Shown here in pieces: positions 1-64,000 of a stretch of DNA of 64,000 nucleotides. The stretch is from contig CAJINV010000001.1 in the NCBI GenBank assembly GCA_905178155.1, forward strand, positions 13,080,635 to 13,144,634. The letters run 5' to 3'. Made by a program: the position numbers and the translations under genes. Below the pieces are notes generated by a model that saw nothing but the letters and a program-made list of their open reading frames with translations, searched no databases and was not told where the DNA came from. Positions within the stretch are counted from its first letter, which is position 1, and each line of letters begins with the position of its first letter. The stretch comes from Amoebophrya sp. A120. Its lineage: Eukaryota; Protista; Dinoflagellata.

Positions 1-113
1 CTAGAGTCAATGTCCAGCTTCTTGCGGTGCTGTTCTTGCGAAAGATACAAGCGTGTTTCGGTTCATGGGCCCCAGCTGGAGGAAATCCAGCCGATGGATG
101 TCCATGTCGAACG

Positions 114-564
114 TATGGCGTTCTCAAATGTTACATTCTCAGCTGTTGCCTGATTTGTCATGCTTAACAGACTGCGCTACCGAGCCCGGGGGGGTGCGGG
201 GTCCGAGGGGTGCACAAAGCACAGCCCGGAACACCCGAACATGCCCCGCGACTGGCACAGGACCAGCAACGCAACTATTATCGTCGATCTCAGTTTGTCG
301 ATCACGACGTAGCTGCGAAGCCGTCCATACGCCTGGCGCCCCAAGCCCAACCCAACCCCCGAGGCCTGATTTGTCATGCAAAATTCCAATCAGAATTGAC
401 ACGACCAAGCTGCTTCGCATGACAAATTCCCGAAGGGACAAACAGGATGAGAATCTGCGCCAAATCTGTCACGCAAGAGGCGCAATCTTCCCCCTTTCAG
501 TTTTGCCATTCTTGCATCACAAATTCATGCAACAGTTGACAATGTAACGTTTGAGAACGCCATA
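114..564. mobile_element. Introner/MITE, TATGGCGTTCTCAAATG family (451 bp), TSD GAACG
   Basis: About 35-bp TIR tatggcgttctcaaatgttacattctcagctgttg / caacagttgacaatgtaacgtttgagaacgccata; GAACG at 109-113 and 565-569; homologous to 51451-51691. Host reading frame not resolved. Confidence 0.92.
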
Positions 565-1515
565 GAACGACATTTTGTCGGATGGTCCTGGTCCGGCGGC
601 GAACTACTATCTCCGAACCGCACAAAACCAGACTGGGCACCAGCGTACCCCGCACGCGAAACGGAACCAGAACTCGGTTTCGCAATATAAGTAAGTAAAC
701 TCAACTTCGTTCTCCTTAAACTTCGAGTGGCGGCTCCTCTTTGAGAATCTATATCCGTCGTCAAAAGCAAAAACTCCTCGACGTGTATCTAAAGCATTCG
801 CGCCGCAGTTGGTAGTACGTCGGGATTCGCTTCGCGAATGGGATCGGCATGCTGGTGTCCCTACCCGAAATACATACCGATACCAAGGGAGCAACTACCC
901 GGCTCTCGCTTAGTATGTTTTATTCCCGGAGCCGGACCAATTCCAAGTAGAGGCAGGCAGGGGCGGGAGGGACAGGGCGGACACCACAAAATTTATAGAA
1001 TATCCTTTCCCTCCATGGTGGCGGTCTAAGTATTCTTATTCGACTTCCGCTTCCGCACCGTTCCCGCGGCCGTCGCTTCCTTGCGCCATCTCATGTTGGG
1101 TTCCTCGAGGAGAAATAATAAAGCGAATTGTGTTTCAGAAGCATCCTCGCGCAGCCGCTTTTTCCTTCGGCCCTCTCCCCGGCGCGGAAAAAAACTCGCA
1201 ACCAATGTAGACAATCCACCTTGCGCTTGTTTGTTTATCACGACTATCAACGCACGACAGCCCGCAACAGAAACAAAACAAGTCTGAAAGCGACTCTCTT
1301 TCCACTTTCTCTTCTCCCTCTCTTACTACAGGAACAGTAGATCTGACAGAGTGAAACAGTGGTGGAGCGCTTCTTCTATCACTATCTCCGGACGCAGATG
1401 TCTACAAGCTCCTACTGAGCCTGGCGTTCCGTTCCCGTCGATTTGCGCTGGCTTTGTAATAAATGCCTCGTGTTCTCATATGCTCGTTTTTTGAAAAAAA
1501 AAAAGGTAGAGCATT

Positions 1516-4500
1516 TTACTTTTCGTTTTCGACGTTTCTACGCTTCATTTTCAGCACGCCCTGTACAAGCATGTGACTGGTATCGCCAAACGCGCGCAGC
1601 TCGCTGCGAAATCCAAGCAAGTTCACGAAGTGTTGAACTGCAGGTGCCAGTAGCCGTTCCCCTGGAACTTTGCTGTGCAGTCCTATGGCGCGCCTAACGA
1701 CAGTTTTTCTAACTATTTCAAAAATCGGTATGTAGGATGTAAAAACTATCTAGTGTAGCATCGAAGTAGCTAGCTGAGTTAGGTAGTATAGTAGGTAGCT
1801 AACACGACGCCTCCGGATGTGTGTCGTAACGCAGCGCGGACTGCCGTGCGGATTAGCGTCGGAGGCCATTTTTGTGTTGCGGAGGTGCTAATCTAGGCAC
1901 TCCCTATCCTTCAAGATTTAAGGTCGGACTGTCAACAACTACAACTCGGTGTGGTTTCACAGCTGCAATGAGAAAAAACCCGTCAATTCGGTGGAATTAC
2001 ATTTACGGACATACTCGGGGGCGAGGATTCTATTCATGGCGAGGACCTGTGGTGGAAAGTGAAAAGCTATGGTGTAGGATTTACGATCTCAAGGCAGTAC
2101 CCCAACGTGGATATTTCCCACCGAGATACCTTCTCTGTACGTGCTGTCGCTTCTACGAGTAGTACTACGGTTGTCGGTTCCGAACGAGACCAGCTAGCAA
2201 CTATTCAAAATGGGAACACTTCCACACGAAATCGAGCATGTCTCGGTAGACCATTTTTGTGCACTGATCCGGCACGAGTTCGAGATCAAGTTTATCTTCG
2301 AAACGACCAACGATTTACTCATTCGTCCTCGTGTGCGCGCTGCCCGCCCGGATGGGGAGGACAACGACTACTGGATTGGAACGCAATTGAAAAGTACTTC
2401 CGAGTGGGACGCAGCATTTAGTCGTCGTCTGCGATACATTTTGCGGCACCAGGCTGATCGCCTGCATGGCACGGTGCTGATTGGTTTGCAGTGCGACGAT
2501 ACGGAGAGACTCTTTTTGGAGCCAGTGCACCGCGTGCGCGATTATTCCGAAATTGCGATCGCGCAAAAATGCGTCTGCTTGGAGCGTCTGTGCCCCACGC
2601 TGCTGGAATTGTGGGAAAGCGACCTCACGATTCGGCACACCAACGCGAACCCTCTTCTGCTGGCGTACACCGAGGCCACCTTGATGGAGCAATCCGCCCG
2701 GGCGGCGTTCATGGACACTATTCAAGGGACGGACTTGATTTACTCCCCGCCCGAAACCGAGTTCGGAGTTGTTGACGGTTACCTCACAGACCGCACGAAT
2801 CCCGACAAGGTTTATTCCGTCCAGGAGAAGCTTCTGCTGCCGCGAAAGGAAAAATCTGTGGCACTGAATCTCCGCTGTTCGATGAAGCGGTAAGCGTATC
2901 TTTATTTTTTGTCGCCGCTGTCGATGTCCAACTGATTATGCGAACGCGGCAGCCCGACAGAAAATATATGTTGAAAAGGTATCGCGCTTGCAGTCTGCAC
3001 ATCAGTGGCGCATGACAAACGTTTCTTCCTGCTGTTGTCGATGCAAAAGTGAATGGGTTACTTTGTCAGCGCGACAAAAAAACTGTATGCAAAAGCGTCG
3101 AGCTTGTTGTAGCAGGAATTTCGCATGACAAATCTATTAAGCCGAGGCATATCAGCAGGGCAAAAATTTATCTGTGATGCTGAGCAAATTTGTGGCGTAC
3201 TGCCTGCGCGATAGTTTTTCATTACATATAAAGAACACCTCCATAATTTCATCTGTAATACAGGGCGAGCGGCGCAGCGTATGACGGCGACGCCTGTGAC
3301 TTCCTGCTGTTGCACGGCCGCACCGCACTAACCCCGAAGCAGTTCGGCGGATTACATGGCTCCGCCCTGGTGCCGTTCAAGGTGTTACAAGACACTGGCC
3401 ACGTGGCCTCCGAGCACGGGTACTATAAGCCATGTTTTTTTCATTATGTGAGTCGCAGGAAGTAGATGCGAATAAATCTAAATACCATGTACAAATTGCA
3501 ATAGGGAAAACTAACAACCCAGGCCCGGCAAAAAGACGTTAGATATTTTTCCGGAAGCGCCGGGGGTCAAGCGTCCGCGTCCTGACGGGGTTCTCGAAAA
3601 ATTTTATGTCAAAAACAATACCGAGAGCAGCTTCGCAAGCGGACTGCTGCAGATCATTTCCGACTACGAGCAGACCGAATCCCAAACGTCCAAGTCTTCT
3701 TCTAGCCAGCAACCGAACTGACGAATTTTTGGAGCAAGCGAATAGACAAACCCAAATGCCATGCTGCCACGGATGACAGCACTGGACTCGCCCAGGAGTC
3801 AATTTTTGTAGTTTTTATATTCAGGTAAGAAGTAGTGTCATTATACAGCAGCTTCACTATTTGTTCATCTGGGAGTTCCAGTGTTTTCGTTTTGTAAGTA
3901 GCTGGCTTGGGTAGTAATGAATTTCTGTCACATTTTTACACAAATGTAGTTCGGATCTCTGTTATTAATTAACAAATAATTCATTTTACTATGATTCAAT
4001 TTCTAATTGTAAAACTTACAAGCAGCGGAAGAAGTATCCAGGTGAAGCATGAAGGCCGAGGTCGTTGAGCGCTTGTAATGCAGGCTGGCATTTACATCAC
4101 GCATGACAAATAGATGGACACAATTGCAAGTGCTCTTTGCCTGGCCTCCTAGCTTCACCTGGATAGTTTTATCATCGCTGTAGAGCAGCCTGTGTAAACA
4201 TAAAAATAAAATATAGTTCTGATACCGTCGTAGTGGGTCGTTATTTTTGTGAATGTTTTCTGTACGCTGCAAAAGCGCACAGAAAACTCTTTTCTAAAAT
4301 CGGATGGTCTGGTGCTGTGCAGAAAGCGAGACTTTCTCAGTCCCGCGTTGAAATATAGTTTCACTAAAGTTCTTAAATAATATCTTGACCCATGTTTATC
4401 GTTCAGCCTTTTCTTCTTTTCAAGTCTGGAAAGAGTTTGGCATACATAGCTTCATCACCAGGTAAATCCTCGTCACTTGCAGACTCATCATCTTCATCAT

Positions 4501-7500
4501 CCTTTTTCTTTTCCGGCACGGTCTGGTCCAGCAAGGACTTCTGCTTGTTCAAATCAGCGTTGCGATTGTGTTCCGCGTCCCGGAAGGCGTCAAACTCGAA
4601 CCCCAAATTATTCGGATCATCCAGTAAGGAATCGGACGACAGTCTGACCTCCAGCCCGCGGTTCATCTCCCGCGTGCCGTCGTCTTCTTCTTCCTCAGGC
4701 TCCGGTGCTGGTGGTAGCGGCCGCAACAACAGTCCGGATTCAGCAGCGATTTCAAACGTCATGCGCGGCACCGTGATGGGGACATCCTTCATCGAGCCGG
4801 CGCCTTCGTCGACGCGGATCAGTTGGAAGTCCCCCTCCTGCAAGTCAAACTCGCAAATAACATACGGGAGGAGTTCCAGGAGCACGTTCTGCGTCACATT
4901 ACCGGTTGTCTTGCTGGTTCCGGCGAACTTCACGGTGGCCGGAGTGTAATCTCCCCAGCGGATTCGCATGCGCGCGTTGGCTTCACCTTGATCCATCCTG
5001 TGGGACGCAATCCGGGCCAGCTGGGTCTTCTTCTCGTCGGTGCGGAGAACTAGGTACGAATACGTCGCCCGCTGCCGGGTAAGCCCGTCCCGCATCGTCT
5101 GCCCTGCCCGTGTCAGACCGAGCGGTGGCTGCTGCTGCACACTGCGTCGCGACTTCTTCTTCGGTTTGGGTTGTAACTGGCCGGCGCCAAGCATAACCCT
5201 CTCCTGGTACCCACCGCTGATTTCAATCAAGTGGTCCACGAACTCTTCGTCGATTTCTTCGCCGTGTATGCAATTGCAAAAGTGGCCTCCTGATGTTGGA
5301 TGCTAAGACAGCAAATACAACAACTACCCCGCATCACAAAGTTGCGCCATATACAGATTTGTCATGCGCAAGAAGTGTGTTTGTATTGCTAGAAAAAGAA
5401 ACAAAAGGAGGCCACTTTTGCATGCGCATATGGTCGTTCAAAATTTGGAATAGCGCGAGCTTGTTGTCCGGGGACAGCAGTGCCAGGTGTTCGTCGGTGA
5501 CTCGCGGCCAGGTGTCCTGCACCCGTTTCAGCAATGCCAGCTGCTGGTCATCCGGGATGCTGGGGAACATGAGAGGCAAGTAGTCCGCCGGATCGGCCCA
5601 GAGGTTCGAGCGGAGCGAGAGGTAGGTCGGGTCGGCCTTCAACGAGGTTTTTTTCGTCACGACGCCCTCGTACATGATGAAGTCGTCGAGAATGCCGCCG
5701 CACTTCTTCGGTTCTTGATCACTATTCGGCATGCGGAACAACTTCTTCCCCACCCGGATCAACTGAATACCCATCAAGAACCCCTCCGGATCGTTTCCGC
5801 AGAAGCGATAGTGGATAGCAGCGTGCTCATCTGGAGCGTACTTGGAATACCCGACGCAGCAGAAGTCCTCGCCGGTAGCAAATTTGTCGGTGTAGCCGCG
5901 GTCATCGCCAAACCGCGCACTCATCGACATGTGCGCCTTGACCTCGAGAGCAGATTTGTAGTTGCCCTTCATCACGACGAAAGCCTTCACGCCACGGAAT
6001 CCCAGTTTATTAGCCGGCGGACAGGACCAGCTCTCGGTGTCGCCCGCGTAGTCGCACATTTTGCGGATCTTCTTTGGGAAGTTGGACGGATTGTTCCAGT
6101 TATTGTGCGCCGCCATCCGGAGATCCCTGAACGCCTCGTTGATGAACTTCTCGCGGGTAGCACCCTTTGCGCGGTCTCTCGAGTTTATCTCCATCATGGA
6201 CTTCAGGTCGCCCGCGTTGGAGTCCGCTTTTTTGCGCTTGGCGATTTCCTTGATGATGTCCTTGGTTTCCCGTGGTGTCAGCAAATACAACATCTCCGGT
6301 TTAGCGATACGGATCGGATTGTAGAAGCGGGGTTGGATGGAGGTGTGCCGGATTTTGTCCACGTTCTTGCTGCGCAAGTTGTTATCCGCTTTCTGCCCCT
6401 TGGCCTGCCGCTGGTTCTGCTCCTTGAACTGATTCTCCTGTATGAACTCCGTCAAAGGACAACTGCGCACGACCCGGACACGCCACTTTTTCAACAACTC
6501 CAGCGCTTTATCGTCCGACATTTTGAAGCAGACGTTGATGTTGGTTTTGCAGGACACAAATATGCTATGCAAAGCTTCTACTTCTGGACGACTGCAGTCG
6601 TGTTGAATTCGGGCAGAGGAAAGCAATTCATCTTTTTACGACAAAAAGATGAATTGCTACAGTCGCAATTCAACACGAGCAGCTTCTTCTAGAAGTAGTA
6701 GTTTTTCATCACGTAACGCTGAGCTCGAACACCGTCAAGTCTCCGAGCTTCGCCGCCAAGTCGCCGCTGACCGTCAGCTCTTCATTCGCCATCGATTCCC
6801 AGAGGCCGAAGCTGGGATCCGCCGTGTAGTACCACCAACAATTCACCGCGTTGACGAGGACATTCCAGGCCGGACCTTCGTGCAGCGAACTCATGTGGTA
6901 TTTTTTACAGCAATCCGCCACAAGGTGTCTCCAGGTGCGATCCCTGTTCTTCGACCGCGACAGCTGGATTTTTTCGGTGGATAGTTGCTGGTGCATTCTT
7001 GCTTCCGGGTCGATGTACCGCCGGTACGTGTTGAGCAGCGCCTGCGTGCCCAAGTTCTTGTTCGTTTTCCCGTTTTTTTCCAGGTGCAGAAGCAGCTTGA
7101 AGAACATCATGTGGCCATGCGTTACGGAGCGCTGGACGTTGAAGAGCTTGTAATCAATGTCGTACAGTTCCTTGTACATCTCCGTATGGTAACCTAACCA
7201 CCGCGGTTTCAACTTGCCGCGGTTCTCCTCGATGGTTTTCGAGATCAACAGCTCGAAATTGTTCTCTTCCAGAATCTGGGCGACCTGCTCCTTCGTCAAG
7301 TCCTGCGCTATGCTAATGAAAAGCACTACCCGATGTAGTTTTGCGCGAGCTTTTCTTTGTATAAAAATGTACATACGCATGTCATGCAGAGCAGCGTGGT
7401 TATGCCCGTGCAAACCAACATCAGGTAGTGCGTTTCAGTTGCATACTGCGGCCCTTGATCTTCTGTTTTTGGATCATCTGGCACAGAACCAGCAGCACCT

Positions 7501-10500
7501 GGTAGTAGCACTCGCTCATCATGTCCGTCCACGAATTGTCGCCGAAAAACCGCTGCTGGCTTGCGTGGAAGAAGTTGTAACCTGTGCGCTTTTGCATGAG
7601 AAATTGCAATGCCAAGAAAACCAGAAAAGCGAAATTTGAGGGAGGGCCTCAGAGGGTCCCGAGACCCCTCACGTTTTTATTGCAAAGTGGTCCAGTAAGC
7701 GAAAGCTAACCTGCATGCTATGATGGATTTCTAGAGGGTCACTAGACCCCCAGGGGATACCCCTTCGCCTTCCCCTGTCCGAGGGAAGAAAATCACGCGA
7801 TCCTCTGCATGCAAAAAGTGTGCGTTTATTTGTAGAAAAAGTATACGCTTCTCGAGGGCTTTTTCCAGACTGGGCGTCTTCTGCTCCTTCAGGCACAAGT
7901 TCTTCCATTTGAACTTGTCAGCTTCGGCTTTGTCGTTTTTCGCGATGGCCTTGCATTCTTGCTTCGCAGCCAGGAAATCGGATTGATTCTGGAAACGGCC
8001 GCACGGACCCGTAGCCCAGTCATCCCACAATTCCCGGGCCGTCGTCAACTGGGGACAGCAGTTTTTTACGTTGTTGTGCAGGCGGTGGAGGTCGCCTACC
8101 TCAGTTACCCCGGGGAGGAAGAGGTTCTGGGTAATACCCCATCGCGTTTCCGGAGTGGCTTGGTCGCTTTTGTGGTGAAATTCCATGCGGCAGCGATGAT
8201 CATCTCCGACCGTCCCCTCCATGTACTGGGTATCCATATCCCGCCAGTTCTTGTCTTTGTCGCACCACCGATCGGTGATCGCCGTGTCGCCGAACTGCTG
8301 CGGTTTTATCAATGCTAAAACAGATGCTGCACGTGTGTCCTACGTCATAGCATGCAGAGTAACATTATGCACGATGGAACTGTCGACCTCAGAAGAAGCT
8401 CACAAGAGCAGCATCTGTTTTTTCATTTTGATAATCCAATTCGTCATGTTGAGATAGCCGAGAAACTTCGACTTCGTCCCCGGAACGGAGCTCTTCAACT
8501 TACTTACACCACCGGTTTGGAACGCGCAGGGCTGGAGGATCTGGCCCATAAAATTCGGTGTGGTTGATGGAATGCCGTTGTTCGGATCGAGCGGATCGAC
8601 GTCGTCGTGGTATGTGAACTGGTATTTGTATTTAGAAATATGCAGGACTGAAAAGGGGAATGACATGCAGTTTCTCATGCAGAAAAGCAGCACAAAGAAC
8701 ATCAAGAAGAAATGCTCATGTTTCCCTCGTGGATAATATTATCCACGACGGGTGGATGAAGGTTTATACCACAGAACCCCAGGCTCCGTTTTTGCGCACT
8801 GACGAACCGTCCCCGATCTGCCAGACGTGACCGTCTCGCGATCCAAATACCAGCTCCGGGCACAACTCCTGCAGAAGCAGGTGTTCCTTATCGTCGGCCT
8901 TCTCGGATTTAAACGCGCGGCTGGATATGACGTACTCGTAGTAGCGGCGCAAAGCCGCAGCCTGATATATTTGGTGGCTGTGGTTCCATCGTGAAGAAGA
9001 TTATGCACGACGGCATCAGATCCATGCACTTTATGTGATGTCGTGCCATGCGGAATAACATCACCCACGGCGGAGTGGTACTGCTATTTGTGATGCAAAA
9101 TAACACCATCGTGAGTAAAGTGATTCACGATGGAACCACCTTCACCAAAAACATCAATTTTCTACCTTCGCTCGCAGTTTCGCATCGTCAGCTCCCATCC
9201 GACCCAGCTGCGCCTCGCCGACGCATCGAATCTTCTCTGCTGTATCCCACAGGTCTGCTGTATTGAGACCTGCGAGCTCATCCCGGTAATTACACGTGCC
9301 AAATTTTGCATAAGCAATCTCCTTTGTTTGGGTGATCCTCCACCACAGGTAGCAAAATACCTGATTGAAGTTGTAATGAAAAAAAGGATTTGTCATGCTC
9401 CATGAGTATATGAATGCATGCGGTTCGCACATCATAAAATTCATGTTTTACCCCGTCCCATTGCGATCCTTCCTTGGTTGGGTGCCAAGTAATCCCGCAG
9501 TACGTCCAGAGGTCCCGCGGCACCTGCGTGGACAACCACTTCTCGTAATTGGTCGGCGAAGGAGCCATCGACTTCAGCTTCCAGATCGGTTTGCCCGTAA
9601 ACTCCGATCTCAGCGGAACATCCCATTTAGTCGCTCGGGATTTCCGCGCAGGGCGATCGCCCTCTGGTGCCTCCTCGGCCTCCGAATCCGACTCGGAGGA
9701 TGACGAGTACTCGACCTCATCCAGCACATCGTCCTCGGGTTTGAGGACCGGGTCTAGCTGATGAACAGCTCGTTGAGTTCGTGTAGCACCCGGGAGCACG
9801 AAATCAGCTCTGGCCACAGCTGCGGGCGGAGGACGTTGGCGTTGTTTTGGAGCGGGATGTGCTGCCTGTTGGTAGACGGGAGGCCCCGCAGGAGGATGCA
9901 TCTCTCTGTTCTTCAAACTAGAAGCATGCTTACTCGACGATCATCTATACGTGCGGAAATAGCAAGCTGTGGGACCTGGAGTGTCTGTGTGACAAACTGC
10001 GCTCGCCTTCTTCAAATCCATCTCTCGCAGTGCGTGCGCTATCTCTCCGTCTACTTCGAGACCTGTTTACGAGCCCCACGATTATATCATTCGTTCGACC
10101 GAACAGCGCAAACAACTACACAACCGACCTTCAGCCCATTGCAGTGTGTGCTCCATCTTTCGCACGCCTGCTTCGACCCTGTCTACGATACAACCGACTA
10201 TCTGACACTCGCATCCGAACAACAGGTACAGCCTACACATTCAACCTTTTTTATCTGGTTCTTTGCTCGCAAGCACACTTCAATGGATTCATACGTGCGG
10301 ACTCAGATGCGAAATCTACATTTGTTCGTCGTGAAGCTTGTTCTTGATTCCAACATCATTCGTCAAGGAAAGGTAGTTCGACGCCTCACGATTAATTCAT
10401 TGTTGATCGCTACAGGTAGAAAGCCGACAGCGGACGCGACCAGCCAGCTGCCGGACCAAAGAGGAGGTGGATTTCACAGTAATGGTTATTACAACGAAAT

Positions 10501-13500
10501 TGTTTGAATTTTAACAAATAAATTCATTATTTTTTTGTGTAGTCTTCAGTAGTAATCGCCAGCTTTCTGCGCATTAAGCTGGCGATAAAATATGGAATAA
10601 TTTTTTATTCAAAATAACATATATTTTAGTCTAGTGAAACTTCATATGTGGAACCACCAGTGTAAAGATCGATTCAAAACTGTTATGGTTGGCAAAAGGG
10701 AGAGCGTGTCGGTTCTTTGCTGGCGAGAATACAAATCTGTCATGCTGGCGGGAATACAAATCTGTCATGCGTAAAACTATTGAACCAGCATAGCACCGAC
10801 GCGTTCTCAAAGTCACAACGTCGTATTCTGGTGGAACCACAGAAACATAACTCGCGTTTGACCGACCCTAATCACTTCTTCTTCATCGACATCATCTTCT
10901 TCATCGCCTTGGAGGTAGAAGCGGTGGTCGAGGAGGCGCGCGACGCTTTCGCGGGGGTCTTGCTCTTCTTGTTCTTCGCGATCTCCTTCTCCAACTTCTT
11001 CTGGAGCTTCTCCTTCTCCTTGAGGGCCTTGGACTTGTCTTTCTCCTCCTGCAAGACCTGCTTCTCCAACATCTTGCTCAACGTCTCGTTCTCCTTCTCA
11101 ATCTCCTCGCGGGCCCGCTTGTCCGCGGACGACGTCATGAAGAACTCGACAAAGGACTCCTGGTCCGCCGGCTTCAACACGGACATCAGCGCCTCCGCGA
11201 ATTTGTCCTTCGGGGTGACTTTGGTGGAAGCGGGCTGTCAGTGAGTAATTAGTGATGGTTGGAAGATGCATATGCACAAATACACCGATGCCACGGATCC
11301 GTGTGCGTTCATTACAACCATCCGTGCACTCGCAGGGGCGAGTGCAGGGCTTTCTTACACGCTACTCTACAAATGCTCTCCTAATTACTCACGCAGTACC
11401 TTCTTCTGGTTGTCGATGATGTTCAAGGAGTGCTTCTTCCCGGGGGTGATCGGGTCGTCAAACTCGAGGGTGACGGGGTCGACGTCGTCGTTGCCCTTGG
11501 GGGTGGCAATGAGACCGGTCTTGCCGACGGACTTGCGCAATCCTTTGGCCAGTTTGTCCTTGTCGGCGACGACCTCGGTCTTGCCCGCGCCGAACTGCTG
11601 GCTCGCGGACTGCACGGCGGCATTCGAAGCCATGAAAACCTGTGTGTCAGGTTTGATGTGTATGTTGGAATCAATACGTTGGACAAATGAAGTTGCAGTG
11701 TCCATTTCACAAACCGAATAGTCTACAGCTGTTTCTCTTGCCGTAAAACCGAATGTAAAAAACGAAGGTAATAAAGCTGTGCCGTGCCGTTCGGTCCGGG
11801 GGTCATCTGCACCATCTGCTGTCCGTTGGACATCATGTTGGGACTCGGCGCGAACTGCAGTCCGTACGGAGTCATACCCATGGGGGTCATGCCGAAGTGA
11901 CCGGGGGTCTGGCCGGGCATCATCACACCCGGGGTCGCGGTCATCGACACGCCCTCCATGCCGGGGGTCCGCGTGGTCTCGGCGTACTGCGCACAGCTGT
12001 CGAGCTTGGTGATCACGCACTTCTCGGGCGCGGGGCACATCTCAACGACGATCGTCCACTGCATCTTGGAGGCAATACGCAATATAAAAGTATCGCGCAG
12101 TGGCAATTCTATCAACAATTTTTCGCAACATCAGAAGACGAGTTTGCAATGCAAATCTTCGACGTGATGATGATCAGTCGTGCAAGGTTGTAATGCTTAA
12201 CAGTGCGATACTTTTACACAACATAACCGGCCAGGGCCAACAACTTCACGACCTGCTGCAGGTGGCGGAACTTGGTCTTCGAGCATTTCTGGATGACCTG
12301 CAGTTGAGATTTTGGTGTGGTTGCATGCGGGTACTGTGGAGCTACGTCCTTGAAAAACGTCTGTCTTTGCAGTAGCACTAATTGAAGTTAAGAAACCGAC
12401 ACGGAGCACGGACCTTCTGTACAAGGCGCGCAAGACAACATCACTATACAGCAGCAAAATACCATGTCGATCGGGATCTTCATCTTCACCAAGATGTACT
12501 TCCACTGCGCGACGGAGTACACGTAGCGGGCGACGTACATGACATTGCGGTGCATCAGGGTGCTCAAGGAAACCTGGACGATCTCGATGGGCAACTGGCC
12601 GAAACCTGATTTGATTTCGGGAAGATATCGAATGTGAATAAATGGTGCTGGTTTGTTGTGCCAATTAGTCATGCTAACTAGACCACGCGCGTTTTGCATC
12701 TTTGTATCAGAAACCTGCATCACATCAGTGCTTATCGGTGCCAGATAATGCAACACAGACTAGCGTGCCAAGAGATAGGCTCAGCTGGACTTTCAAACGC
12801 AAGCATGCCAGAGGTGGTTTTACAAAACACGCGTGGACCGAAGAATCAAACACAACTACAAGTCAGAGCCACAATTTCCTATCAGAATATCGTGTAATTG
12901 TAATAAAACAAAACAACAACGTATACGCTCGAGGGTTCCCGGAAAGGCCTGACGGGACAGGCTGCACATGGGCACGAAGTTCTCCTCCTCGGCATCAAGC
13001 TCTTCATCAAGTTCAGAAAACGCATCTCTGAAGAGTTTCAGATCAGCGCGGCTGGGCTTGCCGATCTTGCCCTTGACGAAATCCATCGCAGAGTAAGTCT
13101 TCGGCATTTTGTGTTTTGGTGTTTTGGAGCAGATGCTCGAGGAAAAAACAACTCTCAATTTATCCCTACGGTTTTCGGTTTGATTGGAAGATTAGTTTCA
13201 GAACGAAGAAGAAGCACCACATGACGCACAACAAGAAAATGAAAATCAGTACAACGTGATGACTTCGGAGGGATCTTTGCAGAATTTTATCAGCGGGGTA
13301 GTTCGGGGTTGTGAAGGTATAGAAGTTGGCTTGTGTTGAACAGCGTTTACTAATCAAATTGCACACATCTATCGCGCATCGCAGTGCTTTCATTCGCTTC
13401 TCAATCTCATTGATTTACTTTCGCGTGATCGCAGAACTCAAAGTCGCAACGTTCCTGTTTTTCAGCTGTGCATAATGATGACACAAACATTCTCTTTTCA

Positions 13501-16253
13501 TCTCATGCTCAAGATCTTCTACAATTCCACACTCCTCTTCACATCACCATCTCCTCCAACTGCAACAGGTACTTGTGCTCCGTGGACTGGCTGGTCAACC
13601 GTTACGACACACATCCGGAGGCGTCGTGTTAGCTACCTACTATACTACCTAATTCAGCTAGCTACTTCGATGCTACACTAGATAGTTTTTACATCCTACA
13701 TACCGATTTTTGAAATAGTTAGAAAAACTGTCGTTAGGCGCGCCATAAGTCCTTGACCCACTTGCAAAAGGAGGAAAACCTTTCTTTCATTTTCTATTTC
13801 TTCATTTTCTCCGCTTTTTCCCTGCGATGTAAATGGAGATGAGGGCCGTGTTGCGGCCGAAGACGTCGTGAGAGGTGCACTATCTTGCTCCTCGCATCGG
13901 TTTCTGTCTTTATCCGAAAAATCTTCCGCGCTTTCACGCGTGGCCGTGATCTGTTTACTCTGCGTGGAGTTCTTCTGTCGTCTGCCAACCTGTCGTGCGA
14001 TCTCCGCGACGATGGCGATACGGGCCTCGGCGCAATTGTGGTGATGTAGGTCCAAGACCTGTGTTGTCCGCACGCCATCGCGTTTCGTTCGGCTCACCAC
14101 AAACTCGTAGTACCCTGGACCTCCGCCCGACGAAGTACCAGGACCAGCCCCATCAGGCGTAGGCGTCATAAACTCTCGCTGGTGCTGTGGCGCTTTGCAG
14201 CTCTCGCGATTCGCTTCATCTTCGGTCGCCTTCACCACAGGTTCATCTTGTCTTCTGGTCTGCAGCCGCGCTTTCAGGTCCTGAAAAGTGCGATACCACG
14301 CCACCGCTGTTTCCACGTCGCCAACTGCATCCAGCAATTCCAGCAATTTCGAAAGCAGCACATGATCGACAATCTCCGCGTGGTCGGCCAACCTGCTTGC
14401 CAGATAACGCGTCACGCGACGAAGCTCGCGCAACTGCAGGTCGTTGCAGGCTTCCTCGGTGGTGCCGTCCTCCACCTCCCCGGCATCATCCTCGCCTGTT
14501 ATCGCAGCGAGGTAGGGCTCGGCCTTGGTCGGATAAACAGAGACGCCAGCTTCTCGGGAACGCACTTGAGACATCGTAGCCGCATCGTGCAAAAGTGAGA
14601 ACAGATGCGTGAACCCCCATGCAGCTGTCGATCCGGTGTTGCCTTTGTGCCCAACATCGGCATTTTTTCCGGAAAACAGCAGGCACGGGGGAGAGGACGT
14701 TAGCTCGTGTGTCTTGTCAACATCAGGATTCTGCAGCAGCGTGTTTCTTGGGCCATGCGGCTCATGTTGACCATCATGATCTGGCAGATGCAGCTTGTCA
14801 TCAAACTCCGCCTCATTATCACTGTTTTCTTGATCCAGAAATGACCAGTCACTCTTCAAAGCAATCCTAACCGCGTGCTTCCACTGCGACGGCGCGAAGC
14901 ACTGGATGAGCGTGCTCAAGGTGACTTGGTCGAACAGCTGTTCCTCTCGACGGCGAAGTTTGTAGCCCTCTGCTCGAAGGAGCTGTAAAGCCCCCTTGCT
15001 GTCGCGCTGGCGCGCGAAAAGCCTCAGCATCGTATTCAGCGTGACCACGGAAGGATCGAGGGACAGCTCGTGCTTCATGCGCGCGAATATCCTCGTCGCG
15101 GACTCTTCGTGCCCGGGCTGCCGTACCACGGCGGACAAGACCGCGTTCGCCAAAACCAAATCCACTGCGCTCTGGGTTACCGCGTCCTCAAACAGGCGAA
15201 GCACACCCGGGGCGTCGTCCACAAGATCGAGTGCTTTTGCCACGGAAGTGTACAGTTGCGAACTGGGACGCACCTCCCGACAGGTGCTGTACCGCGAGCG
15301 AAACTCGTGAAAGTAACGCAAAGCCAGTTTGGCCTCCTTCCCCTGCACACATTTTTGAATCAGCGCCCCGTACGTAACAACGATGCCCGACGCGTGCTCC
15401 GGGCACAGCTCCTGATTGTGAGTCGTGACGGAAATGATCTCTGCACTAATGGACGTGGTCTCGTCGGGGGCATTTGTCGCTGTGTCGCCGAAAAAATTAT
15501 TCTCGGCCGGCAACGACGAGGGTGCCGCGTCTGGTGTGCTACTGCTCGCAGATCTGGGGACCGGCAAACGACACCGTATTTCCAGGTCGAAGACCCTGGT
15601 CGCGTCTTGCAGAGGCAGTGCGTTGAGAGCGGCGCTGAAGCAATGGAAGCTAGCGCCGGCGTTGGACAGCTGCATTTGCAGGAGCGCTAAAATGCTCTCT
15701 GTTTGACTCGTTGTTTTTTCCCGCCCCAGTGCCCGTATCGCGTACGCGGTCCACTTATGGATTGCAAAAATGTCTGGGTCTGGAAGAATTCATGTTTGTC
15801 ATGCTTGTCTGGCATGACTCTTAAATCTGCCATGCACGCTACCCAAGAGCTCCATTTTTCTGCGATGCAGGAACGCAGTTTGTCATGCAGAATAGGCAAC
15901 ACCTATAAGCTCAGAAACTTGTCATGCTGAGCCAGCACTTGTGGCCTCATCATGAGACGCCACCCAGCATCACAAGTTTCCAGACCCAGACACTTTTACA
16001 TTTTATACCACTTGCGACTGAGTGGCTCGGGACGCCGGAGAAAGACAAGCGACTCGACAATGGCCTTGCGCAGCCGGTGAATCGACACGCGCTTGTTCTG
16101 CGGAGAAAGCGCAGCCTCTGCGGCAGCGGACAGGGGCAGCTGCGCCTCGTCGTGTAGTGCGTGCGCATTGCCGGGAATGCCTCGCGCCTGCACACCACGA
16201 TACACATAATGAGGCAAGGATTGCGATTGTGCCGGTCGTGCGACGTGTCTCAT
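1516..16253 (-). CDS. PPR-like repeat plus C-terminal Smr domain protein (PPR-SMR); exons ~16253-16008, ~15750-13748, ~1678-1516
   Basis: PPR-like units (VVTYGALIQKC, PSSQLYTSVAKAL, PSVVTLNTMLRLF, DQVTLSTLIQCF); Smr N-terminal motif VLDLHH. Removing 1684-13747 plus one TSD gives LLLQVGQGLHSKVPGERLLAPAVQHFVNLLGF...ENEK*. Removing 15756-16007 plus its repeat gives SRKWTAYAIRALG...LQMQLS. Start codon uncertain. Confidence 0.85.
1684..1831 (+). repeat. Left TIR of the 12-kb element
   Basis: Reverse complement of 13600-13747, one mismatch seen (ctgagtt vs aattcag); rich in GTAG/TAG words. Confidence 0.96.
2210..3721 (+). CDS. Tandem PD-(D/E)XK-like nuclease-fold protein carried by the transposon; exons 2210-2889, 3264-~3447, possibly 3543-3721
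   Basis: Two E...D...(Q/E)xK-like modules (NDLLIRPR...WIGTQLKST; GVVDGYL...SVQEKLL). GT-AG intron 2890-3263 joins in frame to RASGAAYDGDACDFLLLH...ALVPFKVLQDTGHV. The last exon needs a 1-nt shift near a T run at 3435-3441. Confidence 0.6.
4403..9916 (-). CDS. Divergent hAT-like DDE transposase, ~1400 aa, 9 exons (9916-9452, 9360-9166, 8961-8770, 8618-~8434, ~8306-7847, 7581-~7447, ~7307-6713, 6591-~5431, ~5266-4403)
   Basis: Five GT-AG introns and three TIR introners join the ORF pieces in frame. Motifs appear in hAT order: TTF-zinc-finger-like W...DGVFCYLW, CAFQTGG, GTVGDDHRCRM, GDLHRLHNNVKN, QQRFF, LSVTRPEVEALHS. Start uncertain. Confidence 0.7.
5267..5430. mobile_element. Introner (164 bp) nested in the transposase gene
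   Basis: TIR tatgcaattgcaaaagtggcctcct / aggaggccacttttgcatgcgcata; removing 166 or 169 nt joins ORF 5334-6626 to ORF 4403-5239; direct repeat degenerate. Confidence 0.85.
6598..6678. repeat. 81-bp fold-back (MITE-like) element inside GT-AG intron 6592-6712
   Basis: Outer arms tcgtgttgaatt / aattcaacacga, inner arms gcaattcatctttt / aaaagatgaattgc; GCAG on both flanks. Confidence 0.8.
7309..7445. mobile_element. Introner (137 bp) nested in the transposase gene
   Basis: TIR tatgctaatgaaaagcactacccgatgt / acatcaggtagtgcgtttcagttgcata; removal as GT-AG (139 nt) or GC-AG (142 nt) keeps frame. Confidence 0.85.
8307..8433. mobile_element. Introner (127 bp) nested in the transposase gene
   Basis: TIR tatcaatgctaaaacagatgctgc / gcagcatctgttttttcattttgata; removing 129 nt gives NWKPQQF; no clean direct repeat. 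Confidence 0.75.
10719..10770 (+). repeat. 25-bp tandem duplication containing the introner motif
   Basis: gctggcgagaatacaaatctgtcat gctggcgggaatacaaatctgtcat gc. Confidence 0.8.
10872..13107 (-). CDS. Unknown ~430-aa protein carried by the transposon, with a Lys-rich coiled-coil C-terminus; 6 exons
   Basis: GT-AG introns 12606-12926, 12298-12462 and ~11235-11399 join in frame: MPKTYSAMDF...RFGQLPIEIV...VIQKCSKTKF...MTPMGMTP...KAMKKMMSMKKK*. Two junctions are approximate. Confidence 0.7.
12076..12225. mobile_element. Degenerate introner (AAAAGTATCGC family)
   Basis: tacgcaatataaaagtatcgcgcagt / acagtgcgatacttttacacaacata; same TIR core as 51750 and 55608; separates two coding exons. Confidence 0.65.
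13600..13747 (-). repeat. Right TIR of the 12-kb element
   Basis: Reverse complement of 1684-1831. Confidence 0.96.
15756..16007. mobile_element. Introner (252 bp), TSD CCACT, in the PPR-SMR gene
   Basis: TIR tatggattgcaaaaatgtctgggtctggaa / ttccagacccagacacttttacattttata; CCACT at 15751-15755 and 16008-16012; removal restores frame. Confidence 0.92.
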
Positions 16254-18318
16254 TGCGACGGCGGAGGCCGACGAAAAGAAGCGAACTGTGGTCGTCGTGC
16301 GGGTGCGGCTTCACGATTGCATGCCCATCATGTCTGAATATCGCAGCGAGTCGCGGAAGTCGTGCAATCTTTCTTGTGCCATGATTCTCCTGGTGGTCCC
16401 ACCCTTAGAAGGTAGTAGGAGATGCAGAAGATGACATCATTGTGTAGTCCTTTTTCTGTAAGAGAGTGACGAGAGGACAGCTTAGATTTTATCTTTAATG
16501 AATGTACTTGTTAATTCCTGACTCTACTCCGACATTCGAAAAACTGTCAGTAGGAGACAGAGTACTCTACGTGCCAGGCACATGCGTTATCGTGTTCACA
16601 ATCACGACCACAGCCTTCGTGGCAATGGCGCCTAGTCAAAACTTCTTCACAGATAGATGATTGTCGAACCGCAAGTACCAGAGACAATGGCGGAGACAAC
16701 TACAAACATGTATGTATAATTTATTACGACATCATGAGCTCAAAATGCTGCTGGAAAAAGAAGACCGAGGACGAGGTGAAGCCTTTTCGTCTACTTTGCT
16801 TTTGTTGGATCTACTCTGTCCTTTCCTGAAAAACCAATGATCAACTTCAACACGACCAATATCTGCATCACACGCTATGCCAACAAAATTCCGCAAATCC
16901 GAGCTGTATTGCGTATTTCTATTTTCCTGTGGCGAGAGAGCCGATAACTGATGATGGTATTACTAACCGTGCAAAAAATCTAAGAAGTACTGATATGACA
17001 GCACCAGGTTGGGGACACGAAAGCGAACCGACGAAAATTCAATCTTGTTCTTGGTTGCATGTACAACTACGTACGCGGCTATGTAATGAGTTCCCAGCTT
17101 TCTTCCACCAGCAGCCCTGCAACTCCAGAGGGGACAATCGCGTAGACAGAGCAGATCGAAATCATCGAGATGGATCACTGCTTTTTTAACTTTCAAGTTC
17201 AACTCCGCAGGCGCAAGCACAGGCGAGAACATATGTCACGAGCGGGCGAGGATCTTGTTTTTAGTTTAATCAGGAGGAACACCAACGAGTCTCAATCTTG
17301 CGGCCTCCCTCTGTGCCGCTTAGTCCACAACAGTGCTGATGTTGGGTCTGCTTCTGCTAAAACTAGAAACGAAAAAAGGAGAAAATTTGTAAATCAAAAA
17401 GCAGCCACTTGAAATGATCGTCTGGTCTACGATAGCATGCGCGAAGTGACTTTTATAGCGGGGAAGTAAAGCAAGTCACTAATGCTGACAACATTAGTTC
17501 GTCGTGATGAATGCGTACCGCTATGAGTAGCGCTCCACCAGATTTTCCGAGTACTATTAGTAGCTCTTCCCATGATTGCGTAAAGGCTGATGTAGTTGTC
17601 AAAGTTTTGTTTACAAGTACAAAAGTAGATACAACCAAACGCGCATGTCGGTGTTGTCGCATAGTCCTCGTGGTCAAGGTCGTGCAACAACTGCTTCGTT
17701 GAACTACCACTCATGTGTGCCATGCCAATTTGGTTCAAAATTGCTGCACCATAGTGGAGGTCGTCCAGTTTTCATCTAGCATAATAGTCCTGAAATCTGG
17801 CTGTGGCTTATTTGTCCGTCTACCATCTTCCGTCAACGTTCTGAAAAAAACGTAAGCAGAGTAGATGCAGAGCGGATGCTCGTGTATTTTCCATGTCTGG
17901 CTTGTGGAAAACGAAAACGAAAAGTCAGCCAGAGGACGGTGAAGTTGAATGTTGCGATGGCACAAGAAGTTCCATGAAAAATGTTATATCTTTTTGTTGT
18001 TGTTCTGCTTCAGAAGCTCTCAAAACAATCTCGTCGTATTCGTAATAAAGCATATATCAAATGTCAGCTCCCTGCCTCCTGCGTGTTGAGGCGTTCGGTT
18101 CATCGCGCGCGAAGTTTATCTTCGATATCAATCGATTTTCCCCTCCTCGTCGCTCGGGGTGAAGATGAGTCGTCTAGCAGTGCCGAGAAATGAACGGGCT
18201 TTCGTCTGCGGAACTACTTCTACGTCCTGCTGCCACGGATCATTCCCGTAGATACAACTGCTGGTCTTCATCCTATCAAACAAGAACTGGAAATCACTGT
18301 AATTTTGCGTCGAGTCCA

Positions 18319-21300
18319 TTACTGAACAAGCAGTTGCTTTCCGTCGACCTGGACGGAACAACTCGCCGGCGAGCTCGATGCGGCGGAGCAGGAAGATGAT
18401 CGTGGCAGAGCGGCCGCTGAAGGCACTACGACTGCTGGTGCTGCTGGCACAGAAGTACTAGTATCGGCGTTCACCCCGTCCTTTTGTGCGCTTGTTACTT
18501 TCGCTTTGCTAGCGACGGTATCCCTCGTTCCGTCCGTGCTGCTCGAGGTCGCTGTCCTGGTGATCCGCTGAAGCGCTGCATCTGCTGGATCTAGTACAAA
18601 GATCCTTTCTGCACCTGCACTTTGCGTTTTGTTTTTCGTCGAGCTGCTCAGATATTCCTCCTCATCCTCCGATTGCCGCGGTTCGTCCACGCCCTGCACG
18701 ACCTTCGTCTCTGTCGTGCTGTTCGTCGTTTCCAGTCGCGGAAAGCCGTCGGTGCAGACGTGACCGTCACAGGACCCGTCCTCGTTTTCGCACCAGCGAA
18801 AGGACTCCATGATGCGCGCCACCTGGAGCTCGTCCAGGAGACAGGAGGTGGCCCGCTGGCGCTTGAGGGCGCAGATGTCGCAGTCGTCCGGGTCCACGGA
18901 ACCCATGTCGATATGCACGAACGTGTTTTTCACGCGGAGACAGTGCTCGTGGCGCTCCCGCATCTGCGGCGTCGCACTCCGACCGTTGTCGGTGGCCAGA
19001 CTGTTGGTCCGCGTACGGCACCAGACCGCCTCGTCGCTGCTCAACGTGTTGTCCAGTGCGGACGAGGAACTCCCGGGAACGCCATCGTCCTCTTGGTCAG
19101 GCTGTCCTAGTACTGGGTTTAAATTGACGGTGGGGGCGCTGTAGTTGCTCATCAGGCTGACAGAGTCGCGGTTTTTACTGCGTTGCCGAAGAAGATCCAC
19201 ATCACTAGCGAGAATCGCAGCGGCAGCAGCGGCGGGGTCTAGTACCTGTTTGCTCGCGTTATTTGTCGGATTGGAATTGTTGTTGTTTGCGTTTTTATTG
19301 TTATTTCCGTGGGGCATGATTTTCATCTTCTTTTCCCCCGAGGTGGTCCGCGTCTTCTTCCGCTCGCAGCCCGCATCGTTCACGGTGATTTTCAAGTTCC
19401 CGGCCGCATCCGTGTTGGCCTTCAGGAAGTGTTTCGGGTCGTTCAGAATCGTGACGCCGCGGTGGATTTCCCCGCAGCACGTGTTGTTCGAACAGGTCAG
19501 CACACAGTCCCCGGGTTCACAGGCCGAATTGCGACGCACCGGCATCTTCTTGCCCCCCGACGGGCCCAAGCCCGGCAGCACCTTGGGCGTTTGTAAGATC
19601 TTAAACTTGCGTCGCGACGTCTGCAGTCCGTGGTGCTGCGTGGGCGTTGCGGTCAGCAGAATCTCATCGGTGTCCCGGGCGCCCGGGTTGTTCGTGAAGC
19701 GATGGGGGCGGCTCTTCCCCTTTTGGGCGCTGGTGATCTCCTCGGCAGTTTCGCAGGCGAGACACTCCAGGGGCATCTCCGAGTCCAAAAAATGTGCTGT
19801 TCGCGGTGTTGCAGGGGTCGGCCTGCTCTTCTCGTTCGCCTCAACAGTCAAATGCTTTTCATTTGCCGCTGGCTTCTCAATGTCTTGGCTCATAGTGCCC
19901 GTGCCCTCTTTAGAGGTTTCGCCATTAGCATTAGCTTCCTTTGCAGCTTGAGCAGCCAAATCTTTCCCCGTCAAGGTCGTGGGGGCGGGATTGAGGAGCT
20001 GGTGCATCGGAGTGGTGGTATCAACGAAGGCGGGCAGGGCGAAGGCGGGAATTCTGAAGAGGTTATTGTCGATGTTGACGACGAGATCCTGGGAGGATGC
20101 ACCCGAAGGCAATTCTTGTTGCTCTGCGTCTGCAACTGTGGCGTCTGTGTTCGTCAGACCCGATGCTTCATGTTGAATCATGGTATTGATTTTCATGTTG
20201 AAGCCAGTCATATTATTCGCCGGAGTCGGTATAGGCGTGTTGACATCAGTCCAAGGAGCCGCCGGCCCGGGCACGACCGGAGGCGCAATCTTCGGAGGGA
20301 TGACGACTTTGTAATTATTCTGGAGGCTTTGTTGCAACTCGGTGGAGAGCTTCTGGCACAGACGTCGATCGACGGGACGCAAGTCAGACCGGCCCAACGC
20401 CATGAAAATGAGCTGCTGTCCGCTCTCGCGGATGACTGTGCTTTTCAGGTTTGCCCACCCGGCGGCGATCTGCTGTTCTTCCATCGAAGTGGGCGTGCCG
20501 TTCCCCAGTCCAAGCAGCAGTAACAAACTGTTGCACACCATAGTCAGATCTTCGCGTGTCAAAATGCTGCCGTTGTTTTGCTGTTGTTCCTGTTGCTGGT
20601 GCTGCTTTCCCTTGCCTTTGCCGGACTTATTGCTGTGCTTCCCGCCAGCCTGCTGTGGCGTCGGTGCGGAGCCATCATTTTGTACATTGTGCACCGCGGT
20701 CAGAGCCGGGAGCAACACCCGGCAGACGTTGCCCACGGTGGCCGGCGTCAACCGATGGGGACAGGAGTGCGCAAGTTTGGCGGTCGCGTACAGAAGCTGC
20801 GACAGGTCCTTCGAATTGATGTTTTCCTTCGCCACATCCCAGTGCCCTGGTTTGTTGCCGGTCTCGATCAAGACGGCCAACGCCTTCCATGTCGCCACGT
20901 GTTCCTCGGTTGCAGCCGCGACCACACTGTTTCTCGATGCCGACGCAGACGCTGGTCCAGCCCCCGCAGCGGCCGCGGCTGCATTGCTTTGCATTTGGGT
21001 TTGCGCCGTGGTAAGCGTGATAGCAATGGTCGCGACGTCGCGCAGCGCGAACGGACACAGGTGCTCGCTGCTCGCATCTTGCTTCGCCGCCGCTCGCTCG
21101 ATTTGCTCGCAGAACCGCAGCCACAGCATGCTCCACATCTTTTCGCACAGCGTCGCGTTACACAAGTCGCCGATCACGCCCGCCTCTGCACGGCACCAGT
21201 TTCTGGCCAAGTTGCAGCAACGCAGTCCGGCAGCAATGGTGCGGAGAGACAAGGTTTGGGCGTCGGCGCAGACGAATTGCAGGTGCAAAAGCATCTCGGC

Positions 21301-22125
21301 GACAACCTTGACCACGCGTCCTAGCAGGGCAGAATCTAGGCGATGGTAGGGGTCTAACCAGTGGCACTGGTGGTTGTACTTCATACCGTTCATTTTCCCG
21401 TACGCCGTGTTGTTTCCTCCCTGGTCACCAGCACCACCTCCAGAGGTGTTGTTTCCGTTCGCGTTTTCCCACTTCTTCACTGCCTGCATCAACCCCGCGA
21501 TCTCGTGCAGGAGCATCCCCAACAGCGCGTCGCCCGTGCGGTCGGGAACAGCGATCTGGTCTGGGAAAACCAGCACCGCTTCCAGCTGCGACACGCCGTC
21601 CGCCAACACGCCGCGAGCCGTGTTCGCCTGCAACCCGCACTTGCTCACCTCCTGCGCGCCGCGGCGCAACCGCCGCACCGCCCCGCGTAGCTCCGAGGTG
21701 TCGTGTTGCTGCTGCGCATTGTTCGCGGCGTTTGTGGAAGTCGACTGCGTGTGCTGCTGCTGGGCGAGTGCGGGACCCAGAACCTGCGGCAGAGGCGGAA
21801 CCGCAGCAAGTGTAGTCGCTCCTTGTCCTGGAGGGAGCACAGCAATCGATCCAGGAGGGACAAAGGTTCCTCCGGCCGCAGGAACTGCTACGGATTGCAA
21901 CGTCGCAGCAAGTTGCCCGGCAGGGCAGAAGGAATGGGAGCCACGACCATCGAAAGACTCCGGGTTCCAGGTGCCTCCTGAGCTACTGCTCCCAAGCGTG
22001 CCCAAACTACCCCCACCGCCTCCCGCGGCGGCGGCGGCAGCGCGCCCCACCGTGTTATTGTTCATCGGATAAAACTCCGGTGCGTAAACGTCAACCTTGT
22101 AAGGGTCGGACAAAAGCGCAACCAT
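18319..22125 (-). CDS. 1268-aa hypothetical protein, helical N-half and low-complexity C-half, with dinoflagellate-type VKNTF motif
   Basis: Uninterrupted 3.8-kb ATG ORF with AT-rich upstream flank; LRVKNTFVHID near the C-terminus. Confidence 0.85.
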   Translation of the reverse strand: MVALLSDPYKVDVYAPEFYPMNNNTVGRAAAAAAGGGGGSLGTLGSSSSGGTWNPESFDGRGSHSFCPAGQLAATLQSVAVPAAGGTFVPPGSIAVLPPGQGATTLAAVPPLPQVLGPALAQQQHTQSTSTNAANNAQQQHDTSELRGAVRRLRRGAQEVSKCGLQANTARGVLADGVSQLEAVLVFPDQIAVPDRTGDALLGMLLHEIAGLMQAVKKWENANGNNTSGGGAGDQGGNNTAYGKMNGMKYNHQCHWLDPYHRLDSALLGRVVKVVAEMLLHLQFVCADAQTLSLRTIAAGLRCCNLARNWCRAEAGVIGDLCNATLCEKMWSMLWLRFCEQIERAAAKQDASSEHLCPFALRDVATIAITLTTAQTQMQSNAAAAAAGAGPASASASRNSVVAAATEEHVATWKALAVLIETGNKPGHWDVAKENINSKDLSQLLYATAKLAHSCPHRLTPATVGNVCRVLLPALTAVHNVQNDGSAPTPQQAGGKHSNKSGKGKGKQHQQQEQQQNNGSILTREDLTMVCNSLLLLLGLGNGTPTSMEEQQIAAGWANLKSTVIRESGQQLIFMALGRSDLRPVDRRLCQKLSTELQQSLQNNYKVVIPPKIAPPVVPGPAAPWTDVNTPIPTPANNMTGFNMKINTMIQHEASGLTNTDATVADAEQQELPSGASSQDLVVNIDNNLFRIPAFALPAFVDTTTPMHQLLNPAPTTLTGKDLAAQAAKEANANGETSKEGTGTMSQDIEKPAANEKHLTVEANEKSRPTPATPRTAHFLDSEMPLECLACETAEEITSAQKGKSRPHRFTNNPGARDTDEILLTATPTQHHGLQTSRRKFKILQTPKVLPGLGPSGGKKMPVRRNSACEPGDCVLTCSNNTCCGEIHRGVTILNDPKHFLKANTDAAGNLKITVNDAGCERKKTRTTSGEKKMKIMPHGNNNKNANNNNSNPTNNASKQVLDPAAAAAAILASDVDLLRQRSKNRDSVSLMSNYSAPTVNLNPVLGQPDQEDDGVPGSSSSALDNTLSSDEAVWCRTRTNSLATDNGRSATPQMRERHEHCLRVKNTFVHIDMGSVDPDDCDICALKRQRATSCLLDELQVARIMESFRWCENEDGSCDGHVCTDGFPRLETTNSTTETKVVQGVDEPRQSEDEEEYLSSSTKNKTQSAGAERIFVLDPADAALQRITRTATSSSTDGTRDTVASKAKVTSAQKDGVNADTSTSVPAAPAVVVPSAAALPRSSSCSAASSSPASCSVQVDGKQLLVQ

Positions 22126-23924
22126 TTTTAAGGGTTGCGAAGAGAGTTAGAAAATTAGGGTTGTTTTTTACTTTTTTAGAAAATTAGGCTATATACTTTT
22201 TGCAACCATAAACCACTCATACATCTTTACTTGCTTCGTAGTCTTGCATCAACGTCAACCAACTTCTGCGCTTGCGCAACATAGAATGCATAAAGTCTAA
22301 AATGTTCCCTGCGTTGTGGTCTCATGATTATGTCAACTCCTATCTTCTTCTTCGCACCTCCAGCAATACACAAGAGCCACTCGCTTATATCGTTTTTTTT
22401 TTTACGTTTTAGAACAAGAAATCGAATGTAGATATGGTGTTGAAAAAGCCACTCAAATTGGGTTTAAGTTGATGACTACGGGTAGTTAGAGTTAAGTTAT
22501 CGCTTTTGAACCACTACAGAAACAAGCAATGTGCTTGTTCTTCTAATCGTACTCCTGTTTTTTTTTTGTGTCTGATGTCCGGCATGAAATTGAATGACAA
22601 TGAAGGTTGGAGGAAGTTGTTGCGGGCGCGCACAAACTAACTACATCTTACTGAAGTTTTATGATTTCTGATTCTGCTTCAGTTGAATGCATCATTCGTC
22701 CGATCACAATGAATCCCTCTGCTGGCTGCGACACCATTCACGTCTCGTGCTAGGGGGGCAGAAAGGAACGGTAAATTTAGGTTCATCAAGGAACGTCTCG
22801 GATTTACATTGAGCCGCTCGGTAAGCGACAGGCACCAGAGAAGCTGATCCTTCAAGGGCTGAAATTTGTCTTCAACAACTTCATCTCAATTATCTCGTAC
22901 TCATATCAACGTCAGGTTCATTTTGATTTTCTCGACACGTCTTTGGTCTCAAACTCAATTTCGAGGATCGTTTTCAAATTTCTTTTCATAATTGGGATTT
23001 CTCGTGCGGGCACCATGATCGCGGACAATTGATTGAGTTGTATCATTCACATTCAGTTTTTGCTTGTCTCAGTTGATTTTCTGGTGGGTGATTTTTGTTC
23101 TTCGGCAACTACATCACACGAGTTCACAAGCACGACCGATAGCACAAAAGCAACGGCCACGAGGTTCCTTCTTCTTACGAGCTCGCGCTCCTGTAACACT
23201 GAAAAATCTGTAAAGCGCAGCCTGTTGCTGTTCTGTGTCTTTGGCGCACAGCTTGCTCTCGATTGCTTATCTCCTGGTGCTTCAGGAGCGTCCTGTTGCT
23301 CATCTGCGTCTGCGATCGCAGAATTTCTTTCATTCAGCACTTTGAAGATTTTATTGCGGTCTCTGAGTCGATTTTTTGTCTCCACCATTCGATGCAAGGC
23401 CTCAACATACAGGGAATAGAAGAATCAGTGTCGGACTGCTCGTTGGTTCTTTTTAGGCAATGCGCAAGATCAAATGAGACCCCGAATCAGAGTCCACTAT
23501 TCCACTCATCTGTCCCACTTGCAGCGAGAACGACGCGTCCTCGAACGGTTTCTGCATCTGCCCCGGCCCGAAAAAACCCAAATCACCTCCCTGTGCGCAA
23601 GATCCTGTGGTGGTTGTTGGTTGGGAATAATGGGAATGTTCATCGTGTGCTTACTTTGATATTGATGCTTGGCACTGACTGCGCTGTAGAAGTACAGCGC
23701 GAGTACTACTACAGTCAGAATTATTATCCAGTTCCGTAAAATTAAATTTTTAGTACCCACGAACAAAATAAGCTGGACTAATTAATGGAAAAAAGTAAAA
23801 ATTACTTACCGCAGTCCGATCTGTCCTGAGCTCCTTTGGCAAAAGCATCCACAAGAGCTTGTCCTTCGAGACCCTGTATACGATTGATATTGCAAACTAA
23901 TAGAAGGAGAAACGAAACCGAAAC

Positions 23925-24349
23925 TGTTGGACTTTGAACACACCTGCCACACTGAGTGGCCAAAGCTTCTACCTTCGAGAGGTCTCTAACACGTTCAAGC
24001 ACTTCAATCTCTCAGCAGACAGGGCGAAAGCCTCTGACTGCGTTGCATCCTGTGAAGATTCATCAATCAAGGTTCATCATAGACATCACTCCACTCATCA
24101 CAGGCTCTGAGGCTCCAGATCTCTAGTCATTCTGGGACCTACTTCCCAATCTGTATGGGTGCGATTTTATCAGGGACGGAGGTCCCTGGTAAAGTTTTTA
24201 TCAGGGTCGCCGGTCCTTGATAAAGTTTTGATCAAGAGAGCCTGATTTGCTCAAACTCTTCATCGTTTGCATTTGGAGAACAGGCATTTCGGGATCTCAT
24301 AGAAGCTTCAGTCTTGCGTGGAGGTAGGGTTTAGATCACATGACCAACG
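23925..24349 (-). repeat. 3' LTR
   Basis: Direct repeat of 29564-29988; about 13 substitutions counted by eye (~97% identity), mostly transitions. Confidence 0.95.
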
Positions 24350-24639
24350 CCCCTCCTCAATCGATGCAGTCTGTAGCCCCTAAGAGTCCTACTCTACCTT
24401 GTTCCTAAATAGATATAAAGTTGCATAAATTCCCCTTCTCGGGTCAAAATCCAAAGTCTACAGCGTACAACACTAAAGCTACTCCACTATCATCGCAGAA
24501 ACTAGTATAAAAAGAAGCATCAAAATCATCCTCATCATCCGACTGGGCGCCAGGATGTGAAGAGTCGCAGGAGATGACTGGACTGTCTACGCGATGCAAA
24601 AGCAGCTTGCGCAGTGGCGCTGAGCATTCCAGCTTCGTA

Positions 24640-27600
24640 AGTCCATCCGCCTTCATCAAATGCGTCGGGCAGAAGACTACACGACTGGCAGCATCTCGCG
24701 CACGCAAATAGCGAAGAGCGTAATGCCGTGACTTCGGTTTTGTGTCTGTGCTTTTGGCTGTAGGTAGCGACTGCGGATTGGTTGCCCACCCACAAGATGG
24801 CATCATCCAGGGACGGAGATAAGCCGCGCTGCGAGCGTTTCCACCATTCTGGTAGGGAGAGGAGCGAAGAAATCAGCGAAGTCGTTCTGCTCACTGAGCG
24901 CAATAGTGTCAGAAGCCGCGATATACTCGCTTTCCGCCGTCGAATACGCACGCACAGTCTGCCGATTACTGCGCCAGCAGATCGGGAAACCGCGGCAGTA
25001 CATAATCGAACCGGTGGTAGAACGCATCGTCTTCAAACAATTCGCGAAACCAGCATCAGAGAACAGGCTCAGACGTGGCACGTCCCTGCCCTCCGGCACT
25101 AACTTCTGACAAATCTCAACGAACGTCTCTTCTTCCTCTGGACTGTACGACAGTCCCACTTCCTTCGTTGTCAGGAGGAACTTTATCACTTTCCTGCAGG
25201 CGTAGGCGATCCTTTTCGTGGCGGGTTTGCTCACATAGCGAGCTAGAGTAGAAGCCGGCACACAAATGTCAGGGCGCGCAGTGGTCGCGATCCATTGCAG
25301 CGCACCAACTACGGATCTGAGAGGATAATCCTTCAGCTCTTCAAGATCTTCTTCCGTCGGAGCTGACTCGTCAAAATTCGGAGAGCGTGCCGGCTTGCCA
25401 AGCGTGGCAGCGAACTTCTTAGCAATTTTCTCTATATACTCCTCCATGGTCACACGCACTGACTTGCGCTCCCTAGAGTAGTACACAATCGCCCCAAGGA
25501 AGTCGAACTTTTGCCACTCGATACCATTGGAATCGGTAAAGAGCTCGACAGCTATCTCACGCCCGGGGACGCGCGACAGAGTCTTTTGCAATTCGGCACG
25601 AAGTTCAGCAAGATCAGGTCCTGCGGTCAAGTTGTCGCCGACATAGACAGCAAGCTTGAGAAATCTTCCTGGGTGCGATAAACTTGGCTTTCTCCACAAA
25701 CCAGGCGCAGAAGGACAGGGCTCCCAACCTAACTCGGCCAAGATGCTCTCACACTTCTTGAACCAGGCTCGCGGTGCGTCCTTTAGCCCGTAAAGCGCTT
25801 TGCGTAGCTTCACGACTGCCGTCCTGTGCTTTGCTGCCCAGATGGGTGGCAAACGGCAATAGACGTCGCGATCTAGCAAGGCACTAAGGAACGCGCTATC
25901 GAGATCATGCGGGATGACGTGATCACCGTCTGCGGCTGCAGATACCAGTAGCAAGCGATTAGCTGCATGCGAGACAACTGGCGCGAAGGTGTCAACGTCA
26001 CCCGATCGATCAAGATTGCCAAGTGCACAGGCTCGAGCTTTATACGTCCCGTCGCGCTTAGCGGTCAGTATGATAGCGATTGGAAGCACTTGCTTCGCGG
26101 TAGCTAGCTCCTCGTCAGAGGCTGGCTTCCACGTCTCATATGCTAGCAGACGAGCTTCCTCCTTGTCAGTCACCTTCTGCCACTTAGCTGCAAGCTCAGG
26201 GTCAGGCAATTTGGCAGCCTTCTCAGCGGAAAGATAAGCTTCCCAGGAGTCAGCATTCTTTCGTCAACATCGCTATGGCCTCGACGATCTCCTCACCATC
26301 ATCAAGCATGCCAATAGCGTTCCAATTCGCTGCGGCAGACGCCTCTGCGTTCTTCTTCAACTTCTCGAGCTGTGCTTTTGTGCGCCGAGAGCGTTTCTTC
26401 TTATCCTTGGCCCCTTTTGGGCGCCCGCGGCCCGGCTTGGAGATGCGGCTGCCAGCCACAACCCTCGCCGGTGCGTGACGCACCCTAGCAGGACTAGAAG
26501 ACGCTTCTCGAGCTTGCTCCCCTCCTCCACTGTTGCTCGCTGCGAGGTTCCCCTCCTCAGCTTGCGACAGTATAGGAGCTTCCGGGGACTATGCTGGACC
26601 TCCTTCCTCTCTGTCCAGTGTCTCCACTTGAAGTTCTAAGCCGGCGGTCGATTCCTCCGCGTGCCCCGCCCCATGAACCTCCAGGCGATGAGCCGAACTA
26701 GATTGCGAGTCTAGCCGTCCAAGCGCGGGTGGAACCGGTTGCGATGCGCCGCTTTGGAGATCTTCCAGGTAGTCCATCTGGACGAAGACTCCCTTCGAAC
26801 TGGGTAGGAGCCAGTCGATGTTCTTGGCGAGTATATCCTCCCGAAACTTGACATCGCGAGGAGAATACTCGGCCCACCGATGCCCGTCTCTTGTCCGATC
26901 GTCTTGAACGAAGGTGCCCACGAGCCAGCCCGAAGACTTAGGACAAAGCCCGAGAAACACACCTCGACGAAGGGGCGGACTGAGCTTGGGACCTCCTTGT
27001 CTTTCTCTGTCCGTCTTGATTTGTTCACGAAAGTAAACAAGACAACCAAAACGCCCGAGCAGGCCAATGCCTTGCCTCGCACTGTTCCTACCTGTCCTCT
27101 TCTCAAGGATCTCTATCGGAGTCTCTCCGTCATGCTCTGGCATCTTTGCATATTTATGCGGCAGCCGGTCCCAACAATCACCGCTGTAGCCTATGGCATA
27201 TGACCACAGACGGCGATCGACGTGAACCAACAGTGTACGGCAGGAGCCGAACAGCGTCCGCATAAAACGCTCGCAAGTTCCGTTTTGCTCTGGATTGTGA
27301 GGAACAGTTGGAGCGTCACAGATCTGCAGCGATTGCATGACCTTGGTCATGTGCTCACTGCCCAGAACTGGCTCGCTGTCCCGTCTCAGGAACCAAGCGA
27401 CCTTGTCACCCAAGGACAATGACCAGCCTGCGCGAATGCCTTTGATAATGTCTTCCAACTCCTCCACGCAGTCGCTCTTGTACAGAAGAGGCCTGACAAA
27501 ACACTTCTTGATGGCGTCACAGATACCAACAAGGACACAAGTGTGCTTCATGATAGACATGGGCTTCACACCGACACCGAAGTCAAACGCTAATCGTTTT

Positions 27601-29194
27601 AGTGGCTGAGGTTTATAATTCTCAACGCTCCGCACTTTCGCATGTGGATTCCTCTGCCCTTTAGTTCTATCGCACTCGGGACAACTGACGTCGAGCCCGT
27701 CCACATGGAAATGTCCAAGACGTCTGCGTAGCTCTAACTTAGTCAAGTAACAACTACTAGTAGATACCTCGGCGACAGAAGTACAGACAAAACCGTCCGC
27801 AGCATCTGCCTCCTGCAGGTCGAACAAGTTGCAACCAAGGACGGGAAGGCACATTCTGGGATGATTCTTTATGTCCAACACGCGGCCGGCACCAGTGTGA
27901 GCAATGGTTCCGCCGGTGCTGTGAAAGGTAAGCCCCCATCCTACTTGTGACGTGTTGCCTTCACCGAGCCAAGGCAAAATCCTATCAATATCCTTTGGCA
28001 GATCTTTGAAATAAACACCATGTCGCAGGTTTAATTGGTTGGGTTGCAATTCTCCTATAAATCCATCCCGTGCGCCAGCTGTTCCGTTGATGGTACAGCG
28101 TCGGCCCGTGATGTTCTTAAAATCATCAGCGTGCTTTGATAAGTATCTATTTGCACAGCTGTCCACTAGGTTTGCCTGCTTTGCACCTAGGTAACTGGCT
28201 GCACAATAATCAACAACAGACAACATAGTAGCAGCAGAGTTAGCCGAATCTACGAAACTCTTGCAATGCACTTCATCCTCCTCAAAATTCAAACAACATC
28301 TTCCCCGTTCCGGATCTTGGTCATCGTCTCCTCAGCTCGTTCCGGGCTTGCCGGATCCCGATCCAGCGCTAGCTTCATGCCAGACCCAGGCACCGCCCCA
28401 GTCCTGGTAGACCGTAGGTTCACCGCAACCGGTGCACGCGTTGCCCCCTCCTTTGCCTTTGCCTTTGGGTTTCCCACCCGTAGACGCAGCAGCGGTAGGA
28501 CACTCCCACGCACGCGTAGTGACCATAGTCATAGCATTTGTAGCACTGGGCGTTCTTCTTGTAATCCTTGAACTTCTTGTCCTTCTTGCCCTTCCCCTTC
28601 TTGCGGGTAGAAGGATCACCACCCTGGCTTGCGTGGACTTCGGCGGTAACTTTCTTTTTCAGTTTAGCCCTGAACCGCTTGAGAGCAGTCTGAGACATGA
28701 AAGCTTTACCGTCCTCATCGTTACCACTAGCCTGGGGGCGTTTCTTGGAAGCGGCTCCCCCGGTCGTGTCCTGGTCGTAGTCAACCGTCGGAAACGCCTT
28801 GCCGAAGCTGGAGCTCTCCACCTTGTACTCACCGTCCTTGATCATGGCCTGCAGACGGGTCGCCAACTTGTCACCCATCTGCTGCGTCGTCAGCTGGGCA
28901 CCGTCCTCGACCATGCGCGCGATCGTGTCCTTGAAACCCTTGGAAAACATCTTGGGCAGGTAGTCTAAGATGTTCCGGACGGACCTGTCGATCTTCAGGA
29001 GCACGGGCTAGGTCGGGCGGAAACACCGCAGGGGACTGGTCCATGACGCGCTTGGCCTTGGCGAGAAAGGAAGGCGGGCCCTGAGGTTGGTCGCGGTCAT
29101 CGAACTTCATCGACTCGAGACAAGCAGCACGGATTTTCTGCTGGGTCCTGTTCTGCTGGTTGTAATGACCTTCATCACGCAGCTCCAAACACAA
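24640..29194 (-). pseudogene. Disrupted Copia gag-pol
   Basis: Split over several ORFs: CYKCYDYGHYAC zinc knuckle, LVDSCAN protease (DSG lost), PEQNGTCERF integrase, YKARACALG...KALYGLKDAPRAW RT with YVGD instead of YVDD, FSDAGF...STAESEYIA RNase H, ADGLTK in a shifted frame. Confidence 0.9.
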
Positions 29195-29563
29195 CTCTCC
29201 AGCATTCAGAGCGTTGTATGTAATTCGGGCGAGCGTGCAGCCAGGTCTTACCAGAACCAGTCAAGGACTTCAGCATCGCGGCTTTCAGGTTGCGCCATTT
29301 CTGAGCAACCGTCTCAGCCTGCTGACCGACTCCTCCGGGGAGACCGGGCTGACCGAGATGGACGACGACGCTGGCTGCCGAAGTAAACGCCTAGTCCGAG
29401 GCGCTCGACCTCCTCACGGACAGAGCGATCCCATTCGATCCAGCCAGTCGCATCCGGCAGCTTCGCAGTGATCTCTGCGGATACCGCAGTCATCTTGTTT
29501 TCTTAATGAATCTACTGCCACTAGTGTAAAGTAGCACAGATTGGCGTCTAAGTCGCAGCGCAG

Positions 29564-29988
29564 TGCTGGACTTTGAACACACCTGCCACACTGAGTGACC
29601 AAAGCTTCTACCTTCGAGAGGTCTCCAACACGTTCAAACACTTCAATCTCTCAGCAGACAGGGCGAAAGCCTCTGACTGCGTTGCATCCTGTGAAGATTC
29701 ATCAATCAAGGTTCACCATAGACATCATTCCACTCATCACAGGCTCTGAGGCTCCAGATCTCTAGTCATTCTGGGACCTACTTCCCACTCTGTATGGGTG
29801 CAATTTTATCAGGGACGGAGGTCCCTGGTAAAGTTTTTATCAGGGTCGCCGGTCCTTGATAAAGTTTTGATCAAGAGAGCCTGATTTGCTCAAATTCTTC
29901 ATCGTTTGCATTTGGAGAACAGGCGCTTCGGGATCTCATAGAAGCTTCGGTCTTGCGTGGAGGTAGGGTTTAGATCACATGACCAACA
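29564..29988 (-). repeat. 5' LTR
   Basis: Direct repeat of 23925-24349. Confidence 0.95.
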
Positions 29989-30838
29989 GAAACAGTTTTT
30001 TTCTATTTTTTTCATTCGATTCTGAAAAATAAACGCGTGCCGCCTCCCACCACAAATCGTCCTCTTCTGCTTCTAACGTCAAAATAAAAAAAAACCCGAG
30101 TACCTTGAATTTGTCTTCCCAGATTTTCAGTTCGGCATGCGCCTGGTCCTTTGTCACATTGGCAGTGGATTGCCCCGTCCGCCGCGACACCGGATTCCGG
30201 CTTCCCTCATGCTTGCACAACAAGTGCAGACATCTAACCTGTTCGCCCATGATGACAGCGGAGTAGAAAGAGTCGAATACAAGACACTAGAAAAAAGATC
30301 CACACGACAAGCTTCTTTTTAAGAATTGCTAGCGGTACTATTTAGTGGGGTAGCGCAACACTCGTCCGTTGGTTGAAGATATTGTCGTGTATGTACAGAG
30401 CTGTCGTCGAATCATACCAGGAATGTAGTATATTTACGTCGGGGTCATCAACACACCGACCTACAGGCACAAAAGTAGGGCAAAAAAAAGCGGATCGCGG
30501 GATTCTGACTCTCGAGAAATAAACATCTGATCCTGATTCATCGTGGAAGCACTTTCTTTTGTTCCAAGATGAAGAAGAACCTGAAGCACTGCACTAACGA
30601 AGAGAACGAAGTCAGATCATGATCTAGATCTGCAGCTTGATCTTCGGCAGGGACGGTTTTTTTCTTCAAGTTATTTTTCGCTATTCTCGCTTTTCCATTT
30701 CATGTCCAAGAACATCTGCTCGCGAGCTCCTTCAGTGGATGGCGGCACTCCGCGATTATGCTCATAATTTGGACGCGTATCGTCATGCCTATGCGTCGTC
30801 CTCATTTTCTGCTGTCTATTTTGATGTTGCGCCAACAG

Positions 30839-33082
30839 TTACAAAAGATCCTCTCGTTCTTTCCGGTCGACGCCACGGCCACTGGAGTCGTAGTATTTCT
30901 CCGCTTCATCGTCCTCCTCGTCACTCTGGTCTTGGAGGAGCTGCTGCTCGTGCAACGGTCTGAAATTGTTCAGCCGATTTACCCACGCCGGTGGTTGCCA
31001 CTGCGAGCGCGCCGTTTTGCGATTGAACCAGTAGCCCCGGCCTTGTTTGCCACCGTCGACAAATCGCCAATCCTTGTGCAGCTTGTTCCCCGGTGCTGGG
31101 AGTGGTCCTCTACTGCCCCCTTGTGGAAAGGACGATAAGGCGGGCGTCGCTCTCGTGGAAGGCCCGTCGATTGGAGAGGAGCCGAGCGCCTCTGCACCGA
31201 GATTTCGCTCGTCAGAAATCAGCAAGCAAGAACTACGAGTGGCGTTCGCTGCATTTTCAGAATCTTGCGTGCTGGGTCGCTGCTGTGCACTCCTGGAGTT
31301 ACTATTTTGACCACCACGACGTCTCTGCGGGCTATTTCCGCCACACCGAGTGCAGACACGCCCGCTTTCGAGCTCGCACCCGCAGACGACGCAGAAAGGG
31401 TGGGGCTCCTCCGGCGGCGGTCTCGGAAAGAAGCGATTGTCTAAAATCTCGTCCAAGCGGCTTAGCAAATTCATCAACAGCACCAGCACCGCCTCCGAGC
31501 CACCGGAAGTACTAGACTCTTGGTCCGCCTGCACCTGAATGCTGACGCACAGTCGCGGCCGCACCTGACGCAGGAAGTGAGCGAGGTCGGAATCTTCCGA
31601 CTGCATTTTGCGTTCCTGTAGTTCCTTGCTGCTTTTCTCACCAAATATCTCTTCCGCCAGGTCGACAAAGGTTGCTTGCTTGTCCTCGTCCCGCATTGCT
31701 CCTCCTGAATCTTCCGACTCGGAGTTGTTGTCCTGCTTATCTTGCAGTCCTACTTCGTTCGTCCGCGCGGATTTGATGTTCTTTGCACCGGACATCGACA
31801 CGCTTTCCTCAAGTTCGGTCACGAAGTGGTCCAGTTCCTGGAGCTCGGCCGGAACGAGTGGCGTCTGGGTCAGTTGCTTGTGCCTTTGCAGCTGCGAGGT
31901 TGACCAACTGCTCTCTGCGATGACGCGCGCTGCTGTGTTCGACGGCGATGACGTGTTCTCCGCCGGACCGCCTGCAACCGCTCGCTCCTCCTCCACGAGC
32001 GCGTCGCGGACCCCGATTCCGTCGGTTGTCCGCGGTTTTGGAAAAGTGACGCTCGTGGAGGACCGTAGTTTGCGGTACAAGACGAACGGCAGCGGGTTCT
32101 CATGCTCGTGCATGATCAGGGTGGTCGCGACCAACTGCAGCAACTCCAAGGCCTTCCGGACAATTTCGTCCCAGGCCTGACTTGTCTCGTCGGTCACGCC
32201 GACCTTGCCAAGTTTGGTGCTCTGCAACGCCTGCGCTTGCTCCGACTGCGATCCTCGCGAAGCAGAAAGATTGCTGGTGGGATTATTCGGATTATACGAC
32301 GAAGAACTTGCAGCAGTACTACCCCCAAACAGCTTTGCTGCCGCTGCACTCCCGGAAGACCACAGGTGGTTGGCGTTTCGAGCCACCCGGTAGCCGACGG
32401 ATTGCTTGCGGCGAATCAACCGCTCCCAGACGTCGCAAAAGCCCGCATCGAGGTAGCGGACGAAGGCCATGCCGCAGTTCTTAAGCAGCATCTCGAGCAG
32501 CGACAGCGCGACAGAGGTGCGTCGCACTTGCGTTGACCGCCCCACATTCATCAACGACTTCCAACCAGACGTCGCCGGGGCGAAGAGCGGGCTGGTTAGT
32601 TATCAGGTACACAAAGTAAGATTTCTTTATTCGGTTTCGGTTTGTGCCTCGAGGATACATAAGAAAGCTGAGTTTTCATCGGCTACGGTCCAAGAAGCAG
32701 CAACATTAGACAACAAAAAAAAGATAGGGTTACGGGGTGCGTTGTACTTGTATGGATGTGCTCGACACTACACTCAATAAAACGAAACAAATCACACAAC
32801 TCAAATCAATACGCAATACTCCGGCGACGGCCTGGATGTTCTGCTGGGGAACACCACTGAAGACGAGCTTGATGCTGGCCCACCTACTCCCGACGAAGAA
32901 GCAGCACTCGAAGACGTCGCAGACGTGCTCAGGGCACCCGCTAGCCGCGGTAGCAGCTGGATAGACAGATCCGGATTGGCCAGGATCATGTCGCAGATCT
33001 TGATGTTCATGCCAAACTCGATCTGCGAACTGGCCAGAGAGCGATCCGCCAGCGAAAGCAACTCGTCCGCTTGCCAATCCAT
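30839..33082 (-). CDS. VHS-domain (TOM1-like) protein with zinc ribbon and WW domain; intron ~32592-32818
   Basis: NIKICDMI...ALSLLEMLLKNCGMAFV (VHS); CVVC...CTRCG; DWRFVDGGKQGRGYWFNRKTARSQWQPP (WW); GT-AG intron joins SPDPLFAP in frame. Confidence 0.85.
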
Positions 33083-33579
33083 TTTTTTCTTCGCAGTTTT
33101 TTTTTGTTTTCTATGCTTTCCGCTCGAAGGAATTTTTTTATGTTGTTGCAGTGTAGAGGTGTCATCAATCTCTAAGTACCAGTCGAGAACTGCTTCCCAG
33201 CGACACCATGTATACACGACCACTTCTGAGCTCTTTTCATCAGAACAGTCAGTGCCGCGAAAGCGCAAGCGGAGCAAAATAGTTTCTTGATTTTCGCTTT
33301 CTTTCTTATCTTTGTAGGTCGTCCTGTTATGTTCATGGACGTAACGCTGACAGACACAACGCACTTCTTGTCCTCGGAGTAGTACAACAATATCTTCCGG
33401 CTGGTGCACAGCGAATCGCGACAATACAGAAACTTGTGTGAACGAGAACGACAGCGAAGCATTGTCGTCATTATGCCGCTTCCTGCGTGCCAAGTCACAG
33501 CGCCTTTCAGGACCTTCCTGCGCAAGTGCGGGACACCTTGAACAAGACAGGTTCAACAACTTGAACTTCAACTTGAACT

Positions 33580-34329
33580 TCAGTAACTACCCGAAGGAGC
33601 CCCCTCGGCTCCACTGACGACCCGTGTGAGTTCACATTCCAAGTGCGGCAACGGCTCGGCATCTTCCGATTCCACCGCCAAGCCGCACTTGTATCGCATG
33701 GTGTCGGGACCTAGACTCTCAAACACACGCGAGTACGCCGTGGTCTGCTTGCCCTTCGCCCCTGGTCCGTGCTTGAAGCTATTCTGCTTTTTCGACGCCA
33801 ACAGCGACAGCGTCTTTTCGTCTTTCGACAGTGTGCCTACGCTGATTTCCATGAGACTGAAGGGGTGAATGAAATTCCCTTCGACCGGATAATCTTCCGC
33901 ATCGGTCGGTGCGTCCGCAGGGGGTGGCAAAAACTTGATGCAGCCGCTCTCCACATGAAGGGCAACCTGTGAGAAGTTCGTTTCCTCATGTACTTGTACG
34001 TTATCAGCGCACACAATAATTCTTCATGGACGACTTTTTGGTCATTGGAATCTGCATCAAGTGGCTCTCAGAATCATAGTTTTGTTTTCTTCAAAATCAC
34101 ATGCGCCGCTCGTGCGTACCTTCTTCGTTTCCTCGGGATCATTTGGATCATACAGCCAGGTTTGGCGGTGGTACCAATAGTGCTGATGCTTTCCCTGCCT
34201 TTCCACAGTCATCTCCTCCAAGTAATGCACCCTTGTCTCGCCTGTGGAAATTGCGATGGATTTCCCCTTCCCCCGCCACTTTCCTTCAATGAAAAGCACT
34301 GGGGGCTGTGCGGTCTCCTGCGTTGCCAT
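33580..34329 (-). CDS. Nitrobindin/THAP4-like heme-binding beta-barrel (DUF1794); intron 33967-34119
   Basis: FIEGKWRGKG...YLEEMTV, LHVESGCIK, HPFSLMEISVG, PHLECELTRV; phase-0 GT-AG intron. Confidence 0.85.
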
Positions 34330-34878
34330 TTTCTTTTGTTTTAATTAAGATTAAGTAGAGATCGTTTACAACTGCAAATTGATGAAATTTTCTACTTCTT
34401 ACAACTTTTCGCAACTTAAGGACTATTTATGTCTTGTATCCCTCAACTTATTCTGAAGACGCTCCTGAGAGCAAATCTCTACAACTCAAGGGAACGGAAA
34501 GTGAGATGATCACTCAATCAATTTTACGTAGTCCGTTCTTACTCGTGACATCGGCTGCACAAGCACAGGAGCTGGAGCAACCTCCTACTAAGCTTGTACT
34601 TCTTACTCACACCCAGTACACCCAGTAGGGAACAACGAACCGAACCCGCCCAACTAGAAAAGAAGACTAACAGAAGACCAGAATGGCGAGGGGAACATAT
34701 TGGTAAAAATCGTTTAGATTTTTACGACTTTCATGTCTGGAGCTGCTCGAGTCTGTAAGACGTACGTGTCAGCCCCGCGCTGTTCGTGTCAGCCTCGTCT
34801 ATCTTCTTCTGCACCTGGGGCTGGGCGGCTTGTTTCAAACAAGTTTGATTGCCTTCATTAAATTTACAGTTATGCGTG

Positions 34879-35421
34879 TTATCTGTCTTCTGCTTTTGAG
34901 TTTGACGTTTGTGTCATGTGAGTTCTTGAGTCATTGTTCGTATTCGAAACACCGACAACACTGCTCGGTGTAGAAGTATTCACGATATATTTTTCGCTTT
35001 CTCCTCGGTGGTCGGTGGCACTTGCAGTTCCTTCGCGTATGACATCGCCTCGCTCAGCAACGCTTTCCGCCTCCGCCTTGAGCCTCGCTGCCTTCTGTTG
35101 TTCCTTTTGCTCTTGCTCATACTGCTTGAAAACGTCATCAGGGTCGTAGAAGCTCATGCCAATCTGCGCAACCAGGCCATTCGTGAAATTTTCGTGCCGC
35201 AGTTGGAACTTTTTCCACGACCGGTCCAGCTCCGCCGACATGCTACCTCGGCTCCACAACTCGGCCAGCCGTTTACGTCTTTTCAAAGTTTCTTCGTCGA
35301 CACCAGCGCTGTCAACTGCGGAAAGCTGCGGTAATGTTGAAGTGGCGAGAAGATTGTCGCCACTTCTGCCTTTAGAACCTGCATGAGCATCCGCGTTTCT
35401 GTCCAAACCTAACGCTGCCAT
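34879..35421 (-). CDS. Hypothetical protein, 180 aa
   Basis: ATG ORF on the local coding strand with a charged helical segment; no recognised domain. Confidence 0.6.
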   Translation of the reverse strand: MAALGLDRNADAHAGSKGRSGDNLLATSTLPQLSAVDSAGVDEETLKRRKRLAELWSRGSMSAELDRSWKKFQLRHENFTNGLVAQIGMSFYDPDDVFKQYEQEQKEQQKAARLKAEAESVAERGDVIREGTASATDHRGESEKYIVNTSTPSSVVGVSNTNNDSRTHMTQTSNSKAEDR

Positions 35422-36337
35422 TTTGGTTCTCGACCTGGTCCTGCTCTCTTTAGCTTTTGCAAGGATACCTTGTTTTCACTTTGGCTTTCTTCGAGTTCGA
35501 ATGGAAATAAGACTTATTTCAGCGTATATCTAAAAAAAGCATGATCGATTCGTTGACTTTCCGAGGCTGTCGTGCGCGTCCCTTTCTCTGTGTGTAGGTA
35601 GCGGAAAAGATGAAACACGAGGGGACGATCCTGGTGTGCGTGTGGTCCTGCAGGTTTAGGCAAACAAAATGACAATGACCGAGAATTCTCGACTAATATC
35701 ACGATTTTCACCATACGATTACGATTTTTGTAATAACGATATCAGCGAGATAATGGAGAGGTGGAACACGACCTTCCGAGCCGATCGCGTCTTGATGTTT
35801 GGTGGAACTCTACTGGAAACTGGGGCACAAAGCTGCATCTCGTGTTGGTGATCTACGAGTAGCAGGTGACGATGAGACAAATCTGGAATCTTTTCCTGAG
35901 AATCACTTCCACTACCTCACGACTTCTACTACTGGCAAAAACTCGACCGAACTCGAAGAGCAGAACAATTAGCTTCATATTCATGAGCGTTCCGAATCCG
36001 ACGTTCTAGAGAACACCGCGGTCTACTAATAGCACAGTTGCACCAGCCAGGCAGCGTCTTTGAAATCAGATACCAAAGACAACGAAGCCCCTTTCTCCGC
36101 CTTTGAATTTGCTGTATTTGTTAGATTCGTCTGACCTTCTTCCATTGTTCGTTGTATTTTGCGTTTTATATGTAAGTACGTTTGGATTGTCGTCAAGGGC
36201 ATGGGCAGCTGCAAGCATGATCTCGTTTACTGACGTAATATTCGGCATTTTTCACATAAAGGCTCATGGTTCACTCAAGAAACAGCTGGAGTGGAAGCAA
36301 TTCGTTTATCCATTTCAACCAGAAGCATTTACTGAAA

Positions 36338-39300
36338 TCATTCCTCATCGTCGTCACTGTCAAGTTTGCCAATGCCAGCGCGTCGAATCCGCCGCTGGCG
36401 AGCCTTTTGTCGTTCTAGCTCCGCTGGATCCCCTACCTCGCTTGACGAGGCACTGGAATTATTGCGATCGGCGCCAACAGCTCCCGTGGCTTGCTGGAGA
36501 GAACTACGGTCTTGGAGGTTCATGTCGTACGAATGGTTCGCCGTGCCTTTAGACCTCTTGAAATTGAACACCGGCTCGTCGTCGCTGTCGCTATCATCTT
36601 CATTGTTCTGCAGCTGTTGTGCGCGCTGGCCCTGCCGCAACATCCGACGCGCCGCGCGATTGGACGCCGGAGGCAAGAAGTCGCCGGAAGAGGCCGTGGG
36701 AGCAGGACGCGTTGCATTTCTTGAGGCAGCAGCCCCCCCAAAATCCATGTTTTGTTCCATGAACTCCAGGTCCCTTCGCAGCTCTTCCTGCTCCCGCCGC
36801 TCTCGTCGACGGCGCTTTTCTCTCTCTTTTTCTTTTCGCCTTTGTTTGTCCTCGGCGTCAACCGCATGCTGCTGGTGCTCTCGTTTGCGCTTTTGACTGG
36901 TTGGCACGGCTGGAGCAACGAAAGCTTCATCGCCATCTTCGCCATCGAAAAGGTCGATATGCTCATTCAGCTGGAGGGATTTCTTGTCTTTTGACCTGTC
37001 GGCGTTCTGCTCATCATGTGCAGATGAATGTCGCGCCCTTTTTGCCCTTTTCTCCTTCTCCTGCGGCTCTTTTCTAGCTGTTCTTCGCCGCTTCTTGTCG
37101 CTAATTCGAGCCTCATCCTCCTCATCAAGTGCAGAGATTACGGGCTGACCACCGCGGGAGCTGCTACTTATGTGGTACGACTGCCCGGGCTTGAGAGGTT
37201 TATTCATTTGTCGCCTCGTCGTTCGTTCCAGTTGCTCGGCAGTTTCTGCTTCCCTTGCGCGCTCCTCCAGCTCCAGCTCTTCCGGAAAAGCGAAGTTTGG
37301 ATCCGCGATAGAAGCAGTGCCGAGTTGGTGCAAATGCGTGAACCAGTCCCGGAAACCTGGCTCCTGCTCGGTGCGAATATTTGCCCACAAATCTGCACTC
37401 GTGGCGGATTGCGCTTGCTTCAGCCAGTCTTTGCGCATGCTGCGAAAACTTGCGTACTTGATGACTGCCGGCGGTGGGGCTGGTGCAGCAGGTGGATTTC
37501 GATTCTCTGACATCTGGTGCACAACTTCTTGATCAGTCGCCAAGAGTTTGCCGGTGCGGCTTGCTTCACGGCGGCCTGGTTGTTGAAGTTCATCTTCGTT
37601 GGCTGCTCCCACTACGCTCGCAAGGAAATTAGAAAGCAGGTCGGCTGATCCGCCCGCTGCATCGCTATTTTGATCGACCAGGGAAGCAGGCGCCTTGTCC
37701 TCCCTAGTCTCACCTGAATCCAGTAACGCAAAAACTTCGTCGACCTCATCGTAGGAGCGCTGCGATGACGGAGCAGGTGCAGGTGCGGTCTTCTGACTCT
37801 GGGGAGTGCGTGATGTTGGTACCGATTCGGCGCTGCCTTTTCGTGTCTTCTGCGGTCCTTTGTTTTTCCCGCGAAAAGAAGAGTCTTGATCTTGCTCCTG
37901 CTTGTCGTGCTTCTCTTGTTGGTGCACATGTTCATTTCCGGCTTTCGCCGAGGCGGGCCCTGGCTGCAATCTTGGGCTTCGTTTGACCTCTCCGGCTTCC
38001 AGAGCGGCGAAACCTTGCCGAAAGAACGCGAGTCCTCGCTGCTCTGCGCTGTCTTCCATCTCTTCCTCGGAAGATTCTTCCGCTCCTTCCTTGCTTCTTT
38101 CGCCGTGATGTGCAGCTTTGCTGCTGCTTCGCGGACGTTGGTGTGAGCTCGCATCTTGGTTGGATTTTTGCCCGCGGCCTGCTCCGGAAAAACCTCTTCC
38201 TGCTGAGCCTGGACTGCCGCCTGCTGGACTCTCACCATCTCCTGTACCACCCGCCTTGTTACGGATTGTTTCAAAGAGCTTTTGTTTTCTCTCTTGCTCT
38301 GACAAACCCTGAAATTGTTTGCTATTCGCAGGCTCAAAAAACAACGACGGCTTTTTCTGCTCCGCCTCACTTTTCGCATTCGCGGAACGGTCTGCGCCGG
38401 GTCCGGCACCGCCCTCTTGCACATGCTTCGACTTTGATGACGAGGACTTTGCAGCTCGGCTACGTTCGTTTACGGTAATTCCGGCACCCGCATGCGTCTT
38501 TTGATGAGTTGCGGCTCCTGCATTCCCCTTGACCACCTTGCTCGACGTACTTGCAGCAGCTAATCCTCCCGTCAGCTTGTTGTTTTGCTCCGCGGATAAA
38601 TTGGACTGAGACTCGTCTACTTTCGGAAACGCGTTGTCGCCCCAGGCTTTCCGGATTTCCTTCACGAAAGCCGCCCGTATTTCCGCTGTCTTTGCCGCTT
38701 TCTCTTTCGCCAGACGTGCTTGTTCTTCGGCTTCTTGCTCCGCGGTCTTGAGCTGTTGAAGATACCTCCGATTAGGAGGACCCAGCGGAGCCTGCTGTTG
38801 ACTCGGAAAAGCCCCCCCGGTAGCTGTACTCGCAGTCGCAGTCGGATTTACTACTTTCGTGCCCCTCAGCTGGAAGAACTTAGGTCCCCCAATAAATGCG
38901 CTTTGGGCGGCGGAACTCGTCGTGCTGGTTTTCCGGAAAATTTCGGCGAAGTCGCTGTTGATCTTGTACACCAGCTCGGAGTCCACGGCCGCCGGGTTCA
39001 CGCGGTTGGACTTGGGCAAGCCCTCGAGCATATCCCAGAGAAAAAAGCTGGCAGGGCATATTTGTAATGCAAAAATAAATACACACAGAAACTTGTCATG
39101 GGTGGCCCATAGCATGGTGTTTCGGATACGCAATACAGATTTTTTTGTGTGTTTATTTTTGCATTACAAATATGCCGTGCCCGCTTTTTTCTGTGTGATA
39201 GAGCAACCGGCCGAGACTCCGGACCCACTCGTCCTCGTCCCGGACCGCGGCGTCGATGATGCGCACGAGTTTTTTCGCCCAGGCCGCGAGGGTGGCTCGC

Positions 39301-39608
39301 CCGACGTTGGTCCACATGCGGCGGAGGATGTTCTTCTTCTGCAGCGTCGAAAAGTCGCTCCAGTTGCGCGCCTTCTGGTCGACCTGCGGAAACGGGTCCG
39401 GGACCCGGATGGCGGCAGGAGGAGCGACGGGTGATTGAGCATGCTGTTCGATTGCGAAGTTGCTGCCGCGTCCGGAGGTACCGTTTGGAGAAGCATCTTC
39501 TGCTGCCCGCTCGGTCGCATTGGCATTGATATTCAGATCTACAAGACTTTCTGGATTCTGAGAAGACAGATACAAGTTTTTGTTTTGGAAGGCGTACATA
39601 GAGCTCAT
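36338..39608 (-). CDS. ~1030-aa protein with NELF-A N-terminal-like domain and long charged disordered region
   Basis: ORFs 39153-39608 and 36338-39133 join after removing introner 39031-39200 plus its repeat: ...IIDAAVRDEDEWVRSLGRLLEGLPKSNRVN. Confidence 0.75.
39031..39200. mobile_element. Introner (170 bp), TSD GAGCA
   Basis: About 60-bp TIR starting tatcccagagaaaaaagctggcagggcatatttgtaatgcaaaaataaa; GAGCA at 39026-39030 and 39201-39205; frame restored. Confidence 0.94.
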
Positions 39609-40209
39609 GCTTTCAATCCTCAGAAATGGAGCGCAAATTCTACTTGTTCGCGATTTAGACTACAACTAGATGGCTAGCAAGTCATCCGTAAACAGCACAA
39701 GAATAGCGAGTACGGATTTTGCTCTACATTTATTTTGTTTTTCTACCGCTGTCAGTTTTGATAGTAGCTACTGGGTTTCAACTGTTGGTGGTGCCAAAGA
39801 ACTGATATGGTTGACTTCGTCGACAACGAGGAACTTTTCTGTCACTCTCCTAAACTCTCGAAAGGGTGCAGGTGTCCCGTAAGGTGATACAGATGATGGT
39901 GTTCCTCTGTGTAGATTTAGGTCAAACCAGCGACAGCGACATCAATGTGTTGCCTCATACCATGAGATAGAATATTTTTTTTGCAATGAACAGCCTGCTT
40001 TTCATTTTTGAAGACCAAGAAGCTAAACTTCCCTCACAGGCCGGTAAAATACATACAAAGCCAAAACCAAAAGTGTGGGTCATTATCGCACGAGATGTGC
40101 GGAGCAAATCACTGCAATCTGGAGCACTAGTAATGAAATCCATCGCTTGTTTTGAAAAACGACGACTGCCAAGACATGCTTTCTGTTTGGCTGCATTCCG
40201 ATTCGCCAA

Positions 40210-41733
40210 TCAAGCAGCAAAAAGAAAAGTCGCTGTGTAGACATTCTTGTCTTTGTCGTAAATTAAGTCCACAATTTTTGCCTTTCTGCTCCGGGCTCTT
40301 TGGCCCGGAGGGTGCAGCTCCACAATGCGTGTCTTGTTTCCACGAGTGCTTACCCCCACAATTCCAACCTCGGTTTGTAAATTTTCAGCCTGGAAAGCGC
40401 TGAACAACTTGGACAGACCCGCCGGCTTGATGTTGTCCCAGACAAATTTCGTCCTGGTCGGCCACGCTTCTGCGTCCACGGCGGAAAGCTTCTTGTCGAA
40501 TCCGAGATAAGAACCGTTGTGAAATTTTTTGTCAATTAGGCTGTCAGGCTTGCAATATTTGATCTCGTCCTCAATGCCAAAGCTCTTCGTCCCAACAGGC
40601 AAGAGACTAACGCCCTCCGTAATCTCCTGCCGGATGAATTGATTGCCAGCGTTGTCGTAGTGTTTGTCGTAGTGGGTGGAAGCCTTGTCTCCCTTCTTGC
40701 TGTAGTGCACAGGTGCAACATCAGAAGGACCGAGTGGCTTTACTAGCCAACTGGTGCCGTGCGAGGAGTACTGCCATCCTGCTACCACAACGGGATGCTT
40801 TTTACCGACGAAATCTTCGCGGAAAGTGTTTGCAGCGCAAGCGCGGACGAGTTCCTTGGTCAGAGAAAAGGAAGTGCTAACGACGGGCCCGACTTTCATT
40901 ATCAGGCGCTTGATGTCATTAATGGACATGTCCTTCGCAGTTGTCAAAACTTTGTGATTAGTGATTTCTTCCATCGCTGACGACAACCATTTTCCGGGTT
41001 CTTTCCCGCAAACAATGTGCGCACTCCAGTTGATCGCCATCAAGCACGCGGAGTGCTCCAGAGAAGATGTTGCTTCGCTTACCACTCCCAACACTTCTCC
41101 TTTGCTCTGCAACGCACCCTCGCGTCGCACGAACTTTTTATACTTCCAAAGGCTCATCCAGGAAGAGCTGTCCCCCAGCTTTATTTTCGCGTAGTTCTCG
41201 AAAAGGTTGAAGCTCATCGGAAGGTTGCTACCGGCGTCCGCACCCTCGTCGTTGTGCCTCGCGCTGGCGCGGTCCCGTTCTTGCTCGCCTGCTTCGGAAG
41301 CGCCGACGCTTGATTTTTTGGGTGCGGCCAAACAGGCAGAAACGAAGTCGTCCAATCCCTGGCACAAAGCTGACGCCTCGGATTCGTCCGCGTGTTTGCT
41401 TGGCGCCAATCGTTGTTTCAATGCCCGGAGAGCACGACTCCGCGGCACCTCTCTGGTGAACTCCCCGGCCTCAAAATCTGGGGAAGCTAGCTGCAGAAGA
41501 GCGACACAGCTCGCATGGGATTTTGGCTGCTCCATGGCGCGTCTCACAGAAGCCAGGAATAATTTAGCGAAAGGGTCCTCAGCGGGACGAGACGAGGTCG
41601 AGGCAGCAGATCCCGCAGCCCCCGCCCCATCAGCTGCAGTTTTGTCCTTGTCCCACGTACTCTTCTTGGCCCCCGAGGACGACGCATTTTTCGCGCTGTC
41701 CGTCTTCTGTTTCTTCCTGTTTGGAGAGGGCAT
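40210..41733 (-). CDS. Paralog 1: degenerate J-like segment plus papain-fold (C1-like) domain
   Basis: KQRLAPSKH; IKRLIMKVGPVVSTSF; HPVVVAGW...WLVKPLGP; ELHPPGQRA; homologous to the next two genes. Confidence 0.8.
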   Translation of the reverse strand: MPSPNRKKQKTDSAKNASSSGAKKSTWDKDKTAADGAGAAGSAASTSSRPAEDPFAKLFLASVRRAMEQPKSHASCVALLQLASPDFEAGEFTREVPRSRALRALKQRLAPSKHADESEASALCQGLDDFVSACLAAPKKSSVGASEAGEQERDRASARHNDEGADAGSNLPMSFNLFENYAKIKLGDSSSWMSLWKYKKFVRREGALQSKGEVLGVVSEATSSLEHSACLMAINWSAHIVCGKEPGKWLSSAMEEITNHKVLTTAKDMSINDIKRLIMKVGPVVSTSFSLTKELVRACAANTFREDFVGKKHPVVVAGWQYSSHGTSWLVKPLGPSDVAPVHYSKKGDKASTHYDKHYDNAGNQFIRQEITEGVSLLPVGTKSFGIEDEIKYCKPDSLIDKKFHNGSYLGFDKKLSAVDAEAWPTRTKFVWDNIKPAGLSKLFSAFQAENLQTEVGIVGVSTRGNKTRIVELHPPGQRARSRKAKIVDLIYDKDKNVYTATFLFAA

Positions 41734-43177
41734 CTTTTTAACGATGATGGTGCGCACGTCTACAGGCACTAGTGGGCGTAGTCTAACGCTGTGCAAGAAA
41801 CGCAACGTAAAGTTGATTTCAGTTTTCTTTGCTTTTCCAATTCCTTATCCATCTATTCCACAGTTTCAGATGTGACAGAGATGTTGATTCTGGTCCTTGC
41901 TTAACTGCCCTATCCCTATGATCTGGAGGATCTTACCAGCTGCAGCAGTGCCTGGAGGTAGTTTTCCTTGCTGCAATAGTTCCGCTTGCTGCGCCTGCAA
42001 AAAGAACTTTGCTTCAACAGTGGCTCATTCTCCACAAGGACAGGACAACCAAACTACTTGCTGCAATAAGATCGTCTTCCATCGAGAAGCTACAGTGATC
42101 TAACCCGCTGACTCTTGTGATCTGTCGAGAGTGTTGCTCTTTCTCCGACTCGTTTGCGTTTCGAGAGCGGCCCACGTGAGAGAAGCCAGAACGCCGAAAT
42201 CGGAATTGCTGCTTATGTGTACAAAAAGAAGCATCTGCAACTTCACTAGGAAAAGCAGACGGAGCACTGTTCGGCTTTTACTTTTACGTTTTCATGAAGA
42301 GGTAGATAAGGTTTGCTGGTTTCTGGGTTTTAGAAGAAGACTCACGCTGTTAGAAAAGTGGAGGCAACCCCGACCTTTCAGGCGGATCCTTACTATACCT
42401 TCTTCGTTTTTTCTTTTTCTATTGCTCCTATTTTGCACTCACCTTGTTTTCTGCCTAAGAGTGAAGAGAGGAAATGCAAGCTTTGCAAAAATAAATCATG
42501 GTGTACAGTGTGGCTGATCTGCGTCTGCTCGAATTATCAACTTCAACCTATAAATTAATCTGTTAACGGTCGGAATACGAATACTTAGTTTCGAAAACAA
42601 TATTTCGGTACTGCAATATCAATAAACAAGAATCTCTATGGTACAGTTGGAATTGAAGGTTCTGTCTTTGAATCTTGTGCGCGGTTGCAATTTTTCAGCT
42701 AATCGTAATCCACAGGTAAATAGTGAAGATTCACTTTGTTACCTTGTTCTCTTTTTCTTCTTGCAATGCTGTGAAACAAAAGACCACAAATGGAATGATA
42801 CTTCAATTTTTTGTGAAAGCGCGATAATATTGAGAACTGCCAAAACGAAATTGAAATTTAGTAGAAATTGAAAGGTTTTGAATTCTGAAGTGATTTCATA
42901 AACTTGAAAAGTGTAAACCTAACAGTGGAAACTCAAACTGTAAATCAATCTCCTGTAAAAACAAACTACAACAACGAGAAACAAAAGCGATTTAGATCGA
43001 AACTTATCTTTCGTCGTAGCCGTACAGCTAGGTAGCGAGTAGGTACGTCAGTCGTGCGTACTACTTACTCAATGCTAAGCAAGCAAGCATCAATAAAGAA
43101 ATCGGCTCAACAATAGAAGAAGTAGAACTAGAAGAAAGACACGAATTTTCCCGATTCCGAACTCCTTCCTTCCCGGC

Positions 43178-45025
43178 CTACGTCATCGCGTCGAGCGCGA
43201 ACAAGGCCCGGAACTGCATGGTCTTTTCGTCGTAGTCCAGCTCCCGCAGCGCCGCCTTGCGACTGCAGGCCCGCATGCCCAGCTGGTGCAACTCCACCGA
43301 CGACGATTCCGTGGTCGCCGCATGGACGATCCCGTTCTTCCACGACTTCCCCGTCTTGGACGTGTTATCCTCCTCCGAGTACCGGGTCGCGGCAAACAAC
43401 TTCGGCAGGTCGGCCGCCGTACCGGTCCACTGGTACTTCGACAGCGTGCGCCAGCTGTTCTTCATGTGCTCCGGCAGCTCCTTCGTCAACCCCAAAAACG
43501 GTCCGGCCTGAAACGGTTGGTCCATTAGCATTTCCACGTTCACGGACTCAATCTCCTTGTTGATCCCGAACTGCCCGATGCTGACGGGGATCAGTTTCAC
43601 GCCCGGTTTGTTGGCCGCCGCCTTTTCCTTCCGCGGGGGGTCGCCGGCAGAGCCGAATTCGTCACTTCCGCGGATCTGCTTCATCTCCTGCTCCGGTTCC
43701 TTCTTGTGCCCCAGCGGGGCAATGTCGGAGGGGCCCAAGGGCTTCACCAGCCACGCCTCACCGAGTTTGGTGGTCGTCCACCCGCACAGCAGCACGGGGT
43801 GGTGCTTCCCGATGTAGTGCGCACGAAAGACCGCGCCCTGCAACCACACGGTGGGCGCGCAGACGCTCGCGAGGGATTTCGTGGGGACGAACTGCGTACT
43901 GATCACCGGGCCGTGCTTCAGGATCATCTCCTTGATCTCAATCGTGGTCAAATCGGTGTGGACGAAGAACTTTTCCTTCGCCTTCTGCTTGTCGGTCCGC
44001 TCCGCGACGAACCACTTGGCCAGTTTGCGCTTGTGCAACAACTGCGCGTTCCAGTTCAGGGCCATGACGCGGGCGTCGTGGTGCGCGTCCGCGGTGCGGC
44101 GGAAAAACTTGTTCCACTCCGTCGCATCCGCCAGTTCCTGGAACTCCGTCACTTCAAACGCGTTGAATTGCTCCGGCAACTTTTCACCGTTCCCCCCGGG
44201 CGGCACCGCGCCCTCGTCGCTCATCTCGTACGGTTGCAGCTGCTCCTCGGACACCTCTTCCTCGACGTGGCAGGCAAACAGCTCGTCCTCCTCTTCCTCG
44301 TCGCGGTAGCGCTTGCGGGACTGCGGATCAAAGACGTACGACGGCGGAGCTGAAGCACGAGCTGCGCCACCAGTAGAAGTAGTTGTATCCCGGCTGGTCA
44401 TGGTCTGCCGCGGGGTGGGAGCTTTCACGCACACGTTAACGTACTCGGTCATCGCCTGGAACACCTCGGTCGCAATCACGCGCGCCGCGGGGGTGTGCTT
44501 GTCCGGATGCACGCGCTTGTTAATCTCCATCAGTGCCTTCTTGCGCAACCCCTCGTCGTTGAAGTGCGCCAATTCGAAGTCCGGGGTGGCCAACTGCAGC
44601 AGGGACACACAGCCCTCCTTCGAGTGCGGTTCCTTCAGCGCGCGCTTCACGTTCGAGAGAAACAACATCACAAACTTGTCCACTTCTTCCGCGTCCTGTT
44701 GCTCAACAGCGGGTTTACCCGCAGTAGTACCATCGTCCCCGGCGGGCGGCGCGGCAGAAGTTGCAGCAGCTGCAGCCGTGGTCGGAGCCGCCGTAGAGGT
44801 AGCTGCAGTAATGGTCGGAGCGGCCGAGGTAGCAGTCATCGGCGGGGCCGGGCGCGGTCCGCCAACCGGGAGCGCCACGTTGCTCGACGAGGTCGTCGTG
44901 GACATCGGCGGGACCGTCTTCGTCCGCGCAAACCGAGAGTGCGCGGGCAACGGCCCGGCGCGTTTCTCGCCGGGCTTTTTCAACTGCTTGCCCGGGGAGG
45001 GCACCGGTTTAAAGGCGGGCCTCAT
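43178..45025 (-). CDS. Paralog 2: J-like HPD segment plus papain-fold domain
   Basis: KRVHPDKH; IKEMILKHGPVISTQF; HPVLLCGW...WLVKPLGP; GQFGINKEI. Confidence 0.85.
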   Translation of the reverse strand: MRPAFKPVPSPGKQLKKPGEKRAGPLPAHSRFARTKTVPPMSTTTSSSNVALPVGGPRPAPPMTATSAAPTITAATSTAAPTTAAAAATSAAPPAGDDGTTAGKPAVEQQDAEEVDKFVMLFLSNVKRALKEPHSKEGCVSLLQLATPDFELAHFNDEGLRKKALMEINKRVHPDKHTPAARVIATEVFQAMTEYVNVCVKAPTPRQTMTSRDTTTSTGGAARASAPPSYVFDPQSRKRYRDEEEEDELFACHVEEEVSEEQLQPYEMSDEGAVPPGGNGEKLPEQFNAFEVTEFQELADATEWNKFFRRTADAHHDARVMALNWNAQLLHKRKLAKWFVAERTDKQKAKEKFFVHTDLTTIEIKEMILKHGPVISTQFVPTKSLASVCAPTVWLQGAVFRAHYIGKHHPVLLCGWTTTKLGEAWLVKPLGPSDIAPLGHKKEPEQEMKQIRGSDEFGSAGDPPRKEKAAANKPGVKLIPVSIGQFGINKEIESVNVEMLMDQPFQAGPFLGLTKELPEHMKNSWRTLSKYQWTGTAADLPKLFAATRYSEEDNTSKTGKSWKNGIVHAATTESSSVELHQLGMRACSRKAALRELDYDEKTMQFRALFALDAMT

Positions 45026-46215
45026 GGTTTCTCGTCGTTCTTTGCTCTTCAGTCCCCTGTTGGCAAAGGAGGAGATGAGCTTGTACTTTCTGTGATGAAC
45101 AAACTTCTTGGCGTTGGATGGTCAGTCGCAGTGACGAGTTTAAGCGCCACACACGAAGACAAACGAAACCGAAAGAACGTAAGTGCTGCGCAAAGGAAAG
45201 CGGAAAAGCAAGCTGAAGTTGTTCTTGTCTTATGCAGGCGTGCGCTCTATCCAACTTAGTAAGATTTCTTTTTCCTTTATTTTTGATGAAAAAACTACAT
45301 CAAAAACCTCGACTAGTGGTGTGTCAGCAAATTCAGGAATTTGAAAAATTTTGATCGTTCTTTGATTTTCTTCTTGGCTCGACAGCGTAGAGAGCGACAG
45401 CTAGCCTCAACACGCACTGGAACGAAGACGACGGAGTAGAATACATAAAGCATAGTCCTTTTTTTTCTACGTCTCCGAAGACGAAAACGAAATGATATGT
45501 TCCCACGAAAACGACACACCAGCGACACACGTCAGATCTCCTCTCATTGCGGTAGTATCGATCCTTAATAGACGACCCTCGACGGAAGAGTCAGCTGATG
45601 ATCAGCAATGCTTTTATGTGCTATATTGGACGACCACGACCACGATGACGAACCTTACATAGATCTTTCACGATCTTTCGAATTCGGTATAAAAATCGGC
45701 TCGTTCTTGTCTAGTTCATCCATTCTCGAGCAAACGAATATCCATAATTTTCATTTCCACATGGTGAAATCGCAGTGGTATAAAACGCATTCGCGCCCGG
45801 CGCGAGCGCCAGCAAACCTGTTAATTGATTCCAACGAGACGCTGGATCTACCACAGCGGCTCCGTAAAATCTTTCGCACAGCAGCATCACGAGATGAACG
45901 ACTACGACAACTAAAACTGCATTGATCCATGTGGTTGATCGCAAAGCGTCAGCCGGCCTTTGCTTTTGATTTTGTGGCGAAAACGAAAAAAGAAAAACAA
46001 CATGCTTACTTTCTGTGAACCGAAAAAAGAAAGACCCATGGCCATGATTGGAACAACAGGAGCGGACACTTCTTGTATACCTTTCCAATTTCTTTTTCTG
46101 TTTATTGCGATCGTGATCCTACTGGTCGTTGTTCATTGTACTCACTATGTATATTCATTGATTCGCCGCGGCCGCCGTCAGCGTCGCTAGAGAACAAATC
46201 CAAATGAGGTCTACT

Positions 46216-47502
46216 TCACAAAAACACAAGCTCAGCGCGGTACCGGTTTTCCGATACGTCATACTGCAGTTCCGCAAGCTTCACTGGTCTGCACATCGCC
46301 CTCAAGCCAGGTAGGTGCAACTCGACTTTTGCCTCGGATTTTATGGCTTTCCCGATACCCATCGTCGTCTCCAGCACGCCCGTGCTATTGTGCGGATCCG
46401 CGGACGCGATCGCTGTGAAAAGCAACGGCAACTGGGCGGCAGTACAGCTCCAGGTGATCCTCGATAACGTCCACCACGCGTTTCCAATTTCCGCGAGCTT
46501 TGCTGGAGGGTCCAGCAGCGAGAGGTACGGCCCGGCCTGAAATTTCTGGTCCCGCACAAACTCCCAGCTGGCGCACTCAATCTCGTCTGCAAGCTGGAAC
46601 TGCCCCACCGCTACCGAAAGCACGTCGACGCCCGGCTCGTAGTGCGGTCGCGGTTGTGAAGCCGATGCGGTCGGGCAAGTGTCGCTCGGTCCGAGAGGTT
46701 TTATCAGCCACGCCTCCCCGTGCGGGGTGTATTGCCAGCCGCAGATGAGGACTGGGTGGGGCCTGCCGATGTGCGCGGGGCGAAACGCCTTTTTCGGACA
46801 CACTTGGGCCAGTTGGGCGGTCGGCACGAACGAGGTGCTTACCAGAGGCCCGTTCTCCACGATGCGCCGTTTTAACCCTATTCTCGATAACCCCGAAAAG
46901 GTTTCCAGCTGTGGCACCGTGACTCCGGGGTGCCAGTAGAGCTCAAGCGGTCGGCCCTGCGCGCGCTGCGCGCTCCAGTTGAGGGCCATCCGGCGGGCAT
47001 CGTCTAACGCAGAGGACGAGGGTCCGTGCCAAAACTCGGACCAAACATCCGCGTCTGCCACCTCGAGGTGGGCGTAGTGGTGGAAGAAGTTGAACTCATC
47101 GGGGATGTCGCTTTCGGGTTCCGGCTCTACGTCAGCGCTGCTGCTGGTCGTGTCGACGTGGTCCTGCTGTCGTCTCCGCTTGTTGCTGGTAGATTGTGTA
47201 GATGTTCGACTTGCGGATGCCGGCCGGGGGCGTTCTCCCGCTTCCAGACACTCCGCCACGAAGGAGTCGACGTCTTGGAACAAATTGGTGGCGACAACGC
47301 TACCGCCGTGTTTATCAGGATGCAGCCGAAGCTTCAGCGCCTTCACCGCTTGCTCTCGTGTTCTCCTATCTGCAAGGCCCTCCACCCGAAAATCGGGTGT
47401 GGCAGATTGCAGGAGCGCCGTGCAGCTGTCGTGATCGCGGGCTTGCTGATTCATGGCCTGGCTCACATGAGCCAAAAACAACCGCGCATACGGGTCTGAC
47501 AT
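46216..47502 (-). CDS. Paralog 3: J-like HPD segment plus papain-fold domain
   Basis: KLRLHPDKHGG; LKRRIVENGPLVSTSF; HPVLICGW...WLIKPLGP. Confidence 0.85.
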   Translation of the reverse strand: MSDPYARLFLAHVSQAMNQQARDHDSCTALLQSATPDFRVEGLADRRTREQAVKALKLRLHPDKHGGSVVATNLFQDVDSFVAECLEAGERPRPASASRTSTQSTSNKRRRQQDHVDTTSSSADVEPEPESDIPDEFNFFHHYAHLEVADADVWSEFWHGPSSSALDDARRMALNWSAQRAQGRPLELYWHPGVTVPQLETFSGLSRIGLKRRIVENGPLVSTSFVPTAQLAQVCPKKAFRPAHIGRPHPVLICGWQYTPHGEAWLIKPLGPSDTCPTASASQPRPHYEPGVDVLSVAVGQFQLADEIECASWEFVRDQKFQAGPYLSLLDPPAKLAEIGNAWWTLSRITWSCTAAQLPLLFTAIASADPHNSTGVLETTMGIGKAIKSEAKVELHLPGLRAMCRPVKLAELQYDVSENRYRAELVFL

Positions 47503-48631
47503 ATTGATGTTGATGCGGTGTGTTGCTTGATGTCGCAATTTTATGCAATTTCCTCGTATTCTGTACTTATTTCGCAAATCTTCTACCTGCAGAGGTTTTT
47601 GACAACTCTACTTTTGCAAACCAAAACAGACGGCATGAATGTTCGGTCTGGATCTAGTACTTCATGAAGTAACAGCCCCGAAGTCGACATGTTCGCTTTC
47701 TACGATTGTAGCCGATGGGGTTCTCGTGTGCCGTGTCGCTGTACTTAGTTTCCATATGGCCATCAACTCTTCTGACGAAAAGAGAGAGGTACTACTTAGA
47801 AGATGAACAAAGTGATGGAGTTCATCGCATCCATTCGAAACCAAAATCCGATTCGATATGGAGCATCCTGTCCAGAATAACTGAGGACCTCCATCTACCG
47901 TAAGAGGCGAGCTACATATGGGTATGGGTCTGGGAAAATTGAGCGGCGTCGGCGCGGCTTTCCGAAAGGTTGATATTGAAAGATTCAAATAGCAAATTGG
48001 TGAGAACTACTTTTCTCCGATTCATTGTAAGAGATCGTTGTCGGCTCGGGAAAGTCACAAATTTGAATTACAAGCGGGCTTCAGGCAGGTCTTTGGCCAT
48101 TTCGTTGGACGACAACAACACTGATTAGGCGGCATGTGAGTAAGGGTAGTACATGTGATTTCTTGGGAAGGTAAGCGTAAAAGCATTTTTGTTTATGCCG
48201 CCCCCACTTGTCCCTAGCACCAACTCCAATTGATTTTTCAGTGGGGCTATCAAATGCGAAATCAAGGTATTCGCGGCAAGGAAACGAGATGTAATGGGTC
48301 AGTTGGTCACGACTTCGGCGCTACAAATTTTATTGAAGTCTTTTTTTCTGGTTGTGGAGTTGTCCTACTTGGGTCGGGGGCGGCATGTTGTAGCTGTTGA
48401 TCTTTCTAAGTTGTACAACCGGTGCATTTTTTATTTTTGCGGCACACCGTCACAAAATGAAAGTCATCGGATGAAAAAGTGCAAGTTGTGGAGGAGGCAA
48501 AGCTGCAGTACTTACTCATTACCCAAGCGGTATGGTGCGCTCTACCAGAGACGACTCCGGATCTCGACGTCAACAACAACTTCGTCCTGCACTCTTGCCC
48601 CCCGCCTTCTGGCTGTCATCTGTCCTCCGAG

Positions 48632-51600
48632 TTATTGCACTGGAGCGCGGCCCCGCGTTGGCGCGGCAAAGACGAAAGGTATCCTCGGCGCCAGCACGGA
48701 GCCCACACAAAGTCTTGGCGCGCCCGCCGGTGGCTGGTGGGCCTGGAGCATGGCTTGTCTGGTTGCAACCGGTACCGATGCGGGTACGGCACTGGCTGCG
48801 AGGATTGTGTTGCTCCTTATCGAAGCGCTGGACCTAATCTGCATCGACTGACTCAACGGCTCATTGCTCGAGAAACTGCTTGTCGTCGTGGTGATGTTGC
48901 ACGCGTCCGCAGCCTGTGGTATGGCTGGTCCGGCAGCACCTGCCGCGGCACTAGCGGTAGTCCCGGGCGGAATCGCCGTCACGCTTGTCTTTATCGGAGG
49001 TCCGTGGGCTGGCCAGCCCGACGGCATGCGAGTCGGCGACGGCAGTGTCACCGCGGCCGACGGGGAGAACGGTCGGAAATTCGTTTGGCCGAGCGGACTG
49101 TGGCGGGCACCACTTCTGCCACTACCGGGGACGATCCTTCCAGGCGATGGGGACGGATTCAGTTTCCCGCTCACACTCCAGCTTGGGCGCGCACGCTGCC
49201 ACTGTACGCCGCCTGTCCCTGAGCTGAACGGCGGTTGCTGCGGCGTTATGATACCCGAGGTCTCTTCAGACTTCGGTGCTTGTTGCTGCGGCTGCTCGTA
49301 AATTCTAGAACTTGGAACAGTCCCCTGACCTGGTTGCTGCTGCGTCACTGCTCCTCCAGCTCCGATGGTGGGGACCAACAACTTTTGCGCCGGTATCATC
49401 TGCGCTTGCGGGGGCTGCCCCCCAGCTCGTGTTGCAAAGCCGCGGAGCCGGTGACTCACCGAACTATACGGTGAATGGTGCCAGTAGCACACACCGCGCT
49501 TCAAACTCGCCTCGCGAGAACAATTGTTCGAAGAGGCCAGTCGTCGAGTCGCTCCAGCGGTGCTGCTCTGCGACGTGCCGCGAGACACCGCACCGCTGGC
49601 GACCGCTGCGGAGGACGTCATGCCGGTCACGACGCGATGGGTCGTGCTGGGCGGTGGCCGGCCCCGTCCGCCGACCGTGGTCCCGGTCAGCAGTAAATTT
49701 CGGTGCAGCGATCCAGTTGTCACCACAGTCGTAGTTTTCGTTGCAGCTTGGGAGAAAAGACGCTGAGCTTCGATTCTTCCGCTGGAGGAGGATGCAGAAC
49801 TCGTAGTTCCCGACGGCTGCTGCTTGTTTTCATCTGAGCTTGATGTTGAGAAATTAGCATTCGCACTCTTTGATTTCTCTTCTGCCAGCAGCGGGACTCC
49901 ACCAGCGGAGCATGCGTTAGCTGGCAAAGTTTCCCTCGCGTTATTTTCGACAACTCTGGCGGCGTCCGTGCTCGTCGTCTGAGGGTCCTTGGTCTTTGCA
50001 GTGGTAACCGTGCTAGTACTAGTGCTCACGGTTTTATTCCGGGTTGTGGTCGCGCGGTCGCACTTCTGCGAGGGGTTCTGTAAGTCACCGGGAGGAGGAG
50101 GTGAGCCACTGCTTATTGCGTTTTCCTCCTGCAGCTGCTTCGTTTTTTCTCCTCCTGCCACACAGGCCGCCGCGGGAAACGTGCGCCGCTTGGTTCTGGT
50201 CACCGACGCGGATGCGTATCGCTGCTTGTGGTCGAGAAACTTTTCGTATCCTGTGCAAAAGTACTAATTGCAGTTATGCATGACAAATGCCCTTTCCAAT
50301 GTAAAACAGCAGGACAAATTCAATTTTTCATGCTGAGAAAATTTGTAATGCAATTTATACTAGTACGATGCTTTTGCAATTCATATTTCGAAGGGGGTGC
50401 CGATGTCCGGTTGGCGGGGCCCGAAACCTCCACGCTATGGAAGTGTCATAATCGAAATGGAAATTGGCAAAATCGAAAAATTTGTGATGCACAAAATCGA
50501 TGCCAGTTGGAGCCTCAGCTTCCAAGTGGCGCATGACAAATTTCGGGAGCACCCAAATCCAGTCTGTCATGCTGTTTGGGCAAAGAAGGCTGCTCCTGTC
50601 ATGCTACTCTGGCAGCAGATTGCATACCCCTAATCAGGCTTACAATCGGTCTCATGTGCCTGCTCCCCAATACAGGCCTTCAGTGCTTTACATTCTACGC
50701 ATCGCAACGTTTTCGATTTTGTCGATTTCGATCCTGACACATCCATACACGCGGCACCGGCGTTATTGGAGGCAAAACCCGCTCACCGCGCCAGGAAAGC
50801 GCGCGCTTGCACGGCATCACGGGTTCGTGCAACAGTTGAGGGAACGGCGGCGGAGGCTTGATCGTAAAGACGTGCTGTGCAAACAGTATGAAGAGAGTGC
50901 ACGTAGCGAAACTGATGTTGCCAACGCAAGGTTCGTGAAATCAACGAAAGGAGCACACGTCACTTTTGTTTTTGACAAGAAGGGACCATCACCATCAGCA
51001 AGTTCTTGTCGTGCAACAAATCACATAACATCATACTTACCGTCGTGCGATGCACTTGTTTCGCAGGACCGCAGGGTGCAGACTCCTCCCGCTTGCAGCT
51101 TGCACGGTTTCCAATGGAAAAGTTCGGCACGCGCCAGCCCCGCGTCTCGGAGGCAGCACGACTTTGCGCAGCCGCGACGTGAAGCAGTAGCGGTTTTTCG
51201 GCTTTTGGACTCGAGCAGCTCACCAACGACCCCACAGTTGAGAAGGGAGGAAACGGAATCTTACCCACAGAAGCACGCGTTTGCGTGATGTTTACCTTGG
51301 AATTCGGTAACGTCGTGTTTCCCGGAGAAGGTGAACCTTTTCTCAGAGCAGCCGCGGGGGGCTCCTGAAGAGTAGACGAACTGCTGCTAGTATTCGTCGT
51401 TCTTGCCCATGGTCGTTGCTGTCGTAATTGTTGAGTTGCGGCAGCACCCATATGGAGTTCTCAAATGTTACATTCTCAACTGTTATATGATTTGTCATGC
51501 AAAATTGCAATCCCAATCAGAATTGACACGATCAAGCTGCTTCGCATGACAAACTCCCGAAGAGCCAAACAGGCTGAGAATCTGCGCCAAATTTGTCATG

Positions 51601-53922
51601 CAAGACGCGCAAGGTCACCCCTTTGACTTTTGGCATTCTTGCATCACAAATTCATGTAACAATTGAGAATGTAACAGTTGAAAACGGCATAACCCAAGAC
51701 AACACTTTGTGTTGGTGAAGGAAACCCTGTCGCTTTATTGCCTCCAGTTTATCCTGTGCAAAAGTATCGCACTCGTATAAATGCAAGTCTTGCATTACAA
51801 ATCTTTTTCTTAAGGTAAATCCGCATTACAAATCTCATCTCTTATGCTGAGGAAATTTGTAATGCATTTATACGAGTACGATACTTTTGCAGTTCATACA
51901 GTTGTAGTTCTGACGACTGGATTGGCAGCACCAACCTGGTCGAAGTTCAAATTCTTGCTTCTTCCGTCTCAGGTTCTCATCTCGTCAGCCAGCAACAGCA
52001 TCGAAATCGTATCGAGGAGCATGTTGAGAACAAAGTGCAAAGACGCTATAGCACAATCGATATCACTTATTTTAAGTTGCTTTTTATTCGTTCGCAAGCA
52101 CATCATTAGTACTACTTTTACAACTGCTCCCATACCTTTCCGTTAATCGCTGCCCTGTTGCCGGCCTGGGCTTCTTTGAGGGACGCAAGCTCGTTGAGAA
52201 TAACAGCGTCGAAGGGTGACACAGAGTTTGGCCGAATTATGGTGGACGGCTGAAACGATGTGGAGTCGTCTTCGCACGAGCTCAGTGGCTTACCCGTCGA
52301 AATGGATGTAGGACTCGCTGCCTGTATTCGCTTTCGCGCGGAGCTGGGCGGAGGCTGGAGACAAAGAGAAAAAAGGAGTCACTCAGTGGTATGTGAGCAT
52401 GAAAAAGAAAACTCATTCTCATTTGACCATCGTACATAACCAGTGTGGCAAGCAAGCAATAGCAACAAGGTCCTCGGCTATATTAACGTTGCCAAATCGA
52501 GTAAAATTTCTGTCCAGAGAAGTAGTACGAGCAACGCCTCCACCTGTGAGGAACAATAGCTGTGCTCGGACGCTGGAGAGCTTCGTTTTGTCTGAGTCGC
52601 TGAGATTGGGATTTTGACAACATCGTTTTCGTTGCCTCTCGTCCGGTCTTGTAGACTGTCCTGCGCTCCCCGTGATCTACCGTAGTCAGGGGGCGGAATG
52701 GTAACGGTCCCCGATGCTGGTCCATCATCCTCCTCGACATCCCCTTCGTCAGGATAGATGCCATGCGAGCTGGTATGTGGCCCTGGCTCCGGCCCAAGAA
52801 GTGGCACTACAGCGGGAACGCCGGCAGAAGATGTTGAGGTAGATTTTGAAAAACCTGAGGTATTTTCCCAACATCACCCCTTTCGATTTTGGCCCGGACG
52901 AGTAGCCGTTCGTGGCTCAACAACGGAGTAGTTGCCGAACAAAAAGGATCGATGCATGAGATAGATGAGTCAGTGTCAGATTGATGAAACAAATGCAAAT
53001 GCATCACACGACGAAAAAAAAAACATCGAAAACCGAAACGAAGATCATACCCTCCTCGTAGCAATTATCGTTCTCTTGCTCGCTAAACTCGCTGTGGAAG
53101 TGCAGGTCGCTTTCTCCGCGCTTCGGGTAGACATCTTGCAGGGCGGCATCGTCGAAGAACTCCCCTTCTTGTTCGGAACCGGACGCGTCATCTCGCGCAG
53201 TCACGAACAGTTTACTACTTGAAGGCGGCGGGGAGCCATTGGGATAAGAAGATGAACTCGAACCAGCACAACCAGCTTCATTTTTCGCTAGAAATAAACT
53301 ACTGCTTCCCTCAGAGCCGCCACTGCGGGAACTGCACGAGGAAGATTTGGAGCTGCCGCAAGCAGGCTCTGGTGCTTCGGATGATGCCCCACCAAAGTCT
53401 GGCTGCCGGGTCGACATCGCCACCTGCTGAGCCATTGCGGTCGCTTCGCGTGGTTTTGTTGCTACGCAATCGGCACCCGTCCTTTCGTCCATATCGCAAA
53501 GCGGGATCTCGCCGGGCGTCCCGAAGGCATCCTCGCTCCGGCTGGAGGTGAGGATTTTTCATCTGCCTTGCTAGTACCACAGAAGTGCTAGGAGAATCAG
53601 ATTCCAAGGAACTAAAGGAATCTTCATCAACCACAACAGATTCTGAAAAATTCATTAACAACATCAACACAAAAACACGAGTATCCGGTGTGGTTCTCGT
53701 CACAGTAGCATGAATATACGCATCGTCCATGGCACTTCCGGCCTTGTGGCGGCGCTGACTGGTTGGCGTTGCGTTGCTCATTTGCCCCGGTGTGTGAAAC
53801 CCTGGCGTTCCGATAGCACCCAGGAGCACGCGCTCACTCACGCATGGTGATGCGTAGTCGCTCGCACCATCACCACAGCCTACGGGCGGAGGTGGACCTC
53901 CAGCACCACGGGGCATCGACAT
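48632..53922 (-). CDS. Large multi-exon Ser/Thr/Pro-rich hypothetical protein interrupted by four introners
   Basis: Frame stays open across introners 50247, 50436, 51451 and 51750 (PVPRGGFGPRQPDIGTPFEKFLDHK; VRTTTGGNKATG...SVVLGAAAT). The 5' exon structure above ~51950 is uncertain and could be a separate gene. Confidence 0.6.
50247..50385. mobile_element. Introner (139 bp), TATCCTGTGCAAAAGTA family, TSD TTTCG
   Basis: tatcctgtgcaaaagta / tgcttttgcaattcata; TTTCG at 50242-50246 and 50386-50390; frame restored. Confidence 0.92.
50436..50747. mobile_element. Introner (312 bp), TATGGA-GTGTCA family, TSD CACGC
   Basis: tatggaagtgtcataatcgaaat / atttcgatcctgacacatccata; CACGC at 50431-50435 and 50748-50752; frame restored. 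Confidence 0.92.
51451..51691. mobile_element. Introner (241 bp), same family as 114-564, TSD ACCCA
   Basis: Colinear with 114-564 minus a 216-bp block; ACCCA at 51446-51450 and 51692-51696; frame restored. Confidence 0.93.
51750..51898. mobile_element. Introner (149 bp), TATCCTGTGCAAAAGTA family, TSD CAGTT
   Basis: 36-bp TIR; CAGTT at 51745-51749 and 51899-51903; frame restored. Confidence 0.93.
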
Positions 53923-54779
53923 TTTCCTTTCGGACCGTGTCTCTGTGCACAATCTGGAACTTTCTTCACGATGAAGAAAAAAAAAGCTGCAGGCGGCAGG
54001 CTGTCGGTTTTCAAAGCGTTGTCCTACCGGACACAAAGCGACAGAAGAACTACATCAAAGAAAATCGTCCGTCGTCCACGGAAGTCTCGTCGTCCACGGA
54101 AGCGCTTAGGTCCTTTACTTACTCGCTTTCTGCGGGCTCCATACTGTTTTTCCTACTTTGCGGCCTTTTTAAAACTTCTTGAAGACCCACGCAGCTACCT
54201 CCAGTTAAAACTTTGCAACAGCAAGAACTAGTTCTCGTTGTACAGAGTAACCGACGCAGAACTCTCTCGCGGGTTCCTCTCGACCTCGCACTCAAAAAGC
54301 CGTGCCACCTAGGTACCAAAAAAAATGGCGTGTAACTCTTGGAACTTCAACACAGCTCCAACTTTCGGTGTAGTGATTTCAACCGAAGAAAAAGCAAACA
54401 GGAAAAGCAAAATAGCTTGAACCACGAACGGAAACGTAAAATGACCATACGGCAGAGACAGTGTTTTCTCGTAAAAGCATACGCAAATCGCGCAAGAATA
54501 CAGAGCATTTCCATTTGTTGCCCCCACCTGACGCAGCAGCGAACAAAACGAAAAGAGCCAACGACCGAGGGCACAACTTTCCGGCAAATTTTCTGCCATC
54601 TTTTGCATTCTCTGTCACCGATCATTGAAGACAGGTTGAAGGTAGTACGTACTGAGCTCATCCATCGTGTGCCGCGGACGGTCAACATTGGTCATTCATT
54701 GAAGTCCTGTTCTTCAGATATGAAATTGTCCTCACTTGTTCAGAATACATACAGTTTTTTCAAAGCCTGCTCACAGTTG

Positions 54780-57432
54780 TCACAGAAAGATCCCCGTGTC
54801 TTTACCTTGATGCACGGGCTCGGCAAAGTACTGGTGGTAGCCGCGCAGGCCCATGGGCCCCTGGCCGACCATGCGATCGAAGGTGAGAAAGTGGTCGGTG
54901 TGGGACGTGCGTGGCGCCATCGTGAGCACCGCGATGTCATCGGGGGGTAAGGACTCCTTTTTCGCCGTGCCCGTTTCCTCGAGCCCGGTGACCATTGCGT
55001 CGAGCGTCTTTTTGCCCTCCTTTGCGACCTTCAGTGCCCGGGCCTTCGATCCCGCGTAGGCTGCACTCGCGCCGGCCTTGATCGCGGACCCCGTGCGCGC
55101 CAGCTGCTTCTTCGTAAAATCCAGGGCGCCACGCCCGGCTTGTTTCGTTTTTGAGATCAAGAAGTCCCGCGTCGACATCATCGCGCGACTCGTCGCGTCT
55201 TTCACCTTCCGCGGAAGCTTCTTCAGCTCCTCGTATGGAGGTGTCAGGATCGAAATCGTCAAAGTTGAAATAGTTCGTCATGCATGGAATGCAACGCAGT
55301 AACTGCCTCTATTGCAGAGGATGCAAGGGAGCCAGATTATAGTGCTGGTAAGGGTCGAGAATTGGGCTGCTAATCAGGATCACAGAGGGAAGCCCCTTCG
55401 CCGTAACCAGCATGACAACCTGGCCTCCGGTACGGACAAAATTTGTCATGCACCGACTAGAAACTGATGTCGGCCCAATTGGTATGTATCGGTTTTATGC
55501 ATGACAAACTATTTCAACTTTGTCAATTTCACTTCTGACAGTTCCATACCTCGATCTTTCGGCGTACAGTGTCCTTGAACAGGTATTTGTTCCAGCTCAT
55601 CTTCTGCTATCCTGTGCAAAAGTATCGCAGTCGTAGTAATTGCAATCATGCATGACAAATCCTGTTTCTTAGCGAAATCAGCATTACAAATTCCATTTTT
55701 CCTTCTGGAAAAAATTGTATTGCGATTTATACTAGTAGGATACTTTTGCAATGCATATCTGCTTGAATGTTTCCCAAGATGTGGGCTGCACCCTGTACTC
55801 GCACTGGTCGAGTTTTCGGTACGTCGCACTCGCGGTGGGAAACGGTATCCACTTGCTCTTGTTTTCCAGCCGCTGCAGGGCCCTCGTTTTGCATTCGGCG
55901 ACCCTGCCGTCGGGGTCGTCCGGCCAGACGTCTACCGGGAATTCCTCGCGGCAGTCGATCTGATACTGTTGCTCCACCATTTTCGCAATATCGTAGGGCA
56001 CCTTCCTTCTTAAAGTCTTGTCAAAATCTTTCAGCTTCGCCAAGAAGCAGCGCTTGGCGCGAAAGTCTTGCGTGTATCAAAAGTAAAAATCCCCCCTCCC
56101 CATATCGAAAAGGCATGTTTCCGAAAATTTGGGTTGCTGATTTGAGGTCACAAATCGCATTCGTCTTGCAAGAAGACAAGGGCAGAAGCTTCCGCCCCAC
56201 CATGGAAGCGATTAGTCATGCTGTTGGCCCTAAAAGTGACCCGCTTGCCAACATGCTGAACAACTAGACCCATACGCCCCGACCTAGCCTGGGGATCTGG
56301 CCGCAGTGCCTCTCTGCAATACAAACCTGATTTGTGTACACAAATCCAGCATCAGAAGTTCCGTTTTGATATGGGGAGGGGGGATCTTTCCTTTCGATAA
56401 GGTGGCCGTTCGAATCACGTCCTCTTTCGCTTGGATCTTCCGCCGCCGCTTGGCGGCTTTTTCCGACGAACTCATCCAAAACCAGGGAAAAGCGGTGTTG
56501 TGAGACGGCGAAGACCCACCTGGCGCTGGACCTGGCTGCGGCTTGTTTTTATTATGGGGACGATTTATTTCATCTTCGTCTTCGTGGGCCCGCGGTTCTG
56601 GTAGATCATGACCCCTATAATTACGCCCTCTTTTGTTCGCTGCTGTTGTACTAATTTCTCCGGAAGGTAGTTTGATGCTTGACGAGGAAAGGTCGTGACT
56701 ACTTTTTCCAACTGAAGACGCTGCAGCGCCTGCTCCTACCCCAGCACCATTTTTGGCTGCAGCTGCATGCTTCGTTTCTGCCTCTTTCTGGTTCAGTTTT
56801 TGCAACTGCAGTTGCAGGTACTTGTCACTCATGATGTTTGGAGAGTACATCGGTTTTTTCCTGTTTTTCGCATACCCAAATTTTGCAGGCACTTGTTCCC
56901 GATGTTGTCCTGCCGCGCTGTTCGGGCGCCGAGGCCGATCCAGGAAGCTACTACTTCGCTGTCGTCCTGGCGACGAAAAGAACATCGGTCCGCGATTTCT
57001 CGTTGGGGACGAACACACTGCAGCTGTCGAGTTGAGAGACGTCGTCGCGAGATTTTTGCAGTTGTTCCTCCCTGTACTTTTCGCCCCAAGAACGCCAGAA
57101 GCGGCATGATCAGCCGCGAAAACAGCAGTGTGCGGCCTCGTCGTCCCAGATGATGCCCGTGTCTTGCAACTACTCGTCGGTGTTGTAGGATCCGACTCTA
57201 GAAAGGCGGAGTAGAGTGCGTGCTTTTGGCTCTGTCCGTGACCAAATCCGAAAGTAGATGCCGGTGCAGCTGGCGCAGCTCTCCCGCGCCCGGCGTCAAT
57301 ACTCACACAGACATGGTAGCCATCCACGTCCGAACAGCCGGAAGAAAAAGGTTTTTCGAAAAGATGAGCACAGCCTTGAAGGTTGTCACCGGCACCAAAC
57401 AAAGACGGCATGATAACTTCGATTGGTGTCAC
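54780..57432 (-). CDS. Hypothetical protein interrupted by three introners
   Basis: Joins give IRTATQDFRAKRCFLAKLK, ETFKQKMSWNKYLFKD and RKIEELKKLPRK; the 3' end may continue by splicing. Confidence 0.75.
55234..55548. mobile_element. Introner (315 bp), TATGGA-GTGTCA family, TSD CCTCG
   Basis: About 50-bp TIR; CCTCG at 55229-55233 and 55549-55553; frame restored. Confidence 0.93.
55608..55757. mobile_element. Introner (150 bp), TATCCTGTGCAAAAGTA family, TSD TCTGC
   Basis: TCTGC at 55603-55607 and 55758-55762; frame restored. Confidence 0.93.
56075..56399. mobile_element. Introner (325 bp) with C-rich TIR and imperfect direct repeat
   Basis: tatcaaaagtaaaaatcccccctccccatatc / gatatggggaggggggatctttcctttcgata; flanks GCGTG and AGGTG; removing element plus 5 nt restores frame. 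Confidence 0.88.
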
Positions 57433-58175
57433 TGGTCAGTCACATCGTCAATTCTTCTACTCAATCAGAATCCGAACGGCTACGGAATATGACACTACGA
57501 GACGAAGCAAATACTATGTTGCTCATATACTTTATTTTTATTTTTTTTTCCTCTACCGCCCCCAAACAGAAAAATAGACACGACGACTGCACACAAAATC
57601 AACCACAACAAAACGACACAATAAAGGACGATAAGGAGAGGGCATTCCTGTGCCGATTTATCGATTCCGAATACTCAAACGATCTGAAGTTGTCGAAACG
57701 ACACATCAGTGGTCCAGTTCGATTATTAGCGATTACTATTGGATGAAACTAAAACGAGCGAGCCGCAACGTGAGGACGCATACACCTAGACTTTGACTTA
57801 CGCAACGATGTGCTTCTAAGAATAGTAAAGAGTACACGACTGCGGCAAATCCTCACCAGCAAACATCTACCTGGACCTGCTAGCTATATCCACTGCGAAA
57901 CGCAAAAGCAAAACGTAACAATGTGTGTCTTCGTACTAGGGCACTAACCCTCCGTCCCCGAAGTCCTGTTCCCCGCCTGCGATGCATCGTGACAGAAAAT
58001 ACAGCATGGATGTGTGTGCCGGGAATGGTGTGCTACGAAGTTTCTCGGCGAGAAGAACTAAGTAGTCCTTGTTCACCGGCCATCACGGCAAACAAAAAGA
58101 GAGACGCAAAGTTAAGCAAAGGTACAGGAGTGCAGTTTCGATCGCTTCCCTGGATGAATAATTCCTGTAATATCG

Positions 58176-59744
58176 TCAAGAATTTTGTCTGATCTCATCC
58201 CACGTGCGGTATTGCGAGTTTGCCGACGTGCCGACATTCTCTTTCCGAATTTCATCCCAGGACCGATATTGTGGTGCGGCGACAGCAGGTCTGGTATTTG
58301 TACCACCAGGCGCCCCCGCGGATGTTTGCGGTTGCCTTGTTGTGGCGCCCCCACTACTTCCTGTCCTGCGATCTTCGTCCAGATAATCTGTTCCATCGCG
58401 TCCCCAAGATGAGGCCCAAGGATCATTTCTTTGAGCTGCCTCAACGCTGTAGTTCTCGTTTTCTTGCTCTTGACGCGCGGCGTGCAGTGCCGGGCTGGTG
58501 GTGCGGGTGGCTCGCTTCATGGCGTCCCGCGAGTGCTGCTTCTGGCCGTCAAGCCGGCCCTGCTGCTGATCCAGCCGATTGAAATCCCGCTCGCTCGGCG
58601 ATCCCACAGAATCTCCCGAAATAAACCAATCCAGGTCCTCCATCATTGAGCCACCGGCGGATTTCCTCTGTCCGGAGAGAGATGATGTGCTAGATGTGGA
58701 TTTGCTTGATGAGCCTCCGCGTGGTCCCATCTCTGGTAAAAATTCGTCGGACTTGACACTTCCGATGGCCGGACCGGCAGTAGCTTCCTCGACGAAAAAC
58801 TCGGAGGAGAACTGCGAGTCGTCTACTGAGGACCGAGAGGGGCCCGCACCACGCCGTGACACTTGACTCTGCGCTTGCCCGCCATCAAAGCCAGCACTAT
58901 CGCCATCACTGTATTGCTCGGAAGCACCGCCAGCTTGCCCTTGCTGTGCCGGCGGCACGCCATATCCGCCGAAAGCACCCCCGGTCGTCCCGCGGTGGCT
59001 TTGGCGTTCCCTGTTTGTTCGTGGCGAGATGGCAACGCGACCAGCCTTCCCAGCATCTACGACCACATCCTCGCCTCGCTGAAGCTGGTCAAAGAGCTCG
59101 TGCACCTTTGTAGCCCAGCATGCGCCCGGCGGTGCGTCCTTGGCCAACACGTTGCGGATCCAACTGGACCACTGCAGCTGGGACGAAATCGCAAGCGTAC
59201 CGAATGCAGCGGCAGCGGCAGGAATCTAAGTTAGGAGCAGGGAGTTGTGAAAAGGTTCTTCATCGCAAGTTGAAGTTGTTACAACATACAACGCCGCCAG
59301 ACCATCAAATCCGGACTTTTAAACTCATCTTCGCTCCACATCGACCACGCATGGACATTCTCATTCATACTTACTCATCCTGGTCACCTACTTACCTACT
59401 TGGTTGAAATTGTATATTCTTACCACTGTCCACGGGCTGGCGCCTGACACCCGGAACGTGCGACCACAACCGAGGAACGTGAGGCCGCCGAGCGCCGTCG
59501 CGTATGTCACCGCGGTGTTTTGGATTTTCCGCTGCCGCCGCAGCTCCTCCCGGCTCGGCGCATACTCACCGCTGAAACGCCAGGCCTGGAACGCCATTTG
59601 CACCCCGAGAAGTTGGTCCGGCGATAGGGAGGTGACGTCGTATCCTCGGTGAAGAATGTGCGATCCACTCGAGGACGAACCTGGTCCTGTACTAGAATTG
59701 GCACTCGTGGAAGATCCAGAGAAAGACGAACTTGAGCTTGACAT
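58176..59744 (-). CDS. Putative two-TM membrane protein with duplicated C-terminal WDEIR motif; 2 exons
   Basis: ORFs 59388-59942 and 58176-59150 separated by a probable GT-AG intron (~59230-59423); hydrophobic segments; RSWDEIRK / RTWDEIRQ. Confidence 0.6.
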
Positions 59745-61533
59745 GGTGAGCAGTAGAGGCACTGAGCCGGTGAAATAGAAAATGCTAGCAACGATTAGGC
59801 TATGATGATGATGAGATTCCTTAAAAGGCGCTAGCCAATCGACAGAGCCGATTATGGCAGCGAATGTCTGGAAATCTCTGTTGTTCTCTTTCACTTGGGA
59901 CTCAGCAGAGCACAGCAGCAGCAACAACCAGCACAGCAGCAAAAAAAGCGACTAAAAACTCAGGGCACTACGACAGCTACAGCACAGCATAAAACGATAC
60001 TCCGGGTAACTCCTACAGATACAGCATATGATGATGATGATGTACCCAACTGCGGGGTCTACACTATAAGTAAAAACTATCAGTGTTCTTGGTGTGGTGC
60101 GCTCTCGCTATCTGACTGCACTTGATCAATGAGCACTTCTCTCTCTTTTTTCATTTTCTTCTTAGCACAGCGCTCCTCGTGCTTTTCCATCATTCCAATT
60201 TTCTTCGCGAGAGAATGAGAATCGTAGCAGATCGGCTGCCCGCTTTCGGCGATCTGCTTCTTGTATTTGCTCTTGCAGATTTTGCATAAAACAATACTAC
60301 GGGTAGCTCTAACAGCAAAGACAAGAAAAAACCTTTTTACGTATCTATCCTTCAGGAAGGTCCTATTACTGTACTAGGGCACCTTAACCTTATCGAGTAG
60401 AGTATGAGTACATGAACGCGAACTACAAAGGGACGCAAACAAAAGTAAAAAGAGACAGCTTCAGATTCATTCTATCCGGCATGGACCTCGATTTACGAAC
60501 ACAAGAGCGACCTTCTACCGCAACAGCCTCGGAGCAAACCTAGACCGCAACAACACTACGATGAATTTATTTTGGAAGGTTTTCATGAATCTTCATTCTA
60601 CTTTTTACTTGAATTTTTACAGGTACCGGTACAAAAACCGTAGCTCAGTGCGTAAGGCAAAGAAATGTTATTCGTATTCCTTTATCGCTTCAGAGTTCTT
60701 CAAAACTTGTTTTATTGAGGGTCTCCTTATTCCTGCTTTGGGTTTCGCAGCATGGATGAAAACAGGACGGACCCTCTGTAGCAGTAGTTTTGCACAGGAG
60801 CAATACAAAGTGCCCCCGTGCTTTGTTACGGGTTCATTGCCAGGGCATGGGGATCGTGATCATTCGCGCGGGAGAAGCAGCAAAAGAGAACGGGTCTCCA
60901 TGGCTTTTGCTGCAAATGCTCTGCCAGGCAACCATCTATCAAGAACATTGCGTGTCAGAGCCGCTTCATGTTCATTATTTATATTTTCCATGAACCGCAT
61001 TACTGTGTGATTCATTGCTAGAATAAGTCTTACTCGGGAGTGTGGGGGTTTAGGTTTACTAGAGGTGGAGTCGCATTTTCATTGTCGCTTACTTGACTTT
61101 TACTTGGGGGTTGGGTCGGATTTTCTTGCTTTACGAGAGGGAGAGAATTGTCGCTCCTATGGTGGCAGATGGAGTGTGGCTGCTATCCTGCGTTTAGAAT
61201 TTTTTTCATCTTGTTCGTACTTCTTTTTAATTGATGCCAACAAGAATCAGTCTCTTGTATATGCGAATATTTAGGCATACAAAGGGTGAGGAAAGTCGGA
61301 GCCGTCAAACAATCTTTCGTGGTCCTCTTTTTTCTTTATCGGGTTCTTGCTTTTTTACGCCGTCCTTAGAATGTTTTGCACGACGTGGCATCCTCGTTTT
61401 GCACAAACACCTGAGAAGCGTCACCTGTTCTACTAATTCCCCGCTCCCACGGCTTGGCAAGGAAAAGGCTTGCCTGACTTACTTTTCTGTTATGCGGCAT
61501 CCGCGGCCGCGCCGGGCAGTGTCGCATGATCTT

Positions 61534-63191
61534 TCATATCACGGTGCCGCCAGATTTCGAAGACCTAGCTCTGGCAGCTCCATCTCCTGTTGGTGTTGGC
61601 ATCAACGATGGGGGTGCGGCCGGGGGCTTCCTTGGTCGCTTAGGACGAAAGCCTTGGGTCGTTTGCAGGTGCAGCTTCGTGTCAACCTGATCTGGCTCTG
61701 CAAAGGGGACGATATTCTCATGATATCCACGCACAGTACTTTCGCGCTTTTCCGACAAACCGTTGACCTGCTCCGTGGTCTGTTCTGGATAAGACGAGTA
61801 ACTGCCACTGTGCAATAAACCGCGACTGGACGTCCTGGCAGCCCCGCCGGTGGTACGGGCGCTCCTCTTAATATTGATCGAAGTTCTACTCGGTCGCGAG
61901 TTGCGAGAACTACTAGAAAGCGCATGATGACTCACACTGTTTTTTGACGAGGAGCGTCTTGTGTTTGCCGTTTCGAAGGCGGGAGCTGTGCTGCTACTAG
62001 AGGTGCCAATTTTATTTCGGGCGGACGGAAGAGGATGTTGATGCTGCGTTAACCCGTTTAGTTTTGAAGACGAGGACCCAGTTACCGAGTGCTGGTCCAT
62101 CAAGTTTCTTGTTCTGTTAGTGTTCCCACTTCCAAAGGAAGAGCTCCCCTCGAGGTGATGATGTCGTGCGCCACTGGTTCCGACACCCAGATGGTCTATA
62201 TCCCCGGCCTCGAAGTCCCCGCCCCGCCGCTGCGCCCCCGTCGATGTCGCGACCAGACTGATTTTCCGTGATGCTCGACGGTACCTCGGGCTGGCAAACT
62301 CCAAATCCGGCAACTCGTCCAGGTCCGAGAGTGTCGTCACGTGGTTTGGCAGCACCTGCGCGGATCGGATTACCCGTCGCCGCTTTTTGCGCCGGTTTTC
62401 CCGCGCTTCCCCCGAACAGTACGCCCCAATCATGGCAACCACGTAAACACCGTGAAAGGCGTAGTTCAACGCGAGATAGAGGTAAGCTGGCACCGGGCTC
62501 CAATTGTCAAGATTCTGCCGTCCGTTACACTGCACGAAAACCTGGTAGAGAATTAGTGGGAGCGGAAATGTTCATCAAGACGTTTGACAATCATCATGAG
62601 GCTGCTCGATAGACATAGAAACAGAATTCAAGAGACTTTCAAGTAATCACTATCCGCGAAGTAACATGAATAGAAAGCACTTCCACTTCGTCATCATGGT
62701 CGGCATCCGGTAATGAAAACTATGTATACCCCAAAGAATTTCATTTTCGTCAGCACGTCCTGGAAAACGATGTCCACGGTAAGGGACAGAAAGGTGACCA
62801 GCAGCGAAAAGGCAAACTTGACCGACCCGAGCTCTTGGAATCCGTTCGCCATGTACTCCGTGTCGCAAAGGCCCATGAACAGGCCGACGATCTTGAACAG
62901 GTTGAAGAAAAGCACTGCAACGCCGTTGAAGACCAAGTGGGCCATGACATTGTTCTGCGTGTTGTTGACGCAACAGTTCTCCCTGCAGTAAGTGCTCCCG
63001 TTGTTGTAGTTATTGTTCACCAGACCGTAGTTATGTCCGCCGCCGACCGGGCCGACCCGAGGCGTGATGGTCTGACTAATGTCCAGTCCGATGATCAGGC
63101 AGCAGCAGGAAAACAGAATCCAACAGTGCCACAAAAAGATACAGTTGTGCTTCCAACTGTCGCCGACAAACTCGACGCCATACACCGGCAT
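61534..63191 (-). CDS. Multi-pass membrane protein with Ser-rich tail; at least 2 exons
   Basis: Hydrophobic helices in ORFs 62694-63191 and 61534-62535, with a probable GT-AG intron ~62543-62728. Confidence 0.65.
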
Positions 63192-64000
63192 CCTGTTGAT
63201 TTGCAGCTATTCGCTGTCCTTCTCAAAACCTATCTAGTTTTGTCTTCACATCGTAGTAGTCTTCCTTATCCTTTGCTTTTCTCCACCACATCACGATCAC
63301 TGTGACAAGTATAGTAGAAGCGGTCAAAACAAACGTAACGGGCGGCTCTACTTGGGGCTGTCGAGCACGCAGAGTGTCGTCCTATTCCAATTATACCAAA
63401 ACAACCACATCGGTCCTAGCATTCAGGATGTTTCCCACGCACAGCTCCTGACATTAGAATATCGTGATCGTTGTTGCACAAATTATGAAGAAACACATCT
63501 GTACAAGTGCGAATTCTAATTCTTCTATCTTTATTCACTATCCTCCGCTAGGACTAGGAGTGCGCATCCGCATAATTTTTTTTGCATAATTTCCATTTTG
63601 CTTAGATCAAGAGCGGAAGCGGTGAAAGGATCATCATCATTTTCAAATCATTCCGGCGATGGATCTGCTGCAAGGATCTCGCTGAGATTTGAAATTTCAA
63701 TTTCAAGATGCTTGACGTTTTCGTTTCAATTTTGAAGATCAGTGACATCAACAACCAGGTCAGCTACACAAAGTGAAGATCGGAAGCATTTTGGTTGCAG
63801 TCCACCAAACAGCGAGCATGTCGAAGAAAATGAAGCGGACAGAGATGAACAGACATGTTGGCTCTTCAGAAAACTGGCTAGGGAGGAATTTACTTTCTCG
63901 CTTTATGCCGATATGTTCGCTGTACATCCATCTGTACCCGTTGAATCCTGCTTGACCCTCTGAATCATGTATGAAATTTTCTTTAGCTGTCTTTTACTTT

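Follow-up and report, generated by a model that had tools for sequence, protein, structure and literature searches.

The best overall explanation of the locus described here, which we regard as probable, is that a large DNA transposon recently entered a PPR gene in Amoebophrya sp. A120, within a coding exon, that it is spliced out of the host transcript, and that it belongs to a family linked to small introners. All coordinates are positions in the window, the whole 64,000-nt stretch of contig CAJINV010000001.1 that was analysed.

Insertion in the PPR gene

An insert of 12,064 bp with inverted ends interrupts the second coding exon of the host gene. The features of the insert and its boundaries are:

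1684-13747, no strand assigned: transposon, 12,064 bp; together with one duplication copy, a 12,069-nt intron
1684-1831, no strand assigned: left terminal inverted repeat, starting TATGGCGCGCC, with the subterminal motif CTATTTCAAAAAT
13600-13747, no strand assigned: right terminal inverted repeat, 148 nt
1679-1683, no strand assigned: target-site duplication, left copy, AGTCC
13748-13752, no strand assigned: target-site duplication, right copy, AGTCC

The two arms of 148 nt each are complementary at 147/148 positions, the sole mismatch being at arm position 95. The direct repeat at both boundaries is AGTCC, 5 nt long, or 6 nt when the adjacent base is counted. The near-perfect 148-bp terminal inverted repeats (TIRs) and 5-bp duplication enclosing 12,064 bp, reported in the initial annotation from inspection of the letters, were thus confirmed. 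Since the arms are almost identical, the insertion appears to be recent. A genome-wide nucleotide search with the ends and the interior of the element found no second DNA copy in A120; the initial annotation had proposed a genome-wide search with the TIRs as a way to other copies, and these ends occur nowhere else.

The locus is almost certainly a real transposon insertion. An assembly artefact has a negligible probability, as a misassembly does not make a perfect 5-bp duplication together with 148-nt inverted ends, and five sister elements with the same architecture are present at other loci.

The host gene is organised as follows:

16008-16253, minus strand: host exon 1, from tblastn of protein P0001
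15751-16007, minus strand: small introner in the host gene, 257 nt (element at 15756-16007, TAT...ATA ends, duplication CCACT), skipped by the RNA contig described below and serving as a positive control
13748-15750, minus strand: host exon 2 with the PPR repeats, from tblastn of P0001 and the RNA contig
1516-1683, minus strand: host last exon, 55 codons from 1683 to 1519, followed by a stop at 1516-1518, and containing the left copy of the duplication

On the minus strand, exon 2 ends in ...GGTCAAGGACT and the last exon starts with GGACTGCACAGC. The host had been described as a PPR-SMR gene. The PPR identity is well founded (phmmer against PDB sequences, E 1.6e-21, with Pfam in agreement); the Smr domain found no match in Pfam at E ≤ 10 or in PDB sequences, and this half of the name comes from the LDLHH...GQGLHS motif alone.

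Probable removal of the element from the host transcript

The NCBI A120 protein P0001 (803 aa, 100% identical) spans the insertion site as ...LLLQVGQGLHSKVPGERLL... and reads ...VGQG|LHSKV... across the insert, in agreement with the earlier placement of the insertion within a GQG|LHS motif. The last exon corresponds to P0001 residues 749-803 with 100% identity by tblastn and, as previously suggested, its 55 codons are intact on translation. The NCBI gene model for the host already includes the 12,069-nt intron.

In run X1, one 2,373-nt transcript contig covers 16124-16008, omits the 257-nt intron, covers 15750-13748 and then continues for 253 further letters. These letters are window positions 1426-1678, and the first 30 of them match 1649-1678. 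Position 13748 therefore abuts 1678 in the contig, and 12,069 nt are gone. The RNA support consists of this single assembled contig from one run, which may share source data with the NCBI annotation and whose RNA nature is deduced from its behaviour. Across 10601-13600 the depth of X1 RNA contigs was 0, and none of them runs from exon 2 into the arm. Three raw RNA runs (X11-X13) gave 0, 2 and 0 reads on the stretch, too few for a test.

The earlier proposal that the element is spliced from the host mRNA is supported by both the annotated protein and the contig that joins 13748 to 1678, and we consider removal at the RNA level very likely. The host gene would survive because the element and one duplication copy are removed from its transcript. 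A plain knock-out insertion, with a truncated host protein and no splicing, has only a very slight probability. Unspliced read-through would indeed stop inside the arm (...GQGLMARLTTVFLTISKIGM, then a stop); however, a spliced contig is present, no read-through contig is seen, and the protein as annotated corresponds to the spliced transcript.

It is also quite improbable that the joined mRNA derives from element-free DNA, whether through polymorphism in the culture or through precise DNA excision in some nuclei, as in ciliates. Such empty-site DNA would equal the exact removal of the element and one duplication copy, which is the observed junction. However, the assembly carries the element, and the 257-nt introner, which is present in the genome, is likewise missing from that RNA contig. 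In addition, thousands of Amoebophrya introners are present in DNA and missing from RNA (PMC7789003), and no RNA contig passes from exon 2 into the arm, as some should if the element went unspliced in the cells that bear it.

The boundary of the removed segment can be drawn in seven equivalent ways (AG..AT, GG..TA, GA..AG, AC..GG, CT..GA, TT..AC and TA..CT), and GT-AG, GC-AG and AT-AC are absent among all seven. The GA...AG junction favoured in the initial annotation can be drawn, but it is one of these placements and has no special standing. Its observation that the removed length is a multiple of three is also correct (12,069 = 3 × 4023); this has no evidential value, because the frame is restored whenever an insertion is excised along with one copy of its duplication.

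In the splicing-based explanation, the whole element and one duplication copy (12,069 nt) would leave the transcript at non-canonical boundaries, in the same way as the small introners of A120. By extension from the introners of PMC7789003, we infer that the arms may pair in the pre-mRNA and draw the exon ends close to each other for the machinery that splices hairpin introners, regardless of the ~11.8 kb that separates the two arms. The computed arm-arm duplex has an energy of -279 kcal/mol. Non-canonical removal appears to be possible for an insert as long as 12 kb whose arms measure 148 nt; the ends, rather than the length of the intron or any internal signal, must then be what is recognised.

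Genes carried by the element

Three genes were delineated inside the element:

2204-3667, plus strand: gene A, conserved in all copies, with conserved blocks at 2204-2890, 3262-3441 and 3521-3667
4406-9940, minus strand: gene B, multi-exon, ~1,300 aa, with open pieces at 9293-9940, 8742-9083, 8403-8738, 7734-8339, 6712-7434, 5337-6635 and 4406-5302
11400-13128, minus strand: gene C, conserved in the closer copies

The first block of gene A is predicted to adopt a PD-(D/E)XK nuclease fold. The AF2 model (pLDDT 73.5) contains helix 7-22, strands 26-30, 38-42 and 56-65, helix 70-83 and strand 91-96, giving the alpha-beta-beta-beta-alpha-beta core of this fold. The motif D..IRP...QLK is so placed that its conserved D precedes strand 2 and its QLK falls in strand 3, in line with the (D/E/Q)xK signature. 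Alignment of the model by VIA-align gave Z scores of 8.3 (I-Ssp6803I) and 8.2 (Hjc); restriction-endonuclease-like folds made up nearly all of the top rows, and Foldseek returned the same restriction-endonuclease-like theme, weakly. Pfam matched DUF4365 (E 0.015) in one of eight members. The protein search identified no homologues of gene A in its length range.

The open pieces of gene B are set apart by small inverted-repeat elements. The AF2 model of its middle part is poor (pLDDT 47), and a structure search with the confident part of the middle returned nothing but a small beta-barrel, whose Z of ≤ 5 is at noise level. Protein Atlas searches gave scores of 0.75-0.77, at chance level. Wide protein searches returned just two homologues, one in Amoebophrya A25 (CAD7963427.1) and one in AT5.2; aligning the exon pieces globally with full-length homologues gave a scattered result, which was discarded. 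Gene B has no self match in the annotated A120 proteome, and run X1 has no RNA contig on gene C. The element genes may be silent.

No gene of the element matched a transposase, integrase or recombinase profile in Pfam, NCBIfam, PHROGs, PDB sequences or the Atlas, so that its autonomy is unproven. Several known identities were considered and rejected. The hAT superfamily was discounted, as the duplication is 5 bp and not 8 in all six bounded copies, and the gene B pieces and the homologues P0003 and P0004 gave no hAT, BED or other Pfam match at E ≤ 10. An rve/integrase reading of the invariant motif H..SDQG.PE.R lacked Pfam and PDB-profile support and had the wrong spacing. A Polinton/Maverick was likewise dismissed, as no polymerase B, rve integrase, capsid or packaging gene was detected and the duplication is 5 bp, not 6. 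A viral reading found no polymerase, capsid or ATPase matches.

Sister copies in the A120 genome

Paralogues of genes A, B and C are present in the same order at six other A120 loci (gene C in the closer copies), as detected at the protein level with 26-63% identity over the matched stretches. Five of the six loci are elements of 11.2-18.0 kb bounded by inverted repeats of 150-405 nt with TAT...ATA termini, and their own 5-bp duplications are CTTTA, ATGCT, GTTCA, TTTGT and AAAGA. Across the six bounded copies (the 12-kb element and its five sisters), the 5-bp duplication is thus different in each. The ends of the family begin TAT(A/G)(A/G)C and have a common subterminal ATTT(T)CAAA motif. With inverted ends, a duplication of fixed length and copies at unrelated loci, the family is a TIR (class II) DNA transposon. 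It is known so far from Amoebophrya only. More distant hits in the genome lie on contigs 1 (11.47 Mb), 2, 12, 16 and 34. Among the six bounded copies, an evident exon location was found for the 12-kb element, and not for the five sisters.

The DNA-level similarity between the copies is almost nil, while the protein similarity reaches E 1e-102, a combination that indicates long purifying selection. We propose that a large transposon of the cut-and-paste type recently entered the PPR coding exon, and that the toolkit of its family would comprise a PD-(D/E)XK-fold nuclease, the ~1,300-aa protein and the third conserved protein.

An alternative that retains splicing is that the element is non-autonomous. 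The three genes would then be cargo or have other roles, for example as a repair or defence nuclease, and an enzyme of the host or of another element would move the large and small elements alike. That no transposase-like domain was detected in any element gene is in keeping with this, as are the missing element genes in the annotated proteome and the single-copy state of each lineage. However, the gene set is kept in order within inverted ends across the copies despite saturated DNA divergence, which is the pattern expected of genes that the element needs. Internally deleted derivatives are also known for two of the lineages (contig 17 and contig 6), and a PD-(D/E)XK nuclease would be a plausible DNA-cutting component. 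We consider the non-autonomous reading rather unlikely.

Relationship to small introners

The window contains seven small inverted-repeat elements with TAT...ATA ends and a 5-nt duplication, among them:

114-564, no strand assigned: small element, duplication GAACG, starting TATGGCG as the large element does
51451-51691, no strand assigned: small element, duplication ACCCA
15756-16007, no strand assigned: small element, duplication CCACT
55234-55548, no strand assigned: small element, duplication CCTCG
55608-55757, no strand assigned: small element, duplication TCTGC
39031-39200, no strand assigned: small element, duplication GAGCA

The match between the ends of the 12-kb element and those of the small introners, and the first seven letters in common with 114-564, had been pointed out before and were both verified. 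The general likeness of the 12-kb element to the introners of the window lies in the TAT...ATA ends and the length of the duplication.

A closer connection was found for the large copy on contig 17, whose terminal 44 nt recur at dozens of listed sites. In the search with its arm there were 244 first-look candidates, and 65 matches were scored. Many of the matches are inverted pairs 200-320 bp apart, with 83-98% identity over the first 44 nt, and the two small elements of this type that were checked both have 5-bp duplications. The large copy on contig 6 has one 600-bp derivative. No small derivative sharing the ends of the 12-kb element was found in the genome.

For the family, a link between a large, gene-carrying class and small introners is supported. 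Because the terminal 44 nt of the contig-17 copy recur in many ~250-bp elements, some small introner families at least may have their protein-coding counterpart in this family. Whether it supplies the transposition proteins for small introners is, in our judgement, evenly balanced; that the 12-kb copy has itself mobilised any of them is highly unlikely. The earlier suggestion of an autonomous class mobilising small introners therefore holds for the existence of a large gene-carrying class and for the ends that its contig-17 member has in common with a ~250-bp family. It does not extend to the 12-kb copy, the ends of which are unique and the genes of which yielded no recognisable transposase domain. 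The locus and its five sisters are concrete candidates for the mobiliser: they have conserved genes, their ends bear the signature of the small introners, and an abundant ~250-bp family has the very ends found on one of the sisters (contig 17).

A broader proposal, which is possible but doubtful, is that these 11-18-kb elements represent an unrecognised superfamily of eukaryotic DNA transposons, with a PD-(D/E)XK nuclease and a novel ~1,300-aa protein in place of a known DDE, tyrosine or HUH enzyme. On this view they would mobilise the TAT...ATA introners with 5-bp duplications that crowd Amoebophrya genes, a role for which a candidate has long been sought, and the removal of the large elements from RNA, guided by end pairing, would be independent of length to at least 12 kb.

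Comparison with known systems

In Tn7-type transposition, TnsA is a nuclease of the restriction-endonuclease fold and the duplication is 5 bp. The present element resembles Tn7 in its 5-bp duplication and in encoding a nuclease of predicted PD-(D/E)XK fold, with a QxK variant of the motif. TnsA was absent from the best 50 structural matches of the gene A model, and neither a DDE TnsB-like nor an AAA+ TnsC-like protein was detected in the element. Unlike Tn7, the element is eukaryotic and has intron-containing genes, and it is not a member of the Tn7 family.

Farhat et al. 2021 found no DNA-transposase genes in A120 (PMC7789003). The Amoebophrya introners they described have inverted repeats at the intron ends with arms of 8-20 nt and a 3-5-nt direct repeat over the exon/intron boundaries; their splice sites are non-canonical, they are removed exactly from mRNA, and they are described as lacking internal transposase genes. 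The analysis in that study covered introns of 40-1000 nt, with mapping limited to introns of up to 10 kb (PMC7789003). The 12-kb element is like these introners in its inverted ends, its direct repeat at the boundary, its non-canonical boundaries and its absence from the mRNA. It differs in its length of 12,069 nt, its 148-nt arms and its three conserved genes, and also in being single-copy at the DNA level, so that it falls outside a repeated family of similar introns; the five sisters with mapped boundaries are not in evident exons.

The concept of autonomous introners is already in the literature, for A120 as well. Gozashti et al. 2025 reported TIR-flanked, ORF-bearing A120 families such as 'family 38', which has several near-identical copies and ORFs homologous to Copia/Gypsy integrase-like regions (PMC12130899). 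As in that report, a protein-coding TIR transposon is a working intron in A120, and coding and non-coding relatives coexist. In contrast to 'family 38', the present family has no integrase-like homology and its copies are deeply diverged; it is set apart by description, and may overlap the unclassified families of that paper.

The introners of Micromonas and Aureococcus (Huff, Zilberman and Roy 2016) are, as cited in PMC7789003, short, non-coding, non-autonomous DNA transposons with canonical splice motifs. Compared with these, as so described, the 12-kb element differs in permitting no canonical dinucleotide pair, and is alike in that the target duplication helps to define the intron boundary of a transposon insertion.

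Structure of the Insert and the Host Gene

The window is located on contig 1 (13,080,635-13,144,634) of the 115.5-Mb A120 genome. The insertion in the host gene, its inverted ends and its duplication, all described in the initial annotation, were present. The arms, located by a repeat finder, are 99% complementary, with a single mismatch at arm position 95. The features of the locus were as follows.

Features of the insert and host gene (window positions)
1516-1518, minus strand: host stop codon
1683-1519, minus strand: host last exon
1679-1683 and 13748-13752: duplication AGTCC, flanking both ends of the insert
1684-1831: left arm, 148 nt
13600-13747: right arm, 148 nt
From 15750 down to the insert, minus strand: host exon 2
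15751-16007, minus strand: host intron 1, 257 nt, the small control intron between exons 1 and 2
16253-16008, minus strand: host exon 1

NCBI lists a 100% identical host protein from Amoebophrya sp. A120 under the title 'unnamed protein product' (P0001, 803 aa). It had been described as PPR-SMR: the PPR repeats were solid, and the Smr part is motif-based only, with no Smr domain identified by Pfam, even at E ≤ 10, or against PDB sequences. That the insert plus one duplication copy (12,069 nt) divides by three, as cited previously, is no evidence: excising any insertion along with a single copy of its duplication brings back the original frame.

Removal of the Insert from the Host mRNA

If unspliced, exon 2 enters the arm and terminates after ...GQGLMARLTTVFLTISKIGM. 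The annotated protein P0001 instead reads ...FLLLQVGQGLHSKVPGERLLAPAVQHF... over the insert position and has the C-terminus ...RRNVENEK; exon 2 and the last exon are thus already linked in the published model, which comes from transcript-based prediction (PMC7789003, gene prediction section).

Four runs were mapped on 10601-16600. X1, a run available as Logan contigs, was taken as RNA because its depth was zero across 10601-13600 and one contig skipped the 257-nt intron. That contig, of 2,373 nt, spans 15750-13748, lacks 15751-16007, and extends by 253 letters matching nothing in 10601-16600. The nearest 30 of these, AGTAGCCGTTCCCCTGGAACTTTGCTGTGC, are identical to window 1649-1678, which places 1678 next to 13748 in the transcript (equivalently, 1683 next to 13753); the transcript reaches approximately 1426, beyond the stop codon. 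The X1 depth of 4.3 in bin 13601-13800 was that expected for 53 exon bases at depth 16.3. A single assembled contig of run X1 makes up the RNA evidence, and it may belong to the same data as that used for the annotation. Three raw RNA runs of 2026 gave 0, 2 and 0 reads on 10601-16600, too few to test splicing.

These two lines, the annotated protein and the transcript contig, support splicing of the insert out of the host mRNA, as initially proposed. The joined RNA could alternatively derive from DNA free of the element. This fits poorly with the lack of read-through RNA, as no X1 contig mapped on 10601-16600 entered the arm from exon 2 (assembled contigs lose rare forms), and with the fact that the small 257-nt intron is removed in parallel. 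Short X1 contigs at depth 24-57, some with several differences, were also noted over 15823-15985, the interior of that intron, and are probably other RNA copies of that small-introner family.

Splice Boundaries

Removal of the insert from the mRNA is exact and occurs at non-canonical boundaries. The minus-strand repeat of AGGACT makes seven intron placements equivalent (AG..AT, GG..TA, GA..AG, AC..GG, CT..GA, TT..AC and TA..CT), and none of the seven is GT-AG, GC-AG or AT-AC. The GA..AG boundary drawn initially is one possible drawing among these seven. The 257-nt control intron, with plus-strand ends CC..TA and six ambiguous letters, had the same kind of boundary. The computed arm-arm duplex was -279 kcal/mol. 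The arms may pair in the pre-mRNA and so draw the exon ends together, as has been proposed for small introners (PMC7789003).

A Family of Large Elements

No further copy of the terminal repeat was found in the A120 genome, either for the whole arm or for its terminal 24 nt when three mismatches were allowed; the interior likewise had no second DNA copy, only matches of ~100 bp at 71-78%. At the protein level, the two largest open pieces of minus-strand gene B matched other A120 loci at 38-49% identity (E to 1e-95), with weaker matches elsewhere. When 20 kb surrounding each of six paralogous loci was examined, inverted-repeat boundaries were identified at five.

Sister copies in the A120 genome
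Contig 14: arms 148 nt, 82% identity; span 11,152 bp
Contig 1, 1.45 Mb: arms ~150 nt, 77% identity; span 11,759 bp
Contig 22: arms ~150 nt, 77% identity; span 11,739 bp
Contig 17: arms 405 nt, 99.3% identity; span 18,041 bp
Contig 6: arms 201 nt, 98.5% identity; span 11,438 bp

All five begin TAT(A/G)(A/G)C, and each has its own 5-bp duplication (CTTTA, ATGCT, GTTCA, TTTGT and AAAGA). A subterminal ATTT(T)CAAA lies ~35-45 nt from the end in the window copy and four of its five sisters; the exception, contig 17, carries just the looser GAATTTCAC at this position. Translated comparison identified three conserved genes, in one order in the closer copies, while the more distant copies matched in parts only.

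Genes of the window copy (translated comparison)
2204-3667, plus strand: gene A
About 9727 down to 4556, minus strand: gene B
About 13128 down to 11400, minus strand: gene C

The elements are a transposon family with old lineages, in which synonymous sites are saturated and the proteins kept; the insertion of the window copy is recent. Of the six copies, it alone breaks into a long open frame, with 679 codons to one side and 55 to the other. As the other five copies lie outside long open frames, the family is not specialised for genes; splicing explains why the window copy is tolerated.

A seventh locus (contig 3, 10749001-10769000) carries all three genes at about 4271-14852 of that stretch. 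Its inverted ends were not detectable within 20 kb, one gene piece has two in-frame TAG codons, and the copy may be decayed.

Proteins of the Element

Alignment of the first block of gene A showed a conserved D..(F/L)IRP, followed by (I/V)QLK(S/A) and later VDG.L...QEK. The AF2 model of this block (pLDDT 73.5, pTM 0.62) has an alpha-beta-beta-beta-alpha-beta core, as in restriction-endonuclease-like nucleases. VIA-align matched gene A to I-Ssp6803I (Z 8.3, rmsd 3.3, 116 aligned) and Hjc (Z 8.2, rmsd 2.9, 105 aligned), and nearly all rows beneath were PD-(D/E)XK enzymes. Foldseek matches were weak (E 0.04) and pointed in the same direction, including the DUF4365-type nuclease of SPARDA; Pfam DUF4365 matched one gene A member (E 0.015). 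From the model, we accept the first block as a PD-(D/E)XK fold and a predicted nuclease.

In protein searches, gene B matched two entries and no others: CAD7963427.1 of Amoebophrya A25 (1,306 aa) and a protein from strain AT5.2 (1,161 aa). Pfam, NCBIfam, PHROGs and PDB gave no hits for these or for gene B itself. For the middle part of gene B, the AF2 model was poor (pLDDT 47), and a structure search with the confident part gave matches at noise level. A hAT reading was ruled out by the duplication length and profiles, and an integrase core, considered for an H..SDQG.PE.R resemblance by eye, was unsupported by any test. Transposition would be carried out by genes A and/or B.

No A120 copy of gene B was present in the searched protein library; the element's genes in A120 are therefore probably unannotated and perhaps silent. 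The A25 homologue (P0003) is annotated as a single protein; A25 may express the family, with the A120 members silent or masked. No transposase was reported for A120, and two putative transposases are mentioned in A25 only (PMC7789003).

Relationship to Small Introners

The large elements share their termini with small elements. The window contains seven small inverted-repeat elements with TAT...ATA ends, each flanked by a perfect 5-nt duplication; one is the 257-nt control intron spliced in the X1 contig. The first 42-47 nt of the contig-17 arm match many A120 sites at 83-98% identity (244 first-look candidates, 65 scored matches), many of them inverted pairs 200-320 bp apart; two pairs whose sequence was inspected are elements of 253 bp, one duplicating AGAAG and the other TCGTC. 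The window elements 114-564 and 51451-51691 have related ends, with 33-34 of the first 45 nt identical to the contig-17 end. Further matches of the contig-17 arm are copies with internal deletions on contigs 4, 3 and 1. The sole derivative found for the contig-6 copy is ~600 bp (contig 3, 10327685-10328287); its two arms, each of ~190 nt, match the contig-6 arms at 78-82% identity. No derivatives of the contig-14 copy or the window copy were found in the A120 genome. The proposed tie between a large element class and small introners is thus supported for the family, in which long coding copies are related to short derivatives, but not for the window copy.

Two ~400-nt contig-17-type arms were observed back to back on contig 4 (8003732-8004528), and another such pair on contig 3 (3022696-3023454); compared with the contig-17 arm, they are 90-97% and 74-75% identical. 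Both pairs resemble derivatives of the 18-kb element that have lost its interior.

The contig-1 paralogue (positions 1589-3337 of the 20-kb stretch examined there, minus strand) holds the counterparts of 6712-7434 and 5337-6635 in a single open frame, whereas these pieces are split in the window copy; small introners seem to have invaded the gene B of the window copy. Small inverted-repeat elements occur at 5267-5430, 6567-6709, 8311-8427 and 8963-9156, exactly between the gene B open pieces.

Described Amoebophrya introners have inverted repeats of 8-20 nt and direct repeats of 3-5 nt, from an intron analysis restricted to 40-1000 nt with mapping to 10 kb (PMC7789003). In comparison, the window insert is far larger and single-copy, with very long arms. 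Autonomous transposons can be introners, including TIR-flanked, ORF-bearing families in A120, and most introner families are unclassified (PMC12130899). Compared with published introners, the family of the window insert has no recognisable transposase, yet has clear ties to small elements.

Small inverted-repeat elements are densely clustered at window 50457-56399, at least seven within 6 kb, several with TAT...ATA ends and 5-nt duplications. Finally, 8-10% of sampled host exon 2 words were present in X9 and X10 (an estuary and a marine metagenome), which may represent environmental relatives of A120.
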